Source of the DNA: Schmidtea polychroa
Taxonomy: Eukaryota
DNA: 64,000 nt
Direction of reading: 5' to 3'
NCBI GenBank assembly: GCA_044892525.1
Contig: CM097885.1
Location: forward strand, 4,218,001 to 4,282,000
In this document: positions 1 through 64,000 of the stretch, one piece after another
Numbering within the stretch: the stretch's first letter is position 1
Layout of the letters: each line of letters starts with the position of its first letter
The notes under the pieces: generated by a model
What the model saw: only the letters and a program-made list of their open reading frames with translations
The model's database searches: none
What the model was told of the DNA's origin: nothing
Translations under genes and position numbers: made by a program

Positions 1-1206
1 CGCCCCGCCTCGTTATCCCATGCAAGGTCCTCAACAACGTCGAAATGCCCGCCAATATTTACAGCGGTTTCCCAGTGGTCCCCATCGGATGCGTACACAA
101 CACAGTCGCCCTGGTAACCGTATCCGATAATCAAATCCCCAGCTGTGTTGATTGCACCTCCTATGAATCCCAATGTGTTGCCCCCGATTTGTCCTAATCT
201 TGTTTCCTCCATCCACCTCCAATTATTCTCCTTGTCTTGACTCCAAATGATCATGCTCTTGTCCATGCTTGCCGACATCAATCCCAGCCCCCCTTTCAGC
301 TCTTCTCGCTGACAAAATTTCACACTTGTCACCCAATTTTCGTGTCCTGAAAGCACCCCATCCAAACAAATACATAATCCGATTTTTCCCAGCAACTGGA
401 GCTTCTGAACATCTAATTGATTGACATTGGATGGATTTTCTTCAAGCTCAGCCGTGCTGATTTTCCAAACTCGAATGAATGAGTCTTGAGATGATGACGC
501 CAAATACGCAGAGTTAGAGTCGAATTTTATCGAATCCAAACACGTCACCCAATCCTCGTGACCACTAAGAACAAGCGGAGCTGACAAAACTCCAGTATCG
601 GCATCATTTATATCCATTACATGACATAAAACTCGACCATCATCGAGTCCCAAAGACACTAACAAAACCCCATTTAAATCGAGTAAATTGACAGAAATGA
701 CAAAGAATGGTTGGCAATTGATGGTTTGAATGGTATGAAACTCTGATTTATAGACAAGTATTTCCACTTTTGATTCGGATGCACAAATGATATAGATACT
801 ATTGTTATTATTATTAGATAGTCCAGAAAGATCTACTATAGGACCATTTAAACTCGGAATTTTGAGCTTACTAAATGAAAGAACAAATCCATTTACAGAA
901 TCAAAGTGCCAAATAATAACATTTGAAGAGTCATCGGAAGAAATTAATATTTCATCTGATATCCAATAAACACAAGTTACGATAGACTGATGCTCGGTAA
1001 ACTGATGAATTATTTTAGCATTAGTCCCTGACTGGTCAATTAAAATAATGGATTTTGACATACCACAGGCTAACCATTTACGCCAAGATATGCAGTTAGA
1101 TTTACTATTTATAGAATTGGAAATGTACAAATCATTTTTGAAAAATTTTATTTCTATAATAATACATAAACAATTATTAAATTAAATTATTATTATTACT
1201 TTCCAT
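1..1206 (-). CDS. ELP2: Elongator complex protein 2 (WD40), 5' part; exon 1 1200-1206, exon 2 from 1153 to the window edge
   Basis: ATGGAAA|GT...AG with a 46-nt intron (1154-1199). The open frame then reads LSGHEDWVTCLD, YLASSSQDSFIRVWKI, LDGVLSGHENWV, LMSASMDKSMIIW, RLGQIGGNTLGF and GGHFDVVEDLAWD, the ELP2 motifs in order. It is missing from the ORF track because no stop codon falls inside the window. Confidence 0.93.
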
Positions 1207-3316
1207 TAAGCAGCTTAAGGTTATACTAAAATTATATTATTTAAACAAAAACAGTTTTGCTATACAAGAAACTCAAAAAGATTTTAAATGTTCAATATAA
1301 AGTTTTACTATAGGTTTTATATAAATCATTGAATAATTTAATTTTTAATAAATTCTGAATAAACGAATAATTATTAATTCAATTATTTATTAACTTAGTT
1401 TCTTTTAAATATTTGACTTTTATTGCTTATAAAACTTAATTTATAAATAGTAAAAGTTCTTTTAAAGAAAAATATGATTTAACTTACGAAATTTTAATGT
1501 GGTTTCAAAGACTAATAAAACTTTCATGAAATTCTTGATATATTGACTTTAAACTTCAGACTAGATGATGGGAAAAAATCAAATGAAGCTGAATTATTAT
1601 GGAATGAATTCCAATAAATACATGATCGTGATAGAAGATATGTGCAGTAAATTACTCTATTTTATTGTAATCACGAATTAGGACAAATGAAAGATTTCAA
1701 GGAATATTTAAATATTATACCACAAATTTACTAAATTAAATAAGCTAAATTGCATAGATGCTTTACTAAAACTTTAATAACATGGCATAAAACAGGGAAA
1801 AATTTGATTTTCCAGCTCCAATAAAATGAATTAGCTGAACGGTTTAAACGAACTACAACAGTTCTCACAACACCAACATTGGCAAAGGGATAGAGTAAAA
1901 TTCAGAATAAGCATAAGTTAACAGAACGCAACTGATATACATTTTTTGAGATAATTTACTGCGAAATGTTAATTTATACTTTGTTGGACAATAACCAGAA
2001 AAGAACCCGGTTGTTTATCTATAACAAAAGACAAAAAATTTAAACAAAAGACGAAAAATAATGAGAAAACAACAAGGAAAATTAAAAGAAAAGATATAAT
2101 AAGAAGCGAAAAAGAAGAAAATAAAATGATTATCCAAATAAAAAACTTAAGAAAATGAAACACGGAATGTATCAATTAAAACAGAAAATCACTGGTTGAA
2201 AAATCCAAATGCATAAAAAACGCAATGAAATTCAAATAACACGCGTTAAATATTAAATTTAAGATGAAAAGTAAGATGGAAACATGACGAATAAAAGGTA
2301 ATCAAAACACAATTTTCGTAGAAGAAATAAGCTTGTTAGAGAAAAACAACAATTCCAGAAGGTCATAAATAACACTGAAAAAAGAATCACGGAAATATAA
2401 CAAGGCAAAAACAATTGGAAAAAGAACAAATATTTTTCACCCAAGAGAAATAAAAAATGTAAAGTCGAAGGAGATTATAATTAATGTAATAATTATTTAA
2501 ATTTAAACATAAAACTTCTTTAAAATATTTTAGTTAAAATTATGGTAAATAATTGTATAAGAATTTGCAAGAAACGAGAATGAAGATGAACTCAAGAAAA
2601 TAATTAAATCGAGTTTGAGCCGGACTGCATAGCAAACATGCGTTAAAATGATTATGATGCATTCAAAGGAGTAGATATTTCCAGTTTTGGCCGCTTAGAG
2701 TCCCAGTTAACAAGAATATATGAAAACATAACTCTCCATCTATCTGTTTGTTTATTGCAGATTATTATTAATAAAAATTTAATATTATTAATTTCATTTG
2801 ATTCTAAAGTTCAAGTAATTATTTTAATTTGAAGAGAGCATTTAAATTTGGAAAAATCATTTTATTGAGATCTTATTTAATTAACGTTATTGAACGGTTG
2901 ATAAGAGAGGTTAGAAACAATGAGAATTAAAGAAAATATTTGTGTCATCATTTTGAAATTATGTTGGTATTTTATTATCTCGAAATAAATTAAAATCGCA
3001 ATAAAGTTGATTAAGTAATAAATCGAATGAGACTCCGTTAAGACAAATTATTTCATATTGCAAATAGCTTTGATATATATCATAAACATAACCGTAGGCA
3101 TTTCGACAGAAACTACCGACAATATAATCTCGTATTTCAAATCTTCAAATTTTATTTATTTCAAGTAAAAATTCCAGACAGAGAAATCGAAGCTAGAAAT
3201 CGAGGCCGGAGAGTTTAAATATATAATAAAATGATGAAGGGATAAGAGGAAATAGGACGCCATACTTTTAAGAGTAAGCCCATGAACGCAGAGGCGCATA
3301 GTTTGCCGACAGCCAC

Positions 3317-3332
3317 CCACTAGATGGCAGCA
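3317..3332 (+). promoter_or_regulatory. CTCF-like motif CCACTAGATGGCAGCA
   Basis: Close match to the CTCF core consensus, lying between the divergent ELP2 and ASCC1 starts. Motif match only. Confidence 0.3.
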
Positions 3333-4059
3333 TCATTGTTGTCTGTTAAGGGTATTTAGAGGTTTAATGAATAATTGAGCGTGGTTACGAAGGAAAACAA
3401 AATATAGTTAAAGCATTGACAGGGCAGGACGAGCCAAATTATGAAAGGTTTCCCCATTCGTAACCGACCAATTTTTTCTTGAAGCAGACAAATTTATAGA
3501 AAAAAATTTGACAAATAATTAAAGATATTGATAATGTAACTTTGATATTATTTTAAGCGTATTTTTATTATTTAGTATTATTATTATTAGAAGTTTGCGA
3601 ACTTTTATTGATGAAGTGGATGTTTTAGTATGCAAGGAACCGTAAAAGGATACAAGGACCGAACTGAATTCGACAACTCTTACAAAATCATAAAATTTCT
3701 GTTACTAAATCAAGTTTAAATCCAATCTCTAGATGGAAAAAAATAAAAGAATAAAATAAAGAATAAACTAATTGAATTTGAGAAAATTTTAAGAAACGAT
3801 GATTTTGTGGATTATTTAAGTACTCGATATGTCACTATATATTTATATATATATTATTTATTGTTAATAAAAGTTCTTTTAGAAATAAGTTTTATTCAAT
3901 TGATTATTTTTTAAACGAAAAAATTATTAAAAATAAATAATTATTACATTTTATTAAAAATGCCAACCGAACAAAGCTTTTCATATACTAATTTTGTTTA
4001 TACGAAGTTTATATTTACAATCAAATTTTTGAAATTAACGTAATTAATTTTAAATCATA

Positions 4060-4835
4060 ATGGATGTGATTAATCCTGGAATTACAGTTATTGGTAAAAG
4101 GTACTATAGAAACTGTTTAACTTCAACAAGTATGTTATTGAAATAGTTCAATTAGCTTCAATTAATCATTTGAATTTATTAGATAATGAAGAAATTACTA
4201 ATGAAGATTATATATATAATAAAAATTATGATGAAGACTATTGTGATTATGATGAAACGAATTCTTATTTCTTTATTAAAGAAGAAGGAAATAATTTTGT
4301 TACTCATTTGAAAGTGGCAACCATGTTTTATGGTTTTATAATCGGTAAAAAGGGTGAATGCAAAAAAAAGATTGAATGTGACACGAAAACCAATATTACT
4401 ATTCCTTATGAGGGTAAAACCGGACCAGTTGTGGTTAAAGGCAAAAGTTATGCATCTGTTGACAGAGCTGCATCTAGAATATGTGAGCTTGTTGAGTTAG
4501 GGCGCTATTTGACTCCCTTTACCCACTTTTTTTCTATTCCTGCAAATAATGAAATTATAACACAAAGCTTCGAAAAATTCAAATCTGAAGTGTTGCACTT
4601 TTGTCTAGGCGATCGTGGAATTGAAGATAGATTATTCCAAAAGCCTTATAAGTTACACTTGACATTATCTCTTGTCGTTATTGGTGATCACGATGAGTTG
4701 GATAGTTTATTAAAAATTTTCAACGAATTCAAGCAAAGCAATGAGGAATTATTTCGGGAATCATTGCGCGTTCATATCAAGGGATTGGAATATATGAATG
4801 ATGATCCATGCGAAGTGCGAGTTCTATATGGAAAG
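4060..4835 (+). CDS. ASCC1: Activating signal cointegrator 1 complex subunit 1, exons 1 (4060-4129) and 2 (4183-4835)
   Basis: N-terminus MDVINPGITVIGKRYYRN, a 53-nt phase-1 GT-AG intron, a KH domain (FYGFIIGKKG), PFTHFFSIP, the first 2H motif KLHLTL, and GLEYMNDDP..VRVLYGK followed by donor GTTGGA at 4836. Confidence 0.92.
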
Positions 4836-5232
4836 GTTGGACTTCATTTTTGATTTCAGATGATTTTATTCAGTAAAAATAATTTTTAATTATTTATATT
4901 CATTAAAAACAAAATGCAAAAGTATAATAGAAATTCGCTGGTTTATAATTTTAACATTTATTAATGACGAAATTGAAATCAATAAATTCTAAAAACTTAA
5001 TATATGACCTTGTAGAGAGTTTTATTCTGAGTCTAATAAGCTAGAGATATGACGAATATTTATCATTCCACGTGGGCTAGTATAGATTTTTAAAAATCAA
5101 TAATAATAATAATTATATATATATATGAAAACCTGAAAAATAAAGTGAAAGATAAAAATGAAAACTTGAAATTAGAAATTAGTTAATTAAAAATATACTA
5201 AATACAACTACAATCGATTATTTGATGAGAAT

Positions 5233-5560
5233 ACTGACAGGAATTGTTCGAGATATTAAAGAAAAATTGTATTACATTGATTTTGGACAAGAAGTGCAAA
5301 CTGCTGCTTTTTCATCGTTACTTGAAGAGTTATGAACTACCATATGATCAAGTTATTATCATTGGAAATGAAAGATTCGGATGCTCTTTGTTTTAGCAAT
5401 CATTCTTGTTCGAATTCATAGCATAATGAAATGCGATGTGAATATTCGTAAAGATTTATATAGCAATACCGTTTTATCAAGTGGTTTGACAATGTATCTA
5501 TACTATAGCTGATCGTATGCAAAAGCAAATTTCACCTTAAGCTCCAGCTTCAATGAGATT
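5233..5560 (+). pseudogene. Actin pseudogene fragment (central to C-terminal region)
   Basis: Frameshifted [45 protein letters not shown] and IADRMQKQI, with deletions and no introns. Confidence 0.85.
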
Positions 5561-6049
5561 TAATGAAATTCCCCTCTTCAGCCAATCACAACTTTCAGCT
5601 GTTGTGCACGGTTATAGAAGGAGAATATATTTTGAATTACCTCTTTATGATATATTCTGAAGCAAAACAACATGTACATTTTTATCGGAATTACAAACAT
5701 GCAATATTGATTCAATAAGTATATAAATAGCAACATACAATTCAGATGCAATAGACATACAAATTTTCATTGGATATACTAAATATGTAATAAGGTTTCA
5801 ATGCGAATGAAAATTTTGACTGAATGTACACGTGTAAATTGCTTACAAATATTCTTTTAATATTTACACGCAATTAACAGAAACAATATATAAATGCACT
5901 TAATATAATTCATCTATCATTCAACATTAATTTTCATTGATTTTAATACATGTAGCTCATGTGCAATAGTGTTAGGATTGATCTAGTTGATTGAATATAT
6001 TCACACATATTTCAGAAATGTAAACTATATATAATATCTACAAGCCCAA

Positions 6050-6950
6050 GAACTCAGTCACTTTTTTTGTAAGTCTTTATAAGGAATCTCTCATACATGT
6101 CTCCAGGGGTGTTGTCTAGTGTGAGATCGTCTAAGTCTTCAGTCAACAATTCCTGGTTTAGGTTCCTTTTCAAATCCCTATTGGCTGTTATTCTTAACTC
6201 TACTTGAGAATTTTGACTGAGCAAGTCCTGCATAGGTTCCCATGGGTGTCAGACTTATGTGAACTGTGCTTACAGATCGAGAATGAATAATCGAGTACTT
6301 GTTGACTGAGGTGGAATGTGGAGATCGAGAGTATATCATAATCCATATCATCAATGTAGTTTGTATAGGAATCAGAGACTCCCACTTCTTCATTTTCCTT
6401 TGAGATTCTAATTACATCATTTACGACAGAGTCATCTACCAGTTGCCTCAGCGACGTCCGTTAGTATGTTTACACCGCACATCCTCTTAATCTCGATGGA
6501 ACTGTTGCTATTCTGGCAGCAGCATAGATATTGTTGGGGAACTTAAGTAAAACATGTCTATTGCTGCTATTATTTTGGCGTATTCTGAGTTGTTGGATAA
6601 TCCTACTTAGAGTTTCGTATAGGATATGAAGTTCCCTATATCTACACTAAATGGTGGCGCCTTAAATATAGTCGTTATTGCATCGGAAACCTTCGAAACG
6701 TAGGCCCCAGAAATATCCCTTTCTCTCTGTATTGGATAGAGAACCCCCTGTTAAATCTTGCGTTAAATTTGCATCCAAATATTCCATCTCTAATAAGTCT
6801 ATTGGTGTTATTTTGTCGATGTCCCAAATCTCAATTTCGGCTTCTTGGCTTTGAGTCCAGCACTGGGATATGTGGCCTTGTCTTGAGTAGACTGATTATT
6901 AACCTTCAAGACCAATTGTTGCTTTGAAACATCTGAGATTAAATATAAAT
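6050..6950 (-). mobile_element. Possible decayed retroelement gag-like remnant
   Basis: GC-richer island with a degenerate zinc-knuckle-like stretch (SVYSRQGHISQCW) near 6860-6895. Weak. Confidence 0.2.
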
Positions 6951-7949
6951 TGTTCATGTTTTATAGAAAATATTAGATAGTTGTTCGGATTTTTTATCTG
7001 ACTTCAAAGATAAGCTTTCTAGCGTGTAGGTAATATAAATAAACTATGAATTAAATGAAAACTAAGACTGGTGTATTGATAAATATATACAACAATTACA
7101 ATGGTTTAATTTGTCACACCCAAAAATGCTGCCTTATCACTATAAAGATAGAAATCGGTTATTCGAACCGTTCTCGGATAAATATGTCAAATGCTGGGAC
7201 TGCTGGTTTATCACAGCGCTGATCTAAGGTGAAAGGAACAAGGAGTAAGATTCCCAAAATTTGCGCGATCCATTAGAACAAGTTTGTTTTAAGTTACCTA
7301 TTAGATTTCCTCTAAAAACTTGCTTCCAAACAAAAAAATCAACTGATACAGTTAGTATCTGTGGACGGGATTTTCAATTATTTAAAAACTTATTATTATG
7401 GTTTAATAATATGGTAGTTAACTTAAAAGTTAATTCCTTAAATTAATTGAAGAAACTCTGGTTAGCAAATCACTACTGAATTTTGTCAAATTTTACTGAC
7501 TTCAAGTATTCTATTTACACTGGAAATTTGAGAGCCAGCTGTTTTTGTTTCCACTTATAACATCAGCTGTTGACTTTATTACAACTTGAATTCACTCTGC
7601 AAACAATTGCTCAATGTCGTGAGTTTATTGTCGACCTTTTCTAAAATACTTTTTTAATTTATATTAAATTTCTACTATCTATTTATTATTTTTATAATTT
7701 TATATATAATTTTATAATATTTCTATTTATAGTAATTATTTATCTATTTATAGCATTTATTAATTCCTAATTTTAATTTTACTATAACTTAGCCTCTTAT
7801 GGCTACAACTATGATTTTAAGCTAACCCAACTCCAACAATAGACATAAGATGAAGATGCATAATTTATTTGGTCGCATTACATGACATCATAAATTCAAC
7901 ACTCTAGAAATATATAAATTCTTAAAAATTTTAAATGCTTAATGAGTTA

Positions 7950-8318
7950 AAGCGGATTCAGTACATTCCCTGGACCCAAACCCTCGCTTTATAAGGCCTT
8001 GCATTACAATTTAAAAATACACCATAGCTTCAACCGAACGTAGTTTGTCGTGGTTAAAATTAAATATGAATTACCTTTGATCTGCAATAGGTCAAAACCG
8101 TTTTACATCTCTAAATATTTTGTCTATTGAAAGTGAGGTAGCAAATTCCGTAAATTTTGATGATGTAATTAACGACTTTGCAGTGAAAAAGGCTAGAAAA
8201 ATTTTATAGTAATATTTTATGATCCTATATAATCTATTTATAATAAAACATTTAACTGTTTGTTTTTGCACTTGCGCAAATAATGTACCTGGATCCCAGA
8301 AAATTTACGCCGACCCTG
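7950..8318 (+). mobile_element. hAT transposon 3' remnant (dimerisation domain plus right TIR)
   Basis: 8021-8209 translates as TIASTERSLSWLKLNMNYL*SAIGQNRFTSLNILSIE...FDDVINDFAVKKARKIL*. The remnant ends in ...GCCGACCCTG at 8318, a CAGGG-type hAT terminus. Confidence 0.8.
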
Positions 8319-8599
8319 ACTAAAATGTTCAATGAGCAAAAACTACTTTTGAAAATATCTTCATAAATCTCTTGGATACACTAAATACTCTGCACTTCTA
8401 ATTAATACTGTAATGGAGTTAAAGTAGGTAGATAGTGGCTTACCGCAACAATTACCCCCCCCCCCCCCGGGTGGGGGGGGGGTGTTGCAACTTTTTTTTT
8501 GTTGCAACATTTTTTTTTGTTGCAACTTTTTATTACGCAATTGTTGCAACTCACATTTTTTGCTTTCAGGGATTTTTGGTCCAAATTTTTTTTTTATCA

Positions 8600-9360
8600 G
8601 ACTATAGTGAGGGGGTCTCGATGGTCCGGGGATTTTCTATACAAAAAAATTTTTTCAATACAAAAATCCGACTACCACTAAAAAGCATGGAATTTTCACA
8701 CTATAGTGAGGGGGTCTCGATGGTCCTGGGATTTTCAATACAAAAAAATTTTTTCAATACAAAAATCCGACTACCACTAAAAAGCATGGAATTTTCACAC
8801 TATAGTGAGGGGGTCTCGTTGGTCCTGGGATTTTCAATACAAAAAAATTTTTTCAATACAAAAATCCGACTACCACTAAAAAAGCATGGAATTTTCACAC
8901 TATAGTGAGGGGGTCTCGATGGTCCTGGGATTTTCAATACAAAAATCCGACTACCACTAAAAAAGCATGGTAATTTAAGGTCTCAGGATATTTTCAATAC
9001 AAAAATCCGACTACCACTAAAAAGCATGGAATTTTCTAGGTCAATTCAGGTGGGACTCCTTGGTCCTGAGAATTTCAATAGCAAAAGGTGGTCTTCAATA
9101 AAAAAGAGTGGTAATTTAAGGTCTCAGGATATTTTCAATACAAAAAGGCGGTCTACACTAAAAAAGAGTGGTAATTTAAGGTCTCAGGATATTTTCAATA
9201 GAAAAAGGCGGTCTTCAATAAAAAAGAGTGGTAATTTAAGGTCTCAGGATATTTTCAATACAAAAATCCGATTATCAATAAAAAAGCATGGATTTTTCTA
9301 GGCCAATTAATGCGGGTCTCCTTGGTCCTGAGAAAAAGGTGGTCTACACTAAAAAAGCGT
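8600..9360 (+). repeat. Subterminal tandem repeats (about 105-bp and 60-bp units) of the left arm
   Basis: Recurrent CACTATAGTGAGGGGGTCTCGATGGTCC and TTTTCAATACAAAAATCCGACTACCACTAAAAA. Mirrored at about 23540-24190 with different copy numbers. Confidence 0.9.
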
Positions 9361-9379
9361 GGTAAATTTTTAAAATAAA

Positions 9380-10260
9380 GTAAATAATGGTTCTAAAAAT
9401 TAAAGTAAATTATGGTTCTAAAAATTAAATTAAAGTAAATAATGGTCCAAATTTTTCAATTAAAGTAAATTATGGGTCTAAAAAATTAAATTAAAGTAAA
9501 TAATGGTCCAAATTTTTGAATTACAGTAAATAATGGTTCTAAAAATTGAATTACAGTAAATAATGGTTCTAAAAAAAAATTAAATTACAGTAAATTATGG
9601 TTCTAAAAAATTAAATTAAAGTTAATTAAGGTCCAAATTTTTCAATTACAGTAAATTATGGTTCTAAAAAATTAAATTACAGTAAATTATGGTTCTAAAA
9701 AATTAAATTACAGTAAATTAAGGTTCAAATTTTTCAATTAAAGTAAATTATGGTCCAAATTTTTGAATTACAGTAAATAATGGTCAAAATTTTTGAATTA
9801 CGGTAAATAATGGTTCTAAAAATTGAATTAAAGTAAATTATGGTTCTAAAAATTAAATTACAGTAAATAATGGTCCAAATTTTTCAATTACAGTTAATTA
9901 TGGTTCTAAAAAAATTAAATTAAAGTAAATTAAGGTTCAAATTTTTGAATTACAGTAAATAATGGTCCAAATTTTTGAATTACAGTAAATAATGGTCCAA
10001 ATTTTTCAATTACAGTTAATTATGGTTCTAAAAAATTAAATTAAAGTAAATTAAGGTTCAAATTTTTCAATTAAAGTAAATAATGGTCCAAATTTTTTAA
10101 TTAAAGTAAATTATGGTTCAAATTTTTAAATTAAAGTAATGAATGGGCTCAAATAACTAAATTAAGGTTCTAAAAAATTAAATTAAAGTTAATTAAGGTC
10201 CAAATTTTAAAATTAAGTAATCAATGGTCAAAAATTTAAATTAAAGTTAAATAAGTAAAT
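9380..10260 (+). repeat. Minisatellite of about 28-30 bp (AATTACAGTAAATAATGGTTCTAAAA-like)
   Basis: Many tandem variants, mirrored at about 22920-23530. Confidence 0.9.
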
Positions 10261-10499
10261 TAAAGTAATAATTTTTAAATAAGTAATGTAATAAGTAAAT
10301 TAAAGTAAGATTTTAAAATTTATTAACAAAAAGTTGAAATAATAGAAGGTGTTTGAGAATTGAAATTTTTTAATGAAAATTTTTATGAAATAATTTTTTA
10401 AGTAATTTTTAATAGAAATTTTTATGGAATAATTTTTTAAGATAATTTTTAATGGAAATTTTTATGAAATATTTTTCAAAGACAAATTTTAATAATAAT

Positions 10500-11195
10500 T
10501 CAACAACAAACCAACAACTTAGTACCAACAACCAGTAACTTATGAACATGTATTAACAATCAGATACCTACAACTAGTTACTAACAACCTGCTACCAAAT
10601 ACTTTCAACATGATACCACGTACTAAATAACTCTCAAACAACCAGATACTTACAACCAATTACCAGATACCAAGTACCTACAACTAGTTACTAACAACTA
10701 GTTACCTGATACTAAGTACCTACAACCATCTAACAAGTATTAACAACCAAAAACAAGCAACCAACTAGGTACCAAGTACTAACAACCGACAACAACTAAC
10801 TACCACCTACCAAGTACCTACAACCACATACTAACAACTAGGTACTAGATACCAAGTACATACAACCAACATCAACCTGTTACTAAGCATTATTAACCAT
10901 CTACCAAGTACATACAACCAATTACTAAGTACCTACAACCATCTACCAAGTACATACAACCAAGTACTAAGTACCTACAACCGACTAGCTACCACCTACC
11001 AAGTACCACCAACAACGAGATACCTACAACTAGATACTAACAACTAGCTACCACCTACCAAGTACCAACAATCAACTAACAACCAGGTACTAAGCATTAT
11101 CAACTAACAACCAGGTACTAAGCATTATCAACCAACTACTAACAACTAGATACTAAGCACTGTCAACTAGATACCAAGTACTAACAACCAGATGA
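10500..11195 (+). repeat. A/C-rich strand-biased repeat array (TACCAAGTACTAACAAC variants)
   Basis: Mirrored as a longer G/T-rich array at about 21720-22595. Confidence 0.85.
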
Positions 11196-11698
11196 CCACG
11201 TGAAATTATTAGTTAAATAGGTAAAATAATGTTTAATTTTAAAATTAAGTAATCAATGGTCTAAAATATTAAAGTTAGAGTCAATTTAAGATGAAAGTTT
11301 TCTGGGATTTTCAATGTTAATTTTAGATGCAAATCTTCGTCAATTAATCAATGACCACATGAAATTATTAGTTAAATATGAAAATAAGGGTTATAATTAG
11401 TTGTTTAGTAAATTATGGTGTAAAATTAAGAAATAAAGAATAATTAGGTAAATTAAGGATAAATTAAGGAAAATTAAGGTTCAAAATTTAAAATTAAGTA
11501 ACCAATGGTTCAAATTTTAAATTAAAGCTAAATAAGTAAATTAAAGTAAGATTTTTAAATTTATTATCAAAAGATTGAATAACTACCAACTTTTTTTGAG
11601 AAATGTAATTTTTAATGAAAATTTAAATGGAAATTTTTTTTTTAAGTTAATTTTAAATGTAAAATTTTTTAAGTTAATTTTTAATGGAAATTTTAATG

Positions 11699-11699
<1 letters not shown>

Positions 11700-11756
<57 letters not shown>

Positions 11757-11757
11757 T
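11700..11757 (+). repeat. (AAT)n microsatellite
   Basis: Pure AAT run, mirrored as (ATT)n at about 21134-21187. Confidence 0.95.
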
Positions 11758-12195
11758 CAACAGTTCCCAACAATCGGTTACTAAATATTTTTAACTAGAT
11801 GCTAACAAATACTTTGAACATGATACCACGTACTAACTAACTCTCAAACAACCAGATACCTACAACTAGTTACTAACAACCAACTAAGTATTCTTTATTG
11901 TATTTTATGAAATGTTTTTAAATTAATTTTTTATCTGTCTTTAAAAATATGTTTAATTACAATCAATAGAAAACCTTTTCAAAATGTCTAAATTTAACAA
12001 ACATGTTGACTTTCATCAAAAAACCACAACTCAATCACTTTAAAACACCACGTGAAATTCAAAATAATTTAAATTACAATGAAATACTAATGAATTCTAA
12101 TTTACAAAAACATCTTCTTTTAAATGATAACTTATTATTGCATCGTAAAATCACATTCAATAAATACTTATTGTTGATCAGTTTTATTATATATA

Positions 12196-15100
12196 CTCTG
12201 AGTTTATCCGACAGGATGTTTTGACCCCCTAAGGGTACAGGTCGTAAGGGTACTGGTCGTAAGGGTATTAGTCGTAAAGGTACTAGTCGTAAGGATATTG
12301 CTAACTCTCAACCTCCACCTACCCATTAACTAGCTACTAAGTACTAACAACCAGTTACCTGATACCATGTACTTACAACCACCATCAACCAGATACTAAG
12401 CATTATTAACCTACAATTATATAACAACAATCAGTAAACAACACTCTACCAACTATTAAATACAAGATACCAACAACTAGATACCAACAATCAACTAACC
12501 ACACATAAAAATAATAGCAATTAAATACAAAATATTCTTCATCACATACACTATCTTCTTATCAAAATCTAAAAAGTCAATCAGATACCAACTACCAACT
12601 ACCAAGTACTAACAACCAACTACCTACAACCAACAACTATGTACTAACAAATTGATCTTTAAAAGAAAAATACTCATCACTTGAAAAATTAGATGGAAAA
12701 TTAATTGAACTCAAGACATCAATAACTTGGTAAAAATTGATTAAATAATTGCAAAAATTTAAATTTACTCAAAATAAATATCATAAAAATTTAATTAATA
12801 GACAAGAAAGAATTCTATTCATTAATCATCCAGTAAATAAAAAAAATACTGATCATTCAAGTTGAATCAACTAAGATAAGATTTAGTAGATAATTGATTT
12901 AGATTGAATAAATTAATTGAAATAAAATTAATTTTAATTATTTTTTTTTAAAAATAATACATGTACTCAAATTGATTGACTGAATGCTCAAAATATTCAA
13001 AAATCAGTATAAATTCATTAAAATTATCAATGTCATCAATCTACAATAAAAATAATTATCATTAAATTCCAAAAGAGACTAGAAAACTAACAAACCAGAA
13101 AATTCATTCAAATGACAATAATTGGTATATTCAAGCGAATTCTCTAATAAAATCATCTAAAAAGAATCATTTCGCCTGAAATATCTCTATTTTTAAAGAT
13201 TAGTATCTTATCGATAAGTACTTGTTAAATATCATATATTCACCTCAAACTAACAAGATTCCTTAAAATCCCTTAAATGACTATATTTCTACCCTTAATC
13301 AATATTATTACAAATAATTCAATAAAATCATCTAAAAAGCATCAAATTTCCCAAAAATAACTCTATCTTTAAAGGTTAGTATTTTATCGATAAATATCCT
13401 TAAAAGGTTATATATTTACCTCAGACTAATAAGATTGCTTAAAATCCCCTTTAAATGACTATAATTCTAACTTTAATTCGTATTATCACAAATATTTCCC
13501 TATAAAACAGGTAAAATCATTAACTAAATAATTTATAAAATCTAATGATAAAACCGGTTATAATTAAATTTTTGTTAATCACTGTACTCGAAATTTAAAA
13601 TAAATATTGCTTGAAATTTGACTGTACAATATAACTGAGTAGTTGCATAGAAAGATTAAATTTATCCATATTTCTTCAAATGATCATTTTTACCGATATC
13701 CAACCGATTTAATTACTAATTAAAATCACCCGATAGATTTCTCCCAATAAAGATCAATTTTCTTTAGTCGACGTTTTAAATCAATATTTCCAACTTTTGT
13801 CGTTGTCCGTCTAAATAAAGATAAAAAATAATTTAAAGTTGATATCAATCCCAATTATCTGTAAAGTTTTCATTGTCAAAACCAAGTAAATAGATTATCC
13901 CTACTTAATAAAACATTGTTCTAAAACATAAATCTAAATTAATTTACTGTGCATTAATCACAACCTAATAAAACAATATAATTATTATTGATTCATAACT
14001 AATGTATTGCAATTTCCCTTAAAACATTGATATTTTACCAACATCATCCTTAAAAGATCATATATTCCCATCTTAACCCATCCTTCATTAAATTCAATCG
14101 AATATATCTCCCTTACAATGATATATTCCTACCTTATCCGATCTCTCATTAAATCTAACCAACTATATCTCCCTTAAAAGATCATATTTTCCCATCTTAA
14201 CCGATCTCTCATTAAAGTCAATCGACTATATCTCCCTTACAATGATATATTCCCATCTTAACCCATCCCTCATTAAATTTAACCAACTATATCCCCTCAA
14301 AAGATCATATTTTCACACCTTATCCGATCTCTCATTAAATCTAACCGACAATATCCCATCTTATCCGATCTCTCACCAAATATTTCTACCCTTTTAAACA
14401 TCTAACCGAATATATCCTTCAATTCTATCCACTTGAATCCTCCTTTAATTCACTCAATCCTCTTAAAATCCTTAGAGAACTTCAAAAATATGACTTAATT
14501 GTTACAGACACCAAATATTCTTCCATTGAAATAATTTAGTAGCTATGTAGTAAGAGTTCACTAAAAGATCAAAAATCAATATTTTCTACAAATATTCACC
14601 ATCAAATACCTAACTGGAGATAATACATATATTAATTGATGATAATTCTTCAGCTATTCAACCAATCATTTTCAAGCAGTAACAGCAAACTAAATTTCTG
14701 TATATCCTACAATAATTATCAAGTAAATTTAAAGTCCTTGATAAGGTTAACTGTTTCTTAGCTTATGTTTTTTAAAGTTCATCAAAGTGTAAATATTCTT
14801 AGAAAAATATTGAAAAATTATTTATTCAAATACATTACAAAGTTATCATCAAAAATCACTTAATTATTAACCTAATTGTCAATGAAATTAATTTTTATTT
14901 AAAAACTATTCAATAAAATACAACTAATTATCAAGAAATTAATTAAATTTATCAGTCAACATGAAATTCTTAGAAAATTATTCAATATCCCCATAAAAAT
15001 TTATCCACTTGATTATTGTAAAAACTCTAATTATTAACATTGAAAATAAATTTTATTTAAAATTAAAAAACCAATCAATAAAAATACATTCAATTATCAA

Positions 15101-15508
15101 GAAATTAATTAAATTTACCTTAGAATTAGCATTAAATTACAGAAATTCACAAAAATAATGGAAATTCACAAAAATGATAAAAATTCACAAAAATAATAGA
15201 AATTCATGAAAATGATAGATATCCACGAAAAATTACGGAAATTCATGAAAATATTAGAAATTCACAAAAAATGATGGAAATTCATGAAAATGATAGAAAT
15301 TCATAAAAATGATAGAAATTTACTTGAATAAAACCATCAACTCTAAAAATTATCAATGCCTTAAACAACAAATTTGTCTAAATAATCATTCAAATAAAAG
15401 CATTAAATACCTTTACGACTAATACACTTACGACATGTTGAATGTGAGTAGTACCCTTGTGAGCAATACCCATAGGGGGACAGAATATTTTTTCGGATAA
15501 ACTCAGAG
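12196..15508. mobile_element. Nested inverted-repeat-bounded unit within the left arm
   Basis: TATA|CTCTGAGTTTATCCGA at 12196 and TCGGATAAACTCAGAG|TATA ending at 15508. An imperfect IR of about 110 bp carries GTCGTAAGGGTA repeats. Confidence 0.55.
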
Positions 15509-16109
15509 TATATATTAATTAACTCATTCAAATTTATCATTGAATCAGTAAATTATCATAAATTTCGATAAAAATTCTAAAGTGGTAAGCAATTGTAGGA
15601 TAAAAAGAGAAATATTCTTTAAACTTTGATAAAAATGAAGGTGGTAAGAATCTTCATTAAAGTGAGGAAATTATTCATTACTCGATGATAAATTCAAATG
15701 GGTGAAAATAATTGATAGAATAATTCATTAATGGATCATTGAATGGGCATAGATAAGATGAAGGTTGATAAGAATGCAAATATATTAATTGAATTTATTT
15801 AAAATTATTTCATAAAATTCATAAAAAAAAAAACTTTTAAAAGAAATATTTGTGGAGATGTTTTAGGTGAAAATTAATCAAAATCGGCGGAATATAATTG
15901 ATTAAATATCGAGGATGGGGGTTATAATTAATGGAAAATCAATGGGATACAAATGATTAAATAGTGGAAAATTCGGGAATATAAGTGATTAATTAATGGA
16001 ATATTGAGAATCGGAGGAATATCAATGAGAAGGATATATAATTTAAACTAGTTTATTACATAACAAGCCGCGACTAGTTTATTACATAACAAGCCGTGAA
16101 TGATAATTT

Positions 16110-16235
16110 ATTGAGAATTATTGATTAGATCTTTTTTTTAATTTTTGACTAAAATAAATTCTAAAATAATAGCAAATTATTACTAAAATGTTTTAATTTG
16201 CATTATGTATTTCAAAAACAATGATCATAAAAGAT

Positions 16236-16283
<48 letters not shown>

Positions 16284-17175
16284 CCCTTTTCATTCAAAAT
16301 AAGTTAAATATTCAAATATAAGTCTTAGAAAATACAATCAAAATTAAATTTTAAAAATATAAATTTTATAAGTTTTTCAAATTCTCGAATAATGTAAATA
16401 AGAAATTAATCTATTACCAGTTACATACTTTTAAACTTATTGATGGAATAAAACATTAGAAATAAAGTGTTTTTTTTGTATAAGTACTTGTAATAATAGC
16501 TATATATTATTAAATTTACTATTCTACACTAAATATTTTGAAAACAAATATCATAATATGAATTATATTACTCCTTTCAATCAAAGTAAATTAAATGTAT
16601 CATTCAAATACAATTAAAATTAAATCATCAATTTAATACTTTAATTTAAAAATAAAAAATTTATATGTAAATGCGAATAAGTGTATTAACAGTTCTAAAC
16701 TTTTTAAACTTATTGATTAGGCAGTAGAAAGTAACTTTTTTTTCAAAAAGTCCTTTAATATTGTATTCTATTTATTATCAAATTAACTATTTTACACTAA
16801 AATATTTCAATTTAGAAAAAAAAAATCATAATATTGAATGTGATACTTCAATCAAAATAAGTTAATACTCAAATATATGTCTTATAAAGTACAATCAAAA
16901 TTAAATACTTCACTAAATTTTAAGTAAAGTTTTTTAAATTCTCTGGTAAATGTTAACAAGATATTAATTTATTAATCATTATAGACTTTTTATACTTATT
17001 ATCGGAATTAAACAATAGAATGATTTTCAAAATATGTACAATTTAAAAATAAAATTAAAATTAAATTACATACTTTAAAAATGTTGGTAAAATACCATTC
17101 ACAGCTTGATATTCAAAATATGTACAATTTAAAAATAAAATTAAAATTAAATTACATACTTTAAAAATGTTGGTA
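16110..17175. repeat. Central spacer of the palindrome
   Basis: Contains (TA)n at about 16240-16281, three degenerate units of about 285 bp starting near 16285, 16572 and 16846, and a duplication of about 85 bp (about 17024-17190). Confidence 0.7.
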
Positions 17176-17657
17176 AAATACCATTCACACCTTGTTATGT
17201 AATAATTTAAATTACATATACTTCTCACTTATATTCCCCCAATTTTTAAATATTCCATTATTTAATCACTTATATCCCCCCCCCCAATTTTCCATTAATT
17301 ATTCCCCTCAGATATTTCTTTTAAGATTTTTTTTATTAAATTTATGAATTTTATGAAATAATTTTAAATAAATTCAATTAATATATTTGCATTCTTATCA
17401 ACCTTCATCTTATCTATGCCCATTCAATGATCCATTAATGAATTATTCTATCAATTATTTTCACCCATTTGAATTTATCATCGAGTAATGAATAATTTCC
17501 TCACTTTAATGAAGATTCTTACCACCTTCATTTTTATCAAAGTTTAAAGAATATTTCTCTTTTTATCCTACAATTGCTTACCACTTTAGAATTTTTATCG
17601 AAATTTATGATAATTTTACTGATTCAATGAAAATTTGAATGAGTTAATTAATATATA

Positions 17658-20600
17658 CTCTGAGTTTATCCGAAAAAATATTCTGTCCCCCCTATGGGTA
17701 TTGCTCACAAGGGTACTACTCACATGCAACATGTCGTAAGTGTATTAGTCGTAAAGGTATTTAATGCCTTTATTTGAATGATTATTTAGACAAATTTGTT
17801 GTTTAAGGTATTGATAATTTTTAGAGTTGATGGTTTTATTAAATATTCAAGTAAATTTCTAACATTTTTGTGAATTTCCATCATTTTTTGTAATTTTCTA
17901 TTATTTTCATGAATTTCCGTACTTTTTTGTGAATATCAGTAATTTTTGTGGATTTCTAACATTTTTGTGAATTTCTTTGATTTTTATAAATTTCTATTAT
18001 TTTTGTGGATTTCTAACATTTTGGCAAATTTTATGTTTATTGAATGAATATTTAAAAATTTAGAGTTAGTTCTAAGATAAATTTAATTAATTTCTTGATA
18101 ATTTTAAATAAAAATTTATTTTTAATGAGGTTAATAATTAGAGTTTGTACAATAATCAAGTGATAGGATAAATTTTGATGAGGATATTGAATATTTTTCT
18201 AAGAATTTCATGTTGACTGATTAAAAGTTTTAATGATGATAAATTTAATTGATAAATTTAATTAATTTCTTGATAATTAGTTGTATTTTTTTGAATAGTT
18301 TTTAAATTTTAAATTAATTTCATTGACAATTAGGTTAATAATTAAGTGATAGAATAAATTTTTGATGATAACTTTGTAATATATTTGACTAAATAATTTT
18401 TTTCAATAATTTTCTAAGAATATTTACTCATTGATGAACTTTAAAAAACATAAGCTAAGAAACCAGTTAACTTTATCAATGACTTTAAATTTACTTGATA
18501 ATTATTGTAGGATATACTGAAATTTAGTTTGCTGTTATTGCTTGAAAATGATTGGCTGAATCGATGAAGAATTAAGATAAATCAATATATATCATCTCCA
18601 GTTAGGTATTTGATGGGTGAAATAATTGTAGAAAATATTGATTTTTGATCTTTTAGTGAACTCTTACTACATAGCTACTAAATTATTTCAATGGAAGAAT
18701 ATTTGATGTCTTTAACAGTTTATGAAAAGTCATATTTTTGAAGTTCTCTAAGGATATTAAGAGGATTGATATATATTAAAGGGCTCAAGTGGGTGGAATC
18801 TTTAAGGAAATTAAGGGATATAATCGGATAGATGTTTAAAAGGGTAGAAATATTTGCTGAGAGATCGGATAAGATGGGATATTGTCGGTTAAATTTAATG
18901 AAAGATCGGATAAGGTGGAAATATATCATTGTAAGGGAGATATAGTCGATTGAATTTAATTAAGGATGGGTTAAGATGGGAATATATCATTGTAAGGGAA
19001 ATGTTGGTAAAATATCAATGTTTTAAGGGAAATGTCAATACATTAGTCAGTTATGAATCAATAATAATTATATCGTTTTATTAGGTTGTGATTAATGCAC
19101 AGTAAATTAATTTAGAACAATGTTTTATTAAGTAGGGATAATGATCGATTTACTTGGTTTTGACAATGAAATCTTTACAGATAATTGGGATTGATATCAA
19201 CTTTAAATTATTTTTATCTTTATTTAGACGGACAACGACAAAAGTTGACCATTTGAAGAAAGTTATTTTATTGAATGGATAAATTTAATCTTTCAATGGG
19301 ACCTAGTCAGTTATATTTATTTTAAATTTCGAGTACAGTGATTTACAAAAATTACAGTGATTAACAAAAATTTTATTATAACCGGTTTTATCATTAGTGA
19401 AATATGTATGATAATAGGAATTAAAGTTAGAATTATAGTCATTTAAAGGGGATTTTAAGCAATCTTATTAATCTGAGGGGAATATATGACCTTTTACGGG
19501 TACTTATCGATAAGATACCAATCTTTAAAGATAGAGGTATTTCAGGGATATTTGATGCTTTTTAGATGATTTTAATGAATTATTTGTAATAATATGAATT
19601 AAGGGTAGAAATATAGTCATTTAAGGGATTTTAAGGAATCTTGTTAGTTTGAGGTGAATATATGATCTTTAACAAGTACTTATCGATAAGATACCAATCT
19701 TTAAATATTGATATATTTAAGGGAAATGATTCTTTTTAGATGATTTTATTAGAGAATTCACTTGGATATACCAATTATTATCATTTGAATGAATTTACTG
19801 GTTTGTTAGTTTTCTAGTCTCTTGGAATTTTATGATAATTATTTTTATTGTAGATTGATGACTTTGATAATTGTAATGAATTTATACTGATTTTTGAATA
19901 TATTGAGCAATCAGTCAATCAATTTGAGTACATGTATTACTTTTAAAAAAAAATAATTAAAATTAATTTTATTTCAATTAATTTATTCAATCTAAATCAA
20001 TTATCTATTAGATCTTATCTTATTAATTTATTAACTTAGTTGATTCAACTTGAATGATCAGTATTTTTTTTATTTACTGGATGATTAATGAATAGAATTC
20101 TTTCTTGTCTATTAATTAAATTTTTATGATATTTATTTTGAGTAAATTTAAATTTTTGCAATTATTTAATCAATTTTTACCAAGTTATTGATGTCTTGAG
20201 TTCAATTAATTTTCCATCTAATTTTTCAAGTGATGAGTATTTTTCTTTTAAAGATCAATTTGTTAGTACATAGTTGTTGGTTGTAGGTAGTTGGTTGTTA
20301 GTACTTGGTAGTTGGTAGTTGGTATCTGATTGACTTTTTAGATTTTGATAAGAAGATAGTGTATGTGATGAAGAATATTTTGTATTTAATTGCTATTATT
20401 TTTATGTGTGGTTAGTTGATTGTTGGTACTTGGTATCTTGTATTTGGTAGCTGGTACAGTGTTGTTATATAGTTGTAGGTTGATAATGCTTAGTAGCTGG
20501 TTGTTGTGGGTTGTAAGTGTTTAGTATTTAGTTGTTTGAGACCTGGTTGTTAGTACATGGTAGTTAATTAATGAGTAGGTGGTGGTTGAGTGTTACCAAT

Positions 20601-20686
20601 AGCCTTACGACCAGTACCTTTACGACTAATACCCTTACGACCAGTACCCTTAGGGGGTCAAAACATCCTGTCGGATAAACTCAGAG
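17658..20686. mobile_element. Mirror copy of the nested IR-bounded unit in the right arm
   Basis: Same CTCTGAGTTTATCCGA ends flanked by TATA. Confidence 0.55.
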
Positions 20687-21133
20687 TATATATAATAAAA
20701 CTGATCAACAATAAGTATTTATTGAATGTGATTTTTACTTTGCAATAATAAGTCAGTAGTTATCATTTAAAAGAAGATGTTTTTGTAAATTAGAATTCAT
20801 TAGTATTTCATTGTAATTTAAATTATTTTGAATTTCACGTGGTGTTTTAAAGTGATTGAGTTGTGGATTTTTGATGAAAGTCAACATGTTTGTTAAATTT
20901 AGACATTTTGAAAAGGTTTTCTATTGATTGTAATTAAACATATTTTTAAAGACAGATAAAAAATTAATTTAAAAACATTTCATAAAATACAATAAAGAAT
21001 ACTTAGTTGGTTGTTAGTAACTAGTTGTAGGTATCTGGTTGTTTGAGAGTTAGTTAGTACGTGGTATCATGTTCAAAGTATTTGTTAGCATCTAGTTAAA
21101 AATATTTAGTAACCGATTGTTGGGAACTGTTGA

Positions 21134-21188
<55 letters not shown>

Positions 21189-24100
21189 CATTAAAATTTC
21201 CATTAAAAAATTAACTTAAAAAATTATTTCATTAAAATTAACTTAAAAAATTTTACATTTAAAAATGACTTAAAAAAAATTTCCATTTAAATTTTCATTA
21301 AAAATTACATTTCTCAAAAAAGTTGGTGGTTATTCAATCTTTTGATAATAAATTTAAAAATCTTACTTTAATTTACTTATTTAGCTTGATTTTAATATTT
21401 GAACCATTGGTTACTTAATTTTAAATTTTGAACCTTAATTTTCCTTAATTTATCCTTAATTTACCTAATTATTCTTTATTTCTTAATTTTACACCATAAT
21501 TTACTAAACAACTAATTATAACCCTTATTTTCATATTTAACTAATAATTTCATGTGGTCATTGATTAATTGACGAAGATTTGCATCTAAAATTAACATTG
21601 GAAATCCCAGAAAATCTTCATCTTAAATTAACTTTAACTTTAATATTTTAGACCATTGATTACTTAATTTAAAAATTAGACATTAATTTACTTATTTAAC
21701 CAATAATTTCATGTGGTCATCTGGTTGTAAGTACTAGGTATCTAGTTGTTATTACTTGGTTGATGATGCTTAGTACCTGGTTGTTGACGGCTGTGAGTAG
21801 TAGGTATCTGGTAACTAGTTGTTAGTATCTAGTTGTAGGTATCTCGTTGTTGGTGGTACTTGGTAGGTGGTAGCTAGTCGGTTGTAGGTACTTAGTACTT
21901 GGTTGTATGTACTTGGTAGATGGTTGTAGGTACTTAGTAATTGGTAATTAATGATTAGTACCTGGTTGTTGTTGGTTGTTAGTACTTGGTATCTAGTACC
22001 TAGTTGGTTGATAGTACTTAGTAACTAGTTAATGGGTAGGTGGTTGTAGGTACTTGGTAGGTGGTTAATAATGCTTAGTAACAGGTTGATGTTGGTTGTA
22101 TGTACTTGGTATCTAGTACCTAGTTGTTAGTATGTGGTTGTAGGTACTTGGTATCTGGTAATTGGTTGTAACTAGTTAATGGGTAGGTGGCAGCTAGTTG
22201 GTAGGTGGTTGTAGCTAGTTAATAGGTAGGTGGTTGTAGGTACTTGGTAGGTGGTAGTTAGTTGTTAGCTGGTTGTTGTCGGTTGTTAGTACTTGGTACC
22301 TAGTTGGTTGCTTGTTTTTGGTTGTTAGTACTTGTTAGATGGTTGTAGGTACTTAGTATCAGGTAACTAGTTGTTAGTAACTAGGTGTAGGTACTTGGTA
22401 TCTGGTAATTGGTTGTAAGTATCTGGTTGTTTGAGAGTTATTTAGTACGTGGTATCATGTTGAAAGTATTTGGTAGCAGGTAACTGATTGTAAGTACTTG
22501 GTAGCAGGTTGTTAGTAACTAGTTGTAGGTATCTGATTGTTAATACATGTTCATAAGTTACTGGTTGTTGGTACTAAGTTGTTGGTTTGTTGTTGAATTA
22601 TTATTAAAATTTGTCTTTGAAAAATATTTCATAGAAATTTTCATTAAAAATTATCTTAAAAATTTCCATCTAAAATTATCATTGAAAAATTTTTCATAAA
22701 AATTTCCATTAAAAATTAACTTAAAAAATTATTCCATAAAAATTTCTATTAAAAATTACTTAAAAAATTATTTCATAAAAATTTTCATTAAAAAATTTCA
22801 ATTCTCAAACACCTTCTATTATTTCAACTTTTTGTTAATAAATTTTAAAATCTTACTTTAATTTACTTATTACATTACTTATTTAAAAATTATTACTTTA
22901 ATTTACTTATTTAACTTTAATTTAAAATTTGTGACCATTGATTACTTAATTTTAAAATTTGGACCTTAATTAACTTTAATTGAAAAATTTGGACCATTAT
23001 TTACTTTAATTGAAAAATTTGAACCTTAATTTACTTTAATTTAATTTTTTTAGAACCATAATTAACTGTAATTGAAAAATTTGGACCATTATTTACTGTA
23101 ATTTAATTTTTAAGAACCATAATTTACTGTAATTTAATTTTTTAGAACCATAATTTACTGTAATTCAATTTTTAGAACCATTATTTACTGTAATTCAAAA
23201 ATTTGGACCATTATTTACTGTAATTCAAAAATTTGGACCATAATTTACTTTAATTGAAAAAATTGAACCTTAATTTACTTTAATTTAATTTTTTTAGAAC
23301 CATAATTAACTGTAATTGAAAAATTTGGACCATTATTTACTGTAATTTAATTTTTAAGAACCATAATTTACTGTAATTTAATTTTTAAGAACCATAATTT
23401 ACTGTAATTTAATTTTTTAGAACCATTATTTACTGTAATTCAAAAATTTGGACCATTATTTACTGTAATTCAAAAATTTGAACCATAATTTACTGTAATT
23501 TAATTTTTAGACCCATTATTTACTTTATTTTAAAAATTTACCACGCTTTTTTAGTGTAGACCACCTTTTTCTATTGAAATTCTCAGGACCAAGGAGACCC
23601 GCATTAATTTACTTTGAAAATTCCATGCTTTTTTAGTGATAATCAGATTTTTGTATTGAAAATATCCTGAGACCATCGAGACCCCCTCACTATAGTGTGA
23701 AAAAACCATGCTTTTTTATTGAAGACCGCCTTTTTGTATTGAAAAAATTTTTTTGTATTGAAAATCCCAGGACCATCGTTTTTGTATAGAAAAAATTTTT
23801 TTGTATTGAAAATCCCAGGACCATCGTTTTTGTATAGAAAAAATTTTTTTGTATTGAAAATTCCAGGACCATCGTTTTTGTATAGAAAAAATTTTTTTGT
23901 ATTGAAAATTCCAGGACCATCGTTTTTGTATTGAAAAATTTTTTTTGTATTGAAAATCCCAGGACCAAGGAGACTCACCTCACTATAGTCTGAAAAATCC
24001 TTGGCTTTTTTAGTGTAGACCACCTATTTGTATTGAAAAATTTTTTTTGTATTGAAAATCCCAGGACCATCGAGACCCCCTCACTATAGTGTGAAAATTC

Positions 24101-27100
24101 CATGCTTTTTTAGTGGTAGTCGGATTTTTGTATTGAAAAAATTTTTTTGTATAGAAAATCCCCGGACCATCGAGACCCCCTCACTATAGTCTGATAAAAA
24201 AAAAATTTGGACCAAAAATCCCTGAAAGCAAAAAATGTGAGTTGCAACAATTGCGTAATAAAAAGTTGCAACAAAAAAAAAGTTGCAACAACCCCCCCCC
24301 CCCCCCCCCGGGGGGGGGTGATTGTTGCGGTAAGCCACTATCTACCTACTAGTTAACTTGAAGGACAAGTGACTATTTGAACAATTGATTCGGCTTTACA
24401 ACAATTATTAGCTCTATTTTCTTTATTTTCACTTTATTCATTATTTTGGTTATCAATGATGATTTCCGCTGTAAATTTGTCTTTTATCATGCTTGTGATT
24501 TGCCTGTTTTTAGCTCCTTTGACAGGACTCTCTCGCATCACTCATTCTTTCAAATTAGATTATCAAATTTCAAGAAACCAAAGAATCTGAACAAAATTAA
24601 ATTATTTTATATCAATTTGACAAGCTGCTAATATAATTAAATTGATTTATTTATATCAATTAATTAATTAATTTGTATTTTTTAATTAACATTGTTCAGG
24701 AACCATTTATTGATTTAAAATGAAAAAAATTCATAATTATTTATTACAGTTTACACGAATTTGCGCAACACCAACAATCTCTAAAAATTTGTAAAATATA
24801 CTGAAAAATTTCGTGAAAACAGAATAATTTCCGGAATTTCGATTTTTCCAATAAATTTGTATAAAAATTTTATGTTTTAAATTTGTGCCAAAATATTTAA
24901 ATAGCACAAATATCCTTCAAATATTCCAAAGTTTTTCAATATGTTGAGGTTGAAACTTTATTACTATGCAAACTTGAATTGAAATATGTCTACTTTTTAT
25001 ATTATCAATAACTAATTTTTGACTGACTTTCTCATCCTGTGTTATCTCAAATTTCTTATCAAATTACAACTGGTTAATTTTAAAATTTGAAAAATTATAT
25101 GTTAACTTAATTATTGATGTGCAATTGCATTGTGCGATTCTATTATGATATTAAAGCTTTTGTTGGAATAAATCTAACCAAAACCAAAGCAACCTCACCA
25201 AATTGACTTAAACTCAATTTCACATAAATGTAACTTACAAGTTAAACACCAGTATGTTGGCGAGCACATGAACGAATAAAACAGTATTGAACTGGAATTG
25301 TTCTAGCAAGATCACTTTCATGATAAAATTGTTGAGGATGCCTAAATAGTGATATTGTAAATAATTAGAATAACTATGGGAAAACCGATAGGGTGATTGT
25401 GATAACATTCTGAAACTTGGAGATGAAAAAAGAAAGGAAAAAATTGAGAAATGAGCTCCTGTATAGCGGAGTGCAGACGAACGATTTTTGGGGAGTAGGA
25501 GACTTGTTAACAACTCAAGCATTGGAGAAAACAAATGACTAATGTTTCAAGTTGCCAATAGCAGCTGAAGAAATATGTGGAATCTGAATGCAACAAGGAA
25601 GCCACTCTACTCTAGAAGATATAGATGCAGTGCGATGAGTATACTTGGAAATCAAAGATGAATAGGAGGATGATATTCCTGTCATTGAAGTACCAATACA
25701 AAAATACTGTTCTCTAAAAGATTATAGAAAAGGCAACTTCCAATTAACCAAGAAACCGGGAAAGGAAAACTCCAATTTCCCAAAATTAAAACAATTAATT
25801 GGGATAATTGTATTGTCAAGGAAATGTCGAATATTCCAGACAATCAAGCCTAATTAATACCTCACGAACCGAACAAAATAAAAATTAGCGGTGGATAAAA
25901 AGAAAATTATGCCAAGAAAATGAAACTCAAAAAAAGAACACTGGAAAAGTGTTAAAGGGATAAAATAATATTGAGTACAGCAAAATATCTAAATAGGTTT
26001 TGTTATTAATATAAATAATTATAGATAATTTGTTCGAGACATATGTAAATCACTTTAATACAATTAACTTAATGAATAATAATTATTTTTCAAATATTTC
26101 CTCACTTGAAAAATGTCTTGTTTTGTTGTGACCCAGCTGTCACTTTAATAATAAGTAAAAAGATTATAAATTTCAAAGACCAATTTTGAAACGAACAATT
26201 AGATTTCAGGATGAAATCCAATCAAAAAATAACGTTGCTTATGTTCAGAAAGATAAATTTAGAGAGAAAATTGAGAAAGATGAATAAAATATTGATGATG
26301 TTATAAGAAGCAGAGTACTATGCTTATTGCTAAGGCTAGAAAATTAGTAACAGAACCTGACGCAAACTCTCAGAAATAGACAGAACTATTGATGAAGCTA
26401 ACGAAAATACCGTTATTAAAACTGTTATTAAACTTGGTGCAGAATGTTATGCAGCAAGTGTGGAAAAGCGAAAGGTATTCGAAAACTTTATGAAATAATT
26501 TGGCCAATCTCTACGAAAAATTAAATGGTTAGACCCAATATTCATCAAAGCAGATGCATCAGACGATGCTTGAGGCTCCCATGATAAATTATCATAACCG
26601 CCTGCAGCGCTGGCTTAACCAGTGGATATGATAACTTTGGGTATGTTAAATACCTAGGGTTAGTGGTGAAACGAATGTGATAAATCAAATATATGGGGAG
26701 AATAAGAATAGAATAAAATACAAAATATATTCATTAAAACAGAATATTACGTATTGGTGGTATCATTATTTGTATAATTGTTATAACTATTATAGGAAAA
26801 TAAAATAAATTTGTTATCACATTAAGAATTATTATTATCATTATGTATATTATTATCATTATCATTATTGTCATTAGTATTATAAGTATTAATAATAATA
26901 ATATTATTATTATTATTAATTATTATTACTTATTATTTATTTAATATTAATAATTAAAATTAACAAACAACAAAAGATACTTTGAAACTGTCAAATTTCA
27001 ATTATTATCAAAAATCATATCTATTTCCATTGATCGTACAAATTTCTAATAAATCGAACGCAACTGAGTTTAACACATAAGTAACATTTATCTTTTTCTT

Positions 27101-27767
27101 CATCTTTGATCTGTTTTCATTTACGATTTCATTTATCTTCATTTGATTTTCGATTATAGATTAAGGATAATAGCTCCTTATATGCCGTAACACATTACCA
27201 AGTTTCGCAACACTTAAATTTTTTTGTGATATAACTAAAAATAATTATTAAAAAAAAGTATTCAATCATAAACAATTTTAAAATGAAAATCCTTCTCTTT
27301 TATACATAAAAGATGAAATAATTATAAATATCACAGGTAACTAAACTGACAATTAAACAAGTTATGACCACCTAACACAAAATTTTGTAGTTATATCATA
27401 TTAGTCTTAACAGATGGCACATAAATCGTTCACAGTCAGTTATATAGTTTCCTAACTTACAATTGTTATCATTAGTAACAGCAATAAACAACAAAGCTTT
27501 ATACAAAACGCATAGTATCCAAAATCCTTCATTAGAAACAATTTAAATAATTACAAAGGTGTGCAAAATAGAAAATGATTGGAAGAGTTGAGGAATGACA
27601 AGGTGGTATTGACAAGAGGAGGATGGTTAAATATGCATCGTGGTTTGTGCGCGTTGATTATTGATTTTATTTGCCTGTTGGGGTGCGTGGACAGGCGCGA
27701 GGTATTTTTTTCAAAATTACAAAGGTTCGGTTTTTATAATTTTGAATGGTTTCAAAGAAAGAAATTA

Positions 27768-28040
27768 TGACAGACAGACGATACAATTTTTGAACCACTG
27801 TCGAAAGAGAAATTGTTCAAGATATTAATGAAAAGCTTTCCTATATCGCTCTTGTTTTTGAATACGAATTTCCAGATGGACAAACTATAACTTTTGGAAA
27901 TGAAAAATTCCGTTGTCCTGAATCAATGTTTCAACCATCTTTCGTGGGAATGGAAACTGTTGATATTCATAAGACGACCTATAACAGCATGATGAAATTT
28001 CGATGTGGATATTCGAAAGGATTTATATACGATAACAATA
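27768..28040 (+). pseudogene. Second actin pseudogene fragment
   Basis: [68 protein letters not shown], then frameshifted DVDIRKDLY. Confidence 0.88.
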
Positions 28041-28417
28041 AGGAATTAATAGCATCAGTAAAATATCCTATTCTTTCAAAGTACCTAACTAAACCCTGCA
28101 CATCTTATGCATAATTATTTAAATGAACATTCATTAAAAATATTAAAAAAATATAAACATACACAAAATAAATGTGCTTACCTTTTGATATAACTACTTC
28201 CCAAAATAAACAATAATGTAGGTATTATAACCACTATTTTACAAAGCACATATTTTAAACTGTGACAACGAGTGAAATAAAATGTTACGTTTGCTAGCCG
28301 GCAGAACGTATATTAACGAGTATAGACTTAACTAGTCGAAAATACTATAAACAAAAGTGGGACAAGCGTTGGTTGTAATAGCACAGATAAGCCATCTATA
28401 TATTTTTTTAAATTGAC

Positions 28418-28454
28418 TGGGGCATATATGTCCCGACAGTGGTCAAAGGGTTAA
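28418..28454. mobile_element. Solitary piggyBac-type terminus
   Basis: GGGGCATATATGTCCCGACAGTGGTCAAAGGG followed by TTAA. No partner end found. Confidence 0.5.
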
Positions 28455-28941
28455 AGAGTAAAATGTTATTTAGAATTAATATTATTTTTAAATTTAAAAA
28501 ATTTCATAAAATATAATAAGAATTATAAGAACTTTTTCCAATTTCACCACTGATTATTTTTTCCATTGAATTTATTAAAAAGAGAGCTTGAAGACTATAA
28601 ATCAAGACTATAAATATTACTGACTTATAGTCTTCAAATATATTATTAACCTAAAAAATATTTCCCTAACAAGGATTTGTTTCTTCATGTTGATTTAATT
28701 TCGTCAAAATAAAATTCTATCACTTGTTTCAATGAAAATTAAATCTAGAGAAATAAAATTTTTATGAAAAATATAATTTACTTTGAAATTTCCGAAACAA
28801 TTTGATTGATGTAATCTAAAATTATTCTAAAATTTCTTTGCTTGAGTTTGTAACACTGGATCAGATAATGGAACACCATCCATTCTTTCACCAACAAAAA
28901 AATCAAAAACATTTATCAAAAATGGTGTTTTCTGCAGATAT

Positions 28942-29500
28942 GGCTCTTTCACACGACATTTCATCACGCGACAACCTATCACGTTGAATAATAATAAGAT
29001 TTTATTCGTGTGAATGGATATAATTGAAAAAAAATGAGGGAACAACATCGAAGGTTCCATCATCCTACCAAAGATTGGCTCTTTCGAATTCCGAAAGTAT
29101 ACCTCGGGAATCGAATATAATTATTCTTTCAGCTCCTAATCCATCGTCTACAAGTATGATATCGTTAAGATGATTATTTGAAGCCTTGGCTCGTTGTAAT
29201 GTTCTTGTAAGAGATTGTTTTTCAGAAGTCCCAGCATTATTTGAGGAGTTACCATTTCGTTTACGGACCCAATAATAAAATTTAGATTTTCAGCAGTAGT
29301 TAATGCACGATTTTTATTTCTTGAACTGCAATTCTTGCTAACGAACGCTATATATTACCAGTGTGATTGTGAGCTGAATTATTTTTATTGACCAAATTGG
29401 AAATCCATTTGTAATCGTTTATTTAATAAAATTATATTTATTAATTAAAAATATATGAAGTGATAAGTTGTCGCGTGATAAATTGTCTGTACACGGAAGA
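28942..29500 (-). mobile_element. Internally deleted Mutator/MULE element
   Basis: An IR of about 30 bp (ATCACGCGACAAC core; 28953-28982 vs 29460-29490) flanks a minus-strand fragment ERIIIF...LW*DDGTFDVVPSFF, resembling the MULE RILIF..W..DGTF..VP region. Confidence 0.65.
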
Positions 29501-29768
29501 TTCTTACACATTGAGTTCTCTAGTCAGTTTGTTTTGTTCCTTTTCTAATTCTATCTATAACAATGTTTATAAAAACATAAAATTGTTTTGACAGTTTGCA
29601 ATTGATTTAAATTTATAATGATTGATTTTAAAATACAAAGCAAAATATTTTGTTTAGTTACTTCCACGGTTGGATTTATCAATTGATAAGTGACATCGTA
29701 ATTGACAATTACTCAGTTACACTGGTATAACCATGGTATAATTATATGTAAAGTGGACTCGCGTGTTT

Positions 29769-29799
29769 TTGAACTACGTCTTAGCGGGTTCCGACTGTA
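29769..29799. mobile_element. Solitary pogo/Tigger-like terminus
   Basis: ...TTAGCGGGTTCCGACTG|TA, whose reverse complement is TA|CAGTCGGAACCCGCTAA. Confidence 0.4.
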
Positions 29800-30019
29800 T
29801 TAATAAAACAAAATCTTAAGCTTTATAATAAAATATTAAAAAATTATAAATTTTTTAAAATTTATATTATTACAAATTACATATATTTCTGATATATTTT
29901 TTGCCAGATATAATTTTACCTACTTATTGCTGTGAATTTATAACTTTTACATTCTGAGAATTTTAATCATATATTTTCAATAAGTTTAGATAAAGATAGA
30001 TTTGACATTAAGCAAACTT

Positions 30020-30350
30020 CAAAATGACTTTTATGTGACATATGACATTGACCTATATAATTAATGCCAACTGTTTAGGTAGATGAGCTAACTTAATTTA
30101 TAGTTGATCTTAAATAAATAAAATATTATTTTTAATAATAATATTTTAAATATAACCTACTTAATTTTGAGTTGACCTACATATTTTATAAGTGTAGATT
30201 TGGCATTTTTAACCTTAAGATAACGTCATGACTTTTACGTAACCGTGACCTTAATTTTGACTTATCAAACATGAATAATCTTTTTTATATCTGGAATTTT
30301 TTTTACCTTTAAAAGTTGATCTCCTTTTTAGTGGGTTGATCTATATCTCA
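30020..30350 (+). repeat. Degenerate TGACCT/TGATCT repeat cluster
   Basis: Repeated TTGACCT, TGACTTT and TTGATCT motifs, probably from a non-autonomous element. Confidence 0.3.
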
Positions 30351-31499
30351 CGGAGATCATGCGTAAATATTTCTAAAATTATAAAATTACAATTAAGTAA
30401 AAATTTTCATTTCCTCATAATTTTTTTACCTATCAATTTTTTATATACGTGGTTTCAGTCAGCAACAAAAATTTTATAATGAAAAAGTAATCAATAATTG
30501 TGGTGTATTTAGGAATCGATTTCGGGAAATCACTTGTAATTTTATTGATAATATTTAAAACTTCTATTATTAACACTTTTGTGGTTTCTGATACACATAT
30601 GTACATATATAAGTACTAAACGCTTTTAATAAGGTTAAAGTTAGTTCAGCAGTGTCCTCATCTTCGGAAAAAGTTATGATACCGTCACTATTTTTCACTT
30701 TACTCGAGTATATGTATTCACATGTACCATAAAAAAACGTTCAGAAGGGTTAAATAATTAATTTCTTCTTGTGTCTTCATTAAAATGCCATCAAACACTG
30801 CAAGAAAGGAATTGTACGAATACAGGTGTAAAATTTCGTAGGTCAATTTTGCATATGACATAAATATATATATTGTTGAGTTAATTTTTGTTATTGACAA
30901 TGTCATTTTAAAATCCATTGTTAGTGTAAGTTGGAAACATAATATAATTACCAGATAATAATAATACAATATCAAATGGCTTACATGACACAGGTTTGAA
31001 CTTTATTGTGACGTTTAAAGCATACCTGATACATATCTCGGAAAATACATCGTCAATATTGATGACGGAAATCCAGAATTATCGATTACAATGGTTCAAC
31101 TTTACAAGCATTTCAAAATTATTAAATAAAAAGGATTACAAAATTTGGGGAAATATTAATATTTCTAGTCTTAAAAGAATTCATAATTTTGAGCAATATG
31201 GTGTTGTAATCATTAAATAAGAGCTCTATTTATTTCCTATGTTGCGAAAAAAATTTATTTCAATATTATTGAGTAATTGTGTTTAGTTATTTATTTTCAT
31301 TTCCTTAATTTTGTTCCTATACACCTGGTTTCAGTCAGCAACAATTCTTATAATGAAACAAAGTTGCCAAAATTGGGGCTTGAAATTGAGATGAACTAAC
31401 TTCCTCCATACAGCGTGCGTGATATATAAGTCCATTTTATAAATAATATAAACGATAATAAATAGGGAAAAATATATTATATACAAATTTTTGGAGTAA

Positions 31500-32943
31500 T
31501 CAGCTATCATCTTCATCGACCTCTTGTTCGATCTCAATCCCCAACAGAGTACCAGAATTTACCATATCAGATATTAAATCATCTGACATATAACTTTTTA
31601 ATATTTTATCTTTCTTTAAATTTACAACAGCTTTCTCAATCTAGAATTTTATAAATCTTATACAAATTGATATATTCAATTTACTTCCTGCTGGCTCGGA
31701 ACAATGATATTTTGAAACATTTTGACTCGTGATTCAAGATTGGATACTGATTCATCTATAGTGATGTCTTTTCGGAAATCATTATATATTGCGCCTCTTT
31801 CGACGTCTGCAGGATTGTCGCCAGTTTTATAAATATCTGTTTCGACTTCCTCATGCTTTTGTCCACCTTTTCTCATTTTAAGGAATAACGTGTGTCGATA
31901 TTCATTTTCAGCAACTTCTTCTATCGGTAAAATCACGCCATCTGCTTCGTCTAGAAAACCGTAATATTGATTGCTCAGATCAACTCGAACTTTCTTCATA
32001 ACTCCATCAGCTGTAAAAAAATGAAAATGCCTACTAAATCTTTGATTTATATTTGAAATGAAAATTTAAATTAAAGTATTAAATTTGAAGAAAATATAAA
32101 ATTTTCAAAGAATTTCCAAAGGATTCAAGATCGATTTCAAATAAGATTACAGTAGGCAACAGAGACATTTCTTTATAGTTAGGTTCCAAATATTTCATGA
32201 AGTGAAATTAGATTCCAATTACTGTTTATATATATTTCAATAAGAGATTATGAATTAAAACAATGGAATGAAGATTGTTGTTTATTCAGCAAAAAAAAAT
32301 TATTTATCATTTGATAATTATCAATTATTTATACTTACATTCGTTTTGAAAAAGTTCTCTGACACCTGGTAAATCTTTACAAGCGCCAAAATAACGATAA
32401 CCCCAATTTCCAGGTAACGCCTTCCCTTCTTTTTCCATTAGCATAAATGAATTTAGCTAAAAAATATAATCCTAGATATACATTTCATATTTTACAGGAT
32501 TACTTTGTGATCCGTACCACCTAATTCGACAATACGATCCTCCCAGTGGCTTTTATCGCGAAATAACCTATTGATTTCATCATTTAGATCTCTCAGTTTA
32601 AATTCTCCCAAAGATGCTTAAAATTAAATAATGAAAAAATATATGGTTTACAAAACTTACAATTTTGAATTTGAGTTATTTTTCTAGTTATTTCACTTAG
32701 TATTTGCCTTCTGAACATATTAGCGTCCTTCAAACTGTTACATTCAGTAGGTAATTTTGGTCTTTCCCTAAACGAAATCTTATCTTCGTACACAGCTCTC
32801 CATCGGGCTAGAGCTGTCCTTTATAAACAGAATTAAAATTTTATTTAGTAACAAAATACCAACATCTTCTTTTCTGCGCTGCGTGCCTAAAATATAAGGC
32901 ATTTATGAAAATTTCCAAAATAAAATAAATGAAAACGTACCAT
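31500..32943 (-). CDS. ISY1: Pre-mRNA splicing factor ISY1; exons 32941-32943, 32864-32886, 32661-32818, 32504-32616, 32339-32456, 31685-32010, 31500-31640
   Basis: The spliced product reads MARSAEKKMTALARWR...ITQIQNSSLGEFKLRDLNDEINRLFRDKSHWEDRIVELGG...GYRYFGACKDLPGVRELF...YYGFLDEADG...VPSQQEIEKAVV. All six introns are GT-AG with consistent phases. Confidence 0.94.
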
Positions 32944-35900
32944 TTACAAATATTTCGTAACAGTATTTTATTTGAAATTAAAATTAAAACAAATTTATTA
33001 TTAATTATTAAATATATAAATTTTAAATTATAAATAAAATTTTTTAATAATAATTTTTTAAAAACAATTTTAAATAGTCAATTATATTTAAACTTTTAAA
33101 AATTATTTAAAAAATATTATTTTAATTATTTTTTTTAATTATTTAACATAACTTATTAATATACATCAACATACAAAAACTTAATTAAAAACATTCAACA
33201 CACACGTATTCACTGCATTCTGCACATTGAATTTAGGATTAAAAGTTCTTATCAATAATGCTTCACATATCACACGCTCAAAACAATTATCAAATTTTTT
33301 GATAAGATTTTAAAATCAGGCATTCCTAATTCTCTCATACAGTGGACAGTGTCATAATTTACAAATGTTACTGTTTTTTTAAAAAGATTTAATATTTTTG
33401 TATAAATAGTATTTTTGAAAACGTTTATTATTTTTGTTTTTTAAAATTTAAAATTTTATATTTTACTTCTTTTGCTTTCTTTGTTTTTGTAAACCATAAA
33501 TTTAATAGAATTAGCCCTGAATAAAAAAAGAATTATACATATTGATTAAGTTTAAGATATAATAGAGTTCGGACCTAATCAATTTCGATAGGGCTTCACA
33601 GCCCATGTAAAAAACTCGGTTTTCTTTTTTAATTGTGATCTGTTTTCATTTCAAATTTCCTATTTTTATTTTGTTTAGAGTGAAGATTAATTTTTTATAT
33701 TCTATTTTTCAGATAAATAAGTATTTGTTAAGACTGAACTATTTCAGTACTTTTCAAACTTTGAAAATACGGTATATCTGCGCTCAAAATCGTATATATC
33801 AATATCATGCTGTTGCTTCTTACCTTCACTTATTTACTTTCTACTTTCATTCTACTTTCACTCATTTGAATATATTTTTAAATGGAAAAATCAATGAATT
33901 TATATTATAGGAAACACACCAACTTACCTGTGTATTGATAAATCTATTAGGTACTAGTTGATAACGGGTGGCTAACACTTATTTCTGCATATTCAAATCT
34001 TATGATTCTTACTGTCAGTATTTTGTCAAAGCAATCTAAGTCTAAATATTATTTCAAGCATTTTTACAATAATCGTCTAATATTATAATTATACAAAGAG
34101 TGGCCAAATTATTATATATATGTAACTATTATATGTAAAAAATATTAATTAAAACCATTAAGAATCATTAAATAAAAAAAGTTAATGGTGACTTAAGGCT
34201 TAAAATTACATATTACTGCAATTTAAATACGAGACTCTAACTGAAAACCTTTTTACTCACGCAACTAAATCTATTTTTTATTGGAATTATTTATATTATG
34301 GAGTGAGTGTTGTGTAGATATGCCGTGTTTGCATGTTTTCACTTACCGAAGTTTTTTCTGTTCTTTATTATACAATTTCTATCTAAATGATTAGATAGAT
34401 ACTTTTTGATTTTCCTACTTCGCCGTTTGCCTGGTGTTTAATTTGTATATCTCATCTTTCCTCATTCATTTTCTAATTGTGTTAATGTTTTCCTTTCAAA
34501 TTTTTGAGTCTTCCTGATCTTGATTTAATTCAATATCAGCTATTTTAATTAAATATTTTCTTAATTGTTATTAATTAGATCAAATATTATGTTGAAAATG
34601 ATTTCTCAAATACTATGAGCGGTCATTTATTTATTAAAAAACTGTTACGGTTAATTCAAGCAAAATTTTAAACTACCTGGGCCACCTAGAACAACTTGGT
34701 AGACTTGTTAAAGCCCATGAAGTGTCCTTCAGAGAAGAGTGTACTTTGCTTAGGGGTAATTTGGTTGGAATTTCTACAGCTCCTAACGAACGAAGCCCGA
34801 ACTCTTAACCGGATCTGACCATTATATTGCATGGGGTGTCTCTGAAATATGTCAAATAAAATATAAGAAACAATCATTCTAATTCTAATTATAATCTTTA
34901 CCTGGTTCAAAGCCAACACATTTTTTGGAGTCAGCGTTTAATCAACGTAATGGTGATTTCGACTCAACTATATCATGCTAAAAATACGTTTAGGGATTTT
35001 AACAATTAAAAATATTTTATTAAAAACATGTTTTAAAAATTTTTTTTAAAATTATAACATTTTTGTTTGTGCAAACATGCAATATAAATCAATAATTCTA
35101 CACAAATAAAATTTAACTTTTACTGATAAATATTTTCTTAATATTATTTAGTGATACCCGTTATTTTATTAAGTAATACAGATTATATATTAACACTATT
35201 GAGTTGATTGTGCTTTATACGCTCAGTCAATATTTCTATTTTTGTTTGTTTTATTTGCGACAATTTATTTACACAATATAAAACAAATTCCATTTTCATT
35301 GAAAATTGACAATAGTGGAATATGGTTTGGTTGACAATTTTTAGTGTCATCTGTTTCATGTAAGCTTCGATTGCAAGCTTCTATGTACTTACAGACATAC
35401 ATACATACATACATACCAAGGGAATAATTATATTAGAATGTGACCATGTTATATGATACCTGATTCACACAGAGTTCATATAAACATTAATATATACATT
35501 TACTTCATAATTATGTTCAACAAAGACTTCTATTATGGGCAGAAACTAAAAATAAATTACAATAAAATAACAATGAAAGTTAAACATAATTGTATATTAT
35601 TTATTTGTGCCTCTGTCCTATAAATGAAAAGATTGATTATGATGAACCCTCACAAATATTTTTATAATAATACAAATATATACCAAACTTTTAAAGATCT
35701 AATCCTTTGAAGTAGTCACTCCGAGTTCTTTAAATATTACTTATTTATATTGGGTTTTTATTTGAAAGTCGGTTCTCTCTCTGATTCCTCGTGTTCTTAT
35801 TCAACCAAATTAACTCGAAACCCAACACAGAGTAATTTTAATTTAATTTCAATCAAATTACAATTTGTCACTATTTGCACCTTTCGCTCAAGACAAATTG

Positions 35901-36751
35901 TTTCTTATTTAAAACCACAATACCTTTTAATTACCATTAATTCACTGTTATGAATTCTTAACGAGCATATTTATTTGATATTATGTTTCGTCGTACGTTA
36001 TTGTATTTTATTATTTGTTATGTTTTGTGATAAGAAATGGAAGTGCCCAATAGAGTTGCCGTTAAAAATATCGTGCCGGGGCAATTGGGGTGCTTGTATG
36101 TAACTTGATGAACTAAATACAACCACAATACTATTTCAGTTCCATTAACCTTGACCATTTTTTTCTCTTAAATCTATTAAGTATTTTTCCATATGTTCTT
36201 ATCGCCTGGATAGGTGTCGAACAATTGAACTACTCGAGAATTTGTCAATCATTTAATTTTAGTGGTGTCATGTTGGTTGGTCGCATTTTTTTAATATATG
36301 GTCTTATATATTCTGGATCTGAAATTGATAATTCTTTAATTTTAGGCAAGATAAAGGTTTTATTATGTTGTCTTTTAAATAGGTTCGTTTGATATCTACG
36401 TCAATATATTTATTTATTAAAGGATATTTACAGTTTTCATAAGTAATCAAATATTTATTTGCCCTTAACATTTATGTCTAAGGTCAGAATAAGCAAGATT
36501 TATATCAATAATCTACTGCTTGCTTACACGGAAAGTTTTCCTTCAAATATTGCTTAAAATATTTTTGTCATTTGCAAGCATCTGTTGACTTTTAGTTAAT
36601 TGACTTTCCTACGACTCATAACATCAAAGAATTGCCGAATTTCGCTTGACCTCAGTAGTTAATTATACTTAGAATTTAAATATCCATTATTTTCTACTAT
36701 TTCAAATTTTGCTTAAATTATCTTTGCTGGTTTTTATGACATTTCTTTTAG

Positions 36752-37093
36752 GTTGCTAATGAATTAGACAGTGAAAAATTACAAATCCTTGCAAATAAAC
36801 TTGTTGCATTTTTGGCTGAAAAAAGACTAATTTCACAAAAATATTCTAATGTGGTAACTCTTCACATGACTCTGCTCAATGCTTCTTTTCTCTCAGAACA
36901 GGATCTTGCACTGGATACTGCTAATGACGCAAAAAATCCAAAACATTTCGATTGCTCGAATATTCTGAAGAAATTTTCTGATTGGGACTTTGGATTTTTA
37001 GATGTCAATGAAATTATTCTTTCAAAGCGTCATGGTACTTCACAAGGAAGTTATTACGCTAAGGCCGCAACATTTAAACTCGGACCAGAATAG
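36752..37093 (+). CDS. ASCC1: ASCC1 terminal exon 3 (second HxT motif of the 2H phosphoesterase fold)
   Basis: VANELDSEKLQILANKLV...VTLHMTLLN...FDCSNILKKFSDWDFG...ILSKRH...YY..A, ending at TAG. In frame with exon 2. Confidence 0.88.
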   Translation, partial: VANELDSEKLQILANKLVAFLAEKRLISQKYSNVVTLHMTLLNASFLSEQDLALDTANDAKNPKHFDCSNILKKFSDWDFGFLDVNEIILSKRHGTSQGSYYAKAATFKLGPE

Positions 37094-37239
37094 ACTTAAA
37101 CTGAATCATTCTGTAAACTTTATTTATTAACATGTTTCGATTATCTTAATAAATATTTTATTTCAATGATTAGTTCTTAGATATTTTTCTTCTTGAAATG
37201 AAAATAATAATTAGTAAAAATCTTAATAAAACAAAATAA

Positions 37240-39200
37240 AATTTATATATTATCGAAGAGGATTGGAAATTGATTTAGTGGAGAGTCCATCGGTAGAAAA
37301 TACCTTTAACTATTGCAATCGAAATGTTATTTGCAAATACTATAGCGCACATTGTCACTCACTGATGGCTTCATAACTTTGATGTTCTTTCAATGCTTCG
37401 AGTTTCGAGAGGTTTTCCTATTTGATTCCTGTTGAAATGTATTTATTGAAGTCCTCAACAGTGAGGTCATTAGAATTAACAGCTTTTATATTTGGCCTCT
37501 TTCTTTTTAGGGTGTTTTGAAAGAAATTCGAATTCGTCCGTCGTTTCATCGAAGCAAGTAATCGTGATCTGGGATCATCAACATTATCGCGACTTTGTTG
37601 TTGGGTTTCAATGGACTTTGACATCATCGTCATCACCTCCATCGTTGTATATAATATAATGCTTTCTCTAAAGTTTGATTCATTCTTTAAAAATTTCCAA
37701 TTTTTTTGAACAATATCAATCGTTATTCCTGCTCTTTATCAAGAACTCCTGGATTGTCCTGAAACTTGAGAAGACTCACTGTTAATTTAGGTCTTCTCTT
37801 ATTAATCATATTCTCAAGTTCTTATCTCAGGAATAATTTCTGATGAAGTCGCATTTCTTTCAACAAAAATTCCAAAGCTCTTTCTGGCATTCATCGCCAC
37901 TTATGACATTCATTGCCATTGTACTTGGTTACAGAGTTGAGTACACTAGATTCCAAGTATTCATACCGATTAAGTCTGTAATCCTTGAGTTTTTCACACC
38001 TCGCATCATGTCATTGAAAGCAGTTAATATTTCCAATGAACTCTTCCAATTTGTCTTGACGTCGACGGCTAGTAGTTAGAATTAGCAGTTTCCTTCAAGA
38101 CTTTGACCAAGTTCAAATTGTATTTGAACTTTCTGATGGATTCTCGAACATCTTCATTTTTTGTAATACTCAGTACTGGGTTATACTCTTCAGTGACTAT
38201 CTATTCGTCAGTTATTGCGACATCACAACCATCACTATTCTCGGAATCTGACTCATAGCAACTGTGAGAGCCATAAACTGTTCTCATCATACTATTACTG
38301 CTTGCAACACTTCCTATAATATCTACGTCCATCAGTTCGTTATCATCGCAATCAATATCACTGGATTCGTCAGACATTGAGGAAGAAGAATCATCACAGT
38401 TGTGATCAGCAGCAATATATTTTGGTTTCTTTCGAGTTGTAGCGCGTTATACACAATTGCGGATGCCGTGATCATAACAGATATGTGGTTAAGTCAATTA
38501 GACAATCGACCACATTTGATACAAACAGCTGTGTCATCCGTAGTTTGTCCAATACAACCCTTGCCAGGATCAACCTTGAATATTACCAATTGTTGATTTT
38601 GTAATCTCACTTGTGTTTTTCGCCTCATTCCAAGATTCTAATTGTAACCATTCGGCCTAAAAAGATTTCTTTCATTTGCTTGAATGTTGGTTCATCGCTG
38701 ACGAAGGAAAATCGAGCTCTTTGCGACTTCATCAACTAAATGTCGTTTTAAAAAGTTTTTTTCGCAAAGCTCTGTAAACGGTCTGTTTTTTTCAGTGTTT
38801 CAACTTAAGTGTAACATTCTATCAACTTCTGTGTCACAGGATTCATGATTTTATTAAAACAGAGGCCGGCGTCTGCACAACCAGTTTTGCAATAGTTTCA
38901 TGAGTTATTGAGAGTTTTTCTTTGAAATATCTATCGATCGTTTTCCGCTGAGATAGGATTGCAGCAGAATCTTTTATTTTTCTGGTTGAACGTATCAATA
39001 TTTATGAAACTTCCACAGGTGAGAATAAATCTGTTCGTTTGATGAGTTTGTTCTTTCCTCAGAACAAAGATTGCATTCCACCGTGAATTTATCGTTTTTC
39101 AACATTTTGCAATGACATTTATATCCCTTAATCTCGTTTTTGATTCTTTCTCGTAATGGAATCTCGTTCAGCCGAGACCGAGATCCCAAGACGAGCGAGA
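37240..39200 (-). mobile_element. Decayed hAT transposase with an N-terminal BED-like zinc finger
   Basis: Minus-strand fragments in the expected order: VECNLC...IYSHLWKFH (BED-like), TTDDTA..CYDH (catalytic D and CxxH), VDVKTNWKSS (DVxTRWNS-like), KVFSTDG (ERVFSxxG-like). Many stops and frameshifts. Confidence 0.6.
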
Positions 39201-39559
39201 TCTGGAAGTATAAAATCAACCTCACCGTAAATATATCCACTTTATTGATTAATATATCCATTCTGAAAATTAAAAAAAATGTAAATAAATTAAAAATTAA
39301 ACACAAAATATATATAAAAATAGAGGAAACAAATAGAAATTTGGAAAACAAAGTAAATAGACCTATTAGAATAAATAAATTAAAAAGTATATATTATATA
39401 AAACTTAAATAAAATCAACTATTTTCATATTTATTCAGAAACATTCATGAAAAATATTAGCATAAGATAATTTTTATTAAAAGAATTCAAGATTAAATGA
39501 TTTGCAACAATAACTTCTCATAGATATGAAATATTCAAGCATCGAAATATTAGCGTTGT

Positions 39560-40330
39560 TATTAAATTGAGTTATGACTCTTCTTACATGTTATTCTTTT
39601 AAATTAGCCTGTGTCCTGCTAAGCGGCCTTATCGCTCTGAAACGGGCCTTTAAAATACCAAAAGCATTTTCAATAGGATTGAACTGTGGAGAGTAACTTG
39701 TTTTTTGCATCTAAATTTTTTTTTACTACATTACTAAGATGAAAAGGCACATTGTCTCAAATTACATAGTCATCTTGTTTTTATCTACAATTTTAGTCAA
39801 AAAACGTAAATACCTTTCCGTATTGTAGGCACTATCTTTTATTTCATAATCCACTATCCCGTTTATTATTATACATGTCAACAATGAAATATTTGTACCT
39901 TTTGATTTTGGTACCCTAATATATGCATTTGTGTTTATCGGGCTGTAACCATAGTCTGTTGATGTATGAAGGTTACATCGTGTTTCATTAATATAAAAAA
40001 GTCTGCTATCTGGTATCTTTCGCAGATTAATTGCATAGTTTTGCCTTTTAAATCTGTGATCTGGCAAATCACAATATCTACAAGCTTTGTTAATCGTTTT
40101 GTGGTTCCAATTTTTTTAAAATTTAATGAAATAGAAGGCTGAGAAATATTAATGCCTCCTTCCATCATTTTTTCTTAAATCCCAACTGTGTCAAGTTTTT
40201 TTCCATAGCAATTATTTCAAAAAGACTGCGTTGCACAGGTACTTCCGAGGATTATTTACGCTCACGTTTTATGAAAAAGTTTCGATCGTACCTCCATTTT
40301 CAACGTGCGTATAGTAATTTTAAAGTTTTT
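39560..40330 (-). mobile_element. Tc1/IS630-like DDE transposase pseudogene
   Basis: FYINET..N..T..YGYSP, KGTNISLL..I...G, DNVPFH and YSPQFNPIENAFGILKARF, with frameshifts. Confidence 0.8.
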
Positions 40331-42308
40331 TGTGGATGGTGGATGGTGGATTTACCTACACTAATTAAAGCGGAAGTTTCGTTTACGGGAATATTTAAAT
40401 TGTTTCAAAGATTTCCTTTGTTATTGTTATCCGTTTCTTTAGTTAAATTTGTTGCCGTCATTTTAAGGATATTATAATGTCTTTTAAGATATTTTTTTTA
40501 TAAATAAAAAATAATCGATAATAGTTAATTTTAATCTATAAATATAACATTATTGTAATTTTATTTTCTATTTTATTTTTATTTACTTTTTTAAAATCTT
40601 TAATTTTCCGAGTGGATATATATATATATATATATAATCTACATTTTATTTACCATTTCGTTCAATTGTCAATTGATGTTCTAATGATTTATTGCGGTTG
40701 TCAAAACAATGTTGTTTATTTTAATTCCAAGATTGTTGAAAAAACATTGCGCGCAAACCTTATAGAAACAAAAAACAATAATTGCGAGCAACTACAATTT
40801 TTGTGGGATAAGTTGTAAAAAATATAGTAAAAATTTTATGAAAGAAATTGTAAAAGCGTTGGGTGAATACTACAACTACACACTAAACTAACACAAAACT
40901 AGTAAAACCAATAGATTTTTTGTGTTCCGGGATTATAAATTATAATATTTTGCTTATTGACCAGAAAATATCAAATGATTTTAAATCTGCCAAGTTAAAA
41001 CCAGTGTATCTTCAAATAAAAGTATATGATGAAGATAGACAATATTTACGAATTCAAAAATAAACCAAAACACAAAGAAATTTCCAGAAAGTTCGATTTA
41101 AAAATTTAAATTCCAAACAAATTTCACACGAATATAAATTCCAATAGAATCATTCGACAATCGCAAAAACACCCAAAAAATAAACAAATTTAAACTTGCA
41201 GACGAGTACACAACTCTCACTCCCACAGCCCCACAAACAGCCGTGAACACAAAATCCAACAACAATACCAACACAAACTACCAAATTAGGCGGCCGAAAC
41301 ACCCATAGTTACATCACTTAACAATCCTGTTGGTAATATTTCACTTGATTGAATCCCAATAGGCAAATAAGTTCTGTTATTAAAACTAGTCCTATTCAAT
41401 TCGTTCCTGGTCCTCTTATATCGCACTGTTTTCTATTTTATATGTTCTCTTCATAATCTTAATTGATAGATCTTAAAACAATTCACACTTTCATGTTTGG
41501 CTTACCACGATATCCTTACCTTGAAAAGTTGCATAGCATTCTGACGTTTATGTGTCGAGAAATTACATTATTCTTTTATGGTCGCTATACGATTAAATAG
41601 CAGCATTTTTATCTCTGATGAATTCTGCATAAACCTATTACTCAGATTGAATATTTTAGGGACGATGAAGCTTTTTGTGGTCCTGATATACGATTAATTT
41701 AAAGGACGGGCATTCTGAAAACATGGCCTTGAGAGCGATACACAAATTGGACAGTTGAGCTAACAGTTTTGATTTGCAATCCTTTTTTCAAACCTGCGTC
41801 TAGAAACTGTCATTTTTTTCGATCTTTCTGTATCTTCTGCACATTTTCTAGATATATTAGAGCAGGGATTCCGATATGTATTGTTTGATATATTTTTATT
41901 TTACATGTAGTGGGTTACAGGTAACCAAAATTATACCTGTTCGTGCTGTTACCAGCGTAACCCAAAATACAACATGTATCTTTCCGCTTGGTACCCGTTG
42001 AGTAATCAACGTTGGTACTGTACCAAGGGTTGAGTGCTCGCAAAAAGTGAGCGCAATAAGGCACTATAATTGTCGAGCACTCGATAGGTTCACGGACTAC
42101 CGTTAGAAGGTTTGTGTCCGATTTTCCTCAGGTCCCTTACCAACATTGTTTTCCCAAAATTTCCACACGCCAATTTTTCAGTCACTCAATATTTGTAAAC
42201 AACATGCCTCATACAATAATCTAACTACGTTTGTAATTACACAATGACAATAAACAACAAAAAAAAATTCAAAGTATATGGCCTCAGTGACTGTTCTTGT
42301 TACTGAAA

Positions 42309-42775
42309 TTACGTTGATGTCGACCTTTCTTGTCGCTCATACTCGGCTAATCTAGCCTTCTTTAATTTTTCCCGGATGTTCCGTCCCAATCGTTTTCTTT
42401 TGGGTTTCTCTTTCACGGCCGGAGGGTATATTGCTGTTAGCTCCACGGTCAACGGCCGGATTTGGCTGATTGCGGCCCCGTGAACCACTTGCTCATTGCG
42501 CTCGGTTTCTAACGCGCGGAGTTGGAGCTTCAGTGCCCGGATCTCCATCTGATCCTGCGTGGCTTGAGTTTGTAGTTGGAGGACCTGCGCTACCTTCTTT
42601 TTCATGTCCTCGGGACTGAACCAGGTGCCTTCGAGTTCTCGGCACCTCCCTTTGAGCTTGTCCACTCATACGCGGAGCTCCTCGGCCTGTTTTTGGGCTT
42701 CTTCTCTGTCCTTTCGTAGATTTTCAAATAGTTTGAACACTAGACAAAATTCAATGATTACCTTCTTGCAGCATA
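42309..42775 (-). pseudogene. Unknown coiled-coil protein with EGTWFSP motif and basic tail (in-frame TGA upstream of the listed ORF)
   Basis: ORF 42309-42665 extends upstream through one TGA. It shares EGTWFSP..MK with 49847-50500. Confidence 0.5.
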
Positions 42776-42952
42776 CCACTCATTCAATTATATAATAAGG
42801 TCAATATTATACATAACGATATTTTTAGATATTAAACACGCAATTCATTCATAAGATAATTTATTAAAAGGAGTAAAATAATTCATCACTAAAGTCAAAG
42901 TTCAATTAAGTCGTGGCTGATGATATTTACGAAAAAAAATATCGACAATGAG

Positions 42953-43305
42953 TCAGGTCGGACACTTGCGAGGCCTTCCCCTCTTCCGTGGGGTTGACTC
43001 GGCCTCTTCTAGGTCCTCTACGGTTTTCCCTTCCTTGTTTGCCCGGATTTGCAAGTCGATTTTCCTCAATCGCATCTGGGCTGCATCTACCTCGATGGCC
43101 GCTCGGTCGCGGGCCTCCTGCAACGAATCGTTCGAGGGCTCTGTCTTTACCCACGCCGGGGCATCCGGTTCTGGGCCACTTCGGATCACTGGACCGAAGT
43201 TGTCGAGATCCAATCCACGATTCCAATCGTGGATACGGTACCAGTGATCCGGGTGATCAATTGTCGATCGGCTTCTTCGTTACTACTGCTGTCAGAGTAG
43301 GACAT
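42953..43305 (-). pseudogene. Unknown small protein with a C-terminal AT-hook (KRGRPRK), apparently frameshifted near its start
   Basis: ATG at 43305 (MSYSDSSSNEEAD) follows a TTTTTGCAG acceptor-like site. A frameshift leads into IDHPDHWY...STPRKRGRPRKCPT*. GC-rich island. Confidence 0.45.
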
Positions 43306-44229
43306 TTCTGCAAAAATAGTAATCAGGGCACTTTAAACCGATTTTGTTATGAATTAAACCTAGGCTTTTGTTAACCCCCTGTTTTCCCTTCAGGATCTTT
43401 AAGAAGAAAAATAAGTAACAATAAATCTCATTTTATGGCTGGAATCGGTAAATCTTAGGCACAATGGAGTGAAATTCCATATTTTATCAACTGAATAGCA
43501 AAAGGAATTTTATCCAAAATCCGTTTGTTTTAACTAATTAATTAAATCCATAAAATTTTGTTTACCACTAAGTGGTAATTTACATTATAATTTATAAATT
43601 CTAATTTAGAATTTGTAAAATTTTAAAGTTTAGATCATTAAATTTCTTATGCCACTAAATTCGGGCACGCTGGGGTGACGGGTACTAGTAGCGAGCCTAG
43701 CTTCTCGTCTATTTACCTCTCCTCCAGTTGCGCTCGTCCTGAGTGGTACAATCTCCTTTGGGTAATTTACCTATTAACATTAAATTTTAAATTTTAGATA
43801 TCATTGATAGAAGATTGGATGGAAATGAATTATTTTAGCTTTGAAGGGTCGTTCTACGATTCCCCACTGGTAAATTCGTTCCCTGTATTATAAATATTTC
43901 GTGCTTACAGTTTATTAAAGCTTAAATTTGACGATCCAAGCAATAATGCTTTTGTATGTTAGGAAAATCTACTTTTATAATTTAACCGAGATTGACAAGA
44001 TTATTTTATGTATTGATGGTTCGTACACTTCTTAGTAACCCGAAGGGCTTGATTACTATATTCTCGCTTAGGATAAATGATCCCAACATTTTCTCTGGGG
44101 GGGGGGGGTGTTATTAAAATTAGATTTTAGGAATTATGATCATTCCTATTGGAGTAAAGGGGTTAGCGCTAAATTTAGTTATGGGGGGAAATCTTAAATC
44201 GATATTTTGATCAAATTTTTATTTTCGGA

Positions 44230-44435
44230 GACTAATCATATAATAATAATAATAACAATAGTAAAAATGACGATAATAACAAAATTAATAATGGTAATAG
44301 TTGTAACGATGATGATAATAAGGGTAACAATAGTGATAATCCTAATGATGATAGTAGTAATAATAATAATAACAATAATAATGCTAATAATGATAGTAAT
44401 GCTAATAATAGTCATAATAGTAAATATAATGATGA
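44230..44435 (+). repeat. Degenerate (AAT)n low-complexity tract
   Basis: AAT/GAT/AGT triplet run. Confidence 0.8.
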
Positions 44436-46891
44436 TCATGGCACGCTTTATATTTAATCTATAGGTTCTTTTAATCCATAATTTATCAAGGTCTCATATT
44501 CCCAATCCTTAGCATATCTCCAAAGATAAACTATTATAGTTATTTATATTTTATACTTTTAGAATCAGACATTGATTATGATCAGTTATGATTATAATTA
44601 TAATTTATATTTATAATTTACATATCATAATCGGAATTTAGATTTTATAGTTGACAGTTATATCTTATAATTACTATTTAGATTTTATAATTTAAATTTA
44701 GCCTTTATAATCTATATCTAACGATTTACAATTTACATTGTCATGATCAACTTGATACATGATTATAATTTATTTTCTACCTTTATAATTCATATTTATA
44801 CTAAAACTTTATATCTAACTATTTATATTTTATAAAATTTACAGGTAACTACTGGTAGTTTCTATTTTTATAAGCAAATTTCATCTATAATAATGTGTAA
44901 TTTATATCTGCATAACTCAAATGGACATATAAGTTATAAGTTATTTCTACATTTATAATTCGTGTTTCTAGCTATTTATAATTTATATTTATAATAAAAG
45001 TTTATATCAAACTATTTATATTTTATAATAAAATTTACTTGTAACTACTTGGAATTTATATCTTGTCGGCGAATTTATCTATAACCATCACTTTAAAAGG
45101 AACTAAAACTATAAACGTAATTCAAGATGAAATTAAGATGGGATTTTATGTTCTGAAGGGTCTATTATTTGTATTTTTCTTTTATGATTCATTTAATGCA
45201 AAATCCGAACCCTGCCGATACATCTATCGAGTCCTTATTACTGAGTCCGTCGTTAAAGAAAATCGTTATTTTATCAGAAATTTTATTTGAGTCATTTCCC
45301 AAAGCTATGTTTGACAATGTATAGGCAGAGTTAGTTTTGAAGAATTCAACCGTCCATATTAAGTGTGAATTGTGATAAATTTAAGTCTGAGATCTACTCA
45401 GTTTATTAGCCTTAGGGTATTACTGTTGTTGTGATTTTAAATGTTGAAGTTAATTATGTTGTGCTTTGAGTCGGGAAGAATATTGCTTTCGTGGCCCCAC
45501 TGGAACCACTACGACAAACTTTAATGTTGTATTGTAAGTCGACCATTTACGGCTGACCTTTAATAAATAAGAAGAGTCAGGTGGAGGGTTTCCTCGACTT
45601 AACTCCATGGCAAGACCATGAAGTAGTTCGACCTCCGACTGACCCGAACAACAAAAGTTTTATAAATAATAATAATGCATGTATGCATGAGATGTGAGAT
45701 TTAATAATTAGATGCAGGACCGACCAGAGACGTGCTCAGACGCCGCTGATCCGTCGTATTTACTAAAATAGGAAAACAACTCTTAAAATTAGTTTAATCA
45801 AAAGAAAAAGAAAAATGATTGACATTAAAATAATTATATGCATAGCTAACATAACATACAAATCGAAAATACTCACTGATAATTGTTTCAGAAAATTTTT
45901 CAATAAAATATTGGCATAAAGTGATTGATTATGTCTGAAATGCATCGGTATATATACCTATTTTGTACACGTGTATGTATTGGTGCATTAAAACAAACTC
46001 GAATTCTTTTTATTCCAGAATTTTCTATTTTGCGATTTTGATATTTTTAATGGCAATTTTTGTGCCACTTATTTTTTGTTTTTATTTTTAAATTTTTATT
46101 TTTTAATTATTTTTCGTTAATTTTACGTCTATGATGGATTTGGAACGGTTCCAGAACATTCCATGTTAATTTTAATTTAATTTTTATTTTGACTGATGTT
46201 TTATGAATTTCTTTTTAGGATTTTTTATTTTTATTACTAATTTATTTATTTTTTCTAAATTTTATTGTTCTAGATGGCTTTTGTGATGGTCATCGCCATT
46301 TTTATGGAATGTTCTGGGTTTTTCTGGAATTTTTTACTGTTTTTACCGTCTTTTAAGTTATTCGAGTCTGTTTTTTGTAACTCTATGTTTATTTGGTTAT
46401 TTTTGAATTCTATTTTGCATAACTTCTTGCTTTTGTATAATTTTATTTAATTTCTGTGTTTATGTTTTTGTTGTTTTCTCCTTTAATTATTATTGTTTAT
46501 TTGGTGTATTTTTTAATATTTAACTATACTTTTTGCTTTTTGCATGTTGTGTACCTACACATTTCAGTCACAATTAGAAGTTTGGGTGTCGAAATCAGTT
46601 CTAGCCCAACATTACAGATTTATCAATTTATCATGAGCTAACCAACCATGAGTAAGACTTCATTCTAGTAATGTAAATTTAGGTATAGGTTATAAATTGT
46701 CGATATAACTTTGTCGATATTACCTTACTATTATAGCTTTGTTATTTTAAAGTTAATCAAGTTAATATTCATAGATTGATGAAATCATTCCTTTGAAAGT
46801 ACAATTGTATCATCCTAGTGTTACGAATTCGAGTATAGGTTATAAATTGTCAGTATATAAGTCACTTTCTGCAAATAACATTATGTTAGAA

Positions 46892-47267
46892 CAGTGCTTT
46901 CCAACCTTTTCATGCTTGTGACACACTTTTTAGACTTCCATCATTTCGCGACACAGCAAATCAGTTTTTACCAGAAAACCAGACGTCATACAACTTACGC
47001 CATATGGTAAACCGTTATACAAGAGACAATGAAACATATTTAAATATAAATATCGAATTCCAACGATTAACTAATAAATAGGGTAAACAAGCGTTCTTGC
47101 AGCTAAAACACGACGGACTATATATGTGTATTGTATTTCAGTCTAACAATCATTAAAAATTTTATAAAATTAAGGGACTCTGTGGCTTTTCATTATGTTC
47201 ACGCGACACGCCTATGCAGAGCTGCCGACACACTAAAGTGTCGCGACACACCGGTTGGAAAGCTCTG
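46892..47267. mobile_element. Intact hAT (Charlie/Buster-like) MITE, 376 bp
   Basis: TIRs CAGTGCTTTCCAACC and GGTTGGAAAGCTCTG (14/15 match). 8-bp TSD TGTTAGAA at 46884-46891 and 47268-47275. Subterminal CGACAC repeats. Confidence 0.92.
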
Positions 47268-47999
47268 TGTTAGAAGATGGAAGAACATTAAAGATTTTGA
47301 AACCTAAATATTACATAATAGGAACAAATAAATACAGGATAAATATACACGTGGACAATAATCAATAATATCTATGTGATGAATGAGATAAACATTATTA
47401 TATAGTGATAATAACTTATATTGTGATTATTAACAATTTGAATGTGAAACTGGAATTATATATTTTGTTTTATTGATTTATTGTTATAAACGTTATATTT
47501 TAATAGAGTAATATTGCTGTTGTTGTGATTGTTATGACTACTATGATTATTATAATTTTAAGGGTCTAAAATATCAAATTAAAAACCAACTAGCTATTCT
47601 GTTTCTGATTCAATTTTTCGACATCATCAAGGAAGAACTTCGGTAAGGGATGGTTAATTAATTTGTTTATGTATATTTATATTTTATTCTTGATTGATGG
47701 ACAAGTAATAATTTAATAACAATAAATTTATTTAATACAAATAGATTTTCTTTTTCTTCATGGTGCTGGCGACGGTGTCCTCTGGGAGCTTCTGGTGTGA
47801 GGGAGATGAGAATGAAGGTAAATCAGAGTAATTTTCCTAAGATTAGAGAGATCGAAAATTCGAGCAATATCAGCAATGAATAGGGCTTGTGAGATTTGGA
47901 TTGATAATTGCATAAATAATGAAGTGCTTGAAGAAAATGATACTCCTCACACCAGGAACCCAAATGGCATAGTCGCCAGGTAAATAGTTATCTATTCAA

Positions 48000-48867
48000 T
48001 TAATGTGTTTCGGAAATATTTTATTATATCTTTTTGTTTTTCTAATTTTGATGCGTATTAATTGAAGTTGAACGGATCGATTCGTCCTTCATGACGGTCT
48101 AAGAGTGGTGGCAGAAATGCGTGCCGTCCTTGGGTGGGTCATGAGGGGTGAGGAAATCCAGTGAGAAACAATGGTATACAATCCAAGAGTTCTGTCACCG
48201 AGTGAGATCGGCCACTTTTGTCATCGGAAGTCTTCGTTCGTCGAGCACAGGTTTGAGGTTGTTAGTAAGATATTAGAGTTTCGGAAACGGTATGAATTGA
48301 GAATCACCATCACAGCATCGCATCTCGTCGGTAGAGAATTTCGAATTAAGGCCGATTTCTTGTATTTCGTCAATAAGTCGTCTGACATCGGTTGAGATAG
48401 ATCGTTTCTTTCGCAAGAAACTCCAACGAGACTTCATGTTAGACATTACCAATTAATTTCCGAGGATGTGCACTGCCAGGGCATTGGCGAATAGATCCAT
48501 CAGTTTGACTTTGTTCAGTTCTAGATCGACGTGATTATCAGATGGTGTTTAGCCTGACATCGATAATGGCTCGCCCTAAGATAGGAAAGTAAACATTCCT
48601 CGATAATAAGACGAATTACTTGTCATGAGCCGGAGAGGAACTGTCGGCAGCGATAGGAAAAAATCATCAGCTCGTTCTGTAGGTAGATTGATTTGCGACA
48701 CAGTAGATCGGCAGTAATAGTCTGATAAGGACTCCAGAGCGTCGAGTGTAGGAGGAAGTTCGTCGAGTAACGGAGTAGACTGTCCTTATCAGAAGTCAAA
48801 TTAACAGAGGAAAATCTGAAATTAAATATTAATCTTATCGATTAGAATTGCGAGCAACTTACGCCAT
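48000..48867 (-). pseudogene. Decayed spliced gene of unknown function, divergent from the EGTWFSP ORF
   Basis: ATGGC|GTAAGT...TTCAG short intron, a protein-like frame PLLDELPPTLDALESLSDYY, and a second GT..TTAG candidate intron. Contains stops and frameshifts. Confidence 0.3.
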
Positions 48868-49846
48868 AAGAATTAGGAGTTTTTCCATAATACTAATCAA
48901 ATTTCGATGTGTCTGGAAAATCTGCCGTGATGTCATATCAGTTACTCATTGAGGACCACGACATGCATGCATCGCACCTACTCGGATAGTAGAGAGAAAG
49001 TTAACATTGCTATTACATAATTACAGCAAGGGAAATATTGAGGTTGTGGGTACGAGCAGATAGACTTCGTCATCCGAAAATAGCTGACTGCTAAGAGTAC
49101 TGAGAGTACAACGTGATGATTTATAATATAAGCATGCATAGCGACGTTTCAAGTAACTTTCGTAGTACAAACAGACGACAATATTTATACACAATCACTC
49201 CCTGTTTAGCGTCGCTATGACGACAGTTACGGCGAAAGTTTGAAATAGAAAAATTTTGATTTTAATAAAAAATTGAATACTAGTAATTCGTGAACTCCAT
49301 GTCTGACTAACCTGATTTATGACCGCGCCAGAGAACATTAGCCGCATCGAATTACCTTTTTAACTTAAAACCCAAGGTATAAGACACAATATAAAAATAT
49401 ATTTGGATAAAATAATAAATATAATTTACGATGATAAAAATAATAATAAAAATCCAATAGTAATATAGTTATTGGTAATTGTCAAACCCCGAAAACAGAC
49501 ACAAGGTTGTTATAAGTGAATAGAGTAATCTGAGAAGTCCCAGTTTCTCTTCATTGAATTTCAAACGCTTGAGTGGTTTATCTTGAATGTGAGAGGCTTG
49601 AATGGGTTTAAGTATGGTCATTTGGTATGCACGTGTGAGAAATTGTCTGATTTTATGACTAGGGGGTACGATAAAACTCGCGTCGTGAAAGTATAATTGA
49701 CGATTAAATAATGGTTGAAGTGCAAATGTAAACTTCTTAATCTTTAGATGACTACATCCACCAATTCTGGGAAAAATCTTCGTCCTTGTTTCTCCTGAGA
49801 TGATAAAAATGCGGATATCGCGCAGCTCCATCTGTATATCGGGGAA

Positions 49847-50500
49847 TTGAAAAAGAGAATTGACCTCTACGAAGGAACGTGGTTCTCCCCGCCACAAATG
49901 AAGGAAGAAAAGAGTAAGATTTTACGTCTGGAGCACTGCCGTGACAGTCTCCTAGAAGAGAGTAGGTGTCAGAGGCTAACTATAAAAGCCCAATCCGAGG
50001 CACTTCATAAAGTATATTCTGAGTCCGAAATAGCGAAGCGATATCCAATACAAGATGGGACCAACGTGTTCCCAGTGCACCACCAATCTTCAGAGCCAGC
50101 AACAACGGGTTGTAAGGGGCATGGCCTGCATTTGCCACCAATTCCTGCCCCAGTTCTCTCAGGCTATAGGCCTATGGCAGGTGGCCCATCGGATCCCATC
50201 TTGGCCCCGATCCTCGTATCACATATCGCATCATCTCCAACAGAAGCCACATTGCCACATCGGAAGCGCAAGAGGCCGACACGCTCGGAGAAAAATCAGA
50301 AGCGTAGAAACGCTATGGCCGCACTCGAAGCTTCGTTGTCCGTGGCACAGTCGACGATCAAGGAAATCTCATCCACCTATTCAATCCCCGCAAAAGAAAT
50401 ATTCCGAGTAGTCCCAGCCGACAGCATCAAATTCCTCGAAGATCGCCGGCTACCCGTTGACATTGACGAAATGATCGCTGAGGGAGAAGTTTTTCAGTGA
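49847..50500 (+). CDS. Unknown protein (217-aa ORF, probably the 3' part of a gene): coiled coil, EGTWFSP motif, Pro-rich linker, basic NLS-like cluster
   Basis: Long GC-rich ORF in AT-rich DNA, sharing a motif with 42309-42665. Confidence 0.55.
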   Translation: MKKRIDLYEGTWFSPPQMKEEKSKILRLEHCRDSLLEESRCQRLTIKAQSEALHKVYSESEIAKRYPIQDGTNVFPVHHQSSEPATTGCKGHGLHLPPIPAPVLSGYRPMAGGPSDPILAPILVSHIASSPTEATLPHRKRKRPTRSEKNQKRRNAMAALEASLSVAQSTIKEISSTYSIPAKEIFRVVPADSIKFLEDRRLPVDIDEMIAEGEVFQ

Positions 50501-51029
50501 TTCGACGCGCCATCAGCCTCGATTCTTTTCAGTTGTGAACAAACATCGCGATGATCTATGATATCTTCTCAGGAACTGTACTGCATGATTAGCTTTCTAA
50601 GTGTCTTTTCTGTGTATTAACCGTTGTATAGTATATTTTTCTTACCTTAATATAATTTTCGTTGTGTTAAGTGCGTTATTGGTATGAATTATTATGTAGT
50701 TGGTATAAATAAACTGGTAAATTTGAATGTATGCCAATGGATAAAGGTCGTCCCCTTGGACCAGGGTCGAACCGTGTTATGTGTGAGAGTGTGGGTAAGA
50801 CCTTCTATGGCACCTTAGAACCCGAACCTTGAGTGGGTTAATAGTAGTCCTAAGGCAGGGGTTCACCTGTTAACCAACCCCAACCCATGTGTGCATCACC
50901 AACGTGTAATATCTCCACGGGCTCACATGAGGGATATTGGTAAAATCATTATGGATATGCTGGGGAAGGGTCTGAGCGAAACGAAAACGATTGTATGCCT
51001 TGGACTAAAAATTTCTTTCCTCCCCACAT

Positions 51030-52273
51030 ACGCCAACATATGGAATAAAAATTTGGCGGTTATGCGATTCCTAAACAGCCTACCCACTCGGCGGAATTCC
51101 ATATACAGGTAAAGTTCACAACACCAGAGCGTTTAGACTTGGAAGAAAGGTCGTTGAAAATCTTTGTGCACATATTTTGGGACAAATCGCAATGTAACTA
51201 TGGACAATTACTCTAAAACTAAAGAATTAGCTGAAGGTCTTTTATCTAATGGTCTAACTTTAGTAGGTACTCTGCTAAAAAATAAGGCCTGTGTTCCACC
51301 CGAATTTCTGCCAAATAAAAGACAGGAAACATATTCAACTTTATTTGGTTTTCAAAATTGCATCGCATGTACCCAAGCCAGGTAAAGCAGTAATTTTTTG
51401 TCAACAATGCACCATGAGGACAATTTAACCGAAAAAAGATAGTTATGTCAGAAATAAATAAATGTTATGACTTAACCAAAGGAGGTGTTGATACTTTGGA
51501 TCAAATTATTCACGAATATATTATAAAGAGAAAAACTAATCGTTGGCCATTAGCTTTTTTTATGAATAGGTTGTCAGTAGCTCGGTGCAGTACGACATTC
51601 TGGTAACCTGGGGGGAGGCTGCTGCACACATTTTTTTCATTTCGGTTACGTAACTGCTGCAGTGGGTTACAATTATTTTTTCTGGGATTTTCTAATAGAA
51701 AAAAGGGTCTTTCGAAAAAAATCCATGATTTTTCTGACTATAGTGAGACGGTCTCCTTGAACCTGAGATTTTCAATACAAATATCAGTCTACACTAAAAA
51801 ATCCATGATTTTCTGACTATAGTGCGGGGTCTCCTTGAACCTGAGAATTCCAATACAAAAATGGTCCTGAAGAAAAAAGCCGGATTATCGTGCTACAGCA
51901 TGCTACTAACTACATACTTTTATGAATATAATAGATGGCACAGGAATTGCTGCATATGTTCTGTTGATGAAAAAATTTTCGTATTGTAACCACAGGAAAC
52001 GCAACATACGAAATTTATTCCTGCAAGAATTGGTTGAATCTCTAGTTGAACCTTACATAAGAAAGAGGCAAAATAACAAAAAATTACACTAATCGTCCAA
52101 AAATGCAATAAAAACTTATCTTGGAGCTTTGCTTACTGAAAGTTCTTCTAGCTGACCTTCAACTTCCACTTCAGGTTAAAGCCACCGAAAAGGAAACGGT
52201 GTCATTTATGTTCTTCAAATTACATGATATAATGTGATTTTATTTTACACAGTTCAGCTACTCAGTAACGAGG
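51030..52273 (+). mobile_element. piggyBac transposase pseudogene with right terminus
   Basis: YGIKIW, GIPYTGK, NRNVTMDNY, LTLVGTL.KNK, STMH and TKGGVDTLDQ...KRKTNRWPLAFFMN/IIDG. Ends ...GTAACGAGG|TTAA at 52273. Confidence 0.88.
51565..51918. mobile_element. 354-bp miniature Polinton-like element inserted in the piggyBac ORF
   Basis: TTTATG is duplicated at 51559-51564 and 51919-51924. The ends AATAGGTTGTCAGTAGC and GCTACTAACTACATACT resemble the 8423 terminus. Internal ACTATAGTG..GGTCTC and ATTTTCAATACAAA repeats are shared with the giant element. Confidence 0.75.
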
Positions 52274-52284
52274 TTAATTCTTAG

Positions 52285-52402
<118 letters not shown>

Positions 52403-53226
52403 ATAATTTAATTAATTAAAATGTAGTTATATTGAATAATTTACAATGATTATATGAAAATAATTTCAATTTGTATGTTTTCTTTTATTCTATATTATAA
52501 GTATAAAAATATATACTTTATTCAACATACTTAATTTAAAAATAAAATATTTATTACTTTATTTATTCTTCTTTAGATAGTAATAAATGTTTGTTTAAAA
52601 TATTAAAAGATATTTCTTGTAAACTGTCATTATTCAATTTCAATTTTTTTAATTTATGGGTTCAAAAGATAACTTTTCCGATTTGGAAAGGCAAGCAAAA
52701 TTGAGTGCAGAGAAATTAATAGCAGAAACTTTTGGGGTTTAAATTTTTGGTTTTAGATATCATTAATTATTTTTCAGAGATATGAAGACTTGGACAAAAT
52801 ACCTCTATTAAAGAAACGTTTTAAATCCCAAGCTGTATTTATTAGTTTCATATGACAAGTATTATCCAGTTCTAGGAAGCTACCGAAGCTCAACTGAAAT
52901 TGGTCATCCAATCTCAACTTGACGGTGTTCGAGATGGATTGGAAAAATTGGACAACTCGTTTAAAGAATGTCGTGATATTCGAAGCAGGTTTTGACACAT
53001 TTTAATAATTTCTTGTTAATAATTTCTTGTGTTACAGAATGGATGAACTCTCCAGCGAACTCGTCAACATAAAGCGGCTATCTGACGGACTCGAAGGCCT
53101 TCAAGTGCAATGCAGAAATCAGAAACAAGTTTTAATATAATTATTTGAATTGAATTGAATTGAATCATGACAAATTAATAAGCAATTGATAACATAATTA
53201 ATTGATGATATATTTTGTATAAATCC

Positions 53227-53447
53227 GGGGGGGGGGGCAGTGAGCACCCTGATGCTTGGCTGTGCATATGGCTGTGCATTGATCAATATCTGGCATTCAG
53301 GGGGATTCTATATCTGTTAGCATTGGCTCATTCACCTGTGATGCAATTATTAGGATTGAATTATTGCATGGCGAGGCAGGCAGGGGGGGGGGGCTGTGAG
53401 CACCCTGATGCTTGGCTGTGCATATGGCAATGTATTGATCAATATCT
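53227..53447 (+). repeat. Direct repeat of about 64 bp (polyG-GTGAGCACCCTGATGCTTGGCTGTGCATATGGC...GATCAATATCT)
   Basis: Copies at about 53227-53291 and 53383-53447. Confidence 0.85.
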
Positions 53448-53499
53448 AGGGAGAGACACTGGGATTTCTAATGGTTCACGATTCACTGCTTCTTGATTT

Positions 53500-53982
53500 A
53501 TTATTATCATTATTATTATAAGAACCTTTTTTCAAATTTCACCACTGATTTCTTTTCCATTGTATTTATTAATTATGTTTTCTATTTTTTTATTATTATT
53601 TTTTTATATGATTATTATAATGTTATTTTTAATATCATTTTATTATTATTATTATGTATTATAATTATTATTTTTATTATTATTTAATTATTTTTTATCA
53701 TTATTAATTTTTATTATTATTATTGTTATTATTATTATAATTATTATTATTATTATTAATATTTATTATTTATTATCATAATTATTATTATTTGTTTATA
53801 TAATTTTTATTTTTATTATTATTATTTTTATTTATTATTATTATTATTATTTATATTATTATTTAATTTTTTAATATCATAATTATTATTATTATTTTAT
53901 ATAATTTTTATTATTATTATATTTATTATTATTTATTATATTTAATTTTTATTATAATTATTATTTTTATTATTATTTTATA

Positions 53983-54060
<78 letters not shown>

Positions 54061-54080
54061 TTATTATTATTATTATTTAT
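53500..54080 (+). repeat. (ATT)n-rich tract
   Basis: Degenerate to pure ATT repeats. Confidence 0.9.
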
Positions 54081-54849
54081 TTCAGTGAAATGCTCATATT
54101 CGGATTGCTTATATATTATTTATAAAAGGTCCCATTGACAGATTGGTCTGTTTTAACAAAATATTAATTTTTCACAGCTTTAGAATAATTTACACTTACA
54201 CTGTAAATCATATTTTTCTCATGATTTTTATTTGAAAACTTTTCATGATTTCTGTTTATCGCAATTACTGAATCCCATCCAGTGGTGAATGGGAGAGCAC
54301 ATTCACTTGCATTCTGCATCAATTTATTTCTCATTTAATTATTCAACTTAAACTTTGTTCTTTTTCTGCTTATTAATTATATTTGAAAGTTAGTTAGAGG
54401 GTGAGGAGCAATGAGGAGCTTTAATTGTACCATTTCCCGTGTACCTTCAACCTTGTTACTGTTGTCCTGTTTATCTTCCTCGTTCTCACTGCTCTCAATT
54501 ATCATTACAGGTTCATGATCATCGCTCCTTGAATAACCTCATTTTCACTGATATTCCAACATAGCAGAGCATGAGAATGCATCCTCTGACATACCGATAT
54601 TAATACCTATCTGTGAAGGTCCTGATGAGCCAAATCAACTGAATCAGGATCAATAAGCTTAGCCTTATGAATGCAATTTAATAATCTATTACATTCCCCT
54701 GAATCCTACCTTCATTGCTGATAATAGATTTCATCTCCCTGATCATCTGATTACATTGAAATCTCCCGTCGGATTTCCTTTTGGTTGTTATTTCAATTTC
54801 CTGATTACTCTTAGCATTTGAACTTAGCTTTTTTATAGTCTCGTTTATA

Positions 54850-55100
54850 TCGAACTCTCCTTTTGCCTACTCCACGAAGCTCTGAATCTCATTCCGTGTA
54901 TGGGTTCATGTTACCTTTGTATTTTACTGTAAGCTTGTGTCCTTATTTGTAATATTGCACATTCCTGCTATCCTTATACGCAAAGGCAGTTTCGTCTGCA
55001 CTATAAACATCTTATCATTCCAATTATAAATGGTACATATCCGTCTCTTCACCTTTTCCATTTACTATTCGAGTCCCAGTTCTTTTATTCCACCTTAAAT
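54850..55100 (-). mobile_element. Possible non-LTR retrotransposon ORF1 zinc-knuckle remnant
   Basis: The minus strand reads VPFIIGMIRCL*CRR with scattered Cys/His. Highly degenerate. Confidence 0.25.
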
Positions 55101-55425
55101 CACCTTTTCTGTTCCCTACTTGTTTTTACAGATGGAGAAGTATTGCAATGATTGGTGCATTTAGAACCTTTGGTAATTAATGCTGCCCATACCCTGATAC
55201 TTGAGTAATGTTGGGGAGATAAGATTCATTTTGTTATCATACGTTATATACGCTAATGCGGCAAGAATATAGCACCTAGAATGAAGTGGGTTACGTTGAT
55301 AGGCATGTGTATAGAGATGACAACTTATTTGGTTGAGTGATTTTCATATTGTACATTCATGTAGAGCCTGAGATTTGACGGGCACAAATAATTTATATTT
55401 ATATTCAATGATAAATTATTATTAC

Positions 55426-55465
<40 letters not shown>

Positions 55466-56652
55466 GGCATCATATTCATCATCATTACATCGAATCTCGT
55501 ACAGCTTGCTGCTGCAATGGATAACATGGACTACCTTGTGAAGGTTCCTGAAACAATCAAACAAGCGAATGCTCTGATAGATTCGGATAATTATTTGAAT
55601 GCACACAAAATGTTTATTTTTACTGGAATTGGGTCCAAGGTTGATGTCTAATATTTATACAGAATTGAAGAGCTCGAGGGCACGAGAGATGAAATTCTAC
55701 GGGAACTAAATCAACAGGAGAACTCTAAAGAAGATTTGCATATAATCAATGAGTTTTTCAAAGACCTTGAAGTTCTCAACATGAAGTTATTGAGGCACAT
55801 CGAGTTGATGGGTGAGCGAGTTATTAATGCGATCATCTCGCAGAATATTGTGCTTGTCAATTGTATTAGAATCATCGACCGAGAAGAAAGGTGGTTTGAG
55901 TGGTTCAATCTGAATTAATAATGATATTGTCAAATTAGAACCGACGAGGCATGGATTATCAGGAAGTCCAATAACGATTTCATGCCACCATCGCGTCCCA
56001 AAGCGTGGAAAAAGAAATTCTTCGATAAAATTTCACAATATATCAACCAAAAGTAATCCTCTCAGGAATTTGAGCATCAATTATTCTGCTGGCATTTATT
56101 TTCCTAGGATATTTGAAAGCGCTCTCGATGAGGAAGCCGAGAGAAACTTTTTGGCTCGGCATTTGGAAGCTATCCGATGCCACACGATTCATGATCTGAA
56201 GGTGATTAAGGTGCAGTATTTATTTCCAGCTGTTACATCGACTGATGCACTTTCTGTTGTAGAATATTGGCATCATATATTTCCCTCCGAGATATCGGGT
56301 GTTTGAGGCCTTTGTTAAAATGTATCACGAGCAGATCAGTGACTATGTAGGTGACCATTTATTGTGTTTGGTGACGGTATAATACCAGGATTCACATAGG
56401 ATGTTATGGGGAGGATGGGAGGGGGGGTTGGGGGCAGGGTAATGGGGCTATATCACAACTATAATCAATTTCATAATAAATCAATAATAATATTAATCGA
56501 TAGTTAGATTATTTAAATTAAATTTGTGTTTTGTTTAAATATTTGACTTTTTGGCGCGCATTTTAAATCATGACATTTTATATTTTTCAACAAACTTTAC
56601 ATTTATATGAGAAATCAAATTTCAGGGAAAATGCTTGAATTTTCGGATTATC

Positions 56653-56972
56653 ATTGATTTTTAAATTTTTCGATTTTCCCATCTATCTAATCGATAATTT
56701 CAAAAATACTTTAAATTGTTTGATACAAAATTGAATTCTCTACAAAATGATATAAAGTTTTTAAATATTATTGATTTTTAAAATAATCGATTTTCGTGAT
56801 TTAATCAATAGTTTTTCAAATACATTTAATTTAATTATTTATAACATCATTAATGGAGGTTTTAAAAATTATTGATTTTTAAATTTTTCGATTTTCCCAG
56901 CTATCTAATCGATAATTTCAAAAATTCTATAAATTGTTTGACACAAAATTGAATTCTCTACAAAATGATATG
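56653..56972 (+). repeat. Direct duplication (core of about 100 bp, period about 218 bp)
   Basis: TTCGATTTTCCCA.CTATCTAATCGATAATTTCAAAAAT...GAATTCTCTACAAAATGATAT occurs twice. Confidence 0.85.
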
Positions 56973-57514
56973 CAGTTTATAAAAGTGATTGATTTTCCAA
57001 AATATTCAATTTTTAAATGAAATAATCAATATTTCTCAAAACATTGTTAGCTGGTGGAACTCAGCATAAAGGCTCTACAAGATAATGTAAATATCGCATA
57101 ACTATTGCATGTTTATATTAATAGAATGCGCATTTGCGTCAATTGCATCTTTATAATTGCAACTTTATTCCAACTGGCCATTACTAAATCCAATATTCAT
57201 TAGCCATCGTCCTGTTGGAACTATCTGTAACGCATGCGGTCTACTTTGATATGTTTCAGCAGATTCACGCTGATGTTGTTTTTCAATAAAATGGAACACA
57301 ATGTTCAAGAATATCTCAAAAGACGCTGTCGAAATCGCTTAATTAAACATAGAGGACTTCGACTTTTGTCTCTTATTTCTTCAGGTTTGACACTTCTGTA
57401 TTTCTGTGCGTGAGGTTTCTTTTAATAAGGGTTTATTGCCGAGAGTTCGTATTGTCCCCTTTCACGGTTTAGTGTCTTATTTATTATTACGCAATTAATT
57501 TAATGTTATCTTAA

Positions 57515-57790
57515 TATCGGCTTTCTCTATCGAATTATAATAAATTAAATTAAATTTTATTAACATGTTTATAATTAAAAGTTATCAATATTAAAATATT
57601 CCAATTTCGGTAAAATGTAAAGTATATATTCCCATATGATGCCCTCTAACGCTGCATTTACACGGCTCATTTTCAATTGAACGTGATTAAAACTGTCGAA
57701 CGTATTGGAAATAAGGAAGCATATCGAGAATGTGGCCTAAATGAAGCTCGTGTAATATACTGGAGAAGAAATGAAAATATTTCAGAAGTG
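57515..57790 (+). mobile_element. pogo-family transposase 5' remnant (Brinker-type HTH)
   Basis: YTAHFQLNVIKTVERIGNKEAYRECGLNEARVIYWRRN resembles the N-terminus of POGK-type transposases. Confidence 0.6.
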
Positions 57791-58689
57791 CAAATCTTCC
57801 AGGCAGTTCTAATTTAGGAGTTGTATCCTAATTCAATATTCACATTTTTGGGGCCCATCAAAACCATTGACATTTTGGACATGTATGTCTCTTACCATCT
57901 GTTCACGAATCAATTCATAATAGGATAGAGAGGAGTCACCATTGAATTTGTTGCCTTTGTATTTGATGGATATGAATAGGTCATCATGATTTGGAACCCG
58001 GGGGTTTGCAATGAATCCCCGTTTAAGGACCCATTAGGAAGTTCCATTTATGACGTGGTAATCCGCTGAATTGAATTTGTGCCCATTTGTATTACCTCTC
58101 CCCTTGAATATTCATAATTCACATCCATGTACAATTCTGGTATTGCCTATCGCCCAATTGTTCGAATGAGATTTTAATTGACTCATTTAGGTGTTGAGCA
58201 AGGCCGATAAGCTTCTAGATGAAGTTGAATCATTTCAGTTGTTAGGTTGGATAAATAATTATCAGTATTTATACTTGTCTGTCTGTCTTGTCATTGTTGA
58301 TTGTTTCTAGTAGCAACGAGTTTATGGGGTCCCTGGAGTTGGGCATAAATTTCAGCAAGATTGATGTTGATAATGTCCAATTGCTGACGAGCGAGCAATT
58401 CGATAAACTGGCTCATCAGTACCTCGTTGTCATTCTTTTTTTAATTTCTGAATTCCGCCTTTAGGTATTTGGAGCGACAACGGAGCAAATTGCAGTCTTG
58501 GTTCTACAATTGCATTATGAAGGACGTCGAGGTTTGGTTAAGAACGTTGTAGCACTCCATTTGATGGTAAACTTTAGGACTGGCAATCTGATCAGAAACC
58601 CCAATGTGATGGGCTTTGCAAATACAACTCTTCATTGTCGATTGATGTGTTAAAACCTCTTACTGAAATGGTAACAAATTTTTCATATT

Positions 58690-60170
<1,481 letters not shown>

Positions 60171-60857
60171 ATTATCGGTAAAACATCGAAGTGCTCAACC
60201 TTATTGAAACAAAAATAATTTATTACAGATTGGCACTGATAAAGTTCTTTACTATTTGGGTGAAAAAATTCGAGAAAAATATTTCCCAATATTTCTTGAT
60301 GAATTCGCGGAATTCCAGAATGTGTATAAAAGTACTAGAATTAATGTCACAGTGCATTGTTGATATATATATATTGATAGAGGAACTGAAAAACTACAGA
60401 GAAAAATACATAAAATCTCCTTTTCCTAACAGTTTGGAATATTTGGTAAATATTATTTATTATCTCGTGACTTTACAAATATCCATCTATTCCGTCCTTC
60501 TGATGTGGAGGGATCTCCATTCGTTATATGCCTACCACACGACTCGTATGCCCCATATGCACACATCTTATAACGCGTTAGGTCCATGAAATCTTCTATC
60601 GTACTGTATATCCTACGAGACACTTCACCAGCTATTCGACCTTTACTGGAACATTTCTTACTTATAGGATTGCCTTAATAAGATTTTTATTTATTAATAA
60701 ATTAAATCTATTAGAATAGTGTGCAACAATTATCTCTATGTAACAATGAATGGCTGTTACTCTATTTAAAGTTTTAATATGAATACTAATTAATTATTAG
60801 TTATTGATTATTTTCTACAATAATTAATTAAACATTCAATTAACGATTTAATTATAA

Positions 60858-60912
60858 GAAAGCGATATATTTCGACAGTTTTCCTGTCATCATCAGGTGG
60901 GATAGAAAATAA
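60858..60912 (-). ncRNA. Hammerhead-ribozyme-like motif (minimal type I, Penelope-like)
   Basis: The minus strand reads CUGAUGA-U-GACAG-GAAAA-CUGUC-GAAA-UAUAUC: intact core, 5-bp helix II and a palindromic AUAUAU in place of helix III. Helix I pairs poorly in this copy. Confidence 0.55.
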
Positions 60913-61139
60913 CTATAGAAAACTGTCCAAATATATCGAGTAGCGCTTTCTTATAATTAATTTAATTAATAAATTAATTTTCAATTTATACTAAATATAT
61001 TAAAAGATTTTATTATCATTTTATTTTAATATAATTTTTAATTTTCAATTATTTAACTAATAATATAAAACGACAGCAATTCAGCACTTGCGTTTTGAAT
61101 GTTTTCAAATAGTTTGGGTTGTAAATTGTCTCTATGTGG

Positions 61140-61181
<42 letters not shown>
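61140..61181 (+). repeat. (GTT)n microsatellite
   Basis: Pure run. Confidence 0.95.
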
Positions 61182-61182
<1 letters not shown>

Positions 61183-62722
61183 TCAGATGTATTACATTAG
61201 CAAGTTAAATAATTGTTAAATTTCAATTTTTTTTGTAAAATCTTTATCGATTTTTGAAATTGAAAATTATTAAAAATTATATTAAAATGGAATTTGTTCA
61301 TAAAATCAATAATATCTATAGTTTTTCTATCCTACCTGACAATGCCAGGAAAACTATGGAATTATATTGTTGCGCTTTGTCATATTTAGTTAGTTATTTC
61401 TGCTTGTATTTTGCGCTTGGCTGATATTCAGCTGCTATGCAAATGTTGGAGATGACATGAAATGACATGATATCGTGGGCATGAATCCTTATTTTGGCCA
61501 TCTTTTTTGCCTCTGTCATCGAATTATCCTTTCTTTCAGTAGCATCAATTGTCACTCAGCATTCTCTTGTTAATTGTACTTGCTGATCTTATTCTCTCCA
61601 CTACATGTCGTTCTAAATATACATCTTAATGCCCTCGACTTGTTCCTGTGAGTATATATCAATATGACGAGATTCTGCAACTGATTCTGGGAATGATCCT
61701 CGATATACCATTGATTGTGCTGGTCCAATGTGGTTAATGTTGAATTGGTATTATTTGACAGATCGCCAACTGTAACAATTGCATCAAGATTAAAGCTGAT
61801 GTTGAGGACATGATAAAAAAGGAACTCGACAACAGTCCTTCTATCCAAGTGAAGATTGATTCAATGGTTCAGAAAATGGGTAAAGAAATGCTTAATATCG
61901 CCCAATTATGGTAATATCTGTAAATGTTGCATGGCTTGTGTTATTATGTAATCATTCTGCAGTCTGGATCACATCAAGGATATGCTCTATAGGGATTTAT
62001 ACAAGGTTCTGTCAAATGTGATGACAACTGAATGGTAATCCCCTGACCGTTGCGATTCTTGTTAGCAATTTATGTTCAGGGCGACTGGATCTTACCGAGT
62101 TGATGATTACATCATCGGTACAGTGGCAGATTACAATAACGAATTGATATACCTAAAGGACAATGCTTATAGACGATTAATTTCTGCTATTATCGAGCAA
62201 ATCACGGTGGAATACGTAAAAAATTTGCTTGTCAAGTACTTCCTTTTATGTTTCACTTCCCATTTCTGTTGGTTTTGTCGCAATTTTCTTTTTGATAACT
62301 TTCCAGGTCACCCCGATATCCATCACGTTCATTCCAGGGTAGCTCTTAAATGCAACTTGCTCCAATGTTACAGTATTATTGCTCCTATTGTTTTGATTAA
62401 ATCATGTTTCCATACTCCCTCCCCATCGTTCCATTCCGTATGAGCTAGATTAATAATTTCAAATGGTGAATTTCAAATAAAATTTTAAGAATATAATAAT
62501 TCAATATTCCAATTTATTGATTTTTTATTTCATAAATTATATTATATATTTCGGTTATATATCAAATAAATAATAATTTGATTTATATTTAATACTGTAT
62601 ATATTACTGACAAGTCATAAGTAAAATATTAAAATAAATAACAAGGTAAACCTTTGAAAATAATTATCTCATAATAGGAAATTTTCTAATTTAATCTAAT
62701 GAATATTTTTTGCAGCAAAGGC

Positions 62723-62723
<1 letters not shown>

Positions 62724-62800
<77 letters not shown>

Positions 62801-63220
62801 TATAATAGTTATTTATAAATAATAATTAATTATAATAATAAATATAAAACATTAATAAATGATAAAAAAAAAAATATTTAATAATTTGAATTAATAATAA
62901 ATAAAAATAAATAATAATAAAAATAATAAAAAATAATAATAATAAATATATAATATTAATAAATCATATTAAAAATAAATAATAATAAAAATAAATTATA
63001 ATAAAAAGAATAAAAAATAATAATAAAAATAAATTATAATAATAATTTATAAATAATAAATAAATAATAATTAATCATAATAATAAAAAATAATAATAAG
63101 AATTAATAATAAATAAAAATAAATAATAAAAATAAATTATAATATTAATTTATAAATAATAATTATTAATAATAATAAATATATAATATTAATAAATCAT
63201 AATAAAAATAAATTAAAATA
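62724..63220 (+). repeat. (AAT)n and A/T low-complexity tract
   Basis: Pure then degenerate AAT repeats. Confidence 0.9.
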
Positions 63221-64000
63221 GTTTCAGTATAATATAAAATTTTCGGCTTTATAAATAATGAGGATTTCCCTTTGCTGTACTCAGTGACATGAAAAGTGCT
63301 CATAACATTTACAACTATACCCTAATAATCATTTGCCATCAGTAATAGTAAAACCTCTAATAGGCGACTTAGTCTGAACCCGGAAGACCGGAAACGAATG
63401 GGAAACAAAATGTATAACGAAGGAGATAAATTGATAGCATACTTCACAACGGAAATGAATCTCAATGCGACGGTTGGGAAATATTTTCTGTTTGATATTT
63501 GTGATTTACATCAGGATTAGATCACCTCGTGCGTCCAGGTTATCCCTCTGATTGCGCAATTACTCCTTAATTCTGACACTGGTATGATTAGGCTAGATAT
63601 CAATGTGAGTTCCTGGCTTTCTTTTGTAACCTTTTCATCTGATTCTTCTGTAGACACTTGTGAAATTCTTCCCCGGAATCAGAAAGGAACAGCTAATTAG
63701 CCTATTAATGTTGAGGGGGGATATTAAAATGGCTGATGCTATTGAGGTAAATGAATAGGTCTTTTGATTGCATAATAGCATTGCATCATCATTTAGATTG
63801 CTGCCGACTACAATTATTGCTCTGTTGATGATAAGACCAATTTATTCATTAAGGTGGCTGTTGCCATGGGCCAAAGTTGATTTATTTATAATAAATTATT
63901 TTTTCTATTCTGATTTGATAATTATTTTTTTGGATTTCCATTGTAATAATAATAAAAACTGGCTTGTCGCAGTCTCCTTGTGTTCTTTAATCAATTTCAT

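Follow-up and report, generated by a model that had tools for sequence, protein, structure and literature searches.

Polintons, also named Mavericks, are self-synthesising virus-like transposons, reportedly recognised as such by Kapitonov and Jurka in 2006 and by Pritham et al. in 2007. Foldback elements typically have a body without genes between long terminal inverted repeats (TIRs) made up of tandem repeats, and the target-site duplication (TSD) of the FB transposons is 9 bp. Here, we describe an element of Schmidtea polychroa (assembly GCA_044892525.1, contig CM097885.1, positions 4,218,001 to 4,282,000) that has features of both groups. The whole stretch of 64,000 nucleotides is referred to as the window and the element as the window element or, when compared with its relatives, the window copy. 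It shares with the foldback (FB-type) elements the very long inverted arms, composed largely of tandem repeats, and little or no coding capacity, but its termini and subterminal repeats are of the Polinton type, its TSD is 6 bp and its partner is a pPolB/integrase element rather than a DDE cut-and-paste transposase. Like Polintons, the typical features of which are given in PMC3014272, it has 5'-AG...CT-3' ends, long TIRs and a 6-bp TSD, and the partner element, which is 16.3-16.9 kb long, carries genes for pPolB, an rve integrase, an adenain-like protease, an A32-type ATPase and a double-jelly-roll (DJR) capsid protein. The window element differs from these transposons in being gene-less and in that its “TIRs”, at about 7 kb each, take up roughly 90% of the element.

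A similar arrangement is found among viruses. In adenovirus, undersized helper-dependent vectors form inverted dimers, and incomplete particles hold left-end subgenomic DNA (PMC4189039, citing Parks and Graham 1997 and Daniell 1976). The likeness includes a protein-primed linear double-stranded DNA replicon, a DJR capsid, gene-less genomes that need a helper, and half-size molecules occurring as inverted dimers with a total near the wild-type length. The vector dimers are laboratory populations in virions, whereas the copies described here are integrated, TSD-flanked, present in hundreds or thousands and known from genome sequence alone. In copy-back or snap-back defective viral genomes one end recurs as an inverted copy on the far side of a short unique turn, an arrangement seen in clean form in two elements discussed below (G and K), and the presumed dependence on a helper is also common to both systems. 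Unlike these genomes, the window family has diverged arms that consist mostly of filler not derived from the helper. In the literature covered, which lay outside Repbase Reports and most subscription journals and included PMC6431247, PMC3014272, PMC11414722 and bioRxiv 10.64898/2025.12.11.693146, there is no mention of non-autonomous Polintons in palindromic, snap-back or inverted-dimer form; an earlier description is possible.

Architecture and insertion of the window element

The element extends over positions 8423-24350 of the window (15,928 bp, Table 1) and is almost entirely palindromic. The same 30-nt terminus, AGTAGGTAGATAGTGGCTTACCGCAACAAT, is found without mismatch at both ends in inverted orientation (0 expected, 100 shuffles), flanked by a perfect AGTTAA TSD. 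Self-comparison yields two inverted arms of about 7.0-7.4 kb around a non-palindromic centre of about 1.1-1.5 kb, and symmetric inverted matches cover 89% of the element. Long blocks of the arms are 81-91% identical to each other, and stretches of 430, 276 and 175 nt match exactly. The GC content is 25% and the coverage by Tandem Repeats Finder is 42%. A TTAA duplication (piggyBac/Kolobok-like) hidden within AGTTAA is ruled out because other copies carry unrelated 6-bp TSDs (ACTTGA, CAATAT, TATAGG). The GTTGCAAC octamers near the left end are candidate protein-binding sites.

Table 1. Features of the window element (positions in the window)
Feature	Position	Strand	Remarks
TSD, left copy, AGTTAA	8417..8422	.	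single copy left in empty allele (contig 8416 to 24351)
Left 30-nt terminus, 5'-AG...	8423..8452	+	same as in autonomous Polintons; 1,015 genome matches with at most 3 mismatches
Subterminal C14-GGGT-G10 run, hairpin-forming	8455..8482	.	length differs among copies
Palindromic octamer GTTGCAAC, four copies (8484, 8501, 8519, 8543)	8484..8550	.	present also at the ends of autonomous copies
Subterminal satellite region, units of 99-100, 60 and 30 bp	8423..10493	+	sole part common to the TIRs of autonomous elements
Left palindrome arm (element 1-7427)	8423..15849	+	self-comparison
Arm-internal filler	10494..15849	+	common to other gene-less copies; autonomous elements share only small satellite bits
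Arm marker 30-mer	12208-12237		within left-arm filler; 3,351 genome occurrences
Non-palindromic centre, with (AT)21 run and 86-bp tandem repeat	15850..17311	.	self-comparison
Centre marker 30-mer, single-copy in element	16709-16738		within centre; 111 genome occurrences
Right palindrome arm	17312..24350	-	7039 nt; self-comparison
Right 30-nt terminus, ...CT-3'	24321..24350	-	exact inverted match to left terminus
TSD, right copy, AGTTAA	24351..24356	.	perfect match to left copy

The first-pass annotation had described the inverted 30-nt ends with their AGTTAA duplication and two arms of about 7 kb around a spacer of about 1 kb, all of which is borne out by the above comparison, and had noted no pPolB, integrase, ATPase or capsid ORF. 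This agrees with the searches of the element, which returned no protein, tRNA or Rfam match. Nine of its 15 stop-to-stop ORFs of at least 70 amino acids (aa) were scanned against Pfam with no match, the numbers of tRNAs and Rfam families are both zero, and tblastn matches of ORFs from the gene-carrying elements are confined to two spurious ORFs within the terminal satellite. The rve integrase is absent from the element, as is pPolB, which is found in partners with identical termini. Because it lacks pPolB, the window copy is a non-autonomous member of the Polinton/Maverick group and not a complete Polinton.

In the public runs X1 and X2, a 593-nt contig found at flank depth joins position 8416 directly to position 24351 and contains one AGTTAA, i.e., the empty site with a single copy of the duplicated motif that had been anticipated; the insertion is therefore polymorphic. 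It is recent, differs between strains and entered as a single 15.9-kb unit. In runs X3 and X4, short-read contigs span both element-flank junctions. These data also address the idea that the palindrome is an artefact of the assembly or an inverted duplication formed in place after insertion. One sister locus (C3:57438004-57453701) does have inverted flanks and no TSD, with a palindrome that continues into host DNA, and may be artefactual or reflect a genuine duplication at that site. At the window copy, however, the flanks are direct, the junctions and the exact empty site are recovered in contigs from these runs, and sister copies with the same architecture are found elsewhere with different TSDs, all of which contradicts such an origin and renders it extremely improbable.

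Gene-carrying Polintons with the same termini

An autonomous element with the same termini, encoding pPolB, integrase and a major capsid protein, is present in the genome, as expected if the window element is served by a helper. Elements B, E and F carry the 30-nt terminus (with 0-2 mismatches at the ends of B), perfect 6-bp TSDs and TIRs of 1.3-2.0 kb. The helper polymerase is identified as pPolB (PF03175, 6e-33) using hmmscan with the central 451 aa of a 1,357-aa ORF, while a scan with the whole ORF missed this family; 91 of 91 scored pPolB matches in the genome exceed the cut-off. The integrase matches rve (PF00665, 8.8e-9, 36.0 bits, cut-off 32.6), and an adjacent ORF displays weak rve_3 and chromo matches. 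The protease matches Peptidase_C5 (2.3e-5, 24.6 bits, cut-off 21.3) and the ATPase Pox_A32 (3.7e-7, 30.3 bits, cut-off 22.8). Pfam searches at E up to 10 returned nothing for the helper ORFs of 408, 338 and 344 aa, and no minor capsid protein was recognised among the helper ORFs. The AlphaFold model of the 408-aa protein (pLDDT 89.2) matches the DJR capsid proteins of SGIV, PBCV-1, mavirus and Sputnik (Foldseek E of about 1e-16 to 1e-12), and an Atlas lead points to DJR-like_dom clusters; judged from its predicted fold, this protein is the DJR major capsid protein. The coding elements are true Polintons.

Sequence common to the window element and the coding elements is found only at element positions 1-2071 and 14174-15928, plus small satellite bits, which leaves about 5.4 kb of each arm with no detectable helper homology. 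Since only the outer ~2 kb is shared, the window element would have to move in trans, and we infer its dependence on a helper because it has no genes. The tandem-repeat TIRs and the gene-less body would also be expected of a foldback transposon from an unrelated superfamily that is Polinton-like at the tips only. This identity is contradicted by the 30-nt termini and ~2 kb of subterminal sequence held in common with elements coding for pPolB, integrase and capsid, as well as by a 6-bp TSD in nearly all complete terminus pairs (see below), and its probability is close to nil.

The palindromic family and independent inverted dimers

The window copy is a member of a large, amplified palindromic family and not a one-off structure. 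About 30 other loci contain its 1.8-kb centre in full, where 27 matches span query positions 1-1799/1801 with 82-89% identity, and partial matches reach 96%. Genome counts of 30-mers are 3,351 for the arm marker versus 293 for a capsid-gene marker and 111 for the centre marker, i.e., the gene-less family outnumbers the coding copies, and the arm markers would account for about 3% of the 781-Mb genome if each represents about 8 kb. A 6-bp TSD is found in 14 of the 15 complete terminus pairs examined (8/8 for the window copy and seven others, 3/4 in the next set, then 1/1 and 2/2), and its sequence differs among sister copies, which answers the question of whether other copies carry such duplications. 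Variant subfamilies retain the AGTAGG start. Near an inverted pPolB pair (C1:235384712/235393695), no termini were found within two 1.3-kb search windows.

One collinear family comprises most of the gene-less copies of ~16 kb that were examined. Two copies of this type were compared in full, the window copy (W) and J (16,486 bp, TSD ATCAAT), which are collinear and have the same architecture. Arms and centre are common to sister copies at other loci, and the palindrome therefore predates the amplification of the family. When the arms of W and J are compared, the site patterns support a grouping across the elements (13 versus 4 and 4 in one block, 15 versus 10 and 0 in the other), which indicates that the palindrome is older than the window insertion and that its arms were already divergent by then. 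Given the arm identity and the length of the centre described above, a fresh snap-back is ruled out for the window copy. The family shows that hugely successful parasites of the non-autonomous kind can arise from Polintons.

Snap-back or inverted-dimer derivatives of a coding element had been predicted, and two such elements are found. Element G is 4,959 bp long (TSD TATATT), and both of its arms, which are 99.2% alike, correspond to helper positions 194-2136 and include the C-terminus of pPolB. The arms end at the same helper position (2136), overlap by ~94 nt and meet at a snap-back junction that occurs once in the genome. Element K is 15,994 bp long (TSD AATATG), with arms that are 99.6% alike and an open 1,331-aa pPolB frame in each; its centre is ~570 bp of TIR-type satellite and its terminus is a different variant. 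In both G and K the inverted arms are copied from one parent end, whereas the parent accounts for only the outer ~2 kb of each arm in the window copy. Another element that carries pPolB, has both termini and is flanked by a TSD measures 15,493 bp. The proposal in the first-pass annotation of a snap-back Polinton parasite integrated in trans is thus upheld as regards the helper, the TSDs, the empty site and the dimer derivatives; it did not hold in taking the window copy for a singular event, nor are the 5.4 kb of filler per arm helper-like.

Origin of the palindrome and its length

The window element is probably a gene-less, non-autonomous Polinton, i.e., a long-armed inverted dimer that is replicated and inserted by helper proteins and whose helper-like length is possibly related to packaging. 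It retains the 30-nt termini and ~2 kb of subterminal satellite of the co-resident ~16.5-kb autonomous Polinton. The protein-primed polymerase of the helper would replicate the gene-less element from its ends, and the helper rve integrase would insert it upon a 6-bp staggered cut of the target. Before the family amplified, the palindrome may have been born by a strand switch (copy-back) or by head-to-head joining of a half-length replicating molecule. An advantage could be that the displaced single strand folds on itself and thereby rebuilds a duplex origin, and a total length near that of the helper genome might permit packing into the helper capsid.

All of the dimers examined retain a good terminus at each end as well as a TSD and were therefore formed before integration. 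Instead of polymerase copy-back, the host could have joined or recombined two half-length linear molecules or inverted chromosomal copies. The long centres of the window copy and of K resemble tail-to-tail truncated monomers rather than a tight hairpin turn and would fit such joining, but the shared end point and short overlap of the two arms in G are those expected for a short-range strand switch, and the intact termini and TSD of every dimer examined also count against it. For the window family the data fit both routes; overall, we consider host end joining unlikely. Element H (9.0 kb) is a candidate monomer ancestor only, with no certain one identified. The filler, with no detectable homology to the helper, is unlike a classical defective genome.

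Among the matches listed (first 100), 26 of 32 convergent terminus pairs at most 40 kb apart span 15.0-17.7 kb, and shorter TSD-flanked copies of 5.0, 9.0 and 10.5 kb are found. Convergent arm-marker pairs (n=24) are separated by 3.4-4.9 kb in six cases, by 7.5-9.5 kb in 17 and by 19.3 kb in one; therefore, full length is not required for integration. Size selection by packaging is plausible by analogy with the adenovirus vector dimers, but unproven, because the shorter TSD-flanked derivatives occur. Helper-dependent adenovirus genomes shorter than ~27 kb undergo rearrangement, and dimers, both direct and inverted, are the packaged form of a 15-kb vector (PMC4189039).

Length similarity among family members can also simply be inherited. 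If the element moved in trans as a nuclear transposon only, its near-helper length would derive from one successful ancestor and capsids would be irrelevant, which is possible, if somewhat doubtful. This account is consistent with the single collinear family to which most of the ~16-kb gene-less copies examined belong, with the shorter TSD-flanked copies, with the second palindrome class seen in the closely spaced arm markers (6/24 pairs) and with the statement, in PMC8097293, that Maverick particles have not been observed. It is at odds with the length of K, an independent dimer with another structure and terminus variant, and with that of the 15,493-bp pPolB element. Moreover, the junction of the 5-kb G occurs only once, as opposed to 111 centre matches for the ~16-kb family, and the helper encodes a capsid protein and a packaging ATPase. 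We tentatively suggest, with less than even confidence, that Polintons in this genome still pass through a length-limiting capsid, such that helper-length dimers, either gene-less or carrying only the polymerase, are satellites or defective genomes spread by helper virions. If so, spread in virions would have allowed the dimers to exceed the helper in number and to occupy a few percent of the genome, and dimer lengths would be a fossil read-out of capsid capacity, i.e., a first means of studying Maverick virions in an animal. This genome offers a natural experiment on whether animal Mavericks/Polintons still make particles: the dimers are TSD-flanked and polymorphic, with several independent structures at helper length, which makes the packaging question amenable to testing. 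Routine repeat annotation is likely to class such copies as satellites or foldback repeats.

The insertion and its empty site

The element, denoted W, is 15,928 bp long and is bounded by 30-nt termini, of which the left is the exact reverse complement of the right (0 expected in 100 shuffles), and by a direct repeat of AGTTAA at both flanks. Both the inverted termini and the target-site duplication (TSD) proposed in the first-pass annotation were found to be exact. Comparison of W with its own reverse complement using BLAST, together with a repeat finder, yielded arms of 7,427 nt (left, element positions 1-7427) and 7,039 nt (right) around a non-palindromic centre of 1.1-1.5 kb, i.e., the long arms and central spacer that had been described. 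The arms are 81-91% identical over long blocks and contain perfectly matching stretches of 430, 276 and 175 nt; symmetric inverted matches take in 89% of W. The GC content is 25%, tandem repeats cover 42% (Tandem Repeats Finder), and the ends carry four GTTGCAAC octamers and a C/G hairpin. None of nine ORFs scanned (from 15 stop-to-stop ORFs of at least 70 aa) matched Pfam, and neither Rfam families nor tRNAs were found in W, in agreement with its earlier description as non-coding.

Six public sequencing runs from two studies contain the left flank of W, and contigs of four of these (X1 and X2 from one study, X3 and X4 from the other) were mapped on window 7400-25400. In X1 and X2, one 593-nt contig consists of two aligned segments that abut each other, of 264 nt (8153-8416) and 329 nt (24351-24679); its depth (~75) equals that of the flanking contigs. 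This contig is the empty site with a single AGTTAA, the allele for which a search had been proposed. X3 and X4 harbor flank-to-element contigs at both ends (8153-8451 and 24323-25303) with flanks identical to the window; X1 and X2 show differences from it at a few flank positions and therefore represent another strain. Because the site is empty in X1/X2 and filled in X3/X4, the 15.9-kb palindrome was inserted as a unit after the lineages split. Precise excision from X1/X2 would leave the same pattern, but elements of this type are not known to excise in that way, and late insertion is the preferred reading.

The 781-Mb assembly, which has four very large contigs, contains 501 forward and 514 reverse matches (1,015) to the 30-nt terminus at up to 3 mismatches; a reversed control gave 0. 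Among the first 100 matches listed, 32 convergent pairs lie at most 40 kb apart, of which 26 span 15.0-17.7 kb (14 of these 26 were assigned to a type), three are shorter (5.0, 9.0 and 10.5 kb) and three longer (18.4, 20.4 and 36.6 kb). As anticipated for other copies, perfect 6-bp TSDs flank all seven complete pairs fetched; since these and W, i.e., eight copies, display perfect duplications of unrelated sequence, the TSD length is fixed at 6 bp. The unrelated TSDs also rule out a TTAA-type target as a reading of AGTTAA.

Gene-carrying partners

Three of the seven fetched pairs (copies B, E and F) carry genes, with lengths of 16.3-16.9 kb and terminal inverted repeats (TIRs) of 1.3-2.0 kb. 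Their long ORF matches PF03175 (protein-primed PolB, pPolB) at 6e-33 with a domain-region query, a match that was missed when the whole protein was scanned. In a genome search for pPolB all 91 scored matches, from 8,820 first-look candidates, were above the cut-off. Other ORFs match the rve integrase, an adenovirus-type protease and the A32 packaging ATPase. A 408-aa ORF has no Pfam match; Atlas leads to double-jelly-roll (DJR)-like clusters, and an AlphaFold model (28 sequences, pLDDT 89.2) matches DJR capsid proteins of iridovirus, PBCV-1, mavirus and Sputnik (Foldseek E ~1e-16 to 1e-12, TM 0.5-0.64). A 30-mer from this gene has 293 genome matches. Because pPolB, rve, protease, A32 ATPase and a DJR-like capsid model were found in them, B, E and F are genuine Polintons/Mavericks; their ends are the same as those of W, so that the autonomous element predicted in the first-pass annotation, with pPolB, integrase and capsid protein, does exist.

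In all three coding copies read, the integrase is found in two adjoining ORFs ~24 nt apart, one of 140-172 aa that matches rve, followed by one of 207 aa in which rve_3 and chromo match weakly. This arrangement points to either a short intron or a break common to the copies. Copies B and F also have 171-aa ORFs, equal in length to the TATA-binding-protein ORF of copy E.

W aligns with B, E or F only at positions 1-2071 and 14174-15928, plus small satellite pieces, and when all helper ORFs were compared with W (tblastn), only two spurious ORFs within the terminal satellite matched. The remaining ~5.4 kb per arm is common to the gene-less copies D, H and I and absent from the helper. All that W retains of the helper is thus its ends and its subterminal repeats. 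Because W has no genes, it must presumably be replicated and integrated in trans; the integration in trans claimed earlier fits a gene-less element that shares its ends with a coding partner. The ends and TSD, rather than any gene content, place W in the Polinton/Maverick superfamily as a non-autonomous member, and it behaves like a copy-back-type satellite that depends on a Polinton helper.

Age of the palindrome and independent inverted dimers

The 1.8-kb centre region is found at full length at ~30 other loci (40 candidates scored of 1,941), with 27 matches spanning query positions 1-1799/1801 at 82-89% identity and partial matches of up to 96%. The family has thus been amplified: a single-copy centre 30-mer has 111 genome matches and an arm 30-mer 3,351. 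The arm marker is more frequent than the terminus (1,015 matches) because these arms are also present in a variant subfamily whose termini have 4-6 mismatches; one of its elements measures 15,394 bp and has TSD ACCGAA. Among the first 100 exact arm-marker matches listed, 24 convergent pairs were found, spaced by 7.5-9.5 kb (17), 3.4-4.9 kb (6) or 19.3 kb (1); the spacing in W is 8.4 kb. Four further copies have the centre midway between termini, three with a perfect TSD (ATCAAT, TACCTA, ATTGAT) and the fourth with flanks reverse-complementary to each other.

A sister palindrome of 16,486 bp, J, aligns collinearly with W at 87-95% identity and has the same architecture, with arms 94-98.7% alike. 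In this comparison of two full-length W-type copies, informative sites in two arm blocks favored grouping across elements (13 vs 4 and 4; 15 vs 10 and 0), and the arm divergence therefore predates the separation of W and J. The partner arm in this grouping switches along the element, which, together with the exact patches inside W, points to exchange between arms. Integration of W as a unit, as proposed in the first-pass annotation, holds; the ~30 other centre loci and the site grouping make W a family member with an older palindrome.

Inverted dimers were also found among helper-derived copies. In G (4,959 bp, TSD TATATT) both arms correspond to the helper from position 194 to 2136, a stretch that takes in the final 232-261 codons of pPolB, and are 99.2% alike; the two arm alignments overlap by ~94 nt at the turn and the junction 30-mer occurs once in the genome. 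G is a clean snap-back. Ten of the 91 scored pPolB matches form head-to-head pairs, two of which have variant termini at symmetric distance and perfect TSDs (15,994 bp, AATATG; 15,493 bp, ATCAGT). The 15,994-bp element, K, is a near-perfect palindrome with 7.7-kb arms 99.6% alike around ~570 bp of TIR-type satellite; each arm has an open 1,331-aa pPolB frame and other genes are absent. K is an inverted dimer whose monomer is a half-length derivative with the polymerase alone. From G, K and the paired pPolB matches it follows that inverted dimerisation is recurrent in this Polinton population and that its products integrate normally. Arms that are inverted copies of one helper end are seen in G and K; in W, the outer ~2 kb of each arm match the helper, which lacks the other ~5.4 kb.

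Proposed mechanism and element length

The helper polymerase would prime at the conserved ends, where the octamers and hairpin lie, and a dimer could form by strand switch or by joining of half-length molecules. The displaced dimer strand would fold back and restore a duplex origin, which may favor replication, and the helper integrase would insert the product. In the accessible part of the full-text literature, outside Repbase Reports and subscription journals, no account of palindromic or inverted-dimer non-autonomous Polintons was found.

The gene-less palindromes examined are 15.4-17.2 kb long and K is 16.0 kb, lengths near those of the helpers. Adenovirus is a relative by replication mode and capsid fold. 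Adenovirus genomes below ~75% of wild-type length rearrange, and 15-kb vectors are packaged as direct and inverted dimers (PMC4189039). That packaging explains the near-helper length is conceivable, but we consider it somewhat less probable than not. Several findings oppose a strict length rule: the 5.0-, 9.0- and 10.5-kb copies are TSD-flanked, a class with shorter arm-marker spacing exists, and most ~16-kb copies are of common descent.

Coordinates of W and of additional features in the window, in copy E (sequence L029) and on contigs C1 and C3
Feature	Location	Strand	Observation
Element W	window 8423-24350
A+T tract	window 59001-60000		~1 kb at GC 0.006, practically all A+T
Host-like coding pieces near insertion	window 6-1130; 4170-4850	-; +	WD40-repeat ORF; ORF with KH domain and AKAP7 2'5'-RNA-ligase-like domain
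Copy E	C1:53395740-53412069
TATA-binding-protein domain, copy E	L029:5804-6316	+	171 aa, PF00352, 5.4e-16, 58.7 bits (cut-off 22.9)
Adeno_PX (adenovirus core protein mu) ORF, copy E	L029:4642-5025	-	128 aa, 27.6 bits (cut-off 25), 19 residues only; candidate for a basic core protein that condenses DNA, or simply a low-complexity match
Split integrase, copy E	L029:3435-4499	-
Copy with inverted flanks (L040, L041)	C3:57438004-57453701		30-nt flanks exact reverse complements, no TSD; palindrome reaches into host DNA; either real inverted duplication or assembly artefact
Tandem arm markers	C1:25667467-25693245		spacings alternate between ~1.77 and 4.9 kb; some arm sequence is thus also present as a tandem array
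Variant right termini (L046, L047)	C1:95655; C1:112071		identical 12-nt flank, 16.4 kb apart; suggests tandem duplication of element and flank
17.2-kb terminus pair	C3:45933083-45950312		two inverted centre markers ~3.6-3.9 kb from each end; possible second-order palindrome
Head-to-head pPolB pair	C1:139680126/139687007		gap 5.7 kb
Head-to-head pPolB pair	C1:264967225/264968853		gap 0.45 kb

What the first reader, a model, noticed from the sequence alone, without database searches (positions are those of the whole stretch)
51559..51924. A 354-bp miniature relative of the giant palindrome, with a reconstructable insertion site
Seen: a 360-bp interruption splits the piggyBac motif RWPLAFFM|NIIDG, and removing it restores the frame. 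The reverse complement of its right end (AGTATGTAGTTAGTAGCATGCTGTAGCA) matches the giant terminus at 20 of 28 positions. It carries the same ACTATAGTG/GGTCTC/TTTTCAATACAAA subterminal repeats, and TTTATG flanks both sides. Inference: this is a second, independent 6-bp-TSD insertion of the same system, a MITE-sized Polinton derivative that suggests the minimal cis elements. Caveat: the duplication can also be read as 11 bp (TTTTATGAATA).
Basis: partly seen in the sequence, partly recalled or inferred. Interest (0 to 1): 0.78.

Follow-up and report, generated by a model that had tools for sequence, protein, structure and literature searches.

The report
Single collapsed Maverick-end relic in piggyBac
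A 354-base insertion in a dead piggyBac jumping gene has a 6-base footprint and ends like those of virus-like Maverick elements, but no second copy of it turned up in the runs examined, so it is likely a one-off collapsed fossil of a larger element rather than a new family of mini-transposons.

Summary
51565-51918 (354 bp) is flanked by TTTATG and interrupts a piggyBac transposase relic. Paralogous piggyBac contigs skip 360 or 361 bp here, and a full-length relative runs straight through the motif. Similarity to the 15.9-kb palindrome (8423-24350) far exceeds shuffles (135 vs max 32). New here: both ends form a decayed 39-bp inverted repeat (27/39). Four other contigs carry the right terminus and stop at 51918/51919, which favours the 6-bp over the 11-bp duplication. 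The MITE reading fails. The internal junction and the left terminus appear only on the locus's own contig, and relatives continue into a G-run that the mini lacks. It is best read as an old, single, internally collapsed relic of a diverged subfamily with Maverick-type ends, broken at the subterminal C/G hairpin. It does not show which cis elements are minimal. The Maverick label rests on ends and TSD; no autonomous partner could be checked because no genome is held. The scan noted the giant palindromes before, elsewhere in this genome, but not this mini.

The parts
51559..51564 (+). left copy of 6-bp target site duplication TTTATG
   Evidence: empty paralogs skip 360 bp
51565..51603 (+). left terminus, 39 bp, decayed inverted repeat of the right end (27/39); begins AATAGG where the giant begins AGTAGG
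   Evidence: no other copy at 80% likeness
51604..51693 (+). left subterminal leader: G-run (51610-51615) without the giant's partner C-run, then T-runs and TGCA-type boxes; from 51643 shared with dozens of other contigs
   Evidence: (no hairpin, z -1.1)
51694..51879 (+). about 2.3 subterminal repeat units (79-bp spacing, ACTATAGTG at 51737 and 51816) in the orientation of a left arm
51879..51881 (.). internal deletion junction: repeat unit joined to the right terminus with 1-2 nt of possible microhomology, 3-4 nt from where relatives have a G-run
   Evidence: single-copy in X1 and X14
51880..51918 (-). right terminus, 39 bp, reading AGTATG from the end; 20/28 to the giant; shared at 82-87% by four other contigs
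51919..51924 (+). right copy of TSD TTTATG
51024..52140 (+). host: 5'-truncated, multiply broken piggyBac (PGBD4-like) transposase relic, residues about 254-512 of relative P0109
8423..24350 (.). related giant palindromic element (15,928 bp), TSD AGTTAA, identical 30-bp ends, subterminal C/G hairpin, no Pfam match above cut-off in 34 internal ORFs scanned

Best explanation
It is a single, old insertion with a 6-bp target duplication and Maverick-like ends, likely the remnant of a larger Maverick-type element that a Maverick integrase would have inserted into a piggyBac copy and that likely lost its interior afterwards in one deletion. Shown: insertion into piggyBac, TSD, two termini in register, left-arm repeats joined directly to a 39-bp right end, junction seen only at this locus, and the same junction in a second sample whose allele differs by 7 of 302 letters. 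Inferred: integration by a retroviral-like integrase supplied by the parent or a helper. Inferred: the deletion began at the subterminal C/G hairpin or G-run, where replication stalls, and was sealed by slippage or end joining on 1-2 nt of microhomology; a long inverted-repeat parent would make such a collapse easy. The relic has no predicted function and has decayed neutrally since.
For: Empty paralogs skip 360 bp in X1 (1 contig) and X2 (2 contigs) and 361 bp in X14; uninterrupted piggyBac sites also occur in organism C. Junction 51856-51879 is covered only by the locus's own contig in X1 and X14. All four other contigs with the right terminus leave the mini at 51880/51881, and a G-run ends 3-4 letters further in. 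The giant folds a C/G hairpin at the same depth (z -2.6 and -4.2), which both mini ends lack. The structure is asymmetric: about 315 bp of left arm, 39 bp of right arm. Decay is evident: piggyBac paralogs differ by 10-13%, terminus relatives by 16%, the two ends by 12 of 39. G-run deletions in C. elegans break within 3 bp of the G motif (PMC4654259, passages). 96% of vertebrate Maverick loci are degraded fossils (PMC8097293, passages).
Against: No longer allele at this site was seen, so deletion after insertion is not distinguished from deletion before it. The two ends differ more than the two internal repeat units do (12/39 versus 5/62). At a pairwise divergence of 0.21 the ends fit (P 0.10) but the units do not (P 0.006); at 0.10 the reverse holds (P 0.0003). 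G4 deletions are only 50-300 bp long and the relatives' G-runs are short for a canonical quadruplex. Contig sets are filtered: X1 and X2 lack the locus's own left half, and siblings decayed below 80% would be missed. No autonomous Maverick with these ends was seen here.
Confidence: 0.58

Rival explanations
1. The 354-bp unit arose before integration, as a defective product of extrachromosomal Maverick replication or as a rare short non-autonomous element, possibly with ends from two subfamilies, and was itself integrated. A 39-bp right end would then be enough for the integrase.
For: Both termini are complete and in register, and the TSD is intact. The ends pair in the predicted single-strand fold. 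The ends differ more than the internal units, which fits ends that differed from the start. Intact Maverick TIRs can be as short as 46 bp (PMC8097293), and polB-less polintons stay mobile (10.1101/2025.02.07.637071, passages).
Against: No second copy of the junction or of the left terminus. The fold is not better than shuffles (z -1.34, 8 of 100 shuffles as good). The break coincides with a deletion-prone G-run edge.
Confidence: 0.27
2. The mini and the giant belong to a foldback-type cut-and-paste family unrelated to Mavericks, whose transposase binds the subterminal repeats.
For: Neither element has a Maverick gene (0 of 34 giant ORFs scanned reach a Pfam cut-off). Subterminal tandem repeats are typical of foldback elements (recalled). 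IS3EU/GingerRoot also make 6-bp TSDs (PMC10045372, passages).
Against: IS3EU/GingerRoot ends are TA..TA or TG..CA, not AG..CT. AGT-periodic ends with a 6-bp TSD match Mavericks (secondary peak at offset 3). Earlier scan notes, unchecked here, report that such palindromes share ends with an autonomous Maverick in this genome.
Confidence: 0.1
3. The duplication is 11 bp (or 10 bp) and the fragment was pasted in by break repair or by a Mutator-like enzyme, not by a Maverick integrase.
For: An exact 11-bp direct repeat exists. The left end begins AATA, identical to the target bases after the TSD. The empty site is the same under both readings.
Against: Relatives end at 51918, not 51917. Both ends are in register with the giant only under the 6-bp reading. 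The giant has a clean 6-bp TSD.
Confidence: 0.05

Closest known systems
Maverick/Polinton elements (PMC8097293, four passages read; PMC6431247 and PMC3014272, passages read; Kapitonov and Jurka 2006 not held, recalled)
   Same: 6-bp TSD; AG..CT ends with AGT periodicity; terminal inverted repeat
   Different: 354 bp against 12.7-24.6 kb for intact vertebrate elements; no genes; inverted repeat only 39 bp at 69%; first six bases match (AGT)2 at 4 of 6 positions on each end
Gene-less palindromic Maverick satellites noted earlier by this scan in the same genome (AI notes, unchecked), including the 15.9-kb element in this window
   Same: end type, 6-bp TSD, subterminal repeat with ACTATAGTG / GGTCTC / TTTTCAATACAAA
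   Different: about 45 times shorter, asymmetric, older, a diverged subfamily, lacks the C/G hairpin, single copy in the runs laid
MITEs and internally deleted non-autonomous DNA transposons (recalled definition)
   Same: short, non-coding, TIR and TSD
   Different: no amplification detected; TIRs poorly conserved
G-run (G-quadruplex) deletions repaired by polymerase theta in C. elegans (PMC4654259, passages read)
   Same: one breakpoint 3-4 nt 3' of a G-run, minimal microhomology
   Different: those deletions span 50-300 bp and need canonical G4 motifs; the size deleted here is unknown

Membership tests
Maverick/Polinton | 6-bp target site duplication | tested here: met
   TTTATG; terminus position fixed by relatives and register test
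Maverick/Polinton | terminal (AGT)2 or (AG)3 motif, AG..CT ends | tested here: inconclusive
   right end reads AGTATG, left AATAGG, giant AGTAGG: 4, 4 and 5 of 6 to (AGT)2
Maverick/Polinton | TIR of 46-1447 bp | tested here: not met
   39 bp at 27/39 against the range in PMC8097293
Maverick/Polinton | pPolB, integrase, ATPase, protease and capsid genes | tested here: not met
   no stop-to-stop frame of 70 aa or more lies wholly within the 354 bp; giant: 34 of the 50 ORFs of 40 aa or more listed in 11200-21300 were scanned, none above a Pfam cut-off
Maverick/Polinton (non-autonomous derivative) | ends shared with an autonomous Maverick in the same genome | not testable with these tools
   no genome held; pattern scans of viral and metagenome contigs empty; only unchecked AI notes say so for the giants
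MITE | short, non-coding, with TIRs and TSD | tested here: met
MITE | many copies of uniform structure | tested here: not met
   junction only on the locus's own contig in X1 and X14, absent from X3 and X13; left terminus no other copy in X1, X2, X14, X15; limit 80% likeness, filtered contigs
IS3EU/GingerRoot | TA..TA or TG..CA termini with 6-bp TSD | tested here: not met
   termini A..T of the AG..CT type against PMC10045372
piggyBac (host element) | DDE_Tnp_1_7 transposase | tested here: met

The most novel reading that the evidence does not exclude
The 354-bp unit was itself integrated by a Maverick integrase, making it a MITE-sized Maverick passenger. One 39-bp end without the C/G hairpin or subterminal repeats would then suffice for integration, and a hidden, old low-copy family might exist below 80% identity.
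Probability: 0.2. Interest if true: 0.6.

Novelty: new member of a known kind. Interest (0 to 1): 0.27.

Why it matters
As a collapsed fossil it matters little on its own. It shows that an older, diverged subfamily with these ends was active before the young palindromes, and that the subterminal C/G hairpin is a likely break point, which would be one route by which these 16-kb elements are removed from the genome. If it moved as a 354-bp unit it would bound the cis needs of Maverick integration, which I did not find described: a phrase search for non-autonomous Polinton or Maverick gave 1 paper, about Tlr1, and searches listed no title on MITE-sized Mavericks (listings read; only some papers opened). 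Repbase entries and subscription papers were not searchable; I recall that Repbase lists non-autonomous Polintons.

Tried and rejected
Public contigs stood in: 18 runs were listed and 6 of them laid (X1, X2, X14, X15; X1, X14, X3, X13). X14 and X15 match the window without differences on their own-locus contigs and may be its source, so they are not independent. The zero depth at 51579-51609 in X1 and X2 is not read as absence, since X1 holds the right junction. Absence of the terminus in X3 and X13 is likewise no proof. Summed depth was not used as copy number. Pattern scans for the terminus or repeat found 0 matches in viral contigs and metagenome contigs. Pfam scan of 34 giant ORFs gave four weak hits, all below cut-off, none Maverick-related. 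The mini as a single strand folds no better than shuffles. The empty site cannot separate a 6-bp from an 11-bp duplication, because both give the same sequence. Earlier scan notes had nothing near this place or like this sequence; the giant's end gave one irrelevant bacterial hit. A paper search for near-precise excision of palindromes gave 0 hits, so that analogy is recalled only. PMC8502044 has no planarian passage. The host's identity was not established: the ASCC1 exon is about 35-45% identical to named animal proteins; 'flatworm' comes from earlier AI notes. No supplements were read.

Full report
Observation. The window carries TTTATG at 51559-51564 and 51919-51924, and the direct repeat can be extended to 11 bp. 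The 354 bp between the 6-mers interrupt a piggyBac transposase relic. Two of the three flank pieces scanned hit Pfam DDE_Tnp_1_7 (E 4e-7, and 0.007 below cut-off). A full-length relative, P0109, continues through RWPLAFFMNMLDAAG, and tblastn places its two halves on either side of the insert. Named relatives of P0109 are PGBD4-like. The relic covers only about residues 254-512 and has further stops and frameshifts, so removing the insert restores the frame only locally.

Similarity to the giant is real. The giant runs 8423-24350 with AGTTAA on both sides and identical 30-bp ends. The mini's right end matches its terminus at 20 of 28 positions. Scanning both strands of the window gave 4 sites at 18/28 or better: the giant's two ends, this one, and one at 18. 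The mini aligns to the giant's right and left kilobase with scores 135 and 98, against maxima of 32 and 37 in 300 dinucleotide shuffles each; the opposite orientation scores 24 and 29, no better than shuffles. BLAST identities are 71-87%, apart from two 20-bp hits at 95%. Both ends peak at offset 0 against the giant (17 and 20; next best 12 and 11 at +3, reflecting AGT periodicity).

Anatomy. From the left: a 39-bp terminus, a G-run, a T-rich leader, then about 2.3 repeat units in left-arm orientation up to 51879, joined directly to a 39-bp right terminus. In the giant the terminus is followed by a C-run/G-run hairpin (z -2.6 and -4.2; 1 and 0 of 200 shuffles as good). Neither mini end forms it (z -1.1 and 0.6). 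The whole mini can pair its ends but folds no better than shuffles (z -1.34).

Public contigs. No genome is held. Of 18 runs listed, six were laid at 80% likeness. Empty sites: joints skipping 360 bp in X1 (1 contig) and X2 (2 contigs) and 361 bp in X14 (1 contig); none was among the joints shown for X15, with 21 rows not shown. On the right junction, organism C (X13) gave 6 contigs and organism B (X3) 3, all on the piggyBac side only; the loose letters of two X13 contigs read as the uninterrupted upstream piggyBac sequence. So the insertion is real and derived. The filled allele is also in X1, with 7 differences in 302 letters, so the present form is older than the split of those alleles.

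TSD length. The empty site is the same under the 6-bp and 11-bp readings. The termini decide. Of 8 contigs laid in X1 and 4 in X14, three and one carry only the right terminus (5-7 differences in 39), with unrelated outer flanks. They end at 51918 (3 of 4) or 51919 (1 of 4), not 51917. The X14 contig may be the same locus as one in X1, so these are three or four loci. With the register test this favours 6 bp. The longer repeat arises because the left end begins AATA, like the target bases; whether by decay or by repair at insertion is open.

Copy number. The junction region 51856-51879 is covered only by the locus's own contig in X1 and X14. All four terminus-bearing contigs leave the mini at 51880 or 51881, and where enough letters are shown a G-run ends 3-4 letters further in. 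The bin 51579-51609 has depth 0, 0, 33.4 and 33.1 in X1, X2, X14, X15, the last two equal to the locus's own contigs. In contrast, the interior from 51643 is shared by dozens of contigs (33-82 counted at 51643-51672 in X1) and the repeat by more. The parts are common; the 354-bp arrangement is not. Limits: contigs are filtered (X1 and X2 lack the locus's own left half), X14 and X15 may be the window's source, and siblings below 80% would be missed.

Age. PiggyBac paralogs differ from this copy by 12%, 10% and 13% in organisms A, B and C, and terminus relatives by 16% (counts, summed). The mini's ends differ at 12 of 39; against the giant, 6 of the 9 differences in the first 28 bases lie on the left end and 3 on the right. 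The two internal units differ at about 5 of 62. These do not fit one clock: the ends fit a pairwise divergence of 0.21 (P 0.10) and the units 0.10 (P 0.40), each rejecting the other's value (P 0.006 and 0.0003). Either the units were duplicated or homogenised later, or the ends differed from the start. This is unexplained and keeps the rival alive.

Mechanism. Shown: insertion, TSD, termini, asymmetric junction, no second copy seen. Inferred: a longer element with these ends was integrated by a retroviral-like Maverick integrase, giving the 6-bp duplication (PMC8097293 and PMC10045372, passages). It then lost its interior in one deletion whose right break sits at the outer edge of the C/G hairpin, with 1-2 nt of possible microhomology. 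G-run deletions in C. elegans break within 3 bp of the motif but span only 50-300 bp (PMC4654259, passages), so the analogy covers the break position, not the size. Collapse of long inverted repeats by slippage is recalled; a search for it gave 0 papers. I put this reading at 0.58, integration as a ready-made mini at 0.27, a non-Maverick foldback family at 0.10 and an 11-bp or repair origin at 0.05.

Comparison. It works like a relic of the Maverick system but is not a Maverick by membership: no genes, and a TIR below the 46-1447 bp range. The giant has no Pfam match above cut-off in 34 of the 50 ORFs listed for 11200-21300. The link to an autonomous Maverick comes only from earlier scan notes on other palindromes in this genome, which I could not check; four pattern scans were empty. 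IS3EU/GingerRoot share the TSD length but not the ends. It fails the MITE test of amplification. Papers seen as passages: PMC3014272 (no non-autonomous Polintons in anole), PMC6431247, PMC8097293, 10.1101/2025.02.07.637071 (polB-less polintons stay mobile), PMC5499653, PMC8532177 (planarian Polintons are piRNA targets), PMC4654259, PMC10045372, PMC8502044. Kapitonov and Jurka 2006 is recalled. No supplements were read.

Verdict. A real, well-bounded insertion, correctly linked to the giant's end family, but on present evidence a single decayed deletion relic. It does not define minimal cis elements unless a second copy with the same junction is found. Interest 0.27; new member of a known kind.

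Noticed in passing
window 8423-24350: Giant palindrome with TSD AGTTAA; arms 73-87% alike over long blocks with 100% stretches; both ends carry a strong C-run/G-run hairpin about 23-70 nt in.
   Followed up: partly
window 46892-47267: 376-bp element with short inverted ends (CAGTGCTTTCCAACC / GGTTGGAAAGCTCTG) and an 8-bp duplication TGTTAGAA; looks like a hAT-type MITE (seen; family label recalled).
   Followed up: no
window 49799-50500 (+) and 42309-42665 (-): Two unannotated GC-richer ORFs share the motif EGTWFSP followed by a coiled-coil-like stretch; no Pfam hit. Possibly diverged copies of a retroelement ORF.
   Followed up: no
window 4110-4853 and 36752-37093: ASCC1-like exons (KH and AKAP7_NLS profile 1-106, then 110-208) lie 32 kb apart, with the giant palindrome, an actin fragment and antisense Isy1-like exons between them.
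   Followed up: partly
window 52271-52277 and 52288-52400: Possible piggyBac right end (GAGG then TTAA) followed by a long (AT)n tract; the left end of the piggyBac was not found.
   Followed up: partly
window 39762-40115 (-): DDE_3 (Tc1/mariner-like) fragment, below Pfam cut-off.
   Followed up: no
window 53227-53291 and 53383-53447: 65-bp direct repeat at 94% next to G-runs.
   Followed up: no
window 51718-51879: Both repeat units of the mini read TTGAACCTGAG where the giant reads TTGGTCCTGAG, so they were duplicated or homogenised after leaving the giant's lineage; they are closer to each other than the two termini are.
   Followed up: partly
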